A DNA stretch of 60,416 bases, counting the filler. It is 5 parts of 5 records of this genome, joined end to end, with 100 filler letters (N's around TTAATTAATTAA, not from the genome) between each part and the next. Parts side by side here need not be neighbours in the genome. Positions count along the whole stretch, not along the records: positions 21,323 to 27,156 come from DRR723986_4810; 4 more parts are not named here. One strand, written 5' to 3'. Of the stretch, positions 1 to 60,416 are shown in pieces (within the stretch, counting starts at the first letter, position 1; each line of letters begins with the position of its first letter). The notes below the pieces were generated by a model. It ran no database searches and was not told the origin of the DNA. It saw only the letters and a program-made list of their open reading frames with translations. Both the position numbers and the translations under genes were made by a program.

Positions 1-912
1 GTGCTTGATGATACCGCCGATGTAGTACAGAGCTGTTTCAGACAGGCCGCCGTAAGCGTCGCCAGTAAACAGGTTTTGGCCGTCTTTGCTCAGTGACATG
101 TGCACGTGCATACCGCTACCGTTGTCGCCGACAACTGGCTTGGGCATGAAAGTAGCGGTCTTGCCGTAGGCGTGAGCGACGTTGTGTACGCAGTACTTAA
201 GTACCTGTACTTCGTCAGCTTTTTTCACAGCAGAGTTAGGGCCAACACCGATTTCACACTGACCAGCAGTACCTACTTCGTGGTGGTGTACTTCAACTTC
301 CAGACCCATGTCGGTCATTGCGTTACACATTGCTGCGCGCAGGTCGTGCAGGCTGTCGACGGGTGGTACGGGGAAGTAACCGCCTTTAACGCCAGGACGG
401 TGACCAGTGTTGCCTTCTTCGAAGCTGTTGCCAGAAACCCAGGCGGCTTCGTCAGAAGAAATCGCGTAGCTCGCGCCTTCCATTGCCACTTTCCACTTCA
501 CGTCGTCAAACACGAAGAACTCGGGCTCTGGGCCAAACAGGGCGCTGTCGGCGATGCCGGCAGAGCGCATGTAGTCTTCGGCGCGCTGAGCGATAGAGCG
601 TGGGTCACGGTTGTAGCCCTGCATAGTAGAAGGCTCAACGATGCCGCAGCGAATGATAATAGTGGGTTCGTCGGTGAAGGGGTCGAGAACAGAGGCCTCG
701 TCGTCCGGCATGAGGATCATGTCTGACTCGTTAATGCCTTTCCAGCCTGAGATCGATGAGCCATCGAACATTTTGCCTTCTTCGAAGAAGCCCGCGTCGA
801 TTTCGCTCACCGGCATGGTGACGTGTTGTTCTTTACCTTTAGTGTCGGTGAAGCGCAGGTCCGCCCACTTCACGTCATTATCGGCGATTAACTTCAGAGT
901 GTTCTCTGACAT
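1..912 (-). CDS. glnA: Glutamine synthetase type I (3' end runs off the window)
   Basis: Reverse strand from ATG at 912 reads [34 protein letters not shown]...FDGSSI; GGAGGA RBS at 921-926. Not in the ORF track because it is open at the edge. Confidence 0.97.
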
Positions 913-1082
913 TCTTAACATCCTCCAATATAGAGTCTTGTAGTCGATTCGGCGTGGCCGAAAGCAGTGGCGATTATAGGTTCATTGCCGCGTGCCGCAT
1001 AGCGACATCTGCATAGAACCGAAAGTAAACACGCATATGCGCTGCGGGCCGTGGCGCCGCTGTTTCTGTTCGAAATTTATAG

Positions 1083-1098
1083 AGCAATATGCGTGCCA
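1083..1098 (-). promoter_or_regulatory. Sigma54 (-24/-12) promoter for glnA
   Basis: Minus strand TGGCACG-CATA-TTGCT is a perfect match to TGGCACG-N4-TTGCW and points at glnA. Confidence 0.9.
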
Positions 1099-1178
1099 TA
1101 TTTTTGTGCTGGTTTTTTGTTCAAAATCCGAGCGAAAAACCCACTTTGCCTGAAAACTGTGCGTTTTGCCAAAAAGTG

Positions 1179-1216
1179 CGCACCAATATAGTGCTCTAGT
1201 GTTTCATTTTGGTGCG
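1179..1216. promoter_or_regulatory. Two NtrC-type enhancer sites
   Basis: CGCACCAATATAGTGCT (1179-1195) and TGTTTCATTTTGGTGCG (1200-1216) resemble TGCACCA-N3-TGGTGCA; they are 21 bp apart and about 80-120 bp upstream of the sigma54 site. Confidence 0.8.
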
Positions 1217-1259
1217 CTGTCGGGGTTTCTGCGGAGCTGAAGCGTTTTAAGTGAACCGC

Positions 1260-1273
1260 TATAATGCCCGCCC
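1260..1273 (+). promoter_or_regulatory. Sigma70 -10 element with GC-rich discriminator for thiI
   Basis: TATAAT followed by GCCCGCCC, about 30 nt upstream of the thiI start. Confidence 0.55.
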
Positions 1274-1294
1274 AGCTATCTCCGTGGTGCCACA

Positions 1295-2749
1295 ATGAAG
1301 TTCATCGTAAAGCTCTTCCCTGAAATTATCATCAAGAGCAAGCCTGTTCGCAAAAAGTTCATCAAACAGTTGCGCGATAACCTGCGCAAGCTGCTGATCC
1401 CAATTGACCCTGAACTCCAGATCGTTCGTGAGTGGGACCGTATCACTATTGAAACCCAGTGTCGTGCCGACGCCGATATTGCGGCGATATTGGCAGTGTT
1501 GAGTAATACCCCGGGCATTGCTCATGTCGTCGAGGTGGCCGAGTACCCCCTGGTAGATGTGCACGATATCTATGAAAAGGTCCGGGATGCTGTTGGCGAT
1601 AGCTTGCGTGGCAAAACCTTTGCGGTGCGCTGCAAGCGCACGGGTGATCACGAGTTCAATTCCAATGAGGTAGAACGCTACGTCGGTGGTGGCTTAAATC
1701 AGTATTCAGAAACGGGTGGGGTGAAGCTGAAAAACCCCGACGAAGTGGTGCGCGTCGAAGTCCGCCACAATCAGTTCTTTGTTGTCAGGCGACGCCACGA
1801 GGGGCTGGGTGGCTACCCCATTGGCACCGTCGACTCCGTTGTTAGCCTGATTTCCGGCGGCTTTGACTCCACAGTGTCCAGTTACATGACAATGAAGCGG
1901 GGCATGCGCACGCATTTTTGCTTTTTCAATCTCGGTGGTCGTGAGCACGAGGTGGGAGTAAAGGAAGTCGCGCTGTATCTCTGGCAGAAGTTTGGTGCGT
2001 CGCACCGAGTGAAATTTATCAGCGTGCCATTTGAAGATGTTGTCGCCGAAATTTTGAAGAATGTTGAGAACTCACAGATGGGGGTGATTCTCAAGCGCAT
2101 GATGTTGCGCGCTGCCGAACAGGTGGCGGCGGAGCTGGAGGCGCCAGCGCTGGTGACGGGTGAGGCGGTGTCTCAGGTGAGTAGTCAGACGCTAACCAAC
2201 CTCTCTGTGATCGATCAGGTGACTGATACCCTGGTGTTGCGCCCGCTGATCACCACCGACAAGCTGGACATTATCAATACCGCGTCCAGAATTGGCACCG
2301 AGCAATTTGCCGCGAATATGCCTGAATACTGCGGTGTGATTTCTGTGAAGCCCACCACGCGCGCGCGCCCGGAGCGGATTGCTGCGGAGGAAGAGAAGTT
2401 CGACTTTTCAGTGCTTGAGCGCGCGGTTGCCAGTGCCAAATATATCAACATCGACAAATTGGCAGATGAAGAAGTCAGCCATACCGAGGTCGAGGTGCTG
2501 CCGATTCCCTTGGCTGAAGCCGTGGTGCTGGATGTGCGCCATCCCGATGAAGTTGACCGCAAGCCGCTCAGGTTGGAGCGCAATCGCGTGGCGTGCATGC
2601 CCTTTTATGAATTGCATAAGCGCTGCGTTGAGCTCGATCGCGACACGGTCTACCAGCTGTATTGCGACAAGGGGGTGATGAGTCGTCTGCATGCTGCACA
2701 CCTGCTTGAGCAGGGTTATGACAACATCAAGGTGTATCGCCCCTCATGA
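1295..2749 (+). CDS. thiI: tRNA 4-thiouridine synthase ThiI with C-terminal rhodanese domain
   Basis: THUMP region, PP-loop LISGGFDS, MPEYCGVIS and rhodanese YCDKGVMSRLHA. Confidence 0.97.
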   Translation: MKFIVKLFPEIIIKSKPVRKKFIKQLRDNLRKLLIPIDPELQIVREWDRITIETQCRADADIAAILAVLSNTPGIAHVVEVAEYPLVDVHDIYEKVRDAVGDSLRGKTFAVRCKRTGDHEFNSNEVERYVGGGLNQYSETGGVKLKNPDEVVRVEVRHNQFFVVRRRHEGLGGYPIGTVDSVVSLISGGFDSTVSSYMTMKRGMRTHFCFFNLGGREHEVGVKEVALYLWQKFGASHRVKFISVPFEDVVAEILKNVENSQMGVILKRMMLRAAEQVAAELEAPALVTGEAVSQVSSQTLTNLSVIDQVTDTLVLRPLITTDKLDIINTASRIGTEQFAANMPEYCGVISVKPTTRARPERIAAEEEKFDFSVLERAVASAKYINIDKLADEEVSHTEVEVLPIPLAEAVVLDVRHPDEVDRKPLRLERNRVACMPFYELHKRCVELDRDTVYQLYCDKGVMSRLHAAHLLEQGYDNIKVYRPS

Positions 2750-3165
2750 CTATCTACACACAACCGCCGTTATTTGATGTCGAGATAGCACCTCGCTGGG
2801 CCGATCAAGACAGCCTGGGGCATATCAATCACGTGCAGTACTTCTCTTATCTTGAAGAGGCGCGAGTGCACTGGCTGCGCTCCGAGGAAATGCTAGCCCT
2901 GGGCGGCTTTCGGCTTGTGATTGCGGCCATCGCTTTGAATTACCGGCAGGAGTGGCGACACGGCCGATCGCTGCGGGCGCGCGCCTGGGTTACGCGCGTG
3001 GGGAACAGTAGCTTTAGTTTGCGGCAAGCGCTATTTAGTGACGATGGTGAGCAGCTGGTGGCAGAGGGCGATGCCACCCTGGTGCATGTGAATGAGGGTC
3101 ACCGGCCGGAGGCCATTTCTGCTGCTGCCAGGGCCGTACTGGCGCGGTCGCTGATCGAAAGCTAG
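2746..3165 (+). CDS. Acyl-CoA thioesterase (4HBT/hotdog family)
   Basis: RWADQDSLGHINHVQYFSYLEEAR motif; ATGA overlap with the thiI stop. Confidence 0.9.
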   Translation: MTIYTQPPLFDVEIAPRWADQDSLGHINHVQYFSYLEEARVHWLRSEEMLALGGFRLVIAAIALNYRQEWRHGRSLRARAWVTRVGNSSFSLRQALFSDDGEQLVAEGDATLVHVNEGHRPEAISAAARAVLARSLIES

Positions 3166-3178
3166 CGCTTTTGCCGCG

Positions 3179-3613
3179 TCAGGGCGTAGCCAAATTGAAG
3201 TTATACAGTTTGAAGCGTTGATCTTGCAGGGTCAGCGTTGCGGTCATGATCGCGCTGCCGTTTTCGAAATAAAGCTTGCTGCTGTAACTGAGTCGCGGCG
3301 AGTCTGCAAAGAGAGATAGGGCGCCACTCAGGCGAGAAAAGCGCAGTTCGTCCATGCGCTGATATTGCCCTAAATGCTGGTATTGCGCGCTGAGTGCAGC
3401 CAGTTGCTTATCATTGACTTGCGCCAATGTTTCGCGGCTGAGCTGGGCGCGCAGCGCTGCGGGCTGCCAGCTCGAAATGCTGCTAAGTGCCGTGTCTAAA
3501 TAACTGCGCGCGGGCTCGCCGTACTGCTCTTCGACTTGGCTGCTGTAGTAATACAGGCCACCAAAGGCAATGAGGCCAACCAAAATAAAGCTGCGGAGCA
3601 GGGTGCTGTTCAC
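3179..3613 (-). CDS. Hypothetical membrane-anchored protein
   Basis: 144-aa ORF with an N-terminal hydrophobic helix, directly downstream of the NSS transporter. Confidence 0.75.
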   Translation of the reverse strand: MNSTLLRSFILVGLIAFGGLYYYSSQVEEQYGEPARSYLDTALSSISSWQPAALRAQLSRETLAQVNDKQLAALSAQYQHLGQYQRMDELRFSRLSGALSLFADSPRLSYSSKLYFENGSAIMTATLTLQDQRFKLYNFNLATP

Positions 3614-3642
3614 AAGTGATCCTAAATGAGGTGCTAACGGTA

Positions 3643-4989
3643 TCAGTGGCGCATAAGCCAGCCGAGTAGGCCCAGGCTGTGCAGGAACACCGCGATAATG
3701 CCCAGTGGTGCAATGTAGCGCAACAAAAAGCGCCAGGCTTTGAAGACCTTGGTGTGCAATATGCCGGTTTCGTCGAACACCCGGTCGCTAGGCATCAGCC
3801 AGCCGACAAATACCGCGATTAACAGGCCGCCAAGCGGCAGCATAACGTTGGCCGTCAGGTAGTCTAGGGCGTTGAACACGGACTCGTAATGAATACTCGC
3901 GATGCCGCCCAGCCAGGCGATGCCGGCCAAGCCGAAGGTGGATACCGGCCGCTTGACGCCGTGCTTTTCCAGCCACGCGACGCCCGGCTCAATAAGGGAG
4001 ATCGACGAACTGAGCGCGGCGATGCTCACCAGCGTGAAAAACAGGGTGCCGAAAAAGATGCCGCCGCTCATGTTGGAGAAGGCGATCGGCAGTGTGACAA
4101 ACATCAGCCCCGGCCCTTGGCCCGGTGTTAAGTCGTTAGCGAAGACCAGCGGGAACATCGCCATGCCCGCCAATAGGGCAATAATGGTATCCAGTGCGGC
4201 GATCGTCATGACGGTTTTGCCGATGGACGAATGCCCGGGAAAGTATGCGCCGTAGGCCATGATGGCGCCCATGCCAAGGCTCAGGGTAAAGAAGGCGTGC
4301 CCCATCGCTACCAGTATTGCCTCGCCGTTTAGGCGGCTAAAATCCGTGTCGAACATAAAGTGCAGCCCGGCTTCGAAATCGCCGTTTACTGCGCTGTAGC
4401 CCACCAGTAGTAACAGGAAGAAAAACAGCATGGGCATCAAAATGTCGACGGCCTTGCCGATGCCCTGTGTGACCCCCGCTGCCACAACGCCGGCAGTGAG
4501 CACGCAGAACACGCTGTGCCAAAGCAGCTGTTGGCTGTTGCTGGCGAGTAAGCCGCTGAAATTGCTCTCGATTTGTGCCGGGTCTAAATTGCTGTAAGTG
4601 CCGCCGATACTCTGTGATACGTATTCCAACGCCCAGCCAGCGACAACGCTGTAAAACATCATGATAAGCAGGCCGGCGAGCATGCCGACACCCCCGATCA
4701 CGCCCCAGTAGCGACTGCGTCCGCTTTCTTTTGCCAGTTTGGCCATTGAGTCGGCGGGGTCGCTGCGCCCGGCGCGGCCGAGCATAACTTCAGCAATCAT
4801 CACGGGAATGCCGATCATCAATATGCAGGCGAGATAAACCAGTACAAATGCACCGCCGCCATATTCACCGGTGATGTAGGGAAATTTCCAAATGTTGCCA
4901 AGGCCGACGGCTGAGCCTGTGGCGGCAAGTATAAATGTCCAGCGCGATTTCCATGTCACGCCCTCGGGGGCCGAAAGGGCTTTACTCAT
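3643..4989 (-). CDS. Sodium-dependent transporter, neurotransmitter:sodium symporter (NSS) family
   Basis: WKSRWTFILAATGSAVGLGNIWKFPY...YGGGAF signature; multiple TM helices. Confidence 0.95.
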   Translation of the reverse strand: MSKALSAPEGVTWKSRWTFILAATGSAVGLGNIWKFPYITGEYGGGAFVLVYLACILMIGIPVMIAEVMLGRAGRSDPADSMAKLAKESGRSRYWGVIGGVGMLAGLLIMMFYSVVAGWALEYVSQSIGGTYSNLDPAQIESNFSGLLASNSQQLLWHSVFCVLTAGVVAAGVTQGIGKAVDILMPMLFFFLLLLVGYSAVNGDFEAGLHFMFDTDFSRLNGEAILVAMGHAFFTLSLGMGAIMAYGAYFPGHSSIGKTVMTIAALDTIIALLAGMAMFPLVFANDLTPGQGPGLMFVTLPIAFSNMSGGIFFGTLFFTLVSIAALSSSISLIEPGVAWLEKHGVKRPVSTFGLAGIAWLGGIASIHYESVFNALDYLTANVMLPLGGLLIAVFVGWLMPSDRVFDETGILHTKVFKAWRFLLRYIAPLGIIAVFLHSLGLLGWLMRH

Positions 4990-5177
4990 ATTATTTTTCC
5001 GTCGCGGGAAGGCTTTTTTGGGAATTGTAGCGGTAAATGGTACTTCGGCCCAAGGTTTGGCCAGTGCGGTGGCCGAGGAAACACTGGCAATATGTCGTAG
5101 ATGCTGATGAGTTGTGCGTATCTCGGCGCCGCTGGTGTATACTGCGCGCCCAAATTTATCCGACGACGACCTCGCCC

Positions 5178-6986
5178 ATGATTGATAAGCTGCGCAATAT
5201 TGCCATCATCGCCCACGTTGACCACGGTAAAACGACCCTGGTTGATAAACTGCTGAGTCAGTCGGGTACGCTCGACCGCCGCAACCAAGACACCGAGCGT
5301 GTTATGGACTCCAATGATCAGGAGAAAGAGCGCGGCATTACCATCCTTGCTAAGAACACCGCGATCCGCTGGAACGACTACCGCATTAATATTGTGGACA
5401 CCCCAGGGCACGCCGACTTTGGCGGTGAAGTTGAGCGGGTGTTGTCGATGGTTGATTGTGTACTGCTGCTGGTAGACGCCGTAGACGGCCCTATGCCGCA
5501 GACACGCTTCGTTACACAAAAAGCGTTCGAGCGCGGTCTCAAGCCCATTGTTGTCGTCAATAAAGTCGACCGCCCAGGCTCTCGCCCTGACTGGGTAATC
5601 GACCAGGTCTTTGACTTGTTCGACCGCCTGGGTGCGACCGACGAACAGCTTGATTTCCCCATCATTTACGCATCTGCCTTGAACGGTATTGCAGGCCCAG
5701 AGGCCGACGAGCTGGCGGAGGATATGACGCCGCTGTTTGAGATGATCGTGGATAAAGTGCCTTCGCCGGATGTCGATGTTGACGGCCCGCTGCAAATGCA
5801 AATTTCAGCGCTGGACTACAACAGCTATGTCGGCGTTATCGGTGTTGGCCGCATCACTCGCGGTACCATGAAGCCCAATGAGCAGGTTGTGGTTGTTGGC
5901 GCCGATGGTAAGCAGCGCAAAGGGCGTGTGCTCACGGTGATGGGTTATCACGGTCTGGAGCGTGTTGAAGTCGAGCAAGCACAAGCCGGCGATATTGTAT
6001 GTATCACCGGTATCGAAGGCTTAAATATTTCCGATACCATCTGTTCGCCCAGTCAGCCGGAAGCGTTGCCAGCGCTGACCGTTGACGAGCCCACAGTCAG
6101 TATGACCTTCCAGGTTAACGATTCACCGTTTGCCGGTTTGGAAGGCAAGTTTGTTACCTCGCGTAATATCAACGACCGTCTCCAGCAAGAGCTGATCCAC
6201 AATGTGGCGCTGCGGGTTGAGCAGGGCGACAGCCCCGACAAATTCAAAGTGTCCGGTCGCGGTGAGCTGCACTTGTCGGTATTGATTGAAACCATGCGTC
6301 GCGAGGGTTTTGAGCTGGGTGTGTCACGTCCTGAAGTTGTTCAGCGAGAAATTGACGGTGTTCTGCAAGAGCCCTACGAGCAGGTCGTTATCGACGTTGA
6401 AGAGCAGCACCAAGGTGCCGTCATGGAAGAATTGGGGCTGCGCAAGGCAGAGCTGACCAACATGGAGCCCGATGGCAAAGGTCGCGTTAAGCTTGAGTTT
6501 ATTGCGCCTGCGCGTGGCCTGATCGGCTTCCGTGGTCAATTCCTGACGCTGACCTCGGGCAGCGGCATTATGACCACAGTCTTCGACCACTACGGTGAAG
6601 TGAAGGGCGGTGAGATGGCCAAGCGCCAAAACGGCGTATTGGTCTCGATGGTGAAGGGCAAAACCCTTGCCTACGGTTTGTTTAACCTGCAGGATCGCGG
6701 CCGCTTGTTCCTCGGCCACGCTGAGGAAATTTACGAAGGGCAGATTATCGGTTTGCACAGCCGTAGCAACGACCTGGTGGTGAATGCGACCAAGGCCAAG
6801 CAGCTGACTAACGTTCGCGCTTCTGGCACCGATGACGCGCTGACGCTGACGCCGCCGGTACGTCATACCCTTGAGCAAGCGCTCGAGTTTATTGAAGACG
6901 ACGAGTTGGTGGAAGTGACGCCGAAGAGTATTCGCCTGCGTAAAAAGCTGCTAACGGAAAACGAGCGCAAACGCGCGGCAAAATAA
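5178..6986 (+). CDS. typA: Translational GTPase TypA/BipA
   Basis: Likely start [20 protein letters not shown] at 5178; [19 protein letters not shown]-terminal [11 protein letters not shown]. Confidence 0.98.
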
Positions 6987-7070
6987 TTTGCCTGGGGCGA
7001 GGGCGGGCAAGCCGTCCCTCGCTGCGCTACACTGAAGGTCTCCGCTGTTAATCGACCTCAGGTGCGCTGA

Positions 7071-8048
7071 ATGTTGGCACTTTATCCCGATATCAAACCT
7101 TATCAACGTCATCGTCTGGCTGTTCAAGCCCCCCACGTTCTCTATGTAGAAGAATCTGGTAACCCGGACGGTATCCCCGTGCTATTTGTGCACGGCGGTC
7201 CCGGTGCAGGTTGCAGCCCTAAGGCGCGCTGCTTTTTCGACCCAGAAGTCTACCGCATTATTTTGTTTGACCAGCGCGGCTGTGGCCAATCCGAGCCCCA
7301 TGCCTGTTTGGACAACAATACGACGCAAGCGCTGATCGAAGATATGGAAGCTATTCGAGAGCATTTGGGTGTACATCACTGGGTGCTGTTTGGTGGCTCC
7401 TGGGGATCCACGCTCAGTATTGCCTATGCACAACGTCACCCGAGCCGCCTGCTGGCGATGATATTGCGCGGTATATTTTTGTGCCGTCCTCAGGAGCTTC
7501 AGTGGTTTTACGAGGAGGGAGGTGCGAGCCGCGTTTTTCCCGATTACTGGCAGGAGTTTGATGAGGCTGCCCATCGCCAGCCCAGTGAGAGCTGGATCGA
7601 GGCTTATCACCGGCAGTTGCACGGCAGTAATGAACTGGCGCGGATGTCCGCCGCAAAGGCTTGGTGCCACTGGGAGGGGCGCTGCTCAACGCTGCGCCCT
7701 AACCACGATGTTGAGTCGCATTTGTTGGACGCTCACACCGCTGTGGCGATGGCGCATATCGAGAATCACTTTTTCCGCAGTGACCCGTACCTGTTGAATC
7801 AGGAAGTCCTGGAGAATATGTCGGCGCTGGCAGATATCCCCGGGGTTATTGTCCACGGTCGTTACGATATGATCTGCCCGCTGGACAATGCGATGACACT
7901 ATCGCAATACTGGCCAGCCGCCGAGTTGTTCGTGGTTCGCGATGCCGGGCACTCCGCTTTTGAGCCGAGCATGAGTGATGCCCTGGTTAAGGCGACAGAT
8001 GAGATTGCCGAGGTGCTGGTACGGCAGTTTTCGGGCGAGGGCGCATAA
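7071..8048 (+). CDS. pip: Proline iminopeptidase
   Basis: HGGPG, DQRGCG, GGSWG nucleophile, GRYD and AGH catalytic motifs. Confidence 0.95.
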   Translation: MLALYPDIKPYQRHRLAVQAPHVLYVEESGNPDGIPVLFVHGGPGAGCSPKARCFFDPEVYRIILFDQRGCGQSEPHACLDNNTTQALIEDMEAIREHLGVHHWVLFGGSWGSTLSIAYAQRHPSRLLAMILRGIFLCRPQELQWFYEEGGASRVFPDYWQEFDEAAHRQPSESWIEAYHRQLHGSNELARMSAAKAWCHWEGRCSTLRPNHDVESHLLDAHTAVAMAHIENHFFRSDPYLLNQEVLENMSALADIPGVIVHGRYDMICPLDNAMTLSQYWPAAELFVVRDAGHSAFEPSMSDALVKATDEIAEVLVRQFSGEGA

Positions 8049-8081
8049 TACTGCGCCACGGATTTACGTATTGAGAATTGA

Positions 8082-8519
8082 ATGAAAGCATTACTTCAAC
8101 GGGTTCGCCACGCAAAGGTTGAGGTTGATCAGCACTGTGTTGGTGAAATTAGTCAGGGAATATTGTTGTTTCTCGGGCTGGAAAAACACGACAGTGAAAC
8201 CGAGCTGGAAAAGTTATTGGAAAGGGTACTTAATTACCGCATATTTTCCGATGAGCAGGGGCGTATGAATTTGTCGCTGCGCGATATTGATGGCGGGCTG
8301 TTGGTGGTTTCCCAGTTTACTCTTGCGGCACAAACCAGTAAGGGGCGGCGCCCCGGATTTTCAACGGCCGCGGAACCCGAGCGCGCCCGCCAGCTTTACG
8401 ATCATGCCCTGGCGTGGCTTTCTCCTCGCCAGGCAAAACTGGCAAGCGGAGAGTTTGGCGCGGATATGCAGATCTCTCTACTCAATGACGGGCCGGTGAC
8501 TTTTCTACTGGAATCGTAA
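8082..8519 (+). CDS. dtd: D-aminoacyl-tRNA deacylase
   Basis: MKALLQRV, SQFTL, FGADM, NDGPVT. Confidence 0.97.
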   Translation: MKALLQRVRHAKVEVDQHCVGEISQGILLFLGLEKHDSETELEKLLERVLNYRIFSDEQGRMNLSLRDIDGGLLVVSQFTLAAQTSKGRRPGFSTAAEPERARQLYDHALAWLSPRQAKLASGEFGADMQISLLNDGPVTFLLES

Positions 8520-8675
8520 CGTTATCCCACTCCCGACAGATTTATGGCAACGCGGTTCCCGCGTTTTTGCCGTTTTTTGCGTCTGTGTCAACTTCTTCAC
8601 AAAGCCGGTTTTTTCGGTGAACTCAGTAATATGAGCTCGTCTAAAAGGCATCTATTGGCAAAAAAAGGATGTCTT

Positions 8676-9260
8676 ATGAAGCGCATTACATCGACTCTAA
8701 TGGTTCCCGCTGGCTTTCTTGCACTTGCGGTCAGCTCACCACTGATGGCAAAGGAATTTAGCTACAGTTATGCGGAATTAGGGGTGGCTGATATTGAGGT
8801 GGATGATCGCGATGGCGACTACCTTTATGGTGGCGGCTCGCTGGCCTTGGATCGCAATGTATTTATTCGCGCGTCAGTGGGTAATCTGGATTTTGACCCC
8901 GGTGAGGCCGATGTGGTGAGCCTCGGTGTGGGCCATCCGATGCGGATATCTGAGCGCAGCGACTTAGTATTGGCGCTGGACTACAGCTATACCGATCCCG
9001 ACCGGGGTGACAACGACATCGATACCTTGGCAGCGAGTTTGGAATCGCGCACCTGGCTGACCAATAATATAGAGGGTAATCTCAGTGCGGGTTATGCCCA
9101 CGCAGATTACGATAAGGGTGACGATAGCGGCGCTGTGCTTGGTGCTGGTGTGCGACTCTACGTGACGCCGCTGGTCTCTGTGGCAGCGGAGCTGAATCGC
9201 AGCTTTGTTGGCGACCTGGATACAGACAGCTTTGGCATTAGTGGCCGCGTGCAGTTTTAA
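8676..9260 (+). CDS. Small outer-membrane beta-barrel protein (Ax21-like)
   Basis: Signal peptide from MKRITSTL at 8676 (AAGGA RBS), mature start KEFSYSYAELG, amphipathic strands, terminal Phe. Confidence 0.8.
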   Translation: MKRITSTLMVPAGFLALAVSSPLMAKEFSYSYAELGVADIEVDDRDGDYLYGGGSLALDRNVFIRASVGNLDFDPGEADVVSLGVGHPMRISERSDLVLALDYSYTDPDRGDNDIDTLAASLESRTWLTNNIEGNLSAGYAHADYDKGDDSGAVLGAGVRLYVTPLVSVAAELNRSFVGDLDTDSFGISGRVQF

Positions 9261-9273
9261 CTGCGGCGGCGGC

Positions 9274-9305
9274 AAAAAAACGGCGCAGGGAGCGCCGTTT
9301 TTTTT
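9274..9305. terminator. Bidirectional intrinsic terminator
   Basis: AAAAAAACGGCGC-AGGGA-GCGCCGTTTTTTTT between the convergent OMP and RND genes. Confidence 0.9.
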
Positions 9306-9311
9306 CTCGCT

Positions 9312-12300
9312 TCAGAGGGTTTTTGGGCTCAGTCGTTTAGCAAAAAACTGGCTGATGTCATGGGCGATAAAAAACAGGATTGGCACTAAAAATAATGTGA
9401 CCGCCGTGGCAAACAATATACCGAAGCCAACGGAGGTGGCCATTGGTTTGATGAATTGCGCCTGTATTGATGTTTCCAGCTGAATGGGCAGTAGCCCCAA
9501 AAAAGTGGTTAATGAGGTCAGTATCACCGCGCGAAAGCGCATCTGTCCGGCTTCGACTACGGCTTTGAGTTTTTCCTCCCCCTCGGAAACCTTTTGGTTG
9601 ATGAAGTCCACCAGAACCAGCGAGTCATTCACCACCACCCCGGCGAGCGCAACCACACCGATAATAGATAGCATGCTCAGATCATTGCCGGTGAGCCAGT
9701 GTCCAATAATGGCGCCTGCCACTGAAAAGGGAATTGCCGACATGATATACAGCGGCTGGATATAGGACTTCAGCGGAATGGCCAGTGCGGCAAAAATCAG
9801 CAGTAATACCAGCGACCCCATCACCTGCAGTTCGCGGGTGTCTTTTTGCTGTTCTTCCACCTGGCCGGTGTAGTAATAGCTAACCGCAGGGAATTGTTTA
9901 AGTAGTGTGGGCATCACGTCCCGGTCTAGCTTGGCGACCACCGCATCGGGTTCAATGGTGGCTTTGTCGATGCCCGTTTGGATATTGACCACGCGCTTTC
10001 TGTCGACCCGTTTGATGCTGGAAATGCCGGAGGAATATTGCGCTTCGGCCACTTCACTGAAGGGTACCCGCTCACCACTAGGCAGCTTGATCCACAATTG
10101 CTCCAGGGTTTCCAGCGTATTGCGCTCGGCGAGTGGCAATCTCGCGTAGACTCGCACTTCGTGACGGCCGCGTTGGAAACGCTGAATTTCAGCACCAAAG
10201 AAGGCTTGGCGCACTTGGCGTGCAATTTCAGCCTGGCCGAGACCCAGCAATTCGCCGGCGGGTTTAATGCGAATATCCACCTCCGGTGCGCCGGCGCCAA
10301 AGGTATCGCGGATATCGAATACGCCGCTTATTTGCTGAAGCTCCGCTTTGAGCCACTGTGCGGCGCGCTGCAGTTCAGCGAGGTCGTCAGACTCTAACGC
10401 GACGTCGAGGTCGACGCCTTCGCCCGGGCCCGCTTTCGCATCGAAGCTCAGCTGTTTAATACCGGGGAGTGGGCCGATCGCTTCTCGCCACCACTGGGCG
10501 AGAATAACGGAATCGATTTGCCGTTGTTCCGAGGGGACGAGAGACGCCCAAATTCTTGCCTGGTCGTCGGAGCTGCTCAGGGTTTCAATATTGCTAATGG
10601 CGTCGACATCTTCACCAGTACGTTCGCGGTAGCGCTCATTGACGGTCGTGGCCGCCGCCTCGATTTTCAGTGCGTAGTCATGAGTGAGCTGGTAGGGCGC
10701 GCTGGGCGGCAGCCGCAGGCTAATTACGATCTGGTCTGAGGGAACATCGGGGAAGAACACCATGCGGACAATGCCAGCGGGCACCAGGCTGAGAACGACA
10801 ATAAAGCCGGCCACAAATACGGCGAGGCTGACATAGCGATACGCAAGCAAGGTTTGCAACGCTGGGCGATAAATATTGTACACAAACGCTTTTAGCTGGC
10901 GGTCAAAGCCGTTTTGCAGGGCCGCGATGGGGCCGGTGGATTTTTTATCCAGTTTGATATGACGAAGGTGGGCGGGCAGGATCAGCTTGGTTTCTATCAG
11001 AGAAAAGATCAGGCAGAAGATCACGACCACCGCGATATTGGAGCCAAAGCGGCCGATGTGCGAGGTCATTGTCAGCATTGGGGTGAAGGCGATAATAGTC
11101 GTAAGCACGCCAAAAATTGTCGCTGTCGAGACGCGTTTTACCCCGTGAATAATGCTGTCTAAGCCTTGCTGTTCGCTCTCAAGGTAGCTGTAGGCACTCT
11201 CGCCGGTAACAATGGCATCGTCCACCACAATGCCCAGCACCAGCAAAAAACCGAATAGCGACATCAGGTTTATCGAGTAGTCGAAAAAGCCAAGGTTCAT
11301 TACCATCATGGCGCCAAGAAAGCTGAATGGCACGCCGATTAACACCCAAAAGGCCATGCTCAGGCGTAAAAATAGCGCCAGTGCCAATAGAACTAAAATG
11401 CCCCCTTGCAGCGCATTTTTAAGTAGTAGGTCGATTCGGCCTTTGAGGATACGCGAGTTATCGAACCAGACATTGAGGCTGACGCCATCGGGTAATTCCA
11501 GTTGCTTCTGGGCGGCGTAGTCTTTGACTAACTGGCTGACATCGAGGGTGCTCTGGCGGCCGACGGTGAAGATTGTGAGCCGCGCACCGTTGGCGCCATT
11601 CAGGCGGCTGAGAATAGGCTGCTCGCTGAAACCATCGCGCACATTGGCAATATCGCCTAGCAGCAAGCGGGTGCCGTCCGGGCGGGTGAGTAGCGGAATG
11701 CGGCGATACTCATCGCCACTGTAGGCCTGACCTTGTGAGCGAAGAGTAATCGTACCGCTGTCGGTGCGAACATTGCCGCCGGGTAAGTTTTCGGATCGAC
11801 TGCGAATGAGCGTTACCACTTGGTCGAAGCTCAGGCCGTACTGGCGAAGTGTGCTGTCGGAGAGCTCGATGGCCACCTCGTAATCGCGTACACCGACGAG
11901 TTCAATCTGGGTAATCTCGCCGGTGGCCAGCAGGTCGTCGCGCACGTCGTCAGCAAGGGCTTTGAGTTGATGCTCGCTAAGCTTTTCGCCAGCGATACTC
12001 AGGTTGATGGTGTGATTCTTGGCCAGTATTTCTTCAATGATGGGTTTTTCGGCATTGGCGGGAAACGACGCGATGGCGTTAACGCGGGAGGTGACATCGT
12101 TGAGCACCGGCGCCATATCGGTCTTGGGCTGCATTTGCACTAGCACTGTGGCGACATTCTCATTGGCTTCAGCAATGATGTCGTCGACGTCTTCCATATC
12201 CTGCAGGGCTTCTTCAATTTTGATCAGAATGCCTTCCTCTACCTCGCTGGGGGAGCTGCCAGGGTAGGGAACAGTGATACGGATCATCTCCAGTGGGATT

Positions 12301-12437
12301 GTGGGGAAGACCTCTTTGCGCAAATCTAACAGGGAGACCAGCCCGGCGAGCATCACCACGGCCATTAACAGATTGGCGGCGACGGGATTGCGGGCCATCC
12401 AGCCAATGGCGCCACTGCGGCGATCATAGGGCGTCAT
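9312..12437 (-). CDS. RND efflux transporter permease (AcrB/D/F family)
   Basis: 1041 aa; NPVAANLL, GIVVDDAIV, RFRAVILTSLTT. Confidence 0.95.
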   Translation of the reverse strand: MTPYDRRSGAIGWMARNPVAANLLMAVVMLAGLVSLLDLRKEVFPTIPLEMIRITVPYPGSSPSEVEEGILIKIEEALQDMEDVDDIIAEANENVATVLVQMQPKTDMAPVLNDVTSRVNAIASFPANAEKPIIEEILAKNHTINLSIAGEKLSEHQLKALADDVRDDLLATGEITQIELVGVRDYEVAIELSDSTLRQYGLSFDQVVTLIRSRSENLPGGNVRTDSGTITLRSQGQAYSGDEYRRIPLLTRPDGTRLLLGDIANVRDGFSEQPILSRLNGANGARLTIFTVGRQSTLDVSQLVKDYAAQKQLELPDGVSLNVWFDNSRILKGRIDLLLKNALQGGILVLLALALFLRLSMAFWVLIGVPFSFLGAMMVMNLGFFDYSINLMSLFGFLLVLGIVVDDAIVTGESAYSYLESEQQGLDSIIHGVKRVSTATIFGVLTTIIAFTPMLTMTSHIGRFGSNIAVVVIFCLIFSLIETKLILPAHLRHIKLDKKSTGPIAALQNGFDRQLKAFVYNIYRPALQTLLAYRYVSLAVFVAGFIVVLSLVPAGIVRMVFFPDVPSDQIVISLRLPPSAPYQLTHDYALKIEAAATTVNERYRERTGEDVDAISNIETLSSSDDQARIWASLVPSEQRQIDSVILAQWWREAIGPLPGIKQLSFDAKAGPGEGVDLDVALESDDLAELQRAAQWLKAELQQISGVFDIRDTFGAGAPEVDIRIKPAGELLGLGQAEIARQVRQAFFGAEIQRFQRGRHEVRVYARLPLAERNTLETLEQLWIKLPSGERVPFSEVAEAQYSSGISSIKRVDRKRVVNIQTGIDKATIEPDAVVAKLDRDVMPTLLKQFPAVSYYYTGQVEEQQKDTRELQVMGSLVLLLIFAALAIPLKSYIQPLYIMSAIPFSVAGAIIGHWLTGNDLSMLSIIGVVALAGVVVNDSLVLVDFINQKVSEGEEKLKAVVEAGQMRFRAVILTSLTTFLGLLPIQLETSIQAQFIKPMATSVGFGILFATAVTLFLVPILFFIAHDISQFFAKRLSPKTL

Positions 12438-13507
12438 AGCGACTCGACTCTAACTTTCATGCCCTCGGTCATAATGTCGAGGCGGCTGAGTACCAGCTGG
12501 TCGCCGACGTTTATGTCTCCTCTTACCACGGCGTATTGGGAATTCTTTTGCAGTAGGGTTACCGCCACGCTCTGCAATTGCTGCTGTGGGTCGAGGCGGT
12601 AAACGAAGCGGTTTTCAAAAACCGCGCTCGCGGGAATGCGAAAGGCGTCGTCAAATTCAACGCCGTGAATGTCGGCGCGAACAAACTGACCGATGCGCAA
12701 CGCCGGCTTGGTCGCGTAGGGGGCGTCCAGCACTGCCACGGCATAGGCGACCCGAGTCGCATCGTCCAATTGTTGATTTAGGCGACCGAGGCGCGCTTGC
12801 CAGCGACCGGTTTGTTGGTCGATGGCATGGAGCGTAACGCTGACGCCATCGACTGCCTCCAGCATCTCTAACTCGGCGTGGCTAATCGGCAGGGGAATCT
12901 CTACTTGGTCGACCGCTTGAAAGCTGGCGAGGACGCTGCCGGGAGCCACATACTGCCCGAGAGCCACTTGTTTGATGCTGACCAGCGCTTCCATCGGCAG
13001 TGAGATTTCTGTTCGCGAAAGGTCGACATTGGCCTTGCGGATTTGCGCCTTGGCGGCGGCAATCTGAGCGCGCGCCCGTCGAATTTGCGGGTGGCGTGGG
13101 TTGCGGGTTTCAAAGCGGCTGCGGGTGTCTGCCAGGGCTAGCTCGGCATCGCGCAGGGCGAGTAGCGCCTGGGCTTCTGCCAGTTTGTATTGGCTGCGGT
13201 CTACTCTGGCGATGGGGGTATCGGCAGCGATAATGGCGCCGACCTCCAGCGCAGGGTTCACCCAGGTGACTCTGCCGGCGACGTCACTGGTTAATTGCAA
13301 GGTGGTCTTTGCTCTCACCGTGCCGTGCGAGCCCAGGGTCATTGCGGCCCCTTGGCGCTCGATGGTGTGCACCTGCACAAGCGGTTGCTCGTCCACGCGG
13401 GGTTGGGATGCAAGCTCTGGCCGGCTGCTGATAAGCACCTTGGCCAGCAGCAGTGCGCCGATAACGATTAACGGTGGTAGTACGAACTTGAGGCGTTTTC
13501 TTAACAC
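12434..13507 (-). CDS. RND periplasmic adaptor (membrane fusion protein)
   Basis: N-terminal anchor, lipoyl/hairpin pattern (VAGRVTWV...LSRTEISLP...LGQYV); overlaps the permease start. Confidence 0.9.
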   Translation of the reverse strand: MLRKRLKFVLPPLIVIGALLLAKVLISSRPELASQPRVDEQPLVQVHTIERQGAAMTLGSHGTVRAKTTLQLTSDVAGRVTWVNPALEVGAIIAADTPIARVDRSQYKLAEAQALLALRDAELALADTRSRFETRNPRHPQIRRARAQIAAAKAQIRKANVDLSRTEISLPMEALVSIKQVALGQYVAPGSVLASFQAVDQVEIPLPISHAELEMLEAVDGVSVTLHAIDQQTGRWQARLGRLNQQLDDATRVAYAVAVLDAPYATKPALRIGQFVRADIHGVEFDDAFRIPASAVFENRFVYRLDPQQQLQSVAVTLLQKNSQYAVVRGDINVGDQLVLSRLDIMTEGMKVRVESL

Positions 13508-13561
13508 GGTAATCGCGATCCCTGAAATTGCTGCCTATAAAGGTGTTATTCCCAGCCAGAG

Positions 13562-15319
13562 TTAATTTGAGGTGGCCGGGCTGTTGTTGCCGCCATCGCG
13601 CTGTTGAAAGCGCTGTTTCTTTCTATACGGGAATACGTCGGCGACATAACCGTTGCGAATCTTGTCCTGCAGCTCGCGCCAGTAATCGGGGTCGTAGAGG
13701 TCGCTGTGCAATTCGTCAAATACCTTCTTGGCGCGCTGATTCCCTGAGAAGAACAGGCGAAACTCTTCCGGGAACACATCCTCGGGTTTGACCTCATACC
13801 AGGGGTGAGTGGCCATGGCCTGCTCCTCTGTTTTGGGCTCTGGCAGGCGGCGGAAGTTACAGTCGGTCAGTGGACAAATTTCGTCGTAGTCATAGAACAC
13901 CACGCGTCCGTGGCGGGTAACGCCAAAGTTTTTAAGCAGCATATCGCCGGGGAAAATATTCCCCGCGGCGAGCTGTTTAATGGCGCTGCCGTATTCGTCC
14001 ATCACGCTGTAAAGCTGCTCTTCGTTGCAGTCTTTCAGGTAGAGGTTGAGAGGAATCATTTTCCGCTCAATATAGACGTGCTTGAGTATCAACACATTGC
14101 CGTGCTCCTCGACCAGCGAGGGAGCCTCTTTGTAGAGCTCGGCCATGAGCTCGTCGGAGAAACGGCGGCGGTCAAAGGCCAGGTTGTTAAATTCCTGGGT
14201 GTCGGCCATGCGGCCGCCGCGGTCCCAGCGTTTTACCAGGCTGTAGCATTTTCTAACGTGTTCCCGGCTCATCTCTTTAGGAGGCGTGAACTTGTCTTTG
14301 ATCACTTTGTACACGTACCCGAAGTCTGGCCGGGTGAATACCAGCATCACCATGCCCTTGATCCCGGGGGCGATCACGTAGGGATCTTCGCTGTTTAACG
14401 TATCGTTGACGGCAAAGCGGTAAAACTCCGTTTTACCGTGCTTTTGCATACCGATTGCGTTGTAGAGTTCAAACACCTCTTTGTGCGGCATGAGGCGTCG
14501 TAAAAATGCCACGTATTCCGAAGGAATCGAGGCGTCGACCATGAAGTAGCTGCGGCTGAAGCTGAAAAGAATTGAGAGGTCGTCAGGCTCGTGCAACAGG
14601 GTGTCGACGAAGAGCGAACCGTCATCGGAGTGCAGGATCGGCAGCACGAAGGGCTTGCTGAAATTGCCGCTGTAGGCGCGCCCAACCAAATACGCCGCTT
14701 TGTTACGAAAGAATAGTGACTCCAGGGTCTCGACCCAGATCTCCCCAGTGCCTTCGGGGATGCGGGGAACCAGGTCTTGGTTGACGACGTTCATGACAAA
14801 TTGAATGTCGCGCTGCTGGTCTTCCCAGGGAATATTGAACTCACAGTCGTCCAACATTTGTTTGACGATGGCGGCGCCATTATCGCCGTTGAACTTGTAG
14901 CGCCGGAGAATAGAGTCGCTGTCGATTGGGCCTCGGTGTCCTGCCGGTGTGGTGGCAAAGGTGTGTTGATCCCGAATTTTTTCGTGCTCGAAGACGTAGC
15001 AGTAAATGGAGTTAAAGAAGGATTGTGCAATCTCGTAATTGTCGTGATTCTGAATTAGCTCGGCGTATTCTTGCTTGGCAACTTCCCAGTGCTCGCGGTC
15101 CTGCACGCTGCCGCCGGTAATGGTGTGGGCGGCTTCGGCGACAATGACCCGTTTTTGCTTCCAGAGGTTGAGGCGCGCGCGCATCGCCTCTTGAGAGCCG
15201 TGCCAATCGGCGGCTTCAAAACGGGCTTGGGCGCCGAGGGTGATATTTTTAAATTCGGCGAAAAACGCATCGAAGCCATTGAGAATGGCCATCGCGAGTC
15301 GGCGGGTAACAGCGGTCAT
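13562..15319 (-). CDS. aceK: Isocitrate dehydrogenase kinase/phosphatase
   Basis: APGIKGMVMLVF, GRMADTQEF, IFPGDMLLKNFGVTRHGRVVFYDYDEI. Confidence 0.97.
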   Translation of the reverse strand: MTAVTRRLAMAILNGFDAFFAEFKNITLGAQARFEAADWHGSQEAMRARLNLWKQKRVIVAEAAHTITGGSVQDREHWEVAKQEYAELIQNHDNYEIAQSFFNSIYCYVFEHEKIRDQHTFATTPAGHRGPIDSDSILRRYKFNGDNGAAIVKQMLDDCEFNIPWEDQQRDIQFVMNVVNQDLVPRIPEGTGEIWVETLESLFFRNKAAYLVGRAYSGNFSKPFVLPILHSDDGSLFVDTLLHEPDDLSILFSFSRSYFMVDASIPSEYVAFLRRLMPHKEVFELYNAIGMQKHGKTEFYRFAVNDTLNSEDPYVIAPGIKGMVMLVFTRPDFGYVYKVIKDKFTPPKEMSREHVRKCYSLVKRWDRGGRMADTQEFNNLAFDRRRFSDELMAELYKEAPSLVEEHGNVLILKHVYIERKMIPLNLYLKDCNEEQLYSVMDEYGSAIKQLAAGNIFPGDMLLKNFGVTRHGRVVFYDYDEICPLTDCNFRRLPEPKTEEQAMATHPWYEVKPEDVFPEEFRLFFSGNQRAKKVFDELHSDLYDPDYWRELQDKIRNGYVADVFPYRKKQRFQQRDGGNNSPATSN

Positions 15320-15361
15320 TGCTGGTAGTGTCCTGTCACGTAGGAGGGTATAGCTAAGAGT

Positions 15362-15396
15362 CTGCCCGACTTTCGCAGAAAAGCGAAGTCGGACAG
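15362..15396. other. Intergenic stem-loop between the LLM gene and aceK
   Basis: CTGCCCGACTTTCGC-AGAAAA-GCGAAGTCGGACAG imperfect inverted repeat; no clear U-tract. Confidence 0.5.
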
Positions 15397-15418
15397 TGGG
15401 GGGCTGCGATGTTTGCGC

Positions 15419-16453
15419 TTACAGGAAGCAGTCCGCCATTACTTCACGGGCTTCAGCCTGCTGGCAGTTGAGGATCATTGTGCCGACTTCGCCGCGTTGA
15501 TTCGCTGCTTTCCAATCCTGGGCGCGCTCGCGAATGCGGGCTTCTGGGCCAACCAGCGCGACCTCGTCGACAAGTTCGTTGGGCACCGCTTCGCGGGCTT
15601 CATCCTTCTTGCCGGCCAGGTAGAGGTCCTGCACTTTTTCTGCCGCGTCGCCGTAGCCCATGCGGGTGGCGTAGTCAGTGTAGAAGTTCTTGCCCTTGGC
15701 GCCCATACCGCCAATATATAGCGCGAGGAAGTCTTTAATGAAGTGGCGACAGCCATCGAGGTTGTCGTCCATTATAACGCCGACAAAGGGGGCAACATCG
15801 AAGTCGGCCTTGCTGCGGCCACTCTTCTCCAGGCCCTTGTTGATCGCCGGCTCAAGCACGGAATATTTGTCTGGGCTCATCCACACCGGGAATACGCCGT
15901 CGGCGACTTCGGCCGAGGCGGCTACCCCGGCGGGAGTGATGGACGCCGTGTAAATGGGGATGCTGGGGTCACCGTGCAAAATTGACTTAAGCGCTTTGCC
16001 CAGGCCGGTGGTGCCTTCGCCTTTGTTGGGAATCTGGTACATCTTGCCATCAAACTCCAGCGGGCCTTTGCGCTCGAAAATCTGCTTCATAATTTTGATG
16101 TACTCGCGGGTGCGGGTGACGGGCTTGCCGTAGGGCACGCCGTGCCAGCCTTCCACCACCTGCGGTCCCGATGCACCCAGGCCGACGATAAAGCGGCCAT
16201 CGGACAGGGAGTCCAGGCTCATTGCCGTCATCGCCGCCATGGCGGGGCTGCGAGCAGGCATCTGCATAATGGCAGTACCCACCTTAATTTTTTCGGTTTG
16301 TGCAAGTATCCAGGCGGCCGGGCTAACGGCATCAGAACCATAGGCTTCAGCTGTCCACACTGAGTCGAAGCCCAGGGCTTCGGCGTGTTTAATGTCATCC
16401 ATTGGCAGCGTTAATTTCGCGCCTGAGTAGCCCAGTAGTAGTCCCAGTTTCAT
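15419..16453 (-). CDS. LLM-class oxidoreductase, probably F420-dependent (Rv3520c-like)
   Basis: MKLGLLLGY, DSVWTAEAYGSDA, GRFIVGLGASGPQVVEGWHG. Confidence 0.85.
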   Translation of the reverse strand: MKLGLLLGYSGAKLTLPMDDIKHAEALGFDSVWTAEAYGSDAVSPAAWILAQTEKIKVGTAIMQMPARSPAMAAMTAMSLDSLSDGRFIVGLGASGPQVVEGWHGVPYGKPVTRTREYIKIMKQIFERKGPLEFDGKMYQIPNKGEGTTGLGKALKSILHGDPSIPIYTASITPAGVAASAEVADGVFPVWMSPDKYSVLEPAINKGLEKSGRSKADFDVAPFVGVIMDDNLDGCRHFIKDFLALYIGGMGAKGKNFYTDYATRMGYGDAAEKVQDLYLAGKKDEAREAVPNELVDEVALVGPEARIRERAQDWKAANQRGEVGTMILNCQQAEAREVMADCFL

Positions 16454-16502
16454 TGCTGTTCCCCTTATTATTTTAGCGGGGCCCTGCGCCCCCTCGAATC
16501 GG

Positions 16503-16985
16503 TTAGCTTACCAGCGCTTTGCTGGAGAAGATAACGCCGGTTTCATCGGCATAGGCATAGTCGCCCGGTGCGATATCGATAGCGCCAAAGTGTAGGGCGA
16601 CATTGAGTTGCCCCTCGTTGCGCTTCTCGGTTTTACGCGGCACGCTGCCCAGTGCCAATATGCCTAGCTCCATCGGGGCGATCTCTTCCACATCGCGCAG
16701 GTAGCCGTAGATGATAATACCGCTCCAACCATTTTTAACCGCGGCGCCAGCAAGGTTGTCTCCAAGCAGTGAGCGTCGCACTGAGCCGCCGCCATCAACG
16801 ACCAATACGCGGCCTTCGCCAGGCTGTTTAACTTGCTCGGCAACCAGGGAGTTGTCTTCAAAGCACTTAATGGTGACAACTTGGCCGCCGAAATTGTGAG
16901 TCGCGCCGTAGTGGCGCAGCGGCAGTTCAAGAACGCGTACGTCGTCGCCGAATTCGTCGCAGAGATCGGGTGTAGAGATGGGCAT
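16503..16985 (-). CDS. rraA: RraA family protein (RNase E regulator / HMG aldolase-like)
   Basis: Start MPISTPDLCD at 16985 with GGAGGA RBS; KCFEDNS, VDGGGS, LGDNLA, RD. Confidence 0.9.
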   Translation of the reverse strand: MPISTPDLCDEFGDDVRVLELPLRHYGATHNFGGQVVTIKCFEDNSLVAEQVKQPGEGRVLVVDGGGSVRRSLLGDNLAGAAVKNGWSGIIIYGYLRDVEEIAPMELGILALGSVPRKTEKRNEGQLNVALHFGAIDIAPGDYAYADETGVIFSSKALVS

Positions 16986-17053
16986 GATTTTCCTCCGGGG
17001 CTCAACGCCGCAGTGTTGGCGCTGAGCATAAAATAAATGGTTTGGGTTAGGGC

Positions 17054-17617
17054 TTAGTTTGTGACTACAGCGAGGCACGATGCACTAATATCTGCATCGT
17101 AATAGGCCATGCCCAATTTATTTAGGTACTCCAAGCGATCGGCTTTCATTAGGTCTATTTCGGGCGCGTCGAAATTGTTAGCTTGGTAAATACCTGCCAG
17201 ATAAGCCATAAATTGCTCGCCCTCTTCGACTAATAATAAGCTGGCGGCGCCTACATCGGGTTTCACTTTGGCGTTCAGTTCTTCAGGAAGTGTTACCGCA
17301 AGCACAACTGGTTGCTCCTCGCCCTGAAACCTTACGCGGCGATTTCTCACGGTTTGCTCGGCCCAGTAAAAAGCCAATTCCTTGCTCTGGGTTAAGAAGA
17401 CCGGTTCGATAGATTCGGAATAGCTATTGCCGATAGTGGCCATGGTTTCTTTGGCCGCTTGCTTCAGTGCCTTGTCGCCGGAGCGTTTTAAGCCCTGCTC
17501 CATGATGGCGTCAACCAGCGCCGAAGAGGTGCCGTGATACCACGTGCTGCTGGTGGTAAAGCCCTGTTCGCTTAATAAAGCCCTGGCATCTTTAAGAAAA
17601 TCTGGTGCGTCAGTCAT
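17054..17617 (-). CDS. Hypothetical protein with ADP-ribosyltransferase-like motifs
   Basis: WYHGTS-x7-IMEQGL ... VFLT-x4-LAFYWA ... PVVLAV pattern; function inferred only. Confidence 0.65.
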   Translation of the reverse strand: MTDAPDFLKDARALLSEQGFTTSSTWYHGTSSALVDAIMEQGLKRSGDKALKQAAKETMATIGNSYSESIEPVFLTQSKELAFYWAEQTVRNRRVRFQGEEQPVVLAVTLPEELNAKVKPDVGAASLLLVEEGEQFMAYLAGIYQANNFDAPEIDLMKADRLEYLNKLGMAYYDADISASCLAVVTN

Positions 17618-17745
17618 AGTAGAAGTTACACAGTCGGTTTGAATTGGAAAGCATGTAGAAGTTTAGGGAAGCTTTGCACAGCTTAGCAATATCTCTGCGG
17701 GCCCTAAAAGGTCTGCGATTATCTTATTTAGCTAATTCTGCCCAC

Positions 17746-17779
17746 AAAAAAGGCGACGCCTTTTTAAGGTGTCGCCTTT
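17746..17779 (-). terminator. Intrinsic terminator downstream of aceA
   Basis: Minus strand AAAGGCGACACCTT-AAA-AAGGCGTCGCCTTTTTT. Confidence 0.85.
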
Positions 17780-17848
17780 CGGTTCGCAAGTGCGCTGTGC
17801 CCCGCGTGTTGCTAATTGCCGGGCACGTCGCCTAACGCGTGTTCAGAT

Positions 17849-19444
17849 TTAGCTGAACTGGTTAGAGGTGTTTTTCGCACCACCTGCTTTCAGTGCCATT
17901 TCACCTGCGTAGTACTCTTTGTGATCGTCGCCCAGGTCAGAACCGGCCATGTTTTGGTGCTTAACACAGGCGATACCCTGACGGATCTCTTTACGCTGAA
18001 CGCCTTCAACGTAACCCAGCATTGCTTTGTCACCGAAGTATTCTTTCGCCAGGTTGTCTACCGACAGTGCTGTAGTGTGGTAAGTCGGCAGAGTGATCAG
18101 GTGGTGGAATACGTTCGCTTCACGGGCAGTGTCTGCCTGGAAGGTGCGTACACGTGCATCAGCTGCAGCAGACAGTTCAGAGTCGTCGTACTCAGCAGAC
18201 ATCAGGTTGTCACGGTCGTAAGCAGAAACGTCTTTACCTTCAGCCGCCCATGCATCGTAAGTCTGCTGACGGAAGTTCAGTGTCCAGTTGAACGAAGGCG
18301 AGTTGTTGTAAACCAGTTTCGCATCGGGGTGAACCTTGCGAATCTCGTCCATCATGCCTTTGATTTCGTGAACAGTCGGTACTGCAGTTTCGATCCACAG
18401 CAGGTCAGCGCCAGCGTTGATCGCTTCGATGCAGTCAAATACGCAACGCTCGTGGCCAGTGCCCTGACGGAACTGGTACAGACCTGAAGGCAGGCGCTTA
18501 GGACGAACCAGCTTGCCGTTGCGGCTGATCAGTACATCGCCTTCAGCAGTGTCTTCTGGGGCAACTTCTTCACAATCCAGGAAGGAGTTGTAAATGTCAC
18601 CTTGGTCGCCTGGCTCGCGAACAACAGCGATCTCTTTAGTCAGGCCAGCACCTTCAGAGTCTGTACGTGCAACGATAACACCGTCATCAACACCCAGCTC
18701 AAGGAAAGCGTAACGCAGCGCGCGCAGCTTAGCGTGGAAGTCAGCGTGAGGTACGGTTACTTTACCGTCCTGGTGACCACACTGCTTCTCATCGGCAACC
18801 TGGTTTTCGATCTGCAGGCAGCATGCACCGGCTTCGATCATTTGCTTGGCCATCAGGTAAGTCGCTTCAGCGTTACCAAAACCGGCATCGATGTCGGCAA
18901 CGATGGGTACAACGTGAGTTTCGTGGTTGTCGATTTTGCTTTGGATTTCAGCTTCTTTAGCGCTGTCGCCAGCTTCGCGTGCTGCGTCCAGCTCGCGGAA
19001 CAAGCCACCCAGCTCACGTGCGTCAGCTTGGCGCAGGAAGGTGTACAGCTCTCTTACCAGGTCGGCAACAACGGTTTTCTCGTGCATAGACTGGTCAGGC
19101 AGAGGGCCAAAGCTAGAGCGCAGTGCAGCAACCATCCAGCCAGACAGGTAGAGGTAGCGGCGCTCAGTTGAGCCGAAGTGCTTTTTGATAGAGATCAGCT
19201 TTTGCTGACCAACAAAACCGTGCCAGCAGCCCAAAGACTGAGTGTACTTGGTTTTGTCTTTGTCGAACTCGGCCATGTCGCGACGCATGATGCCAGCAGT
19301 GTACTTGGCAATGTCCAGGCCGGTTTTGAATTTGTTCTGAGCACGCATGCGCGCGGCAGATTCGGGGTTGATAGCATCCCATGGGCTACCGGCTTGCTCT
19401 TTAAGTCCGGCGATGGATTGGATGTCTGCTTCTAACGATGACAT
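17849..19444 (-). CDS. aceA: Isocitrate lyase (long, Pseudomonas-type)
   Basis: DIDAGFG, QIENQVADEKQCGHQDGK, YNNSPSFNW; codon bias typical of a highly expressed gene. Confidence 0.97.
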   Translation of the reverse strand: MSSLEADIQSIAGLKEQAGSPWDAINPESAARMRAQNKFKTGLDIAKYTAGIMRRDMAEFDKDKTKYTQSLGCWHGFVGQQKLISIKKHFGSTERRYLYLSGWMVAALRSSFGPLPDQSMHEKTVVADLVRELYTFLRQADARELGGLFRELDAAREAGDSAKEAEIQSKIDNHETHVVPIVADIDAGFGNAEATYLMAKQMIEAGACCLQIENQVADEKQCGHQDGKVTVPHADFHAKLRALRYAFLELGVDDGVIVARTDSEGAGLTKEIAVVREPGDQGDIYNSFLDCEEVAPEDTAEGDVLISRNGKLVRPKRLPSGLYQFRQGTGHERCVFDCIEAINAGADLLWIETAVPTVHEIKGMMDEIRKVHPDAKLVYNNSPSFNWTLNFRQQTYDAWAAEGKDVSAYDRDNLMSAEYDDSELSAAADARVRTFQADTAREANVFHHLITLPTYHTTALSVDNLAKEYFGDKAMLGYVEGVQRKEIRQGIACVKHQNMAGSDLGDDHKEYYAGEMALKAGGAKNTSNQFS

Positions 19445-19500
19445 ATGCGGTCCCTTTTCATTGCGGTGGGTGGTTTAACGCAGGCTAGTGTACTCGCGAC

Positions 19501-19649
19501 CTATAAATTTTTCTAATTTATAGATTCTATATTCGGTATTTTCGGTGGGAATGTTGTTGGGGGGTGTGCTGCTTCGCTTATGTTAAGCGATCTCTATTTT
19601 AATAAATTGCTGCGGGGCCTGCTGCCCGCCCACCATTTAATAAATGAAT
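19501..19649. promoter_or_regulatory. Operator-like elements in the divergent aceA/glcB control region
   Basis: Perfect 9-5-9 inverted repeat CTATAAATT-TTTCT-AATTTATAG (19501-19523); two ATTT-N7-GAAT (T-N11-A) boxes at 19538-19552 and 19635-19649. Confidence 0.5.
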
Positions 19650-19806
19650 AACAAGCATAATGTGGATATATTTGTGAAATTATTGGCGGGTAGCTAGGAT
19701 GTCCTCCTAAGCCGTTATCTCTGATTTGCATGTGTTAGCTGTTAACATTCATGCTTTTTATATAAAGGGCGGTTTACAGACTCACCGACGCTAGAAGGAG
19801 TGGCAG

Positions 19807-21222
19807 ATGTCAGCGCAGCAAATCAACCGGGTAGAACACAGTGGTCTTCAGATTGCCGAGGTCTTGTACCGTCTGGTGAATGAGCAAGTTGCCCCGGGTA
19901 CCGGCATCGAGCCCGACGCATTCTGGTCTGCACTGGCCGAGATTGTCGCTGATCTGGCACCAAAGAACAAAGCTCTGTTGGCCAAGCGGGACGAGATTCA
20001 GGCCAAGATTGACGATTACCACCGCGCCAACCCGGGTAAGCCGGATATGGCGGCGTATAAAGCGTTCCTGGAAGAGCTGGGTTATCTGCTGCCCGAGCCC
20101 GCTGATTTTACCATTACCACCGAAAACGTCGATCAAGAAATCGCCGAACTGGCTGGCCCTCAGCTGGTAGTGCCGGTGATGAATGCCCGGTTTGGTCTGA
20201 ATGCTGCCAACGCCCGTTGGGGTAGCCTGTACGACGCTCTGTACGGCACCGATGTGATTTCTGAAGAGGGTGGTGCCGAGCGCGCTGGCGCTTACAACCC
20301 GGTTCGCGGTGATAAGGTTGTCGCCTATGCCAAGGCCTTCCTCGACAAGCATGTTGCTCTGGCTGAAGGCAGTCACGCCGATGCCACGGCATACAAAGTA
20401 GAAAATGGCAGTCTGGTAGTTAGCCTGGCGAATGGCGCCAATACCGGTCTGCAAGCGCCGGAGAAATTTGCCGGTTATATCGGCGATGCCGCTGCGCCCA
20501 GCAATATCCTGTTGGTTAACAACGGCCTGCATATTGATATTCAGATTGACGGCAGCCACCCGATTGGCAAAACCGATGCCGCTCAGGTGAAAGATGTTTG
20601 CCTGGAATCTGCCCTGACCACCATTCAGGACTGTGAAGACTCAGTTGCTGCGGTAGACGCTGAAGACAAGTGTGTGGCCTACAGCAACTGGCTCGGCCTG
20701 ATGAAGGGCAACCTCAGCGAAACCTTTAGCAAAGGTGGCAAAGAGCAGACTCGTCGCATGGCTGAAGACCGCGTGTTCACCGCGCCCAATGGCGGAGAAA
20801 AAGTGCTGCACGGCCGCAGCCTGCTGCTGGTGCGTAACGTCGGTCACCTGATGACCAATAACGCGATTATCGATGCACAGGGCAACGAAATCCCTGAAGG
20901 CATTATGGACGCCATGGTTACCGTACTGGCGGCGATGCACGATTTGAAAAAGACCGGCAGCCTGAGCAACTCGCGCACCGGCAGTGTTTATATCGTTAAG
21001 CCGAAAATGCACGGCCCCGAAGAAGTGGCATTTGCCGCCGAGCTGTTTGGCCGCGTTGAAGACGCTCTGGGTCTGGCTCGCAATACCCTGAAAATAGGCA
21101 TTATGGATGAGGAGCGCCGTACCACGGTTAACCTTAAAGCCTGTATTGCTGCCGCCAGTGAGCGCGTGATCTTTATCAATACCGGCTTTTTGGATCGCAC
21201 CGGCGATGAAATTCACACCAGC
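19807..21222 (+). CDS. glcB: Malate synthase G (truncated at contig end)
   Basis: [62 protein letters not shown]. Confidence 0.97.
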
Positions 21223-21322
21223 NNNNNNNNNNNNNNNNNNNNNNNNNNNNNNNNNNNNNNNNNNNNTTAATTAATTAANNNNNNNNNNNNNNNNNNNNNN
21301 NNNNNNNNNNNNNNNNNNNNNN
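21223..21322. other. Artificial contig linker
   Basis: 44 N + TTAATTAATTAA (stops in all six frames) + 44 N. Confidence 0.98.
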
Positions 21323-22329
21323 CCGTCAAGTTCAAAAGGCTGACTGGCCGTCAAACGCAGAGCTTCCAGCCGCGACTCGGCTTGGCTGGCATCCGGCAGC
21401 AACAATGCAAACTCATCACCACCTGTTCGCGCCAGGCAGGCATCCGCCGGGATCGCATCCAGCCACCGCCGGGAGAGCAAGCCAAGCAGTCGGTCTGCGG
21501 CATCTTCTCCCAGACAGTCGTTGAGATCCTTGAAGTTATCAAGATCAATAGACACAAGCGCTGCCGAGTTCCCAGCTCTCACGTCATCAGCAAGGTATTC
21601 ACGAATTCGGCGGACGATGCCGTTTCGGTTCCAGAGGCCGGTCAAGGCATCGGTGTAAGCGAGCGTTTCCAGATGGTGCTGATATTCTCGGGCTTGTTCT
21701 TCCAGGGCCTGATTCAGCCTTTCATGCTGTATTCGGGACAGCTCATCTTCGGCCCTCAAGCGGGCCATTTTCTCCCGCATTAACTGAATCGTGCTTGATG
21801 ACAGTTTTCCGTAAATTTCCAACAGCGCGTTGACCAGCACAGAGGCGGAACCGCTCAGCTCTGCATCGACCCGGTTTTTTGCCTCACTGACTTCCAGGCC
21901 TTGCTGAACCAACTCAACCGTCAGAGCCATTCGGCGATCTGATTCGAGGATATGGAAGGCTAACCAGCGTGTGAGGAAGTCAAACAGCCTGGTTAACACC
22001 TCTTCCTGAGGTTCGCGGCTGTTGCGCAGCTCCTCAACCTGCGCAAAAAACATCTGGTGTGCATCGTGGTGATTTCTCGCCATCACCGCTTCACCGAGGG
22101 TTAGGTTCCAGATCGCTTCCTCGTATTCAAAATGAAACGCCGCGTAGGTGAGCAACTCATCGAGAATCTGATCGGGTGTTAACTCGGAGGTGTCCGATGC
22201 AAAGTGCCAGGCCAGCCGATTAAGGATATTGACCAGCACCCTGTGCTGTTGATCAATATCATCAATGCCGGTTTCGAAATTCCGGTTCCAGGGAAAGATT
22301 TCGAAGGCATTCGGCACATCATTGGTCAC
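21323..22329 (-). CDS. Bacteriohemerythrin-GGDEF diguanylate cyclase (3' truncated)
   Basis: FPWNRNFETGIDDIDQQH, HFEYEE, HHDAH, WLAFHILESD di-iron ligands; DALTGLWNR, DLDNFK, RTGGDEF. GTG at 22329 has a GGGAG RBS and is preferred over the TTG at 22374. Confidence 0.92.
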
Positions 22330-22362
22330 AGAAGGACTCCCAAAACGGCAACCACCGTCTTG

Positions 22363-22404
22363 AGCATAGTTCAACTTCCGTTACATGCACTTGTTTAAAA
22401 TCAG
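22363..22404 (-). promoter_or_regulatory. Putative FNR/DNR class-II promoter for the hemerythrin-GGDEF gene
   Basis: TTGTT-TAAA-ATCAG (22391-22404, 8/10 to TTGAT-N4-ATCAA) lies 22 nt from a minus-strand TATGCT -10 (22363-22368). Confidence 0.6.
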
Positions 22405-22425
22405 GGGCCACCAAGGCCAGAGATC

Positions 22426-23613
22426 TCAGCCAGGCATTCCATCGGCCCTAGCCGTAACCAGAAACCGACCGTAGGAAACTCCGTAAAGCAGATAAGTAAG
22501 CAGCCAGAGTACAAATGGCAGCATCACTCCGCCTAAAAGGTAATGCTCGGGCCACCACACAGGAACAAAGGTTCGCGACAATGCTGTCGCAACCAATGTT
22601 ATCAATGCCGGCCAGATCAGCCACGGCAGCGCCAGCGGTCTTCCGGTGTGCCGCAGCCCGGCAATACAGAACACAGCAAGAATTGCCGTACCCGCAGCAC
22701 CTGCCGACAAGGCATGGCGGCCGGTGTAACCTGGCAGGGTGTCGATGAGTGCGGTGATACCCACCAGAACCAGCCCGACCACCATCCACAGATACGCCAG
22801 CGTCAGCAGCAACAGATACAACCGGGTCATCGCCCTGCCCCACGGCCATTCACTCAGACGGTCGGCCTGGGCTGCCGCAGCGGCAAGGGCAATCCAGCCG
22901 GTAACCACGTGGCCCGGAGCCCAGAAATCCGCAATCACAAACAGAATCAACGCGGCCACCGCCAGATGCTCCCGGGCAGGTGTTAATCGACCAGGGCCCG
23001 AAAGGCCGATTTCCTTCCGTGCCTCCATGGCCACCACCCGGATAATACGAGTAGCCGTGAGAGCGATCAGTACCAGTAGCAGATTGACGGTGGTGTTAAG
23101 GATCATCACCGGCGTGATCGTGCCGGCGACATCCGGCCACAACCAGGCCACATAGAAAAGCCCCTGAACCAGCACATAGCCGATCAGAGCCATGCCGATA
23201 CTCAGGTGTCGGCGGCCAGCCTCGGACAGCAAGGCCGGGGCTGCCCAGAGTAACAAAACAAGAGGAAAGGCAAGGTTCACAATAGCCACCAGCCAGCCTG
23301 GTATCAGAGCGGACAACCAGAACAGTACCCGCCCCGCCAGCCAGAGCATAATCAGGGCAGCCAAGGGCTTTCCTGCGATGGGTGCCACACTGGCCCAGGA
23401 AGGAATCGAGGTCAGCAGAAACCCTACCAGGGCTGCACTGACAAACCCGAACAGCATTTCATGGCCATGCCAGGCCAACGGAGGCAACGCCATGGGCAGG
23501 ATGAATTGCTGCATCAGCGCACCAATCCAGGGCAGCAGCGCAATTGGCGCGTACAGGGCGCCCAACAGGAAAAAGGGCCGGAAGCCGTAAGCCAGCCAGG
23601 GATGGTTAAACAT
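22426..23613 (-). CDS. nnrS: NnrS family membrane protein
   Basis: Start MFNHPWLAYGFRPFFL; WHGHEMLFGF, GFLLT, HAL, LRHTGR, RADGMPG C-terminus. Confidence 0.93.
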   Translation of the reverse strand: MFNHPWLAYGFRPFFLLGALYAPIALLPWIGALMQQFILPMALPPLAWHGHEMLFGFVSAALVGFLLTSIPSWASVAPIAGKPLAALIMLWLAGRVLFWLSALIPGWLVAIVNLAFPLVLLLWAAPALLSEAGRRHLSIGMALIGYVLVQGLFYVAWLWPDVAGTITPVMILNTTVNLLLVLIALTATRIIRVVAMEARKEIGLSGPGRLTPAREHLAVAALILFVIADFWAPGHVVTGWIALAAAAAQADRLSEWPWGRAMTRLYLLLLTLAYLWMVVGLVLVGITALIDTLPGYTGRHALSAGAAGTAILAVFCIAGLRHTGRPLALPWLIWPALITLVATALSRTFVPVWWPEHYLLGGVMLPFVLWLLTYLLYGVSYGRFLVTARADGMPG

Positions 23614-24592
23614 GGTAGAAATCCGCATCCGGCAACTTCCCGCCGATGAACCCAGACGACAATTCAGACAGTGCCGAGAAGAAGTCCTCCAGAGCTGGCC
23701 GGGCTTCCTGCGCATTGACCATTTTCAGTGCGGTGCGGGCAATCGCTCCTTCATACACCTGACGGCTCAAGGGTGACCGATCCGCACCCAACCTCGCCGC
23801 GTCCTCTGGCTGCCTAACTACCCAGTCAACCGCCCGGCCAATGGCCGCTTGCAGCGCTGCAACCTGCTCAGGCGCCTGCTCCAGCAACTCCCGCCGGCAA
23901 AGTACCCCTGCCTGCGGCAGCAGTGGCTCACCACCGGCCAGCCGCGCCCACTCCTGCTGCAGATCCAGCTCTTGGGGTGACTGCCCGAACTGCATGCTCT
24001 GTAGCCGGGTTGCCGTGCGCATGGGTTCCGGCAACACCGCCGCGTCCAGGCGTTGCGCCACATACATCTGTACCGTCTCGAACGGGCTGGACTGATAGCT
24101 CACCTTGACGTCACGTCCCACTTCCAGGCCCGCCTTACCGAGCAAGTAGCGGAACACCAGATCCGGCATATCCCCGCGCCAGGGCACGCCCACATACCTG
24201 CCGGCCAGATCTTCCATCTTCGCCAACGGGCCTTTCTGCTCGAGGCCCAGCATGCCCAGGGTGCCCCACACATTCACGTTCATCAGCACCACGGGAACGC
24301 CACGGTTATACAGATTGGCGGCCACATTGGTCGGGGTTGCCGTCACCATCACTTCCGCCCGCGCCAGCCAGGCCCGCAACTGATCCGGGTCTTTCCAGTC
24401 CCGAAGTTCCCGTTCAGGGATCAGGTTTTTCAGCTCCGGATCTTCCAGCGCCCGGGCCAGGATCACCTGGGGCAAGCCAAGAGGTGTCGCTGCAATCAGT
24501 TTGCCGGGTTTGGCTGCAAACGCCCTTTGTAGGGGTACGGCTGACATCAAAGCCGAACAGGCCGCCAGTTTGAGCAATTCACGACGATTCAT
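23606..24592 (-). CDS. ABC substrate-binding protein (SsuA/NitT/TauA-like), Tat-exported
   Basis: MNRRELLK twin-arginine signal; TPTNVAANLYNRG, AVLPEP, LPQAG. Confidence 0.88.
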   Translation of the reverse strand: MNRRELLKLAACSALMSAVPLQRAFAAKPGKLIAATPLGLPQVILARALEDPELKNLIPERELRDWKDPDQLRAWLARAEVMVTATPTNVAANLYNRGVPVVLMNVNVWGTLGMLGLEQKGPLAKMEDLAGRYVGVPWRGDMPDLVFRYLLGKAGLEVGRDVKVSYQSSPFETVQMYVAQRLDAAVLPEPMRTATRLQSMQFGQSPQELDLQQEWARLAGGEPLLPQAGVLCRRELLEQAPEQVAALQAAIGRAVDWVVRQPEDAARLGADRSPLSRQVYEGAIARTALKMVNAQEARPALEDFFSALSELSSGFIGGKLPDADFYHV

Positions 24593-25329
24593 GCCACCTC
24601 CGAATCCGGATGAAACAGAAAACTCTCGCTGACCACCGGTTGCCTCAGCAGGTGGCCAGCTTCTTCATACAGCCAGGCATGGCTGCGTTCGCGGTAAGGG
24701 GTTGTGACCGGATGTTCAAACACCACGGTGCCGGGCGAGCCGGAAACAACAATAATTCGATGGGCCAGACGCAGGGCTTCAGTGAGATCGTGAGTCACCA
24801 TCAAGGTCGCTATACCCTGATCGACCACAAGCCGTTCCACCAGATCCTGGGCTTCGCTGCGCAGCCCCACATCCAGGGCACTGAAAGGCTCATCCAACAG
24901 CAGGAAATCGGCGCCCACTGCCAGCGCCCTCGCCAGAGCCACCCGCTGTTGCATGCCACCAGACAGCTCGTGGGGAAAATGCTCATCATAATCTGAAAGC
25001 CCTACCTGGTCGGCCAACTCTTTCGCCTGCGTCAGTCGATCTCGCCGGGGCACGCCCCGGGCTTTCAGGCCCAGGGCAATGTTATCGAGCAGCCGCCGCC
25101 AGGGCAGCAACCGGGGCTCCTGGAATACCGCTGCGGTGGTTGTAAACTGATTGCTCACCTGTCCCGAAGTGGCGTCCAGCACTCCCGATGCCATACGCAA
25201 CAGGCTGGTTTTTCCGCAGCCGGACGGCCCCACCAGGCACACGGACTCACCCGGCGCCACCTGAAGATCCACGTCCGACACAATGGTGTTCGGGCCAAGA
25301 TCCAGTGAAACCTTTTGCAGCGTCAGCAT
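24589..25329 (-). CDS. ABC ATP-binding protein (SsuB/TauB-like)
   Basis: GPSGCGKT, FQEPRLLPW, LSGGMQQR, LLLDEPFSALD. Confidence 0.95.
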   Translation of the reverse strand: MLTLQKVSLDLGPNTIVSDVDLQVAPGESVCLVGPSGCGKTSLLRMASGVLDATSGQVSNQFTTTAAVFQEPRLLPWRRLLDNIALGLKARGVPRRDRLTQAKELADQVGLSDYDEHFPHELSGGMQQRVALARALAVGADFLLLDEPFSALDVGLRSEAQDLVERLVVDQGIATLMVTHDLTEALRLAHRIIVVSGSPGTVVFEHPVTTPYRERSHAWLYEEAGHLLRQPVVSESFLFHPDSEVA

Positions 25330-25339
25330 CGCAAACTCC

Positions 25340-26125
25340 TCAGCCCGGCATGGCAGGGCCTTTGACCTGCCGCCAGGGTTCCATTTTTTTCTGCAAGGGG
25401 CGCAGAAAACCGTGTTCGGCCACTAGCAGCAACACCACGACCACCACAATCCAGGCCATGGCACCGGCAGTGTCCAGGCTCACCCGGGCCATGGCCATGC
25501 CCTCCCCTACCCCATCTTCTGTGGCAAACAATTCCGCCATTACGGTGACTTTCCAGGCCACCCCCAGAGCGGTAATCAATGCCGGGAATACGTAGGAAAC
25601 AATGTGGGGCAGATAGAAATCCCAAAGGCGCATGGCAAAGGGCACGCGGAACACATCGCCCATCTCCTGCAGGCGCTGGTCCAGGGTTCGTGCACCAATC
25701 TGGGCACCGGCAAAAGCAACCGGAATGGTGGTGGCCACCACCGTGTAGATCGCCGCCAGGGAGCCGCTGCCGAACCACAACATTGCCAGCACAATCCAGG
25801 CGATGGGCGGTATGCCCAGAAGTACGGTTGAAACCGGCTCCAGCGCTCGGCCAACCGTGTGGGACAACCCTGCAATAAGGCCCAGAGCAACACCAGCCAG
25901 CGCAGCAATGGCAAAGCCGGTCATGGCCCGCCAGGTGGTGGCCCAGACGGCCGTCCAGAGCTCACCGTTGTCGGCAAAGCCAACGAGGGACGATAGCGCA
26001 TCCCGCGGGCCGGGGAGCAAAAAGCTACCGTATGACAAACTCCCCCACTCCCAGAGCGCCACGAATAATAAAACTCCGGTAAGGCTGCCACCCCAACCCA
26101 GACCACTGCGAATCAAACTGCCCAT
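25340..26125 (-). CDS. ABC permease (SsuC/TauC-like)
   Basis: LLPGP, IPPIAW, AWKVTVMAELF...GVG. ATG at 26125 is preferred over 26152 because the predicted TSS is about 26147. Confidence 0.92.
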   Translation of the reverse strand: MGSLIRSGLGWGGSLTGVLLFVALWEWGSLSYGSFLLPGPRDALSSLVGFADNGELWTAVWATTWRAMTGFAIAALAGVALGLIAGLSHTVGRALEPVSTVLLGIPPIAWIVLAMLWFGSGSLAAIYTVVATTIPVAFAGAQIGARTLDQRLQEMGDVFRVPFAMRLWDFYLPHIVSYVFPALITALGVAWKVTVMAELFATEDGVGEGMAMARVSLDTAGAMAWIVVVVVLLLVAEHGFLRPLQKKMEPWRQVKGPAMPG

Positions 26126-26181
26126 ACACTCACACCCTGCAAGAACTGACATGAGTGTACCCGCACGGACGCAAACTCCTG

Positions 26182-26195
26182 TTGACGAAAATCAA
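26182..26195. promoter_or_regulatory. FNR/DNR/NnrR-type box shared by two divergent promoters
   Basis: TTGAC-GAAA-ATCAA (9/10). Minus-strand -10 TACACT (26154-26159) is 22 nt away; plus-strand -10 TATATT (26219-26224) is 23 nt away. Confidence 0.8.
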
Positions 26196-26240
26196 ATACG
26201 AATCAGTTTCATTTGCAGTATATTGCGATCCATTCTCAAT
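26195..26240. promoter_or_regulatory. Two Fur-like boxes overlapping the TBDR promoter
   Basis: AATACGAATCAGTTTCATT (26195-26213) and ATTGCGATCCATTCTCAAT (26222-26240) resemble AATGAGAATnATTCTCATT. Confidence 0.65.
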
Positions 26241-26264
26241 CGTCAGCAGTTATCGGAGAACTCC

Positions 26265-27156
26265 ATGAATCGACGCCCCCATCCACTGGCTTTAGCCATC
26301 TTTGCCTTTTCCGTTTTACCCGCCGCACACGCTGCGACCGGCCATTCTTCGGAACTTAAGGAACTGGTCGTAACCGCCAAAGGCTACGAATCCGACACGC
26401 TGGAAACCGCGAGCGCAACAGAGCGTTTAACCACGGACAACACTGCCGCTTCGAAAACCGCCGGCGATCTCTTCCGTGGCAAACCCGGTCTGGCGGTTCA
26501 GGGCGATGGCGGCGCCTGGGGAGGTAACCCGGTTATTCGCGGCCTGAAAAAGGAAAGTGTGGTGCTTCTGGTGGACGGCGTTCGCCTGAATTCCGCCCAG
26601 CCCCAGGGGGCCATTGCTTCCCTGGCAGACATGAGCCTGCTGGATACCATCGAAGTGGTCAAAGGCCCGGCCTCGGTACTGCACGGCACCGGTGCCATGG
26701 GCGGTGCTATCAACCTGCGTAATCCGGAGGCGACTTTCTCGGAACAACCTGAAGCCAATGGTCGATTCTCCGGCAGCACTGGCACGGTGGACAGCAGCCT
26801 GGCCGGCGGCGCACTTTTGGAGCTTTCCAGCCGGAACCACGGCCTTGTTATCGGTGCCGCCGCCAAAGATGTGGACGACTACGGAACACCCGACGGTGAT
26901 GTTGAAAACAGCGGCTTCCGCTCGGAATCCTTTCTGGCGAAATATGCTTTCAGGGTAACCGAGAACCAGAAACTGACGCTGAACCTGCAGAACCACGAAG
27001 ACCGGGAAGTCTGGTATCCGGGCTCTGCCAAGCCCGGCCCGGGCGGCAACGGCACGCTGACGATCCATTCGCCCAAGCAGAAGCGCACGCTAGCCGAACT
27101 CGGCTACGAGGCCGGCATCGGTACCGGCACCCTGGAGACCAGCATTTATCGGCAGG
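26265..27156 (+). CDS. TonB-dependent receptor (3' truncated)
   Basis: Start MNRRPHPLA with GGAG RBS; TonB box ELVVTA; plug PVIRG...LVDGVR...IEVVKGPASVLHGTGAMGGAIN. Confidence 0.93.
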
Positions 27157-27256
27157 NNNNNNNNNNNNNNNNNNNNNNNNNNNNNNNNNNNNNNNNNNNN
27201 TTAATTAATTAANNNNNNNNNNNNNNNNNNNNNNNNNNNNNNNNNNNNNNNNNNNN
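27157..27256. other. Artificial contig linker
   Basis: 44 N + TTAATTAATTAA + 44 N. Confidence 0.98.
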
Positions 27257-27677
27257 GCAAGACGCGATGATGCGGCTTTGGCGCATCGCCCCGGAGTGGC
27301 GGGCAGGCGAGGCAAAGGTCAGCACCTGGCTGTACCGCGTCGTGGCCAATCTGTGCATCGACCGGCTGCGCAAACGCGGCGGTGTACCGCTTGAAGACAT
27401 CGCCGAACCGGCCGATCCGGCACCTTCGGCCGTGCAGGGGATGCAGCAGGCAAAACGGCTGGATGCCTTGCAAGCCGCGCTCAATACGTTGCCGGACCGC
27501 CAGAGACAGGCGGTGGTGCTGCGCCATATTGACGGGCTTGGTAATGCGCAGATCGCTGCCATTCTCGATATCGGGGTGGAAGCCGTGGAAAGCTTGACGG
27601 CGCGGGGGAAACGGGCGCTGAAAACGGCGCTTGAGGGGCAAAAGGACGCATTGGGGTTTGAAGATGACACGATCTGA
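27257..27677 (+). CDS. ECF RNA polymerase sigma factor (5' truncated)
   Basis: STWLYRVVANLCIDRLRKR (region 2) and LPDRQRQAVVLRH...IAAIL...VESLTARG (region 4). Confidence 0.92.
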
Positions 27678-28017
27678 CAAGAACACATCGGACACAGAGT
27701 TCGAGACATTGTTTGCGGCGGCACGATCTGCCCCGCCGGCCGTGCCGGAGGCCTTGATGGCCAGTATCCTTGCCGATGCGGGGCAGATGCAACCGGCACT
27801 GCCCGCGCAGGGCGGCGTTTTCTCATGGCTGCGGGCCTTGGGCGGCGGGCCGGGTGTTGGCGGGCTGGTTTTTGCCACCTGTGTCGGGTTCTGGATCGGG
27901 GTTGCACCGCCGGAAAACCTGCCGGATCTGGCGGGACAACTGTTGAACTTGCAATCCAGTACGGACATTGACGACAGCGATCTGACCGGCTTTGGCTGGG
28001 ACATCGAAGAGGGATAG
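27664..28017 (+). CDS. Putative membrane anti-sigma factor
   Basis: Overlaps the sigma stop; short N-terminal helical domain, one TM (GGLVFATCVGFWIG), acidic tail. Confidence 0.7.
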   Translation: MTRSDKNTSDTEFETLFAAARSAPPAVPEALMASILADAGQMQPALPAQGGVFSWLRALGGGPGVGGLVFATCVGFWIGVAPPENLPDLAGQLLNLQSSTDIDDSDLTGFGWDIEEG

Positions 28018-28021
28018 ACCT

Positions 28022-28531
28022 ATGGCACATCAGACACCTACACCCAAGGCCAGCCGCAAAATGCGCTGGGCGCTGGGTCTGTCTTTGGCAGTGAACCTGC
28101 TGTTTGTCGGCGCCATCGGCGGTGCGGTCTATCGCAATGCGGGCGGTCCCGGTCTGGACCGGCATCATGCGCCCGAGCTGCGCAGCTATGGCACCCCCTA
28201 TGTGCGTGCCTTGCCGCGCAAGGACCGGCGCGCGCTTTTTGCCGGCCTGAAGGCAGACAATGGCGCTGTTCGGCCCTCCCGATCAGAGCGGCGGGCGCAG
28301 TATGACGAAATGCTGGCCGTCCTCAGGGCAGATCCCTTCGAGGTTGACGCCGTGCGGGACATTCTCAAGGCGCAGGGTGCCGCCGCTTTCGGAATGCAGA
28401 CCGCAGCGCATATCGCATGGCTGGACCGGATCAGCGCCATGTCAGAGGTAGAGCGGCAGTCATACGCAGACCGTCTTGAGCGGGAGTTGAAAAAGCCCAA
28501 GCGCAAACGGCGCAAACCGCCACGCGACTAG
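28022..28531 (+). CDS. Periplasmic heavy-metal sensor-like protein (CpxP/ZraP/CnrX-like)
   Basis: LSLAVNLLFVG anchor, LRADPFE, MSEVERQSYA helical pattern. Confidence 0.75.
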   Translation: MAHQTPTPKASRKMRWALGLSLAVNLLFVGAIGGAVYRNAGGPGLDRHHAPELRSYGTPYVRALPRKDRRALFAGLKADNGAVRPSRSERRAQYDEMLAVLRADPFEVDAVRDILKAQGAAAFGMQTAAHIAWLDRISAMSEVERQSYADRLERELKKPKRKRRKPPRD

Positions 28532-28610
28532 CGCTCTTGCCTGCGGTGCCCTCGGCTTGCTCTCTTAGAACCAGCGCGATAGGCAGATGTCGTAGGATTT
28601 GGAGCTGGCG

Positions 28611-29111
28611 ATGAAGTTCAAGGATAATGACGAAGTGCTGGCCACTGTGCAGGCGTCTTCCGGGCGGCGGTTTTTGGGCGTCGTCTCGCTCGGCATCCTG
28701 GGCGTGATGCTGATCTATATTGCGATGGTGCGCTCGCCCGCCTTTGAATGGCAGCTGTTTCTGATCGGCATCGGCGCAGCGGCGCTTTGGATGGCGCAAG
28801 CGATGTGGCGCGCCACGGCCAGCGCGGTCGAACTGACACCGCTGGTGCTGCGGGATGCAGACGGCACCGTCATCGCAGAGGTTGCGGATATCGTCGGAAT
28901 GGATCGCGGTTTTTTCGCGTTCAAACCCTCGAACGGTTTTTTGTTGAAGGTCGGCAGCGGCAGCACCCGCGACTGGCGGCCGGGTCTGTGGTGGCGTTTT
29001 GGCCGCCGGATCGGCATCGGCGGGATGACCCCCGGCAGTCAGACCAAGTTTATGTCAGAAATCATCTCGGCGATGATGGCCACCCGCGATGCGGATATGC
29101 CAGAAATTTAG
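28611..29111 (+). CDS. Hypothetical membrane protein
   Basis: Two TM helices followed by a beta-rich domain (RGFFAFKPSNGF, PGLWWRFGRRIGIGG); GGAG RBS. Confidence 0.75.
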   Translation: MKFKDNDEVLATVQASSGRRFLGVVSLGILGVMLIYIAMVRSPAFEWQLFLIGIGAAALWMAQAMWRATASAVELTPLVLRDADGTVIAEVADIVGMDRGFFAFKPSNGFLLKVGSGSTRDWRPGLWWRFGRRIGIGGMTPGSQTKFMSEIISAMMATRDADMPEI

Positions 29112-29689
29112 GTGCCAGCCGGGCAATTTTCCCAGCATACGCGCGGCGCATAACGGGGCCGTGTGAACACAAAGTTGCGGATCTCACGCTCTTCCAGCCC
29201 TGTTTTGAAAGGGGCCTCATAGGTGGTCCAGGTCTCGACCACAATGATCCGCTCACGGTCTGGCATGACCGGCAGTTTGTCATGCCAGTTCTCCACATCG
29301 TTGTTGTTGAGCGGCAGCACAGCGCCGCGTGTTTGTGACCAATCGCGAAAAAAGCGATCTTCGGATGCATCATAAAGAACTGATGTCACGCGGATAGAGG
29401 ATTCGCCCGAGCTGTTGGTCAGATATTCAAACAACTGATGCAGGCCGGTCAGATATTCCCCATCAATCGGAACCGTCTCACGGGAAATGGCATCGCCCAA
29501 CGAATAGGCAGCCCTCTGGGCCAATCCATGCGTTCTGAACGAATGAAAGATCGAAAACATGGTCAAGAAGGCCCAGAACATCGCTGGCAGAATAATCATG
29601 GCTTCAAGAGCGATCACGCCATCTTCGCGGCGCATGAAATCTAAGCGTGCGATGTATCTCAGAGTGACTTTGCAACGTTGGATAAACAT
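29108..29689 (-). CDS. TadE/TadF-like Flp pseudopilin
   Basis: RREDGVIALEAMIILP prepilin cleavage motif (G|xxxxE); C-terminal TRPRYAP. Confidence 0.82.
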   Translation of the reverse strand: MFIQRCKVTLRYIARLDFMRREDGVIALEAMIILPAMFWAFLTMFSIFHSFRTHGLAQRAAYSLGDAISRETVPIDGEYLTGLHQLFEYLTNSSGESSIRVTSVLYDASEDRFFRDWSQTRGAVLPLNNNDVENWHDKLPVMPDRERIIVVETWTTYEAPFKTGLEEREIRNFVFTRPRYAPRVCWENCPAGT

Positions 29690-30228
29690 TAGCCCGGCTC
29701 CTGCACAAATGTGGAAGACGAAATCATCTTGGCCTTGCCAGACCCGTCTTTTTCGAACGCATAACCAAGTCCGCTGGTCGGATAGACCGGATCAAAGCGC
29801 ACGCAGGCACGCAGCATCATCAGTTCGTGCTGTTGGCCCAACGTGAACCCACGCACCGGCTGAACCGGCTCTGCTGTGTCTACACAATCGGCCTGCTGGT
29901 TAAAGGTCGCAAAATCACGCGGATTTACCGGCGTCATCTCAAGGCGCAGGGACGAATCGCAATCCTCAAGGAAGCCGGCGTTGTCGCAGATCATGGTTTT
30001 GATCTGGTTGTGGGTCATGGCGACATTGGTGTTCAGGCGCACATAACGCACCGCGATGTCGAGGCCGCGATCGAGATACATCTGCCGCATCGAGTAAAGG
30101 CCCATCTCAACCGACATCAGGAATGCCCCAAACAGGATCGGGATGAAGATACAAAATTCGATGACCAGCGCAGAGCCGTCCTCGTCGCGGCGAAAACGCC
30201 GCAACTGGTTTTTCAAGGTGGTCTTCAT
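29689..30228 (-). CDS. tadE: TadE-like Flp pseudopilin
   Basis: RRFRRDEDGSALVIEF; C-terminal FVQEP. Confidence 0.85.
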   Translation of the reverse strand: MKTTLKNQLRRFRRDEDGSALVIEFCIFIPILFGAFLMSVEMGLYSMRQMYLDRGLDIAVRYVRLNTNVAMTHNQIKTMICDNAGFLEDCDSSLRLEMTPVNPRDFATFNQQADCVDTAEPVQPVRGFTLGQQHELMMLRACVRFDPVYPTSGLGYAFEKDGSGKAKMISSSTFVQEPG

Positions 30229-31637
30229 TGTGTCAACCTCAGCTGGTTAATCTGGCGTGCAATGGCCGAGAAGGCTTCGCTGATTTCAACACCTTCCACC
30301 CGGAAGAAGTGGCTGGGCGAAGAGGCGCAGTCTTCCATGACCGAGGCGCCGTGATTGCCAACCTCAAAGCCGATTGACCAGATCACAATGTTCTTGTCCT
30401 TTGCCGCATCACAGATGTTGCTCAGCATCGTGTCCGCCTGGCTTGGCGAGTATTTGGTGTAGCGCCATTTATGGTGCTTGCTGGATTTCACACTTCTGTT
30501 CAGCCAGTAATAGAGCGGATAACGGCTCCAGTGGTAGCGTTCACTGCTGGAATTATAGCGGCTGTTCTTGATCCGAACCGTCGACACGTTCTCACCGTCC
30601 GTCATCAGGATGATCGTCTTGAGGGTGTCGGGATCACCGTAGTTTGCGGGACGGTTTGTGAACACGCCATCGACCGTGCCAATATTCTGGGTAACCGGGC
30701 GGAATGCCGGGTCCAGCATCGCCACACCCCATTTCATACCAAGGTGAATTGCCGTGTTTGCACGAGGACGGAACTGGTTGATCTGTGCCTTCAATGCGTT
30801 CTTGTCCTGCGAGAAAGCGGTGATGTATTCAAACGTTCGCTTGGGGCAACCGGGATTGCTGATTGAGTCCTCAGCATGGCTGCCGTTCCAGCTCCAACCG
30901 GCTTCAAAGTGTTGCATGTGTTCGTAGGACTCGGTCAAGCTGATCGCCGTTTCGTTAAAGTCGCTGCTCTCGAAATCCACGCAACGCGAATACGGGTGTC
31001 GCGATGTCACATTCAATTCATCAAAAATGTCTGGGCCTGCATTCACCTGCGCGGTGTAGGGGATCACGTTCACCGAGATCAGATCCTGGTTGGCTGGTTT
31101 GAGAACAGCATCCAGAAAAGTGCCCGCAGCATCATGCAGGTTGTCCATCTTAGAATTGTGTCGCATCGACCCGGAGATATCGAGCACCAGGGAAATTTCG
31201 ACTTTGTTGACCTTTTCCTGCGCTCTTGAACGGGCGGGCACGTTCAACTCTTCGACGCCCATCGTGTCCATAAATTGTGTGTTCATGGTCATCGAGGCAT
31301 CAACAGTCACTGTGCGGTAGTTCAGGCCCTCGTCCACATCGACGTTTGACACATATCCGGCCATGCCGGATTTATCGAAATAGTCGCGCACAACAGCTTC
31401 GGGATCGAGGGTTTGATCAAGGTCGGCCGCGGCCAGCACGGCACGGTCAGAGACAGCTTGAATGCGCGTGCGTTCCATTTCGTGACGCATCATGTCTGCG
31501 CCAATGCCGCCGATCATCACCATCATCAAGACCATAAACATCGCGAAGATGGTGATTGTTCCGTCTTCGTCGCGGGCGAATTTCCGCGGCTGCTTCATGA
31601 TCGCATCGATCATTTCTTGGCTCATATCTGGTTTCAT
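30225..31637 (-). CDS. tadG: TadG-like pilus protein with vWA domain
   Basis: FARDEDGTITIF, DRAVLAAA, MIDAS LDISGSM, MTDGEN, C-terminal INQLRLTQ. Confidence 0.88.
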   Translation of the reverse strand: MKPDMSQEMIDAIMKQPRKFARDEDGTITIFAMFMVLMMVMIGGIGADMMRHEMERTRIQAVSDRAVLAAADLDQTLDPEAVVRDYFDKSGMAGYVSNVDVDEGLNYRTVTVDASMTMNTQFMDTMGVEELNVPARSRAQEKVNKVEISLVLDISGSMRHNSKMDNLHDAAGTFLDAVLKPANQDLISVNVIPYTAQVNAGPDIFDELNVTSRHPYSRCVDFESSDFNETAISLTESYEHMQHFEAGWSWNGSHAEDSISNPGCPKRTFEYITAFSQDKNALKAQINQFRPRANTAIHLGMKWGVAMLDPAFRPVTQNIGTVDGVFTNRPANYGDPDTLKTIILMTDGENVSTVRIKNSRYNSSSERYHWSRYPLYYWLNRSVKSSKHHKWRYTKYSPSQADTMLSNICDAAKDKNIVIWSIGFEVGNHGASVMEDCASSPSHFFRVEGVEISEAFSAIARQINQLRLTQ

Positions 31638-31986
31638 ACCGTCACCTTTTCATGGTTGGACTGTCACCAGCCCGCAGCGCGGATTACGCACTTTGCCTTC
31701 AGAAGGTTGTGATCCCGAAACGTGTCTTAAATAGGGCCATTGAATGTCAATCCGGGCCCATTTCGCCGACATTTTGGCGTCAATACAGGCGCTTGGAGCA
31801 TTCTGTTTCCGAGCCAAGAACAAAAGCCCCGGTTTCCGGCGAATCACCGCTTATGCCTACAAATTGAGCATTAACTATGAATATTGTCGCACCTTGCAAT
31901 TCTGGCGGTTAGGGTGGTGACGCAGGGGAAGGCCAACTGAGTCGTCCTGCATAGGTTGCATCACTGGAATAATACAGGAGCCCCCA

Positions 31987-33111
31987 ATGAACCCTTCCAA
32001 CGAGCCGAGCTTTCGTGACAGCGTTGATATGATGTTCAATCGTGCCGTCGCACTGATGGACCTGCCGCCGGGCCTGGAAGAGAAAATCAGGGTGTGTAAC
32101 GCAACCTATACCGTGCGTTTCGGGGTCCGCCTGCGCGGCAAGATCCAGACCTTCACGGGCTACCGTTCGGTGCATTCGGAACATATGGAACCGGTCAAGG
32201 GCGGTATCCGCTATGCCATGGCCGTGAACCAGAACGAGGTAGAGGCGCTTGCGGCGCTGATGACCTACAAATGCGCGTTGGTCGAGGCACCCTTTGGCGG
32301 ATCAAAGGGCGGTTTGTGCATTGATCCGCGCGAATATGACGATCACGAACTGGAGCTGATCACCCGCCGCTTTGCCTATGAGCTGATCAAACGCGACATG
32401 ATCAACCCCGCGCAAAACGTACCCGCACCCGATATGGGCACGGGCGAGCGTGAGATGGCGTGGATTGCCGACCAGTACAAACGCATGAACACCACCGACA
32501 TCAACGGCGTTGCCTGTGTGACCGGCAAACCAACCAACGCGGGCGGCATCCAAGGCCGGACAGAGGCCACCGGCCGGGGCGTTCAATATGCGCTGCGGGC
32601 GTTCTTCCGCGACGAACAGGGCAAGAAGAAAGCCGGTCTTGAGGGCAAGCTGGATGGCAAACGGGTCATCGTGCAGGGTCTGGGCAACGTGGGCTATCAC
32701 GCGGCGAAATTCCTGTCAGAAGAGGACGGGTGCAAAATCGTGGGCATCATCGAACGCGATGGCGCTCTGCATGACAAAAATGGCCTTGATGTCGAAGCGG
32801 TTCACCAATGGATCGCCAAGCACGGAACCATCACAGGCTATCCAAGTGCCAGTTGCGAGGCGGATGGTGCCAAGCTGCTTGAGGAAGAATGCGACATTCT
32901 GATCCCTGCGGCGCTGGAAGGGGTGATCAACCTCAGCAATGCCGAGCGGGTACAGGCACCTCTGATCATCGAGGCGGCCAATGGTCCGGTAACGGCGGGG
33001 GCTGATGAGATCCTGCGCAAGAAGGGCACGGTGATCATCCCCGATATGTATGCAAATGCGGGCGGTGTGACGGTGTCTTATTTCGAATGGGTCAAGAACC
33101 TCAGCCACATC
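31987..33111 (+). CDS. gdhA: Glu/Leu/Phe/Val dehydrogenase, probably glutamate dehydrogenase (3' truncated)
   Basis: KGGIRY, PFGGSKGG, VPAPDMGT, QGLGNVG, EAANGP, NAGGVTVSYFEW. Confidence 0.93.
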
Positions 33112-33211
33112 NNNNNNNNNNNNNNNNNNNNNNNNNNNNNNNNNNNNNNNNNNNNTTAATTAATTAANNNNNNNNNNNNNNNNNNNNNNNNNNNNNNNNN
33201 NNNNNNNNNNN
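33112..33211. other. Artificial contig linker
   Basis: 44 N + TTAATTAATTAA + 44 N. Confidence 0.98.
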
Positions 33212-33733
33212 GACGATGCCGCCGTGCAGGTTCCAGATATCTTCCATGACCGGTGTGACGCCGGAACTGGCCTCGTGCTCGATCTCGCCCAGGAGCGGCA
33301 GCAGGATGACGTCACCCAGATGTTTGAGATAGCGGCGGTTGAGTTCTGCGCCATAAAGGCCGGAAAACATGAAAATCCGCATCCACTCGTACTGGAAGAT
33401 GAGTGTGCTGTATTCAGTGTAGAAATCGAGCAGGCGCCGACGCAGCGGCACTTCCCGGTCGGTCAGCCGCTCCGGCCAGTCGGGAGAAAGTCGACCGAGG
33501 TACACCTTTTCGTAGACCGCCTCTATGAGGTCGTCCTTGGTGGCGAAATAGTTGAAAAGCAGCGATTGCGTGACGCCAATACGCTTGGCGAGATCGCGTG
33601 TGTTGCCGTCAAGGCCGACCTCGGCGAAGAAGGCGACGGCACCTTCAACGATCTGCTGGCGGCGTTCGGAAGGGGGCAGCCTGCGACGGCTGGAAGTGTC
33701 CCCCGTTTCGGCGACATCGGTCATTCCATTCAT
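33212..33733 (-). CDS. TetR/AcrR family regulator (3' truncated)
   Basis: HTH TRDLAKRIGVTQSLLFNYFATKDDL; divergent from the Mo-hydroxylase operon. Confidence 0.92.
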
Positions 33734-33795
33734 GTTCCTTTTCCTGCCTCCCTCATACGGCACGCAATAATCTACTTGCAATCTTCCGATTTTTA

Positions 33796-33832
33796 TAGAT
33801 CATCTGATCAATAAAGTTGAGCAGATGCTCAA
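33796..33832. promoter_or_regulatory. Tandem 7-2-7 palindromic operators (probable TetR sites)
   Basis: TAGATCA-TC-TGATCAA (33796-33811) and perfect TTGAGCA-GA-TGCTCAA (33817-33832), 21 bp apart. Confidence 0.8.
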
Positions 33833-33878
33833 TAAGCGATGCTGGAGGGCATCGCGATGAAATCGGGAGGGAGACGCC

Positions 33879-34712
33879 ATGAAGGCATCGGCGGGCGGTT
33901 ATGCCCGGGCATCCAGTTTGCGCAACGCGCTGGAAATGCTGGCCGCGAGCGACGGCAACGGCCGCGTGCTTGCAGGTGGCCAGAGCCTGGTTGCGGCCTT
34001 GAACCTGCGTCTCTCCGCAGGCGACGTCCTGATCGACATTTCCCGCCTGAGCGAGCTTTCCGGGGTAACCGAAACGCAGGATGGTCTGCGGATCGGCGCG
34101 CTGACATCGCATGCGGAGATTGGTCGTAACCCGCTGATCCGGCAGTCTGTTCCACTTCTTTCACAGGCGGTGGAATTCATCGCCCATGCTGCGATCCGCA
34201 ACCGCGGCACGATAGGTGGTGCGCTGGCTCATGCCGATCCGGCTGCGGAGTTTCCAGCCTGCGTTCTGGCCCTTGGCGCCACGCTGCATGTGGAGGGCCT
34301 CAACGGCTCGCGGGACATACCGGTGGAAGATTTCTTTCAGGACATTTTCGAAACGGCCATCGAGGAGGGTGAAATCCTGACCGGCCTCTCGGTCCCGAAG
34401 GCAGAGCCCGGCGAAACGCAGGTCATCGTAGAGGTTGCCAGGAGATCCGGCGACTATGCCCTTACCGGAGTGTGCCTCGTCAAGCGCGCCGATGGACACC
34501 GGCTGTCGCTTTTTTCCGTCGGGCCCAAGCCGGTCCTTGCCGAAGGGGCCATGGCCGCTCTCGACCAGGGCAACATTGATGGCGCCGTTCAGGCTCTGCA
34601 GGCGGAAATCGACCCACCGTCGGACACCCAGGCAAGTGCCGCTTACCGTCGCCACCTTGCCGGTGTCCTCTTACGCCGCGCCACCGCCAGGATCGAGGGA
34701 GGAAACGCATGA
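33879..34712 (+). CDS. Molybdenum hydroxylase FAD subunit (CoxM-like)
   Basis: LAGGQSL, IRNRGTIGG, ADPAAE. Confidence 0.92.
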   Translation: MKASAGGYARASSLRNALEMLAASDGNGRVLAGGQSLVAALNLRLSAGDVLIDISRLSELSGVTETQDGLRIGALTSHAEIGRNPLIRQSVPLLSQAVEFIAHAAIRNRGTIGGALAHADPAAEFPACVLALGATLHVEGLNGSRDIPVEDFFQDIFETAIEEGEILTGLSVPKAEPGETQVIVEVARRSGDYALTGVCLVKRADGHRLSLFSVGPKPVLAEGAMAALDQGNIDGAVQALQAEIDPPSDTQASAAYRRHLAGVLLRRATARIEGGNA

Positions 34713-35209
34713 CGGAGATGTTCCGCGACAAGATCGACATCAGCCTGACCGTTAACGGGGAGCCCGTCGAGGCGCGTGTTCCGGCAGGTCAGCATCTCGT
34801 TGATTTCCTGCGCGGCGAGCTTGGCCTTACCGGCGCCCATGCAAGCTGCGAACACGGTGTCTGCGGTGCCTGTACGCTGAAGGTCGATGGCAAAGCCGTG
34901 CGCGGCTGCCTGATGCTGGCCGCCCAGGCGGACGGTGCCGACGTCTGGACAGTGGAAGGCCTGTCGGACCAGGGCGCGATAAAGGATCTTCAGGACGTCT
35001 TTGTCGAGCGCAATGCGCTCCAGTGCGGCTTCTGCACACCCGGTATGCTGGTTGCCATTAACGAGCTGCTGGAGGCCGGCGGCACGCCGTCGCGTGATCA
35101 GATCCGCGAACATCTGTCGGGCAATTACTGCCGCTGCACCGGCTACGAAGCCATCGTGGATGCGGTTGAATCGGTAGCGCGTGTCCGCGCACAGAAGGGG
35201 GCCGCATGA
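34709..35209 (+). CDS. Molybdenum hydroxylase 2x[2Fe-2S] subunit (CoxS-like)
   Basis: CEHGVCGACT...GC and QCGFCTPG...CRCTGY. Confidence 0.95.
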   Translation: MTEMFRDKIDISLTVNGEPVEARVPAGQHLVDFLRGELGLTGAHASCEHGVCGACTLKVDGKAVRGCLMLAAQADGADVWTVEGLSDQGAIKDLQDVFVERNALQCGFCTPGMLVAINELLEAGGTPSRDQIREHLSGNYCRCTGYEAIVDAVESVARVRAQKGAA

Positions 35210-37587
35210 CCATTCAATTCGGTAATCCGGACCGGCCCAATTCCTATATCGGCAAGACGGTCCCCCGGCCCAATGCCCGGCGTCTGGTCCAGGGGCGCGG
35301 CGTCTATGTGGACGACATCGTGCTGCCGCGCATGGTCCATGTCGCTTTTGTGCGCTCACCCTTCGCGCACGCGAAGATCAACCGTATCGACGCCGAGGAT
35401 GCAAAATCGGTGAAGGGTGTGCTCCGGGTCTTCACGGGCAAGGACATCGCCGAGGTCTGCAAGCCGTGGGTCGCTGTGCTCGCCCATCTGAAAGGCCTGA
35501 AATCGCCGCCGGAACACGCAATTGCCGTTGACCGAGCCTGCTGGGTCGGCGAACCGGTGGCAGCCGTTGTCGCGACCTCTCGCGCTGCTGCCGAGGATGG
35601 CGCGGCTCTTGTCGATGTTGACTACGAGCAACTGGACGTCGTCACCGACATGATGACCGCGCTCGATCCTGAAACGCCGGTGCTGCATCCGGATATGGGC
35701 GACAACCTCGCCTTCCGGCGCCTGCACGAACAGGGGGACGTGGACGAAACCTTCCGGACCGCGCACAAGGTCGTCTCGGCGCGCTTCGTCACCGGACGGC
35801 ACACGGGCGTGACGCTGGAGCCGCGCTCGATCCTGGTCGACTGGAACCCGGCCGAGGAACAGATGACCGCCTGGCATGCGACGCAGGCGCCCCACATGAT
35901 CCAGACAGTTCTGGCCACTCATCTCGACCTGCCGGAAAGCCGGGTCCGGGTCATCTGCGAGGACGTCGGCGGCTCCTACGGCATCAAGGTGCATGTCTAT
36001 CCGGACGAAATGGCGACGGCGGCAATCGCCAAGATCATGAAACGGCCGGTGAAATTCATCGCCGACCGGCTGGAAAGTTTCTCCAGCGACATCCACGCCC
36101 GTGATCATCAGATCGAGGCGAAGATTGCAGTAGGAGAAGACGGCCGGATCCTCGCCATGGATGTCGATGACTGGACCGCGATCGGCCCATATTCGGTCTA
36201 TCCGCGCACCTCCGCTATCGAAGGCAACCAGGTGGTGAACCTCTGCGGTGGCCCCTATGACTTCCAGAATTACCGGGCCAGGACCACGGTTGTCTTCCAG
36301 AACAAGACGCCAACCTGCCAGTACCGGGCAGTCGGCCATCCGATCGCGGTCGCGATAACCGAAGGCCTGCTGGATATGGCGGCCGCCGAAATCGGCATGG
36401 ACCCGGTCGAGATCCGCCGGCGCAACATGTTCAGGGATGATGCCTATCCGGTGACGTCTCCCGCGAACATGCGTTTCGAGGGGCTGTCGCATCACGCCTC
36501 CATGGACAAGCTTCTGGAGCTGATGGACTACGACGGCTTGCGAGCCGAACAGGCAGAGCTCCGCAAGAAGGGCATCTACAGGGGCATCGGCATTGCAAGC
36601 TTCATCGAGCTGACCAATCCCTCGCCCTTCATGTACGGTATCGGCGGCGCGCGCATTTCGGCACAAGACGGTTGCACGGTGCGGATGGATCCGGACGGAT
36701 CGATCGTTGCGCTGTCCGGCGTAACCGAACAGGGGCAGGGCACCGAGGCGATGCTGAGCCAGGTGGTTGCCGAGGGTCTTGGCGTGTCCCCTGCGCGTGT
36801 GCGCGTCATTACCGGTGATACACAAGTGACGCCCTATGGTGGCGGCACCTGGGCGTCGCGCGGGGCCGGTATCGGCGGCGAGGCTGCGCTGCAGGCGGCG
36901 CGGGCGCTTCGCGATTCCATCCTTGAGGTGGCCGCTTCCATGCTCCAGGCCGATCAGGCGCAGCTCGACATCCGCGACGGCGCTGTGGTCGACAGCACTT
37001 CGGGCGAAGCCCGCATGCCGCTCGAGGAGCTCGGCCGGATCGTCTACTTCCGCGGCGACACATTACCGAAGGGCCTGCCGCGGGAACTCGTCCAGACACG
37101 GCACTTCATCACGTCCGAATATCCCTTTGCCTTCACCAACGGCGTCCAGGCCTCCTACCTCGAGGTCGATACGGAGACCGGCATCGTGAAGCTGCTGAAG
37201 CATTGGTGCGTCGAGGATTGCGGGCGGGTGATCAATCCGCTTCTCGTGGACGAGCAGATCCGGGGTGGCATCGTTCAGGGACTCGGCGGAGCGCTCTTTG
37301 AGGAAATCCACTACGACGCGGAAGGCCAGCTCCTGAACGGCTCGATGGCAGACTACCTCGTGCCGATGGCAGCTGAAATGCCCGACATGATCATCGGTCA
37401 CGTTGAAACGCCGACGGGGGAAAGCTTGCTCGGGGCCAAGGGCGCAGGCGAGGCGGGCACTGCCGGGTCTCCGGCCGCCGTCATGAATGCGATCAACGAC
37501 GCCCTGCGACCCATGGGCGCGCAGGTGACAGAAATGCCGTTCACGCCTGAACGGATCGTGAGAGCACTTGGAACCTTGAATGACTGA
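35206..37587 (+). CDS. Xanthine dehydrogenase-family molybdopterin subunit (CoxL-like, not CO dehydrogenase)
   Basis: VGGSYGIK, QYRAVG active-site loop, EQGQG, WASRG, QIRGG, KGAGEAG catalytic Glu. Confidence 0.93.
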   Translation: MTIQFGNPDRPNSYIGKTVPRPNARRLVQGRGVYVDDIVLPRMVHVAFVRSPFAHAKINRIDAEDAKSVKGVLRVFTGKDIAEVCKPWVAVLAHLKGLKSPPEHAIAVDRACWVGEPVAAVVATSRAAAEDGAALVDVDYEQLDVVTDMMTALDPETPVLHPDMGDNLAFRRLHEQGDVDETFRTAHKVVSARFVTGRHTGVTLEPRSILVDWNPAEEQMTAWHATQAPHMIQTVLATHLDLPESRVRVICEDVGGSYGIKVHVYPDEMATAAIAKIMKRPVKFIADRLESFSSDIHARDHQIEAKIAVGEDGRILAMDVDDWTAIGPYSVYPRTSAIEGNQVVNLCGGPYDFQNYRARTTVVFQNKTPTCQYRAVGHPIAVAITEGLLDMAAAEIGMDPVEIRRRNMFRDDAYPVTSPANMRFEGLSHHASMDKLLELMDYDGLRAEQAELRKKGIYRGIGIASFIELTNPSPFMYGIGGARISAQDGCTVRMDPDGSIVALSGVTEQGQGTEAMLSQVVAEGLGVSPARVRVITGDTQVTPYGGGTWASRGAGIGGEAALQAARALRDSILEVAASMLQADQAQLDIRDGAVVDSTSGEARMPLEELGRIVYFRGDTLPKGLPRELVQTRHFITSEYPFAFTNGVQASYLEVDTETGIVKLLKHWCVEDCGRVINPLLVDEQIRGGIVQGLGGALFEEIHYDAEGQLLNGSMADYLVPMAAEMPDMIIGHVETPTGESLLGAKGAGEAGTAGSPAAVMNAINDALRPMGAQVTEMPFTPERIVRALGTLND

Positions 37588-37635
37588 ACCAGAGGAGCCT
37601 GGGAGGATAAGGCTCCGAATGCAGGGAGGAAAATC

Positions 37636-38691
37636 ATGAAGTTCGTAACATTGGCAACCGCAACGGCCATGCTGGCCAGTTCTGCCGGCCTCGCCGCCGC
37701 GCAACAGGCGATCACGGTCAACATCGGTTCGTCGCACCCGGAACAGAATATCTGGGTCTACGCGATGAAGAACACTTTCCAGCCGGAAGTGAACCGGATC
37801 CTGGAAGCTGCCGGCGAATACAAGGTCGACTGGGTGGAGTCCTATGCCGGCACGCTCTACAAATTCACCGACACGCGTGAAGCCGTCATGGACGGCATCG
37901 TCGATGTGGGCATGGTCGGCACCGTCTGGGAAGGTGCGAACATGCCGCTCCAGAACGTGACCTATTTCACGCCGTTTGCCACGGAAGACCACAAGATGAT
38001 CATCGAAATCTTCGATGATCTTTCGGCAAACCTGCCGGAGCTGCGTGACAGCTGGGCGGAAAACGGCATGGTTCATCTGTCATCGCTCATCACCGACAGC
38101 TACGACATCTATGCCACCTTCCCGGTCAACTCCATGAAGGATCTTGAAAACCGCAAGCTCAACGCCCCGGGGACTTCGGCCAACTGGCTGCGCGGAACGG
38201 GTGCAACGCCGGTCGACGGTGCACTGACGACCTACTACACCAACATCCAGACCGGCGTGACCGAAGGTACGCTGTCCTTCGCGTCGGGCATTCTGCCGAC
38301 CCGCGTCTATGAAGTGGCACCCGAACTCACCCGCGTGGGCATCGGCTCTATGTATTTCGGCGGCATCGCGGCCAACAAGGACTTCTTCGACGGTCTGCCG
38401 GAACCAGTCCAGGCCGCCTTCCGGGAAGCTGCGAAGGCAACTTCCGCGGCACACGGTCAATATGTCGAGGATCTTGCCACGCGAGCACTCAAGGAAATGC
38501 AGGAAGCGGGTCTGACGATCCACGAACTGCCGGAAGCAGAAAAAACCGCCTGGGTGAACGGACTGCCGAATATCGTGGAACCGTGGCTGGAACAGACCGG
38601 CGATGCCGGCCGTGTCGTGCTGAAGGCCTATTTCGACGCCCTGCGCGCACGCGGTGCGGAACCGCTGAGGTCCTGGGACGAAGGGCTCTGA
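37636..38691 (+). CDS. dctP: TRAP transporter substrate-binding protein
   Basis: Signal peptide; EAVMDGIVD, GATPV, YTNIQTGVTEG, NKDFFDGLP; followed by dctQM. Confidence 0.88.
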   Translation: MKFVTLATATAMLASSAGLAAAQQAITVNIGSSHPEQNIWVYAMKNTFQPEVNRILEAAGEYKVDWVESYAGTLYKFTDTREAVMDGIVDVGMVGTVWEGANMPLQNVTYFTPFATEDHKMIIEIFDDLSANLPELRDSWAENGMVHLSSLITDSYDIYATFPVNSMKDLENRKLNAPGTSANWLRGTGATPVDGALTTYYTNIQTGVTEGTLSFASGILPTRVYEVAPELTRVGIGSMYFGGIAANKDFFDGLPEPVQAAFREAAKATSAAHGQYVEDLATRALKEMQEAGLTIHELPEAEKTAWVNGLPNIVEPWLEQTGDAGRVVLKAYFDALRARGAEPLRSWDEGL

Positions 38692-38714
38692 GAGCGGCCT
38701 TGCCTCACACCTCT

Positions 38715-38746
38715 CCCGCCCGGCATCTTGTCCGGGCGGGTTTATT
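38715..38746 (+). terminator. Stem-loop after dctP (partial terminator or mRNA stabiliser)
   Basis: CCCGCCCGG-CATCTTGT-CCGGGCGGG-TTTATT. Confidence 0.6.
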
Positions 38747-38767
38747 GAGAGCGAACTGGACGTAACG

Positions 38768-39331
38768 ATGACGGATGAGACCAGAACCGAGGCCGACGAC
38801 GCCTATGTCCCGGCTTTCTCGGAAGCGCCTTTCGGCGCAATGCTCGGCGGCACGGCCGCCATCATGTCATCGGTCGGTACACTTTCCATCGGCGCGCTCA
38901 TGATACTGATCGTCGCTGATGTGCTTGGTCGAAACTTCTTCAACGCGCCGATTACCGGCGTTGCGGAAATCGCTGCGCGCACCGTTGTTGCCATCGTCTT
39001 CCTGCAGGTTGCCGCTGCCATCCTGCAAAAGCGCCTGACCCGGGCCGATTTTCTCGTCCGGCGCCTTGAAAGCGTGTCGCCGAAAGGTGTCTGCCTGATC
39101 GAAGCCCTGTTCTCCCTCTGCGGCGTCGTCGTGTTCGGTCTCATTCTCTGGGCTTCCTGGCCGAAATTCGCCAGTGCCTGGGCGACGTCCGAATTTTTCG
39201 GCGTCCAGGGCGTCTTCACCATTCCGACCTGGCCCTTCCGGGGCATTACGGTCTTGGGCTCGGCGGTGGCCGTCCTGGCCGCGTTCTACCGCGCGCACAC
39301 AGAAATTCGCATGTTCCGGAGCTTTTCATGA
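38768..39331 (+). CDS. dctQ: TRAP transporter small permease
   Basis: DVLGRNFFNAPITGVAEI; four TM helices. Confidence 0.9.
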   Translation: MTDETRTEADDAYVPAFSEAPFGAMLGGTAAIMSSVGTLSIGALMILIVADVLGRNFFNAPITGVAEIAARTVVAIVFLQVAAAILQKRLTRADFLVRRLESVSPKGVCLIEALFSLCGVVVFGLILWASWPKFASAWATSEFFGVQGVFTIPTWPFRGITVLGSAVAVLAAFYRAHTEIRMFRSFS

Positions 39332-40656
39332 CGACGTTGACCATTGGCTTCCTGCTTGTCGGCGCGTTGATCGTTCTGGTTCTGCTCGGCATGCAAATAG
39401 CCTATGCGCTGTTCCTGGTGGCCTTTGCCGGGATATGGATCATCCGCAACAACATCGACCTTGCCTTCAGGATGCTGGAGCTGACCGTCTACAGCGGCAT
39501 TGCCGATTATCTGTTCGCGACCATTCCCCTCTTCGTCCTGATGGGGCTGCTGGTGAGCGTTTCCAACGTCGGGCGGGACACCTTCGAAGTTGCAGAGGAA
39601 CTGCTGCGCCGGGTCATCTGCGGTCTCGGGGTCGCGACTGTCGCGGCCAACACGATCTTCGCTGCGGTCACCGGCGTTTCCATCGCCTCGGCGGCGGTAT
39701 TCACGCGCGTCGCAGTCCCTGAAATGGAGCGTCACGGGTATCGCCCGGCCTTTGCTGCGGGCACGGTCGCGGGCTCGTCGGTACTCGGTATGCTGATCCC
39801 GCCGAGCTTGCTCCTCATTATTTACGGGGTTCTGGCAGAAGTCTCCATCGGTGGCATGTTCATCGCCGGCATCGTGCCGGGGCTGATGCTTGCCGGTGGC
39901 TTCGTAACAATGCTCGTTGCCGTCACCGTGCTGTTCCCGGGGTTCGTTCTCACCGATCCGGCTGCTGCGAAGGAGCGCCGTCGCGACAGCGCCATCGAAC
40001 CGATGCCGCTTGGCCGGATGATCGCCAAGCTGGTGCCGATCATCCTGCTCGTGGTTCTGGTGCTCGGCGGACTTTATTCGGGATATTTCACGCCAACAGA
40101 GGCTGGCGGTGTCGGCGCCTTCGGTGCGCTGCTGGTTGCGCTTTCACGCCGTTCCCTCAACCGCCATAACCTGTGGCGGGTGATGAAGCAGACCGGCGTG
40201 ATCTCGGTATCGATCCTGCTGCTGCTCGTCGCTGCCAGTTACTATTCGCGCATGTTGTCGATTGCCGGTCTTCCCAACGCCATCGCAAGCCTCGTCAACG
40301 AGACCGGGCTCGGCCCGATGGGATTCATGGTTCTGTGCTCGGCGCTCATTCTCGTCATGGGCATGATCCTCGACAGCACGTCGATCCTCCTGATCATGGT
40401 GCCGATCGCAGCGCCCATCGCGCAGCACATGGGTATAGACCTCAGCCAGTTCGGCATCGTCATCGTGATCGCCGTTGAAATCGGCCTCCTGACGCCGCCC
40501 TTCGGCATCTCGGTGTTCACGGTGCACAATACGCTCAACGATCCGGACGTTTCCGTCGAACAGATCTTCGCGGGCACGATGCCATTCATCGCGGTCATGC
40601 TGCTGGTTTTGCTGCTCGTTATTCTTCTGCCCGGCATTGCCACCTTGTTCTTGTGA
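39328..40656 (+). CDS. dctM: TRAP transporter large permease
   Basis: IPLFVLMG, LGMLIPPS, FTPTEAG, GLLTPPFG. Confidence 0.95.
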   Translation: MTTLTIGFLLVGALIVLVLLGMQIAYALFLVAFAGIWIIRNNIDLAFRMLELTVYSGIADYLFATIPLFVLMGLLVSVSNVGRDTFEVAEELLRRVICGLGVATVAANTIFAAVTGVSIASAAVFTRVAVPEMERHGYRPAFAAGTVAGSSVLGMLIPPSLLLIIYGVLAEVSIGGMFIAGIVPGLMLAGGFVTMLVAVTVLFPGFVLTDPAAAKERRRDSAIEPMPLGRMIAKLVPIILLVVLVLGGLYSGYFTPTEAGGVGAFGALLVALSRRSLNRHNLWRVMKQTGVISVSILLLLVAASYYSRMLSIAGLPNAIASLVNETGLGPMGFMVLCSALILVMGMILDSTSILLIMVPIAAPIAQHMGIDLSQFGIVIVIAVEIGLLTPPFGISVFTVHNTLNDPDVSVEQIFAGTMPFIAVMLLVLLLVILLPGIATLFL

Positions 40657-40807
40657 TGGAAAAAACAAGGCGAGGATCTTCCGTTTGTCCAGGCAACGCC
40701 TTCTTTCTCGGCCCTGAGACCGAACGACCTCGTTGGTGACAGCCTTTTTGACAAGACACATCTATGAGGCGGTGCAGCCTACCGGCTGGTGATCCTCCGG
40801 AGGATGG

Positions 40808-41707
40808 TCAAGACACGTCCTCTATTCTGCTTACGCCATGCGGGGCGCAAAGTTCGGCAAGTACCGTGTGGATACGCGCGATGATTTCAGCCCGCGGCGA
40901 TACGATCCGCTCAACGATGCCGATTTGCCTTGTCACTTGCGGATTGCCGAAAGGGAGTTTTGTCAGCCGCTGGTGATCCGGTTCCTGCAAGGCGACATGC
41001 GGTACAACGGAAACGCCCATGCCTTGCCGGACACATGTCACGATGGACCCGATCGTGTCGATCTCGGCAATGTCGTTGGTAGCGATCCCCATGCGAGAGA
41101 TCTCCGTGTCGATAAGGTTGGCAAGCGGCACGGCGCTGCGAAATCGAATGAACGGACAGGTGGCCAGCAGGTCGGCGGGGTCGGTGGATTTTGTGTCCTC
41201 CGGTGCGATCAGCCAGAGCGGCTCACGAAGGAAGGGGCTCCAGCGCAAGGCGGGCGGAATGCCGACATGCTCCGCAACCACTGCGGCATCGAGCCGTCCG
41301 GAAGCCACATCGGCAATCAGGGTTGAAGACAGCGAAACTCTCAGATTGGTTTTCAGATCGGGATACTGGTTTCGCATCTGGACAATGGCTCTCGGCAGCA
41401 GATTGAGTGCACTGGAACGAACAGAGCCCAGCATGAGGGTGCCGGCGAGCTTGTCTCCCCGCAGATTTGCCTTGGTATCGTCTTCGAGACGTAACATCTC
41501 CTGAGCCATTTCAAGGACTTGAAGTCCCTGCGAGGTCAACTTCGGAGGACGGGACGACCGTTCGAACAGGATGATGTTCAGTTCGACTTCCAGCGCCTGG
41601 ATCTGTTGACTGACTGCCGATGGCGTCAGGTTTACGATCTCCGCCGCCTTGGTGAAGGTGCCATGGGTTGCGATAGCGACCAGGGTCTTGAGTTGACGGG
41701 TGTCCAT
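40808..41707 (-). CDS. LysR family regulator
   Basis: FTKAAEIVNLTPSAVSQQIQALE...LFER; divergent from the dehydrogenase/aldolase/TTT operon. Confidence 0.95.
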   Translation of the reverse strand: MDTRQLKTLVAIATHGTFTKAAEIVNLTPSAVSQQIQALEVELNIILFERSSRPPKLTSQGLQVLEMAQEMLRLEDDTKANLRGDKLAGTLMLGSVRSSALNLLPRAIVQMRNQYPDLKTNLRVSLSSTLIADVASGRLDAAVVAEHVGIPPALRWSPFLREPLWLIAPEDTKSTDPADLLATCPFIRFRSAVPLANLIDTEISRMGIATNDIAEIDTIGSIVTCVRQGMGVSVVPHVALQEPDHQRLTKLPFGNPQVTRQIGIVERIVSPRAEIIARIHTVLAELCAPHGVSRIEDVS

Positions 41708-41886
41708 ACCTTCATCCAGTTTTTCTTAATATAAGAACCAGATTAATTCGCTTTTGTTAAGTCATTCTATCCGTTACCCAAGATGGCGGAGGAATTCAAC
41801 CGTGCAAGCTGGGAGGCGGACGCGGTCACTCATCCCCTATCAAAGAACAATCACTTTCCGCTTGCGGAGAGCAGAGAGACGTACGC

Positions 41887-42897
41887 ATGAGCAAGAAAAT
41901 CCTTGTGACCGGCCCCGACCTCGACCCAAGTGCTGTCGCGCTTGTGAAAGACCACGGATACGAAACCGTTCATACTCCGGCCTATGCAGACAGTGATGTG
42001 ATCTCCACGCTTCTGGTCGAGACCGGGGCGGAAGGGATCGTCTCGCGGATGGGCCGACTGGATGCCGACGTCCTTGAAAAGGCTCCAAAGCTGCGCGTCA
42101 TTTCAAAGCATGGTGTTGGCGTCGACAACATCGATCTCCAGGCAGCCGCATCCCGCGGCATTCCGGTACTTGTTGCAACGGGCGCGAATGCAGTTTCAGT
42201 CGCCGAACATGCGATTGCACTCATGCTTGCCACCGTGAAGCGCATCCTGCCGCTTGACGCAGGGCTTCGTGCCGGCCGCTGGGAAAAGGCAGGTTTTCTT
42301 GGCCGCGAGCTGGCAGGAAGCCGACTGGGCCTGTTGGGGATGGGGTCTATTGCACAGGCGACAGGCCGAATTGCCAAGGGCATTGGCCTGAACCTGATCG
42401 GCTACGATCCCTATGCCGACAACGACGTATTCGAAAGACTGGGCGTAAAACGCTGCAGCTCGCTCGAAGAGCTGCTGGAACAATCCGATGTCCTCAGCCT
42501 TCATTGTCCGCTGACCGATCAGACACGCCAGATCCTGAACGCCGAAGCCATCGCGCGCATGCCGGAAGGCAGCTACGTGATCAACACGGCACGTGGTGGG
42601 CTGATTGACGAAGACGCGCTGCTCGCTGCAATTCAATCAGGTCATCTTGCAGGCGCGGGACTTGACACCTTTGCCGTGGAACCACCCCAGGCGAACCATC
42701 CGTTCTTCAGTGAAAACCGCATCATTGTCACTCCGCATATCGGCGGCGTCACGCGCGAAGCCGGTGCACGTGTCGGAGTGGAGGCCGTGCGCGGCATCTT
42801 CCAGGTTCTGGATGGCCAGCCTGTCGCCCGCGAACGCATAGCAAATCGTGCACTTCTGGCCGACGCCTGTGCCATGTACGCCAAAGCAGGAGAATGA
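41887..42897 (+). CDS. D-isomer-specific 2-hydroxyacid dehydrogenase (SerA-like, no ACT domain)
   Basis: GVGVDNID, SVAEH, GMGSIA, INTARG, GLDTFAVEP, TPHIGG. Confidence 0.92.
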   Translation: MSKKILVTGPDLDPSAVALVKDHGYETVHTPAYADSDVISTLLVETGAEGIVSRMGRLDADVLEKAPKLRVISKHGVGVDNIDLQAAASRGIPVLVATGANAVSVAEHAIALMLATVKRILPLDAGLRAGRWEKAGFLGRELAGSRLGLLGMGSIAQATGRIAKGIGLNLIGYDPYADNDVFERLGVKRCSSLEELLEQSDVLSLHCPLTDQTRQILNAEAIARMPEGSYVINTARGGLIDEDALLAAIQSGHLAGAGLDTFAVEPPQANHPFFSENRIIVTPHIGGVTREAGARVGVEAVRGIFQVLDGQPVARERIANRALLADACAMYAKAGE

Positions 42898-43580
42898 ACA
42901 TGTCGGTTGGCTTTCGTATTTGCAGCCGAAAACAAGCTGCGCCGCTGGAACTCGTTGCTGAATTTGCCAAGCTTCCGGTTGCCAATGTCTCCGACTGCAT
43001 GGGACGCCTCGCAGCCGCCGGTCCGCGCCTGCGGCCGATGCATGCCTCCGGCGGCCTGGCCGGCGTGGCGCTGACCGTCAAGAGCCGTCCGGGTGACAAC
43101 CTGATGCTGCACAAGGCGATCGACCTGGCCAAACCCGGTGATGTGATCGTTGTCGATGCCGGTGGGGATCTTTCCAATGCCCTCATGGGTGAGCTGATGC
43201 TTGCCTACGCCGTCAAGCGAGGGGTTGCGGGCTTCGTCTTGAATGGCGCAATCCGCGATGTCGATGCCTTTCTCAAGACCAACCTGCCGACCTTCGCAGC
43301 GGGGGTAACCCATCGCGGCCCTTACAAGGACGGCCCGGGTGAAATCAATGTTCCGATCAGTCTGGACGGAATGGTGATCGAGCCAGGTGACATCGTGCTG
43401 GGCGATTCCGATGGCGTGCTCGCGGTTCCCCTGGATGGGGCCGAGAAAATTCTTCGTCAGACCCTGGCGAAACAGGATGCCGAAGAACGGCAGATGAAGG
43501 CAATCGCTGAAGGCAAGAACGATCGCAGCTGGGTGGACGCAGCCCTCAAGGAACGCGGTTGCGAATTTCCGGATTACTGA
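42894..43580 (+). CDS. RraA-like / HMG-CHA aldolase family protein
   Basis: VANVSD, PGDNLMLH, VVDAGG, ALMGEL, GAIRD, PGDIVLGDSDGV. Confidence 0.88.
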   Translation: MNMSVGFRICSRKQAAPLELVAEFAKLPVANVSDCMGRLAAAGPRLRPMHASGGLAGVALTVKSRPGDNLMLHKAIDLAKPGDVIVVDAGGDLSNALMGELMLAYAVKRGVAGFVLNGAIRDVDAFLKTNLPTFAAGVTHRGPYKDGPGEINVPISLDGMVIEPGDIVLGDSDGVLAVPLDGAEKILRQTLAKQDAEERQMKAIAEGKNDRSWVDAALKERGCEFPDY

Positions 43581-43606
43581 ACAGTCTCAACAAAGGGAGG
43601 AGACAA

Positions 43607-44560
43607 ATGCTTACTTACCTGAAGGCTTCTGCAATTGCAGGTGCGCTGGTTATGGTCGCTGGGGCTGCCATGGCCGACTATCCCGAAAAACCCATCGAGG
43701 TCATTGTCGGATATTCCGCGGGCGGCGGCACGGACGTTATGGCTCGCACCGCTGCACCGTTCATCGAAAAATATCTGGGCGAAGGGGCAAGCCTCGTCGT
43801 CAAGAACATGCCGGGTGCAAGTGGGCAGATCGGCATTACGGAAACGGCGAGATCTTCTCCGGATGGCTACACGCTCGGCACCTTCAACCTTCCGGGCATG
43901 ATGGCGCGCACGATTGATCGTGAAGCGGAATATGATGCCGACAGCTTCACCTATCTCGCCAATGTGGTGAACGATCCCAACGTGATCGTCACCTCCAAGG
44001 CGAGCGGTCTCGACACGCTCGACAAGCTGATCGCGGAAGCCAAGGCCAATCCCGGGGCCATCACCGTCGGGATGTCCAGCCTCGGAGGCGATGATCACTT
44101 CGCGCTGATCAAGCTTGAAGGCCTGACCGAAACCGAGTTCACCATCGTACCGTTCAAGGGCTCCGCCCCGGCGCGAACCGCACTCATGGGCGGACACGTG
44201 GCGATGGGGATCCTCAACATTTCCGAGGTGGCCGAGTTTCAGGAAGAACTGAATGTACTTGGCGTTGCGACGCCGGAGCGCTCTGACTTTGCGCCAGACC
44301 TGCCAACTTTCAAGGAGCAGGGGCTGGACCTGATAAACGGATCCATGCGGGGGTTCGTTGCGCCTGCCGGCCTGCCTGAGGATGTAGAGGCTAAGCTTCT
44401 TGCCGCATTCGAACAGCTTGCCTCTGATCCGGAGTTCCTCAAAGCCATGAAGGAAACCGCAAATCCGGTCGAGGTGGTAACCGGGGACGATTTCAAGGCA
44501 TTGACCGAGGATCTGCATACCCTTGCAAAGCAGGTCTGGGATACGACTCCCTGGAACTGA
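43607..44560 (+). CDS. tctC: Tripartite tricarboxylate transporter substrate-binding protein
   Basis: YPEKPIEVIVGYSAGGGTD, NMPGASG, PDGYTL, VPFKG; GGAGG RBS before ATG 43607. Confidence 0.92.
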   Translation: MLTYLKASAIAGALVMVAGAAMADYPEKPIEVIVGYSAGGGTDVMARTAAPFIEKYLGEGASLVVKNMPGASGQIGITETARSSPDGYTLGTFNLPGMMARTIDREAEYDADSFTYLANVVNDPNVIVTSKASGLDTLDKLIAEAKANPGAITVGMSSLGGDDHFALIKLEGLTETEFTIVPFKGSAPARTALMGGHVAMGILNISEVAEFQEELNVLGVATPERSDFAPDLPTFKEQGLDLINGSMRGFVAPAGLPEDVEAKLLAAFEQLASDPEFLKAMKETANPVEVVTGDDFKALTEDLHTLAKQVWDTTPWN

Positions 44561-44619
44561 TGCGCGTTGCGCGGGGCACGCCCCCGCGCGGCCTCTCTTA
44601 CTCAGATAAAGCCAGTGCC

Positions 44620-45081
44620 ATGTCCGACCATCGTACACACCGCCTTCTCCGGCCCGAGACACTGACCGCTCTTGGCATCGCCGCGGCCGCGTTTGCTTTT
44701 CTCTACCCGACCTCGACATTGAGGCCGATATCTGCCCTGCTGCCAGCCGTGATGCTGGTCGGGCTGATCATCCTCTCGCTACTGCTTCTGATCGCCGATC
44801 AACGCAAGGCGTCGGCTGGTGAAGAAACCGAGCCCATGAGCAAGTCACCCGGCCGGGTTGCAGGTGCCTTTCTGCTGATCCTTGGCTACGCATTGGCCAC
44901 CGACCTGATCGGCTTTTACCCGAGCACAGCCATAACCATTCCGCTCGTTGCCTGGCTCTTCGGCTATCGCAACCCACTTGGACTTGCAGTGGCAACCCTG
45001 GTCGTTGTCGGAGCCATCTGGCTGATCTTCGATTACGGAATGTCGCAAGACTTTCCGGCAGGACGCCTCTGGCAGGAGTGA
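44620..45081 (+). CDS. tctB: TTT small membrane subunit
   Basis: Four TM helices, IGFYPS; lies between tctC and tctA. Confidence 0.82.
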   Translation: MSDHRTHRLLRPETLTALGIAAAAFAFLYPTSTLRPISALLPAVMLVGLIILSLLLLIADQRKASAGEETEPMSKSPGRVAGAFLLILGYALATDLIGFYPSTAITIPLVAWLFGYRNPLGLAVATLVVVGAIWLIFDYGMSQDFPAGRLWQE

Positions 45082-45086
45082 TCTCA

Positions 45087-46595
45087 ATGTACTCCGATCT
45101 TCTCAGCGCACTTCCCGAAGTTTTCGGGCTGGCCAACTTTGCCGCTGTCGTCATCGGCGTGATTGCGGGCATCGTTGTCGGTGCAATGCCCGGCCTGAGC
45201 GCCACAATGGCCATCTCCGTGCTTGTGCCATTCACGTTCGGTCTCGAACCTCTGGTCGCGCTCGGTCTGATGGCCGGCATCTACAACGGTGCAATGTATG
45301 GCGGTGCCATCCCCGCAGTTCTTCTGCGCATTCCCGGCACCCCGGCAGCCGTTGCCACAACGTTCGACGGTTATCCGATGGCGCAAAAGGGCGAGGGCGG
45401 ATTTGCGCTGCAAGTGGCCGTCGTCTCATCTTCGATCGGCGGCATCGCAAGTGCCTTTGCCCTGATGCTGCTCGCGCCTCCGCTCTCCAAGGTCACGCTC
45501 CTGTTTGGCCCTTCGGAAGTGTTCTGGGTTGCCGTGTTCGGCCTTGCCAGCATCATCTTCCTGCTGGGAGGCAACCCGGTAAAAGGGCTGATCAGCGCCT
45601 GTTTTGGTGTCTTCGTCTCAGTGGTGGGTTCGGACCCGATCTATGGAAATGATCGCTACACTTTCGGACAGCTGGAGCTTCTGGACGGCGTCAATATCGT
45701 CATTCTGCTCGTCGGCCTCTACGCGCTGCCTCCGGTCATCGATCTGCTCGAAACGCCTTTGAAAACGGACGGCGTCAACAGTTCCAAACTGGGAACGGAG
45801 CCGATCTGGCGTGCTCTGCCTCGCATGTACCGCTTCTGGAAGACATGGATCCGTTCATCAATCATCGGGATCTGGATCGGAATTCTTCCGGGAGCCGGCG
45901 GTTCGATGGCTGCTTTCATGTCCTATAACGAAGCTCGCCGGGCCTCGAAAACACCGGATACCTGGGGCAATGGTGAACCCGAAGGCGTTGCGGCCGCGGA
46001 AACAGCAAACAATGCCGACACCGCTTCCGCGCTCATCCCGGCCCTGACACTTGGCATCCCGGGAACTGCTGTCGCTGCGGTCATGCTGGGTGGGTTGCTG
46101 GTGCATGGTCTGCAGCCGGGGCCCATGCTGTTCCGGGACAATCCGGACGTGGTATTCGGCTTCATGTGGCAGTTCCTGTTCGGCGCGATCCTTCTGGTGC
46201 TGCTTGGCGGGGCTCTGGCAACGAACAGTTTTGCGCGCCTTTTGAATCTCCCGCGTCCTCTTCTGGGGTCGGTCATTATCGTCTTGATGCTGATCGGGGT
46301 CTATTCGATCCACGGACGGATGTTCGATGTCTATCTGATGCTCGGCTTCGGTGCGATCGGCTGGGTAATGGACAAGCTCAAGTTCCCGCTGCCACCGGTT
46401 GTCCTGGGTCTAATCCTGGGTGGGTTTGCCGAGGAAAACCTTCGTCTTGCCTTGCGGATCGGACGCGGCGACTGGCTGGTCCTGTTCTCGAACACGACCA
46501 GCCTGGTTCTGGTCGCCCTGACGGTCGCGGTTGTCGTCGGGCCGATGATCAAGCGTCGGTTTCAGGCCGCCAAAAGGGAAGAGGCTACCAGCTGA
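45087..46595 (+). CDS. tctA: TTT large membrane subunit
   Basis: GAMPGL, YGGAIPAVLLRIPGTP, GILPGAGG, AAETANNA, LTLGIPG. Alternative GTG start at 45078. Confidence 0.95.
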   Translation: MYSDLLSALPEVFGLANFAAVVIGVIAGIVVGAMPGLSATMAISVLVPFTFGLEPLVALGLMAGIYNGAMYGGAIPAVLLRIPGTPAAVATTFDGYPMAQKGEGGFALQVAVVSSSIGGIASAFALMLLAPPLSKVTLLFGPSEVFWVAVFGLASIIFLLGGNPVKGLISACFGVFVSVVGSDPIYGNDRYTFGQLELLDGVNIVILLVGLYALPPVIDLLETPLKTDGVNSSKLGTEPIWRALPRMYRFWKTWIRSSIIGIWIGILPGAGGSMAAFMSYNEARRASKTPDTWGNGEPEGVAAAETANNADTASALIPALTLGIPGTAVAAVMLGGLLVHGLQPGPMLFRDNPDVVFGFMWQFLFGAILLVLLGGALATNSFARLLNLPRPLLGSVIIVLMLIGVYSIHGRMFDVYLMLGFGAIGWVMDKLKFPLPPVVLGLILGGFAEENLRLALRIGRGDWLVLFSNTTSLVLVALTVAVVVGPMIKRRFQAAKREEATS

Positions 46596-46786
46596 CAAGA
46601 CCTTGAGTGTTTGACGGGAAACTTGCCTGAAAATTCAGAACCCCGGTGCAGAGCGATGAGTTCGCATCGGGGTTTTCTGCCGGTTCCATTCCTTTCCGTG
46701 AAATCCGTGTGCTGTGGTTTTTCGGGGATCCGCCGCAGTACCTTTCGGAGGACTGGCGGAGCCGCAACATGGATAGGTTTCGACCG

Positions 46787-47689
46787 TTATTCGTAGCTCA
46801 GTGCATCCTTTGGAAAACAGCGGGCAAGATGGTCGATGAATGATCGGACAGCTGGCGGCAGCCCGCGCCGCGTCGTGAAGACCAGATGCACGATCCCTTT
46901 CTGACTTCGCCATTGCGGGAGGACACGCACAAGATCCCCGGTAGCCAGTTCCGCGCTGCAGACGTGGTCGGGCAATAGCGCTACACCGAGACCCTTCTTC
47001 ACGGCCGTTCGGGTTGCCGAAAAATCCGCGCAGCCCATCCTGGCCTGCTTTCGAAACGCGCGGGTTTCGCCCATGTCGGTTTCGATGTTCCATTCGATTT
47101 CATCCGCGCTATCGCTCGTCGATAGCAATGGAACTTTGTCCAGGTCATCGACCTCATGAACGGTCTGCGCCAGGCCTGAATTTGCAACCAGAATTCTGTT
47201 TGAGGTACCGATCGTACGCATTGTCAGCGATGCATCGCTGGTCAACGCCGTGCGCACACGCAAGGCGAGGTCAATGCGTTCCGAGATCAGGTCCAGCGCC
47301 CGATCGGCAGCTACGAGCTGCAGCCGTACCTTAGTGTGACGAGACAGGAACTCGCTTATCAGCGGGGCAACAACCTCAACGAGGCCGGTTGGGCATCCGA
47401 AGCGGATCAGCCCGTGCGGTTCAGCCCTGGATTCCGCAACCAGGGCATGGGCGTGTTCAGCTTCCGACTGCATACTGCGGCACCGCTCATAGAATTGCTC
47501 CCCGATGTCGGTGACCCGAAACCGACGGCTTGATCTTTCGATCAGTCTTACGCCCAGACGCTCTTCCAGAGCCGCTATTCGCCGGCTGAGCTTTGACTTG
47601 GGAACGCCGATCGCCCGGCCAGCCGGCGCAAATCCGCGATGCGCCACCACCTCGGCGAAATAAGCCAGGTCATTCAGGTCTTGCTGCAT
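46787..47689 (-). CDS. LysR family regulator (CrgA-like)
   Basis: DLNDLAYF, GFAPAGRAIGVPKSKLSRRIAALEERLGVRL. Confidence 0.95.
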   Translation of the reverse strand: MQQDLNDLAYFAEVVAHRGFAPAGRAIGVPKSKLSRRIAALEERLGVRLIERSSRRFRVTDIGEQFYERCRSMQSEAEHAHALVAESRAEPHGLIRFGCPTGLVEVVAPLISEFLSRHTKVRLQLVAADRALDLISERIDLALRVRTALTSDASLTMRTIGTSNRILVANSGLAQTVHEVDDLDKVPLLSTSDSADEIEWNIETDMGETRAFRKQARMGCADFSATRTAVKKGLGVALLPDHVCSAELATGDLVRVLPQWRSQKGIVHLVFTTRRGLPPAVRSFIDHLARCFPKDALSYE

Positions 47690-47800
47690 CTATCGTTCTT
47701 TCTGTGGAACGCTAAGTGTTGAAATTGCCCACTACAGAAACGATCGTTCCATTTGCATCTTCATGTCAACGGCAATCGTGCCGTCAGACAGGAGAATGAA

Positions 47801-48553
47801 ATGACACAGAACTTCGAGAACAAGGTTGTGGTTGTCACCGGCGGGACCAGTGGCATCGGTCTCGCGACGGCAAAAGCATTCGCATCTGCGGGGGCATCCG
47901 TCTTCATCACCGGTCGCCGCCAGGCAACTCTTGACGAAGCCGTCAAGTCCATTGGCGGGCGAACGACCGGCGTGCAGGGAGACATGTCCGTGCTTGCAGA
48001 TATCGACCGGCTGTACGACGCGGTCCAGCAGCAGCACAGCCAGATTGATGTACTCTTCGCCAATGCCGGTGGAGGTGAATTTGCCCCGCTCGGCGAGATC
48101 AGCGAAGAGCACTATCAAAAGACATTCGATACCAATGTGAAAGGTGTTCTTTTCACCGTGCAAAAGGCGCTGCCGCTGCTGCGGGACGGAGCCTCGATCA
48201 TCCTGACGTCTTCGACCACGGGTACGGCAGGGACACCGAACTTCAGTGTCTATTCGGCAACCAAGGCGGCAGTGCGCAATTTCGCCCGAAGCTGGATCCT
48301 CGATCTGAAGGACCGCAATATCCGGGTGAACGTTATCAGCCCCGGGCTGACCGAGACCGCCGGGCTCAACGATCTCTTCGGTGGCGGTGAGCAGGCCGAA
48401 GGTGTCAAGAACCACATCCTCGGCAATATTCCCTCGGGCCGGATCGGCCGGCCGGAAGACATCAGCAACGCAGTGCTCTTTCTCGCTTCAGAGGCATCGA
48501 GTTTCGTCAACGGCATCGAGCTGTTCGTCGATGGCGGCATGAACCAGATTTAA
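47801..48553 (+). CDS. Short-chain dehydrogenase/reductase
   Basis: TGGTSGIG, NAG, YSATK, IRVNVISPG. Confidence 0.95.
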   Translation: MTQNFENKVVVVTGGTSGIGLATAKAFASAGASVFITGRRQATLDEAVKSIGGRTTGVQGDMSVLADIDRLYDAVQQQHSQIDVLFANAGGGEFAPLGEISEEHYQKTFDTNVKGVLFTVQKALPLLRDGASIILTSSTTGTAGTPNFSVYSATKAAVRNFARSWILDLKDRNIRVNVISPGLTETAGLNDLFGGGEQAEGVKNHILGNIPSGRIGRPEDISNAVLFLASEASSFVNGIELFVDGGMNQI

Positions 48554-48644
48554 GTCCGCGGTTGACCAGGCGGTCCGAGCCGACAACCGGTTTGGCCGTC
48601 TGGCCCACGCGCTCACTTCAATACGCTCTCAAGGAGTCTCTTCG

Positions 48645-49253
48645 ATGGAAATCGGAATTCTGGGCGCAGCGTCGCTCGGGCAGACCCTCGCCAGCCGGCT
48701 GGCTGCTGCCGGTCACAACATAGTCCTGGCCAACAGCCGCGGGCCGGAAAGTCTGCGTGATGTCATCACGCGACTTGGAAAAGGGATTACCGCCGGCCAT
48801 GCGGCGGAGGCCATGAACAAACCGGTCGTTGTCCTGGCCATGCCATGGACGAAACTCAGCGACGTGCTTGCGCCTGATATCAATTGGGACAACCGCGTCC
48901 TGATCGACGCGACAAATATCTTCACCAGCTATGCACCGTCGTTCGAGATCGATGATCTGGGGGAAGAGACCGGCAGCGAGATTGTCGCCCGCCTGGCCCC
49001 CGGCGCCCGTGTCGTCAAGGTGTTCAACACTCTTCCTGTCGCTACGATGATCGCGCCGTTACAGGAAGAACGTTTGCGGCGAGTCCTGTTCGTGGCCGGT
49101 GACGACGAAGACGCTGTCGCCATCGCACAGCATCTGGTTTCAGACATCCATCTGCACCCGGTGTACATCGGCTCGCTGGCGACAGGGGGGAGGCTGATGC
49201 AACTCGGCGGCGCGCTGAGCGGCCTGGAACTCTTCATTGATGGCGGCAGGTGA
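48645..49253 (+). CDS. NADP oxidoreductase (F420_oxidored family)
   Basis: LANSRGPE, LAMPW, IDATN, VVKVFNT, AGDD. Confidence 0.85.
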   Translation: MEIGILGAASLGQTLASRLAAAGHNIVLANSRGPESLRDVITRLGKGITAGHAAEAMNKPVVVLAMPWTKLSDVLAPDINWDNRVLIDATNIFTSYAPSFEIDDLGEETGSEIVARLAPGARVVKVFNTLPVATMIAPLQEERLRRVLFVAGDDEDAVAIAQHLVSDIHLHPVYIGSLATGGRLMQLGGALSGLELFIDGGR

Positions 49254-49312
49254 TAGAGCTGACCCGGAGCCATGCGCTCAAGTAGCCGAAGGCTGTAGCG
49301 CAGGAATAGATA

Positions 49313-49386
49313 TGGCGGAGAGAGGGGGATTCGAACCCCCGGAACGCTTGCGCGCTCAACGGTTTTCGAGACCGCCCCGTTCAACC
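49313..49386 (-). tRNA. tRNA-Ser(CGA), 5' end lost at contig break
   Basis: Minus strand ...GCGGT-CTCGAAA-ACCGT, long variable arm, GGGGGTTCGAATCCCCC T-arm, encoded CCA at 49315-49313. Confidence 0.95.
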
Positions 49387-49486
49387 NNNNNNNNNNNNNN
49401 NNNNNNNNNNNNNNNNNNNNNNNNNNNNNNTTAATTAATTAANNNNNNNNNNNNNNNNNNNNNNNNNNNNNNNNNNNNNNNNNNNN
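49387..49486. other. Artificial contig linker
   Basis: 44 N + TTAATTAATTAA + 44 N. Confidence 0.98.
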
Positions 49487-50135
49487 GCTTTCCGGCGGCC
49501 AGCAGCAGCGCGTGGCTCTTGCCCGCACCGTCGTTGTCGAGCCGGATGTCCTGTTGCTCGACGAGCCGCTATCGAACCTTGACGCCAGTCTGCGCATCCA
49601 GATGCGCCGGGAACTTTTATCCCTTCAGAGGAAGCTGGGCCTGACGACCATCTTCGTCACCCACGACCAGGAAGAGGCCAACACCACCGCGGACCGGATG
49701 GCCGTGCTCGACGGCGGTGTCATCCAGCAGATGGGCACGCCGCAGGAACTCTACGACACGCCGGCAAATCTGTTCGTGGCAAAATTCCTGGGAACCGCAA
49801 ACATCATCGACGGCACACTTCAGCGTGGTAACGGTGGAAATACCTTCAAGATTGCCTCCGGCGAAGTGCTTCATCTCGGTGCAGGCAGCCCCGACGGATC
49901 TTCGCTTGTGCTGCGGCCGCAGAACATCGAAATCGTCACCGACCAGAACCACCCGGACCTGATTACGGGCAAGGTCAAGCACCGGGAATTTCTCGGCAGC
50001 CAGACGCGCTACCTGGTGGAAGCAGCAGGCAGTGAGCTGATCATCGATCAGAAACATGTGGGCGGTGTCGACTGGTACGAACCCGGCATGGAAGTGAAGA
50101 TGAGCGTCAACACCCGGAACGCCGTGTTGCTCTGA
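49487..50135 (+). CDS. ABC ATP-binding protein, PotA/FbpC type with TOBE domain (5' truncated)
   Basis: LSGGQQQRVALAR, LLLDEPLSNLD, VTHDQEEA. Confidence 0.92.
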
Positions 50136-50623
50136 CGTTTTTCGGCATCTGGCCTGCACGGGATCGTGCCGGCCTCCTGCCCGGTGCAGGTGTCTTCACG
50201 CCATTCAGATCCGGTGCCCGGCCCAACCTCCTCTCACCCTTCTCCCTGCGGGCGGCCGCCACTGCCGGCTGGGAGGAGCTGAAAGCCCAAGGTTCGGGCG
50301 TCGGGGCCCGTGAGCGTCAGTTCACGGGCCATCTTTCGCAGAAAGACTTGTCAAAATGACGCAAGGTCAAGTTTTTGACATCGAAGTCGCGACACAGATC
50401 CCGCACCGCGAAGAAAATCGGAACGCCTTTCAAGCAATTCAGCAGATCAAGGCAAGCTCCGATGCCTGGTGATATTAGTCGACTTTGGCTAGACACTTTC
50501 TTCACCGATAAAACTGACCTGACCATAAATAGTTTGGTAACAACTACCACCTAGCTTTCCCGGATTACTCCTGTGGCGGCATGGAGTTCAGTGAACCACT
50601 GAAACTCGATTCATGGGGGAAAC

Positions 50624-53008
50624 ATGAGAGCCGCCGGCAATCTTCCGATATCGATGAAACTCGCCATCTGCATGGCTGTTTCCGTTCTGCTTACAATGTC
50701 CGTTGCGGTCGTCGGCTATGTCGCGACCCGCCAGATGGGCGGGGCAATTCAAACCTCCCAGACAACGGGCTCTGCCCTGATGTCCATGGCCCAGCTTAAC
50801 CGCCTGAAAGCGCGTTACGTCGAATCCGGCGATCCGGATGACGTCTCCGTGGTGAAGGACAGCATGACCGACATCTCCGCGACGCTTTCTGTTCTGCAAG
50901 CCAGCGGAGAAGACGTTGCCTCGGCGACCGGCAACATTGCCGCATTCTCGACTGCTTTCGACACCCTGGTTGCCTCCGAGGAAGAAATCGAACGCAAACG
51001 CCTGCAGATGACGACGTCCCTGGAAAACCTGATGGCGATCGGCCACAGCGTTGCCCAGGCCGCGGCGAAACGCGAACAGAAACTGGTCAACGAGCTGCAA
51101 TCCTTGAGAACAAGCGGGGAAGCGGCCAGTGAACTCGCGCAGGCAGCAACACTTGCCAGCGCCCATTCCATGCAACTCAAGCTGGATCTGGAGACCCTGT
51201 TTCGACACCCGGACGCGGCGCACATGAAGGCGGTCAGCAAATCCTTCGGCAAGTACTATCTCCTGATCCGCAAGCTGACGTCCTCCGCAACCGTGTCGGA
51301 AAACCTGCAGCCCGCACGTGACCTTGCCGAAGGCGCCAACGCCATGCGCGCCCTGCTCTCCGCCGTCCAGAAGGATCCGTCTCAGGCCCTGTCCAGGAGA
51401 GGCGCCCTGACCAAGGGCTTTGACAGCCTTGCCGGACTGACCGATGCCGTGCGCAATGACCTTGGCCGCGCCTTCAAGACGGCCCACGGCGACATGCTGG
51501 CGATCGAGGGACTTGCCCGCTCCGCTGTTGCCGAAGCCAAGGCCGGCGACGACTTTGCTGCCGAAGCCCGGGTGTTGTCAGATGCGTTCTGGCAGTTCCA
51601 GGTCAACCGGTCGGATCTTACCCGCAAGGCAGTGCTCGACAGTATCGCCGCCCTGCAGATGCAACAGGAACAGGTGTTGTCCACCATGCTGACGGGAGCC
51701 GATGCGGTCGCAGCGCGCATCGCAATCGAAACCCTGGGCAGCGCCTTTGCGAAACTGTCTTCGGCCATGGCAGATTTCCAGGTTGCGCTTGCTGCTGCCG
51801 ACACTGCCGAGACAAAGTTTGCCGAAGGCATTTCCGCGCTCAACGAAAGGCTGGAAACCAGTGCCGCCAGTACGGAAGCAAGGTCGACACTCATCCTGTT
51901 GGCGGTGTCCGCGATCGGGCTGGTGTTCGGCATTGCGGCGGCAGTTGCACTCTGGTTCACCGTTGCCCGCCCCGTGTCCGTTCTGACAGCTGCGACCCGT
52001 CGTCTGGCTGACGGCGAAGTCGATGTCACGATCGACGGTGCGGTCACGCGCGACGAGGTTGGGCAGCTCCGTCAGGCACTCCTGATTTTCCGTGACAGCC
52101 TGCTGGAAAACCGCCGCCTCGGCGAAGAACGGATGCAAAGCCAGTTGGCCAGTGAGGAGCGCCAACAGCATATAGACAGGCTGGTGGCCGCGTTCCGCAA
52201 TGACATTCAGGACGTCCTGAAGAGCCTGTCCGAAAATGCCGGACAGATGCAGGACACAGCCCAGTCCATGACGGTGATTGCCGAAACGGCATCTTCCCTC
52301 ACCGGCAACGCCACCGGTTCCTCGAACGAAGCCTCCGGCAACGTTCAGGCCGTCGCGGCTGCCACCGACGAGATGGCTGCCTCGATTGCAGAGATCGCCC
52401 GGCAGGTGGAAACGTCGAGCCAGATCGTCAGCAACGCCGCGGACAACGCCAACCGGACCAGCAGCAAGATCACCGGTCTGGCGGAAACCGCACAAAGCAT
52501 CGAAGGCGTTGTTTCCCTGATCTCCGAGATCGCCGAACAAACCAACTTGCTGGCGCTCAACGCCACCATCGAGGCGGCTCGTGCCGGGGAAGCCGGCAAG
52601 GGCTTTGCCGTTGTGGCGGCAGAGGTCAAGTCGCTGGCAACTCAGACCGCAAGAGCGACAAACGAAATCGCCTCGCAGATTGCGGCCATGCAGGCGTCCG
52701 CATCGGAAACGGTTACGGCCATCGGCGAGATCGTCGCGATCATGCAGGACGTCTCGGAGTGCACCAGCGCGATTGCTGCTCCCGTCGAGCAGCAGGGCTA
52801 CGCGACAAACGAAATCGCGCGGAATGCCGCCCTCGCCTCCAATCGAACCATGGCGGTCGTCGAAGACATGTCCAGCGTTTCGGATGCGATCGGCGACACC
52901 CGGAAATCCGCAAGCGATGTTCTGAATGCCTCCGACGACCTGAACCAGCAGACAGCACGCATTCGGTCGACCGTGACGACATTCCTCAACGAAGTGGCGG
53001 CAGCCTGA
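50624..53008 (+). CDS. Methyl-accepting chemotaxis protein
   Basis: Two TMs flanking a long periplasmic region, HAMP (RDEVGQL), [30 protein letters not shown]. Confidence 0.96.
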
Positions 53009-53118
53009 GATCAAACGCCTGCCGGGCGGGAGAACCGACTGCCGCCCGCCCAGTTCCCCCCCGTAAAACCGGTTCGGCCCGAACGGACCGCCAACATGAC
53101 ACTTAAAAAGACAATCCG

Positions 53119-53697
53119 ATGACCCATCCGAAAATCATCTTCATGCGCCACGGCGAAACAGAATGGAACCTGATCGGCCGTGCGCAAGGCCGGCTGGATT
53201 CTCCCCTGACTGCAAAGGGACGCGAGCAGGCGACCCTCTTGGGAAAGATCCTCGCCCGCGAACTGGTATCAGCCGAAGGTTACGACCAGATGGTCAGCCC
53301 CTTGGGCCGAACCCTGGAAACCTCGCAGTACCTGCAGCAGAACTTCGACTTTTCGCCGGTTGAAACCGACCTGCTCGTTGAAATCGATGTCGGCGGTCTG
53401 AGCGGCCTGACAAGGCCCGAGATGTTAGAGAAGTATCCCGAACACATGAACGGCAAGCCCGGCAACACCTGGTATTTTGGCGCGCCGGGTGGCGAGACAC
53501 TGCAGCAGATGCGTGAGCGCGCCGGAGTCTGGCTTGCAGGCCTGACGGGACCGACAATCGCAGTGGCCCATGGCCAGATCGGCAAGGTTATTCGGGGTAT
53601 CGTTCTCGGTCTCGATGACACCGGGATTCTCAGCCTCAAGGAACCGCAGGGCGTGGTTCATGTGCTTGAAAACGGACAGGAAACGATCTGGAGCTGA
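53119..53697 (+). CDS. Histidine phosphatase family protein
   Basis: RHGETEWN, SPLGR, GGET, VAHG. Confidence 0.92.
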   Translation: MTHPKIIFMRHGETEWNLIGRAQGRLDSPLTAKGREQATLLGKILARELVSAEGYDQMVSPLGRTLETSQYLQQNFDFSPVETDLLVEIDVGGLSGLTRPEMLEKYPEHMNGKPGNTWYFGAPGGETLQQMRERAGVWLAGLTGPTIAVAHGQIGKVIRGIVLGLDDTGILSLKEPQGVVHVLENGQETIWS

Positions 53698-53903
53698 AGA
53701 CTGCGGGCGTGCCCCCGTTCTGCACGCCCAGCACCTTCCCCTGCCACAAATACAAGACCAAAACCGGAAGACCGGACGAACCCGTCACTTTGGCAATGGT
53801 CTTCCTCCATTGACGCTGTGGACAGGAAACCGGTGCTGCAGCTATACAAAGGAGAGTAATCAGCAAGAACTCCTTTATTTCATTCACTTAGCGGGGGCTA
53901 CAA

Positions 53904-55316
53904 GTGAACTATTTGCTGCCAGCACATATTATTCGATTGAGCGTCATTTTGACGGCTATCGTATTTCTTCAAATAATTTTAAGTACAGGATCCGCCTTTG
54001 CGGGTAAGCGTGTCGCACTCATCATCGGCAATTCGAATTACGAACATATTCAATCCCTGAAAAACCCTGAAAACGACGCCCTTCTCATGGCAAAAACCTT
54101 GGGCGACGCCGGTTTTGAAGTGAGGCAACTCATCGACGGCAACTACAGGGATATGAAGCGGGAACTTCTCGAGTTTGGTCGCACCTTGCGGGATTCGTCG
54201 ATCGAAGCAGGCCTGATCTACTACGCCGGGCACGGTGTGCAGGTACGCGGGGAGAATTATCTCATCCCGGTGAACGCCCTTCTGGCGGATGAGGACGAGG
54301 TCGATCTTGAGGGCATCAACGTCAACGACTTCCTCAAGGTGATGAACTCGTCCAGCAGTCCGGTGAACATCGTCGTACTGGATGCCTGTCGTAACAATCC
54401 CTTCAAAGGCTCTTTCCGCTCGGCCACCCGTGGCCTTGCCCCCATCGATGCACCCATGGGCACCCTGATCGCCTATGCGACGTCACCCGGGCAGGTCGCG
54501 ATGGACGGTTCCGCCGGAAATTCCCCCTACACGGCCGCCCTCAGCCGCGCCATCGAAACCAGTCCCGGCGAGCCGATTGAATCCGTCTTCAAGCAGGCCC
54601 GGCGCGATGTTCTGGCCGAAACCGCCGACCGGCAAGTGCCTTGGGAAGTCAGCTCGATCACCGGTGATTTCTACTTTTATGAAGACGGTCCGCTGCCAGA
54701 CGATACCGCCGGAGAAGCCGGCAGCCAGGGCAGCCTCGACGTCGCCTACTGGACCGCCATTCGCGACAATCCTTCCGTCTCCGAACTGCGCGCCTATCTC
54801 GCCCAGTTTCCAAATGGCCTTTTCGCAGGTGTCGCCGCCAACCGTCTGAAGGACCTCGAAGACAAGCCACAGGTCCAGGCAAGTCTTGCACCGAGCGAAG
54901 CCGAGCAACCGATAAACGAAGCTCCGGTTCCGTCCGATCCGAAGGAACTGACGAGGGCCGTCCAGGTGGAACTCAACAGGCTTGGCTGCGACGCAGGTTC
55001 GCCAGACGGTGTCTGGGGCCCGAAGAGTGGCCGCGCTCTCGACACGTTGAGGAACGAAGCCAAGCTTCAGCTTGCGTCCTTGTCTCCCAACGCGGCTGTC
55101 CTGAAGAAACTCCGGCAGCTCGACGGCAGGATATGTCCGCTGACCTGTTCCGCCCGCTACGTATTGAAGAACAACGAGTGTGTTCTGAAAACCTGCCCGG
55201 CCGGACAACTGCTCTCTTCAGCAGGGCAATGTTACACGAAGTCGAAACCCAGTCCCCAGTCCTCCTCATCCGGAGGCAACTGCTTCACGTTCAACGGCCA
55301 GCAATATTGCGACTGA
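53904..55316 (+). CDS. Exported caspase-like (peptidase C14) protein with PG-binding-like and Cys-rich C-terminal regions
   Basis: Signal peptide; KRVALIIGNSNY, LKNPEND, YYAGHG, LDACR dyad; VQVELNRLGCDAGSPDGVWG; Cys-rich tail. Confidence 0.9.
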   Translation: MNYLLPAHIIRLSVILTAIVFLQIILSTGSAFAGKRVALIIGNSNYEHIQSLKNPENDALLMAKTLGDAGFEVRQLIDGNYRDMKRELLEFGRTLRDSSIEAGLIYYAGHGVQVRGENYLIPVNALLADEDEVDLEGINVNDFLKVMNSSSSPVNIVVLDACRNNPFKGSFRSATRGLAPIDAPMGTLIAYATSPGQVAMDGSAGNSPYTAALSRAIETSPGEPIESVFKQARRDVLAETADRQVPWEVSSITGDFYFYEDGPLPDDTAGEAGSQGSLDVAYWTAIRDNPSVSELRAYLAQFPNGLFAGVAANRLKDLEDKPQVQASLAPSEAEQPINEAPVPSDPKELTRAVQVELNRLGCDAGSPDGVWGPKSGRALDTLRNEAKLQLASLSPNAAVLKKLRQLDGRICPLTCSARYVLKNNECVLKTCPAGQLLSSAGQCYTKSKPSPQSSSSGGNCFTFNGQQYCD

Positions 55317-55363
55317 CCTGGCAATGCGGCACACGTGCTCGAGTTTCAGATGATCGGGGCAAG

Positions 55364-55930
55364 ATGGGGTTGATAAAAACTCTGGCAGCCAGCCTGCTTC
55401 TTGCGGCCGGCTTTGCAGGAAACGCAAGCGCGGACGACATGTCCGGCAAGACCATAACGATCGACATCACCATGCCGATCTGCGGTTTTGCCGACGGCAC
55501 ACAGTCCTGCGTCTGGGAACACAGCGCGTGGTTCTATCTCGCCGCCATCTTCTTCGCCGGGAACGATGACCTGTTCTATTCCTTTTCGTTTCACTCGAAC
55601 TTCGAAACGGAAGGCGTCCGGATACCAACCGGCACGGGATCAGGTGAGAGGGTCGACAAAACCAAATCCGGCGACCCGATCGTCCATTTCGTGGATGTTG
55701 AGCGGCTCTCGGCAAACCGTCTTCATGCAGTCCACACCATGGAAATGGTTGAAGACGGATACATCCGGAAAAACGCGTTCACGCTGGAAATGAACGGCAA
55801 GGAGTGCCGGATCCTGAAGTTCAGGCAGGAGCACTTCTCCAACACTCAGATCAAGTACGCCTATGGAAAGCCGACCTCGCTGATTTGCAAGGTTCAGGAC
55901 GGTCCGCAAACCGATGTCTATGGAAAGTGA
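55364..55930 (+). CDS. Hypothetical exported protein
   Basis: Start MGLIKTLAASLLLAAGFAGNASA|DD gives a clean Sec signal peptide; four Cys. Confidence 0.72.
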   Translation: MGLIKTLAASLLLAAGFAGNASADDMSGKTITIDITMPICGFADGTQSCVWEHSAWFYLAAIFFAGNDDLFYSFSFHSNFETEGVRIPTGTGSGERVDKTKSGDPIVHFVDVERLSANRLHAVHTMEMVEDGYIRKNAFTLEMNGKECRILKFRQEHFSNTQIKYAYGKPTSLICKVQDGPQTDVYGK

Positions 55931-56041
55931 CGACATGGACAGCGCACCGGCGAACCCGCCACCACAGCTCGAAACACATCCATCAACATCGAATTACAAG
56001 ATCCTCCAGATGGAGGACATTTTCCCGGAAGGAGACTTATT

Positions 56042-56707
56042 GTGAAGAAGATTTTGTTCCTGGCATTGACGACTTCAATGCTGGGTATGGCCGGTTGCCA
56101 GTCGACGGCACCGGAAGGCGCCTCCCCGGCCCAGAGTTCCAAATCAGCTCCCGCGACCTTCGATCTCGGAAGCAAGAAGATTTTCCTGAGCTCGAATGTC
56201 AAGGTCGAGCAGAAGGACTATTATTCCAACACCAACAAGGGATCGTTCACCGAAACCAACAACCGTACAGGCGCTATGGCCGTTCTGATACGCCAAAACG
56301 GCGACAATCTTCTGGTCGCCGATCCGGACAACCAGGCAGGAACCGTGTTTGTGAACGGTAAAAGCGTCAAGACCTCCGGCAGCATCTCCGGCAAGGGCAG
56401 GACCAACTGCGTCAAGCTGGAAATCGAGGAAGGCTACAAGCGGAATATCTGTTCGCGCTACACCTACAGCAACGGCATCGTCGAGATTTCCGAAGAGGAA
56501 AAGGACCCCGCCGAGGACCGCACCACAAAGCGGACCTACAAATTCGCCTATGACGGCAACAGCTGCCGCTTCATCAGTTTCTCGGAGTTCTCGAACGCCA
56601 AGAACGGCTATTGTGACGGCCCCTGCCTTGGCTACTACGGCGGAAAGACCAAGTGGCGCTACACGCTCAACAGCACATCGACTTCAGGCAACTGCAGCAT
56701 TCGCTGA
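56042..56707 (+). CDS. Hypothetical lipoprotein
   Basis: AAGGAG RBS, GTG start, lipobox MAG|C, six further Cys. Confidence 0.82.
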   Translation: MKKILFLALTTSMLGMAGCQSTAPEGASPAQSSKSAPATFDLGSKKIFLSSNVKVEQKDYYSNTNKGSFTETNNRTGAMAVLIRQNGDNLLVADPDNQAGTVFVNGKSVKTSGSISGKGRTNCVKLEIEEGYKRNICSRYTYSNGIVEISEEEKDPAEDRTTKRTYKFAYDGNSCRFISFSEFSNAKNGYCDGPCLGYYGGKTKWRYTLNSTSTSGNCSIR

Positions 56708-56720
56708 TTGGACCTGACGC

Positions 56721-56766
56721 GTTGCCCCGGGCCGCAGCTTTCCGGCTTGCGTTTCCCCGGGGCAAC
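56721..56766. other. Inverted repeat after the lipoprotein gene
   Basis: GTTGCCCCGGG...CCCGGGGCAAC perfect 11-bp arms. Confidence 0.6.
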
Positions 56767-57141
56767 CATCCTCACCTGACGGATATGATGGCCGGATCGC
56801 AACGCAGCCGATGCCAATCATTTGCCGCCACGCCCTTCAGGCGTGGCGCGCTTGCCGGATACTTCACCACGCACCCGAAACCCTGATGTTTCCCTGATAT
56901 TTCGCGACAGTTATCGTGCTGTGCCGCGTTGTCGAAACACGACCAGCCTGTCGCAATCACAAGCCAGCTTTTCCTGACGATTTGAACCGCCGTGTCGTGG
57001 CGCTTATGCCGCCATGACGCAATTACGCTATTTTGCCTGTCGATCAGTCGCGATACTGCCGCCACGAAACGGAAATCCGGTGCAGTCGCACGGACCGGAC
57101 GCAGGCGGACTGCGCTCCGGTCGATGAAAAAGGAATGAGAC

Positions 57142-59703
57142 ATGTCAGCATTTCCTGACAAGGCACAGATCGTCATCGTCGGTCTCGGCGGTATCGTCGG
57201 CGCGTCGATCGCACATCACCTCATCGAACGCGGCTGGACCGACATTGTCGGCATAGACAAGTCCGGCATTCCGACCGACATCGGTTCGACGGCCCATGCG
57301 TCCGACTTCTGCTACACCACCAGCCACGACTACCTGTCCGTCTGGACCACCCAGTACTCCATCGACTTCTTCGACAAGATGGGTCACTACGCCCGCGTCG
57401 GCGGTCTGGAAGTCGCGCGCACCGGCGACGACACCTGGATGGAGGAAATCAAGCGCAAGGTGACCTCGGGCAAGGCCTTCGGCACCAATGTGCGCCTCGT
57501 GACCCCGGCCGAGATCAAGGAAAAGTTTCCGCTGATCGAAGAGGACATGGTCCAGGGCGGCATGTGGGACCCGGATGCAGGTCTCGTCATCCCGCGCTCG
57601 CAGACGGTAGCAGGCAAGCTCGTTGACGAAGGCGAGAAGACCGGCAAGCTAAAAGCCTTTGCCAATACCCCGGCCCAGTCCCTTATCGTCGAGGACGGCC
57701 ACATCAAGGGCGTCAAGACCCACCGCGGCACGATCATGGCTGACCATGTCATCGTCTGCGCCGGTCTGTGGGGCCGCCTGATTGCCGAGATGGTTGGCGA
57801 AGACCTGCCGGTAATGCCGGTCGACCATCCGCTGACTTTCTTCGGCCCGTACAACGAATTCGAAGGCACCGGCAAGGACATCGGCTATCCGCTGCTGCGC
57901 GACCAGGGCAACTCCGCCTACATGCGCGACACGGGCGATCCCAAGACGGCCGAAGGCGGCCAGATCGAATGGGGATATTACGAGCCGAACCATCCGCGCA
58001 TGTGCCACCCGCGCGATCTTCTGGAAAAGGATCAGGCCCGCCTGTCCCCCTCCCAGCGCGATCTGGAAATGGAACAGGTCATGGAGCCGCTCGAGCGCGC
58101 CATGGAGCTGACCCCGATCCTGGGTGAGATCGGCTACAACGAAGGCCATTCCTTCAACGGCCTCCTGCAGGTTTCCGCGGCCGGCGGCCCCTCCTGCGGT
58201 GAAAGCCAGAAGGTCCGCGGCCTCTGGTACTGCGTTGCGATCTGGGTCAAGGACGGACCTGGCTACGGGAAGCTGCTGGCTGACTGGATCACCGATGGCC
58301 GGACTGAAATCGACCATGCGTCCATCGACTATTCGCGCTTCTATTCCCACCAGCTGACCGAGAAATACATCGAGGACCGCTGCTACGAAGCTGCGCAGAA
58401 GATCTATTTCCCGGCGATCCACCCGCGTGAGCCTTACCTGACGAGCCGCAGCGTCAAGCGGTCCCCGTTCTACGACCGCGAGGTTGAACTCGGCGGCCAC
58501 TTCATGGAACTGGGCGGCTGGGAACGCGCGCATGGGTATGCCGCCAACGAGCATCTGCTGGAAAAATACGGCGACCGGGTTCCGGTTCGTGAAAACGAAT
58601 GGGATAACCGCCATTTCTGGCGCGTCTCCAACGCCGAGCAGCTCGAACTCAGCGAGAACTGCGGCATCATCAACCTGTCGCACTTCTACATGTTCGACGT
58701 CGAAGGCCCGGACCATGTGGAACTGCTGGAGTGGCTGTGTGCCGCGAAGATCGGCGGCGATGCCAACATCGGCAAGGGTATCTACACCCACTTCCTCGAT
58801 GACGAAGGCAACGTACGTGCCGACCTCACGGTCTTCCGCATGGCAGACCGCTGCCGCATCGTCGACGGTGCAGACGCCGGCCCGCGCGACTATCACTATG
58901 TGAAGCGCATCGCCGAGGACAAAGGCTTCGATGTCACGGTGACCGACGTCAGCGAGCAGTACACCACCATCGGCATCTGGGGCCCGAACGCCCGTGAGAA
59001 CCTGAAGAAAGTGGTTGCCGATCCGGCAGCACTCGATCCGGAGAACTTCCCCTTTGCGGGCATCCGCCAGATCGAGATCGCCGGCAAGTCCGTCATGGCC
59101 CTGCGCCTGTCCTATGTCGGTGAACAGGGCTGGGAACTGCACATGAAGTACGAAGACGGCCTGGCGGTCTGGGACGCTCTGCGGTCCACGGGTGTTATCG
59201 CGGTCGGCGTCGAAACCTACGCCAACTCGCGCCGCATGGAAAAATCACTGCGCCTGCAGAACGCCGATCTTCTGACCCAGTACAACCTCCTGGAGGCTGA
59301 TCTGGCCCGCCCGAAGGTCAAGGAAGCGGATTTCCGCGGCAAGGCAAAACACGTCGAGTACCGGGAGCGGGACAAGCAACCGGCCATGCTCTGCACGCTG
59401 GTGATGCTTGAGAACACAGATGCAAGCGGTGTCAAACGTTACCCGGTCGGCGCGATGCCGGTGCAGGATCCGGACACGGGCAAGACGCTGGTCGACAGCC
59501 TGGGCCGTATTTCCTACACGACCTCGGTCGCCTATGGCCCGACCATCGGCAAGAACATCGCTCTTGCCTACCTGCCGCAGGAGTACTGCCAGGTCGGCCG
59601 CAAGCTGAATGTCGAGTATTTCTCGGAAACCTACCCGGTCGAGGTCGCCGGTGTCGGCTATCAGCCGCTCTACGATCCGGAAAACCAGAAACCTCGGTCC
59701 TGA
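57142..59703 (+). CDS. FAD/THF-dependent N-methyl-amino-acid demethylase (dimethylglycine oxidase/dehydrogenase-like, GcvT family)
   Basis: N-terminal dinucleotide fold, GSTAHAS (flavinylation His position), GGWERAH, GcvT domain LSYVGEQGWEL, RMEK, PLYDPEN. Confidence 0.9.
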   Translation: MSAFPDKAQIVIVGLGGIVGASIAHHLIERGWTDIVGIDKSGIPTDIGSTAHASDFCYTTSHDYLSVWTTQYSIDFFDKMGHYARVGGLEVARTGDDTWMEEIKRKVTSGKAFGTNVRLVTPAEIKEKFPLIEEDMVQGGMWDPDAGLVIPRSQTVAGKLVDEGEKTGKLKAFANTPAQSLIVEDGHIKGVKTHRGTIMADHVIVCAGLWGRLIAEMVGEDLPVMPVDHPLTFFGPYNEFEGTGKDIGYPLLRDQGNSAYMRDTGDPKTAEGGQIEWGYYEPNHPRMCHPRDLLEKDQARLSPSQRDLEMEQVMEPLERAMELTPILGEIGYNEGHSFNGLLQVSAAGGPSCGESQKVRGLWYCVAIWVKDGPGYGKLLADWITDGRTEIDHASIDYSRFYSHQLTEKYIEDRCYEAAQKIYFPAIHPREPYLTSRSVKRSPFYDREVELGGHFMELGGWERAHGYAANEHLLEKYGDRVPVRENEWDNRHFWRVSNAEQLELSENCGIINLSHFYMFDVEGPDHVELLEWLCAAKIGGDANIGKGIYTHFLDDEGNVRADLTVFRMADRCRIVDGADAGPRDYHYVKRIAEDKGFDVTVTDVSEQYTTIGIWGPNARENLKKVVADPAALDPENFPFAGIRQIEIAGKSVMALRLSYVGEQGWELHMKYEDGLAVWDALRSTGVIAVGVETYANSRRMEKSLRLQNADLLTQYNLLEADLARPKVKEADFRGKAKHVEYRERDKQPAMLCTLVMLENTDASGVKRYPVGAMPVQDPDTGKTLVDSLGRISYTTSVAYGPTIGKNIALAYLPQEYCQVGRKLNVEYFSETYPVEVAGVGYQPLYDPENQKPRS

Positions 59704-59787
59704 TGACCAAGGCCCGTGACAGGCAACGACGTGCCACGGGCTGACCTCAGATCACAAGAACAAGCTAAAGCCCCATCTCACGACCCC

Positions 59788-59814
59788 AAAAAGCGCCGCT
59801 CGTCGGCGCTTTTT
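59788..59814. terminator. Bidirectional intrinsic terminator
   Basis: AAAAAGCGCCG-CTCGT-CGGCGCTTTTT between convergent genes. Confidence 0.85.
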
Positions 59815-59838
59815 CCTTTCGTGGCACGCGCGGCGGCC

Positions 59839-60416
59839 TTAGCCGCCCCGCATGACAATCCCTTCGTCGACCCATCTGTCGAAAACGCCAAGCGCAGCAT
59901 CCGCAAACGCCTTGTCGTTGATATGCGCCGAAACCTCGGTCGTCTCGATGCGGCCTGGGAAGACTGTCCTGACTTCGTCGATGAAGGCCGCCAGCCCCTC
60001 CGGATCGTGGGCTTCCTCGCCCTCCTTGTCCCAGGCCTCGATACCGCCAAGCGGCAACAGGAAATGGGTCGGCCCCTTGGCCGCCTCCAGCCGGTCGGCG
60101 AGTGCATTCGCCCACTGACGGCGCTCCTGCGGGTTGAAGACGGAGCTCTTGATCAGACGATTGTGCTCGTGAAACGGCCTGTCGGCATATTGCGCCGGGA
60201 TTTCCTGCCAGCCGGCAAAATCCACCAGATCAAGCGCGCCCGGCGCCACGATCTGCGGCGTGCCCAGCCTGCCTGCATTCTGCAGCCGGTCCGGCCCGCT
60301 GCTGACCAGCGACCCTGCTAGGAGATTGCCGAATTCCTGCAGACAGAAATCCATGACGCAGCAGAAGGCTCCCTCCCGCGCCAGGCTTTCAAAAGCCATG
60401 CCGCCCATGCCGGTGG
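59839..60416 (-). CDS. UPF0261 / Tm-1-like ATP-binding domain protein (5' end beyond the window)
   Basis: TGMGGMAFE, GPDRL, PQIVAPGALD, HEHN, LPLGG, HINDKAF. Confidence 0.85.
   Translation of the reverse strand, partial: TGMGGMAFESLAREGAFCCVMDFCLQEFGNLLAGSLVSSGPDRLQNAGRLGTPQIVAPGALDLVDFAGWQEIPAQYADRPFHEHNRLIKSSVFNPQERRQWANALADRLEAAKGPTHFLLPLGGIEAWDKEGEEAHDPEGLAAFIDEVRTVFPGRIETTEVSAHINDKAFADAALGVFDRWVDEGIVMRGG

Follow-up and report, generated by a model that had tools for sequence, protein, structure and literature searches.

What does a bacterium import, and under which conditions, when a TonB-dependent receptor (TBDR) stands divergent from an SsuABC-type importer whose operon ends in nnrS? 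This question is raised by a 5.8-kb contig of Marinobacter nauticus (positions 21323-27156), one of five contigs joined by N spacers in the window, i.e., the whole stretch of 60,416 nucleotides that was analyzed. Gene content and junctions are as the earlier note had described them (table 1): permease, ATPase, periplasmic substrate-binding protein (SBP), and NnrS follow each other in this order on the minus strand, with a 10-nt gap between permease and ATPase, a 4-nt overlap between ATPase and SBP, and an 8-nt overlap between SBP and NnrS, and the divergent TBDR, on the plus strand, is incomplete. The NnrS start at 23613 was picked from an alignment of relatives, the longest open reading frame extending to 23715; as for the permease, its true start is probably ATG 26128, because relatives align only from residue 9 on. 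The hemerythrin-GGDEF(-EAL) gene located 51 nt downstream of nnrS belongs to a cluster (c19) found in 5 of 78 loci and is a lineage-specific neighbor, outside the conserved module.

Table 1. Features of the M. nauticus locus, in window coordinates
Feature	Position	Strand	Basis or remark
Hemerythrin-GGDEF(-EAL) gene, incomplete at contig edge	21325..22374	-	
NnrS paralogue, 395 aa, last gene of the operon	22426..23613	-	Pfam PF05940
Periplasmic SBP, 328 aa, NMT1/SsuA fold, twin-arginine signal	23606..24592	-	Pfam, AF2, Foldseek
ABC ATPase, 246 aa	24589..25329	-	ABC_tran 97.6 bits
ABC permease, type I, BPD_transp_1	25340..26152	-	BPD_transp_1 63.9 bits
FNR/Dnr-type box	26182..26195	.	one mismatch to TTGAT-N4-ATCAA
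AT-rich stretch with overlapping Fur-type matches (11-12/19), spanning the inferred TBDR promoter	26192..26237	.	
TBDR: signal peptide, plug, and barrel start; first 297 codons, to contig edge	26265..27156	+	

This is a genuine uptake module, and a conserved one. Among 63 proteobacterial loci, 61 have NnrS next to the ABC genes (59 by automated count, L063 and L074 being added on inspection); in the other two (L017 and L030) the sequence stops within the SBP gene. The neighborhood search that the earlier note had proposed found that synteny holds in Campylobacterota and in three proteobacterial classes (Alpha-, Beta-, and Gammaproteobacteria); the module is also carried by Agrobacterium pAt plasmids and by an Arcobacter plasmid, a Sulfurimonas plasmid bearing a copy without TBDR. 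In 13/13 monoderm and Chloroflexi loci the ABC core is the same but NnrS is missing, and several of these loci have Fur boxes. A full-text literature search found no description of the module, in line with the earlier statement that no characterized system has this composition. As to its function, we propose a Feo-like iron-acquisition module, repressed by Fur and activated by FNR/Dnr, with NnrS as a membrane redox partner, a reading to which we would give about an even chance of being right.

The 112-nt spacer between TBDR and operon carries an FNR-type box and weak Fur-type boxes. The former (TTGACGAAAATCAA), one of four such sites in the 60-kb window, is centered 76.5 nt upstream of the TBDR ATG, and each side of it has conserved -10-like hexamers at a distance of about 29.5 nt. 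The earlier note had counted one FNR and two Fur boxes: the FNR-type box stands, its position being kept in 28/28 Marinobacter, Halomonas, and Billgrantia spacers (17 with at most one mismatch, the others with two), and the Fur-type matches are there but weak in this strain, with 12/19 at 26219-26237 and 11/19 at 26192-26210 and 26198-26216, matches of at least 12/19 occurring at 53 of 119,852 window positions. The core TTGA-N6-TCAA is invariant in 16/16 Marinobacter intergenic regions, with an equivalent box in 12/12 of the Halomonas group, and Fur-like boxes of 12-14/19 adjoin the FNR-type box in most of the 28 spacers, aligning with the Fur-type matches of this strain. Further afield, Nitrincola, Vibrio, and Terasakiella have an FNR box and a Fur box of 15-17/19 ahead of the module, Thalassospira and Cohaesibacter have weaker pairs, and Cytobacillus, Brevibacillus, and Arcobacter have Fur boxes without FNR box. 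The scan of Rhizobiales modules returned neither Fur nor FNR boxes, which one would expect were Irr or RirA the regulators there.

These counts can be set against the other promoters of the same loci, bearing in mind that phylogenetically related loci are not independent events: FNR boxes with at most one mismatch are found in 29/77 module promoters versus 20/437 other promoters, Fur boxes of at least 14/19 in 22/77 versus 22/437, and both together (Fur at least 13/19) in 19/77 versus 4/437. A generic promoter scan gave nothing beyond chance; the boxes themselves appear to be more than chance because they are conserved in 28/28 spacers and enriched in module promoters. The gating by iron and O2/NO that had been suggested for the locus is backed by the recurrence of putative FNR-type and Fur-type sites in distant lineages, and an O2 signal cannot be told from an NO signal by box sequence alone.

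On this basis, an FNR/Dnr-type site and Fur-type sites over the receptor-side promoter would imply that the module is transcribed when iron is scarce and oxygen low (or NO present), through FNR/Dnr activation combined with relief from Fur repression, and it would most likely serve iron acquisition in anaerobic or denitrifying growth. The receptor would import an iron-bearing cargo into the periplasm, the SBP and ABC transporter would move this cargo, or iron freed from it, across the inner membrane, and NnrS could act as a membrane redox partner that releases or conditions iron by electron transfer, or shields it from NO/O2. Gene content, synteny, the conserved boxes, the folds, and the separate NnrS lineage are what the analysis shows; the actual regulation, iron as the cargo, and the role of NnrS are what we infer. 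Several neighbors speak for iron: a fur-family gene adjoins the TBDR in two loci (L033 and L042), siderophore ABC genes of the FecCD type lie on the flanks of the module in Anaerobacillus, Brevibacillus, and Cytobacillus, the Arcobacter module is bordered by genes for a ChaN lipoprotein and for a TBDR plus PepSY-TM protein, and a periplasmic HTHP heme protein is encoded beside the TBDR in another M. nauticus locus (L001). So does one natural fusion, P0271, in which a module-type NnrS (44-46% identity to Xanthobacteraceae and Bradyrhizobium module copies, 41-42% to Agrobacterium ones) is joined to an imelysin/EfeO-like domain, a family implicated in iron uptake (PMC3143127). The weak Fur matches of this strain, the generic promoter scan, and the box-less Rhizobiales loci, in turn, weigh against the iron reading.

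The binding protein fits iron less readily. The importer is, on sequence grounds, of the NitT/TauT (SsuABC-like) class, a type-I ABC transporter with a Tat-exported SBP (twin-arginine RRELLK at its N-terminus). The SBP matches NMT1_2 (31.8 bits), VitK2_biosynth (30.2 bits), and NMT1 (26.4 bits) in Pfam, and its AF2 model (pLDDT 91.3) retrieves 3hn0 first in Foldseek and PqqT next, along with a thiamin-binding SBP, ThiY, Thi5, SsuA, and "biosynthetic pathway" enzymes. Its nearest characterized structural relatives have PQQ, thiamin or thiamin pyrimidine, and sulfonates as ligands. Conserved His and Cys are absent and the invariant residues are acidic and aromatic, hence unlike a known iron or heme site, and we know of no member of this fold class that binds iron or heme; both these residues and the ligands of the relatives count against the iron reading.

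The module might instead salvage an organic cofactor or precursor that contains no iron but depends on Fe-S or radical-SAM enzymes for its synthesis under anaerobiosis; a thiamine pyrimidine, a flavin, or a compound of the PQQ or quinone type would be candidates. In that case control by Fur/FNR would serve to spare iron, and NnrS would have an accessory role linked to quinones or redox. The fold relatives, the acidic/aromatic residues, the VitK2_biosynth match, and the NCBI name "MqnA/MqnD/SBP family" given to some SBP relatives agree with this reading, as does the genomic context: in Agrobacterium the module comes immediately after ubiT-ubiU-ubiV and ubiD/ubiX, in Nitrincola it follows a U32 protein gene, and several lineages have a SAM methyltransferase and small cupins alongside the ABC genes, a hint of processed organic cargo that also tells against iron. 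However, identity between SBP and PqqT is just 18-20% (profile E-value 2.4e-4), the contig yielded neither a riboswitch nor another Rfam element at E up to 1, the genes bordering the module are those of iron uptake, a module-type NnrS was found fused to an imelysin domain, and the Marinobacter receptor resembles heme receptors. We consider such salvage unlikely.

This last point calls for a look at the receptors. A TBDR is adjacent in 50 of 63 proteobacterial loci, in three differing arrangements, and 11 untruncated loci have none adjacent. The receptor of this contig has a Plug domain (68.3 bits); its full-length counterpart in L001 (689 aa) has TIGR01785 TonB-hemin as best family (259 bits, cut-off 317) and PhuR and ShuA as closest solved relatives. 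Heme-receptor-like TBDRs make up 28 of the 50 and are restricted to the Marinobacter/Halomonas lineage, two further types accounting for 16 and 6. The tetrapyrrole part of the earlier proposal, a metal complex or tetrapyrrole as cargo, is consequently only weakly indicated, and the search within 10 kb in L001 for the neighbors that might have accompanied it found no hutW, chuW, hutX, nir, or nor. That TBDR type varies by lineage, and that monoderm and Chloroflexi modules do without NnrS, are further observations against the iron reading.

The group-B TBDRs evoke another cargo, namely a metal ion, copper or other, destined for the enzymes of denitrification, which an OprC-like receptor would pass to the SBP and NnrS would handle. 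The five typed representatives of this group have TIGR01778 TonB-copper as best family, but at 142-237 bits they are far under its cut-off of 472. The OprC copper site is made of Cys, Met, and His, and comparison of 14 full-length group-B receptors revealed no invariant Cys or Met, which argues against an OprC-like copper site. Likewise, a CopD-like membrane protein is encoded after the SBP in two Bacillota loci, but this match is weak (25 bits, cut-off 32), and although nar, nap, and nrdDG genes surround the module, its control sites are Fur-type and not of a copper-regulator type. Copper uptake appears improbable to us, notwithstanding that NnrS has been described as a membrane protein with heme and copper, which alleviates the stress caused by iron-NO complexes (PMC10256816).

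The module NnrS itself (PF05940, 265.5 bits over residues 5-389, cut-off 28) is predicted to have at least 12 helices and models as a heme-copper-oxidase subunit-I-like fold (AF2 pLDDT 91.9), with CcoN, qNOR, NorB, and COX1 as Foldseek matches in the PDB (TM 0.57-0.66) and H49, E52, H300, and H322 as conserved residues. In an unrooted tree, a single branch with support 100/100 splits 63 module-linked NnrS from eight sampled non-module ones (nirK-, nor-, and nar-linked, and standalone; the V. cholerae and R. sphaeroides proteins themselves are absent from this tree). The phylogenetic check suggested earlier separates module copies from nor-linked NnrS, and the former are a dedicated lineage, distinct also from the nirK- and nar-linked copies of the sample; the "processing step" formerly assigned to NnrS is a putative role. 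The same branch bears on the idea of a nitrosative-stress operon, in which NnrS would limit iron-NO complexes, the ABC transporter would move a nitrogen oxyanion or unrelated solute, and the receptor would be a chance neighbor. Family membership, the FNR/Dnr-type box, the denitrification/anaerobic genes around the locus, and the below-cut-off similarity of ATPase and permease to nitrate ABC components would suit this idea, but it accounts poorly for the tree, for a TBDR adjacent in most proteobacterial loci in three arrangements, for the Fur boxes, and for the ABC core that lacks NnrS in monoderms and Chloroflexi; we give it little chance. Finally, an ordinary sulfonate, taurine, or nitrate importer beside nnrS by chance is hardly credible: SsuA, SsuC, TauB, and NtrB are the best named NCBIfam matches, but the SBP fails TIGR01728 SsuA_fam (52 bits, cut-off 163.5), the permease fails SsuC (77, cut-off 347) and NtrB (75, cut-off 209), the ATPase is below cut-off for every named equivalog (best PhnT2, 182 vs 458, and TauB, 177 vs 357), ssuD, ssuE, and tauD are absent within 10 kb in L001, and the link to NnrS, TBDR, and Fur and FNR boxes is conserved.

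The iron-acquisition reading concerns a conserved, hitherto uncharacterized gene set of Marinobacter, which offers a concrete route to testing NnrS function, and it can be placed among known systems. Like SsuABC, TauABC, and NrtABC, the module combines one BPD_transp_1 permease with an ATPase and a Tat-signal NMT1/SsuA-fold SBP, but it misses all their curated cut-offs, is no plain SsuABC/NrtABC system, differs in regulation, lacks desulfonating or assimilatory enzymes nearby, and alone has NnrS and TBDR as partners. The closest solved relative of its SBP, BDI_1369 of Parabacteroides distasonis (PDB 3hn0; profile E 2.6e-23, TM 0.74), is a structural-genomics entry known here by its structure and its label, "nitrate transport protein"; it shares the family motif blocks AANLYN-G, WG-LY, and GG-LPD-F, but has GTTPD in place of GDMPD. 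The nearest functionally characterized structural relative is PqqT of Methylobacterium extorquens (PDB 9b1u; Foldseek E 3e-15, TM 0.71). This SsuA-fold PQQ binder is an exception to the earlier generalization that TBDRs do not normally pair with SsuABC/NitT-type importers, and TbpA with FbpABC is a TBDR paired with a type-I importer. To our knowledge, no NnrS belongs to the PqqT/PqqU system, and the similarity of the Marinobacter TBDR to PqqU is weak and confined to the plug. The likeness is that an SsuA-fold protein can hold a flat cofactor that is imported by a TBDR, PqqU, in another bacterium, E. coli (bioRxiv 10.1101/2024.06.04.597491).

Among heme uptake loci (PhuR/ShuA/HemR), the Marinobacter/Halomonas receptor is most like PhuR, ShuA, and TIGR01785 and has, as in heme receptors, a His between YRAP and NPQL; however, these loci use HmuTUV-type importers, when the inner-membrane importer of the module is type I and not of FecCD/BtuC type, the TIGR01785 cut-off is missed, other lineages have other receptor types, and heme-degrading and heme-chaperone genes are absent nearby. 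The canonical NO-regulated NnrS of Vibrio cholerae and Rhodobacter sphaeroides belong to the same Pfam family as the module copies, which alone occupy the last position in an ABC operon. Periplasmic reductive iron release is performed by pyoverdine FpvGHJK-FpvCDEF and by FoxB. With these and with EfeUOB (described in PMC3143127), the module may share by analogy a working scheme in which a redox protein of the membrane or periplasm joins a binding protein and a transporter in handling incoming iron; it has no sequence relationship to FpvG, FoxB, EfeU, or EfeB, the P0271 fusion being the sole link. The closest parallel in control is E. coli feoABC, repressed by Fur and activated by the anaerobic regulators FNR and ArcA (PMC4676285): Feo is a GTPase-permease without TBDR, SBP, or NnrS, and its proteins are unrelated to those of the module, but the regulatory logic is the same.

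The earlier note had proposed that a TonB-dependent receptor (TBDR), an ABC importer and NnrS form a single uptake system, and from a comparative perspective this gene neighborhood proved to be conserved. An alignment of 20 relatives of the substrate-binding protein (SBP) led to 493 candidate stretches, 421 of them confirmed; the best 80, corresponding to 78 distinct loci, were analyzed by ORF calling, clustering, and scoring with HMMs built from the clusters. Within these best 80 of 421 stretches, nnrS lies directly beside the ABC genes in 61 of the 63 proteobacterial loci (59 counted automatically, plus L063 and L074 by inspection), the other two (L017 and L030) being cut inside the SBP gene, and the hosts of this linkage between a TonB/ABC importer and a dedicated NnrS lineage include Marinobacter and Agrobacterium. 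In the same set, a TBDR is adjacent in 50 of the 63 loci: the Marinobacter type accounts for 28 receptors, which are transcribed divergently, 16 belong to a second type and 6 to a third, the last two mostly found in a co-directional TBDR–SBP–permease–ATPase–NnrS order. No TBDR was found in L038, L039, L052, L054, L060, L066, L067, L070, L073, and L074, a weak fragment is present in L075, and L006 and L012 are cut on the TBDR side. Outside Proteobacteria, 13 monoderm or Chloroflexi loci and two loci from Desulfobacterota or Nitrospirota display the ABC core with neither NnrS nor TBDR, and the SBPs of these NnrS-free loci carry lipoboxes. Overall, the SBP family comprises 956 clusters at 50% identity (E up to 1e-30).

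In the Marinobacter nauticus window, the operon is as tightly packed as had been claimed, with 10 nt separating permease and ATPase and overlaps of 4 nt and 8 nt at the next two junctions, and the SBP starts with a twin-arginine motif whose R3 and R4 are invariant or nearly so among 20 diverse relatives, in agreement with the proposed Tat export. Because the window SBP is 100% identical to that of M. nauticus DSM 50418 (L001), the latter locus was used as full context; its receptor spans 689 residues. The permease ORF is probably eight codons too long, with a true start at the ATG at 26128, because relatives align only from residue 9 and because the predicted minus-strand promoter would initiate inside the longer ORF (window 26128-26152).

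Positions of the module genes, their neighbors, and associated features
Feature	Sequence	Position	Strand	Remark
Spacer joining contigs	Window	21223-21322		N44-linker-N44
Spacer joining contigs	Window	27157-27256		N44-linker-N44
Spacer joining contigs	Window	33112-33211		N44-linker-N44
Spacer joining contigs	Window	49387-49486		N44-linker-N44
Hemerythrin-GGDEF gene	Window	21325-22374	minus	Incomplete; 51 nt downstream of nnrS
NnrS	Window	22426-23613	minus	
SBP	Window	23606-24592	minus	
ATPase	Window	24589-25329	minus	
Permease	Window	25340-26152	minus	
TAnnnT hexamer	Window	26159-26154	minus	
TAnnnT hexamer	Window	26219-26224	plus	
TBDR	Window	from 26265	plus	Ends after 297 codons at contig end
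TsoY-family (seleno)protein	L001	3785-5032	plus	Beside receptor
150-aa membrane protein	L001	5049-5501	minus	Beside receptor; uncharacterized
HTHP (hexameric tyrosine-coordinated heme protein)	L001	5842-6171	plus	Signal peptide
Regulator–methyltransferase–cupin trio	L058	13801-15807		
Regulator–methyltransferase–cupin trio	L065	13696-15732		
Regulator–methyltransferase–cupin trio	L034	3475-5559		
Regulator–methyltransferase–cupin trio	L037	7448-12386		
Regulator–methyltransferase–cupin trio	L063	12806-17964		
Regulator–methyltransferase–cupin trio	L043			
Regulator–methyltransferase–cupin trio	L076			
Regulator–methyltransferase–cupin trio	L078			

The 60,416-nt window is made up of five contigs, with the module on one of 5.8 kb (21323-27156). 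Genes flanking the spacers of the window are not physically linked, and ORFs running through these spacers are artefacts. The other contigs hold further gene sets (window 13562-21222, 9312-13507, 27992-31637, 33879-40656, and 53904-55316), among which are glyoxylate-shunt genes (AceK, isocitrate lyase, and an incomplete gene that we take from its translation to be malate synthase G), an RND efflux pair, Tad-pilus-type genes, a xanthine-dehydrogenase-type molybdoenzyme with a TRAP transporter, and a caspase-domain protein. On the module contig itself, an Rfam scan (E up to 1) returned no riboswitch or other RNA family. In M. nauticus, the receptor side is bordered by nrdD, nrdG, DUF488, a TsoY-family protein, a membrane protein, and the periplasmic heme protein HTHP, and the opposite side by an SCP2 protein, narL, narX, and a NarK-type MFS transporter. 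The hutW/chuW/hutX or nir/nor genes, for which the earlier note had suggested a search, are absent within 10 kb in L001. The L001 counterpart (12219-14252) of the hemerythrin-GGDEF gene additionally encodes an EAL domain, and such a bacteriohemerythrin-GGDEF-EAL protein could link the sensing of O2, NO, or iron to c-di-GMP; this neighbor is found in 5 of the 78 loci from the best 80 of 421 stretches, each a close Marinobacter relative.

The 112-nt spacer between the TBDR and the permease harbors an FNR-type box with one mismatch (26182-26195), one of four such boxes at ≤1 mismatch in the whole window, together with weak Fur-type matches of 12/19 (26219-26237) and 11/19 (26192-26210 and 26198-26216). 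A Fur score of at least 12 is reached at 53 of 119,852 window positions, and the Fur boxes of the window strain, taken alone, are not convincing. Of 31 loci from Marinobacter, Halomonas, and Billgrantia, 28 entered an alignment of the spacer (omitting L004, arranged otherwise, and the cut L006 and L012), and both site types are kept in position in 28/28 relatives, the Fur-like boxes scoring 12-14/19 in most. The FNR-type box has at most one mismatch in 17 spacers and two in 11; TTGA-N6-TCAA is invariant in all 16 Marinobacter spacers, and in the 12 others a box resembling CTGAC-N4-ATCAA precedes a Fur-like GAAT..TTATAA stretch. On both sides of the box, conserved TAnnnT hexamers of Marinobacter lie about 29.5 nt from its center, which is the spacing expected of a class II FNR-type activator. 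We infer from this geometry that one FNR-type activator may serve both divergent promoters, which would itself imply the permease start at 26128. A generic scan for sigma-70 promoters and terminators yielded no signal beyond shuffled expectation, the promoter geometry being read from the conserved hexamers.

The putative sites behind the dual control postulated in the earlier note are conserved in position, and they are also enriched across lineages. When 77 module promoters were compared with 437 other promoters of the same loci, FNR-type boxes at ≤1 mismatch occurred in 29/77 versus 20/437, Fur boxes of at least 14/19 in 22/77 versus 22/437, and FNR and Fur (≥13) together in 19/77 versus 4/437; these counts are drawn from kin loci and do not represent independent events, yet the pattern recurs in several orders. 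An FNR-type box and a strong Fur box (15-17/19) precede the module in Nitrincola, Vibrio, and Terasakiella, weaker pairs are seen in Thalassospira and Cohaesibacter, and Fur boxes without FNR in Cytobacillus, Brevibacillus, and Arcobacter. A scan for these two consensus types found neither upstream of the Rhizobiales modules, Agrobacterium included.

The wider gene context varies between lineages. On the Agrobacterium pAt plasmids, the order is ubiX-ubiD-DUF488, ubiT-ubiU-ubiV, a hypothetical gene, TBDR–SBP–permease–ATPase–NnrS, and napEFDABC, the module of A. fabrum pAt being devoid of the TBDR; the module thereby sits between genes for O2-independent ubiquinone synthesis and the nap operon (L079 1388-15010; L080 151-14986). 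On Arcobacter cloacae pACLO, a Crp/Fnr regulator is divergent from TBDR–SBP–hypothetical–permease–ATPase–NnrS–ChaN lipoprotein, with a Fur box of 16/19 in the divergent region and a second TBDR with a PepSY-TM protein adjoining the module. Sulfurimonas carries permease–ATPase–NnrS with the SBP on the opposite strand, and in Nitrincola (L038 6582-9586) a 780-aa U32 protein and a GST lie ahead of the SBP. Three Cohaesibacter loci (L059 12619-18210; L068 8108-13841; L069 12262-18360) combine SBP–permease–ATPase–NnrS with a second NnrS, a TBDR, and a second SBP. Several extra genes recur: one for a Crp/FNR-family regulator that has an E--SR recognition motif but lacks the N-terminal cysteine cluster, one for a SAM methyltransferase of class I, and one or two for small cupins; a weak CopD-like membrane protein is seen in two cases. 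The regulator lacking the cysteine cluster, the methyltransferase, and one or two 110-aa cupins form a trio beside the ABC genes in Vibrio, Cohaesibacter, Chloroflexaceae, Bacillota, and Thermodesulfovibrio.

With regard to the cargo, the AF2 model of the SBP (pLDDT 91.3) has as its best structural matches, in this order, 3hn0 (BDI_1369), PqqT with PQQ, and a thiamin-binding protein, followed by Thi5, ThiY, SsuA, and TauA, a relation in sequence being clear only to 3hn0 (E 2.6e-23). Assignment to the PqqT type was rejected (profile E 2.4e-4, 23 bits, partial coverage; 18-20% identity in the structural alignment). The residues invariant in 71 members (D70, R73, N93, N96, W109, D141, D144, D161, Y166, E189, W215, and E302) are mainly acidic, amide, and aromatic, with no conserved His or Cys. 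Both this acidic-aromatic pocket and the fold class suit an organic cargo better than iron, as do the methyltransferase and cupin companions, so that the module might instead salvage an organic, iron-free cofactor, an explanation that we consider improbable next to iron acquisition, for which control sites and neighbors speak. An ESM Atlas search with the SBP and the methyltransferase returned generic names only, and a PDB sequence search gave no match for the methyltransferase and only uncharacterized cupins for the cupin. Fusion forms of the SBP include a Cu_amine_oxidN1 domain, which is a cell-surface domain of Firmicutes, and these were set aside as a functional clue.

Eight representative TBDRs were typed, all scoring below the cut-offs: the Marinobacter type is nearest to TonB-hemin, the second to TonB-copper, and the third to siderophore or PqqU models. 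Uptake of copper, to which the similarity of the second type could point, is less likely in view of the lack of any invariant Cys or Met in these receptors. The tetrapyrrole cargo put forward in the earlier note finds an echo in the nearness of the Marinobacter receptor to TonB-hemin, but the score is below cut-off and other lineages use other receptor types. Classification of the L001 receptor as a heme/hemoglobin receptor likewise failed (TIGR01785, 259.2 versus 316.85), even though this is its best-scoring family. Heme receptors display FRAP and NPNL boxes with a His in between; the L001 receptor has YRAP at 453, His 473, and NPQL at 476, which the Marinobacter/Halomonas group retains and the other receptor groups lack, related boxes occurring in many TBDRs.

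The NnrS of the window is a full-length family member (PF05940, 265.5 bits, cut-off 28; residues 5-389 of 395, model positions 1-371 of 371). Its AF2 model (pLDDT 91.9) has a predicted twelve-helix core resembling subunit I of heme-copper oxidases and NO reductases, with Foldseek matches to CcoN (8smr_E, E 6.8e-4), 3mk7, qNOR, NorB, and COX1 at TM 0.57-0.66. Subunit I of heme-copper oxidases has six canonical His ligands for two hemes and CuB or FeB; in NnrS, H49, E52, H300, and H322 are conserved, the three His being invariant or near-invariant in 22 module NnrS. We know of no biochemical activity assigned to NnrS. According to an excerpt of PMC10256816, it is a membrane protein that contains heme and copper and has a link to iron–NO stress tolerance.

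In a maximum-likelihood tree of 71 sequences, a branch with 100/100 support splits the 63 module-linked copies from the 8 non-module copies sampled, the tree being unrooted. The 8 comprise nirK-linked (R. etli), nar-linked (C. necator), and nor-linked (Chelatococcus) copies, Azospirillum, the second copies of the Cohaesibacter loci, and an extra copy in a Xanthobacteraceae MAG. A denitrification- or NO-linked type was thereby rejected for the module NnrS, which does not group with nirK-, nor-, nar-linked, or standalone copies, and a module devoted purely to NO defense, as the NnrS family and its stress role might suggest, is less likely on account of the same split from 8 outgroup copies in an unrooted tree. 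An ordinary sulfonate or nitrate importer, toward which the best named NCBIfam matches could lead, is also less likely, since the SsuA (TIGR01728, 52.2 bits versus 163.5), NtrB (TIGR01183, 74.8 versus 209), and NtrCD (TIGR01184, 145.5 versus 291.8) scores are far under the cut-offs, which excludes SsuA and NrtABC assignments, and no desulfonating enzyme of SsuABC/TauABC systems (ssuD/ssuE or tauD) is found within 10 kb in L001.

Two composite NnrS proteins were also noted. P0270 is an NnrS–NnrS tandem of the standalone type. In the natural fusion P0271 (804 aa), a module-type NnrS is followed by an imelysin/Peptidase_M75 (EfeO-like) domain at the C terminus, the NnrS half being 44-46% identical to Xanthobacteraceae/Bradyrhizobium module copies and 41-42% to those of Agrobacterium. 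The imelysin/EfeO superfamily is implicated in iron uptake in an excerpt of PMC3143127; P0271 is one cluster from one contig, and its iron link is a lead rather than proof.

Denitrifiers have a high iron demand for heme and Fe-S proteins, and nitrite and NO destabilize ferrous iron. On balance, we propose that the module may serve to acquire iron under iron-poor, low-oxygen, or denitrifying conditions, a reading whose chances we judge to be even and which we favor because the control sites share the logic of feoABC and because neighbors in several phyla are iron-uptake genes. The receptor would admit an iron-bearing cargo, the SBP and the ABC transporter would move this cargo, or iron freed from it, inward, and NnrS would act as a membrane redox partner, either in its reductive or oxidative handling or in protection from NO or O2. 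A variable receptor associated with a constant inner part is consistent with a cargo that, once across the outer membrane, is a common one. Heme as this cargo is weakly indicated by the Marinobacter receptor type, the HTHP neighbor, the Arcobacter ChaN, and the heme reported in NnrS. If realized, such a module would add a means of taking up iron in marine and soil habitats that are anoxic and limited in iron.

A bolder version of the iron-acquisition reading, tentative and on present evidence rather unlikely, is that the module NnrS is the obligatory redox subunit of an unrecognized class of TonB/ABC iron importers. NnrS, as an enzyme of heme-copper-oxidase fold, would then act on the periplasmic side and reduce or oxidize the incoming iron, iron chelate, or heme, its redox partner possibly being quinol, NO, or O2. 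If true, this would explain the canonical protection of the cellular iron pool from NO by NnrS and would constitute the first biochemical function for the family. The linkage makes NnrS function testable through the SBP ligand, electron transfer, and iron starvation in denitrification.

Neither a description of this gene set nor expression data for the locus turned up in the full-text literature covered, subscription journals and supplements falling outside that scope. TonB/ABC uptake is already known as a kind of system; what sets this one apart is a new SBP subfamily, the dedicated NnrS lineage, and the unusual dual control predicted from promoter sequences. In this last respect the module resembles feoABC, for which an excerpt of PMC4676285 describes Fur repression combined with anaerobic activation, the same control logic as that read here from putative sites.
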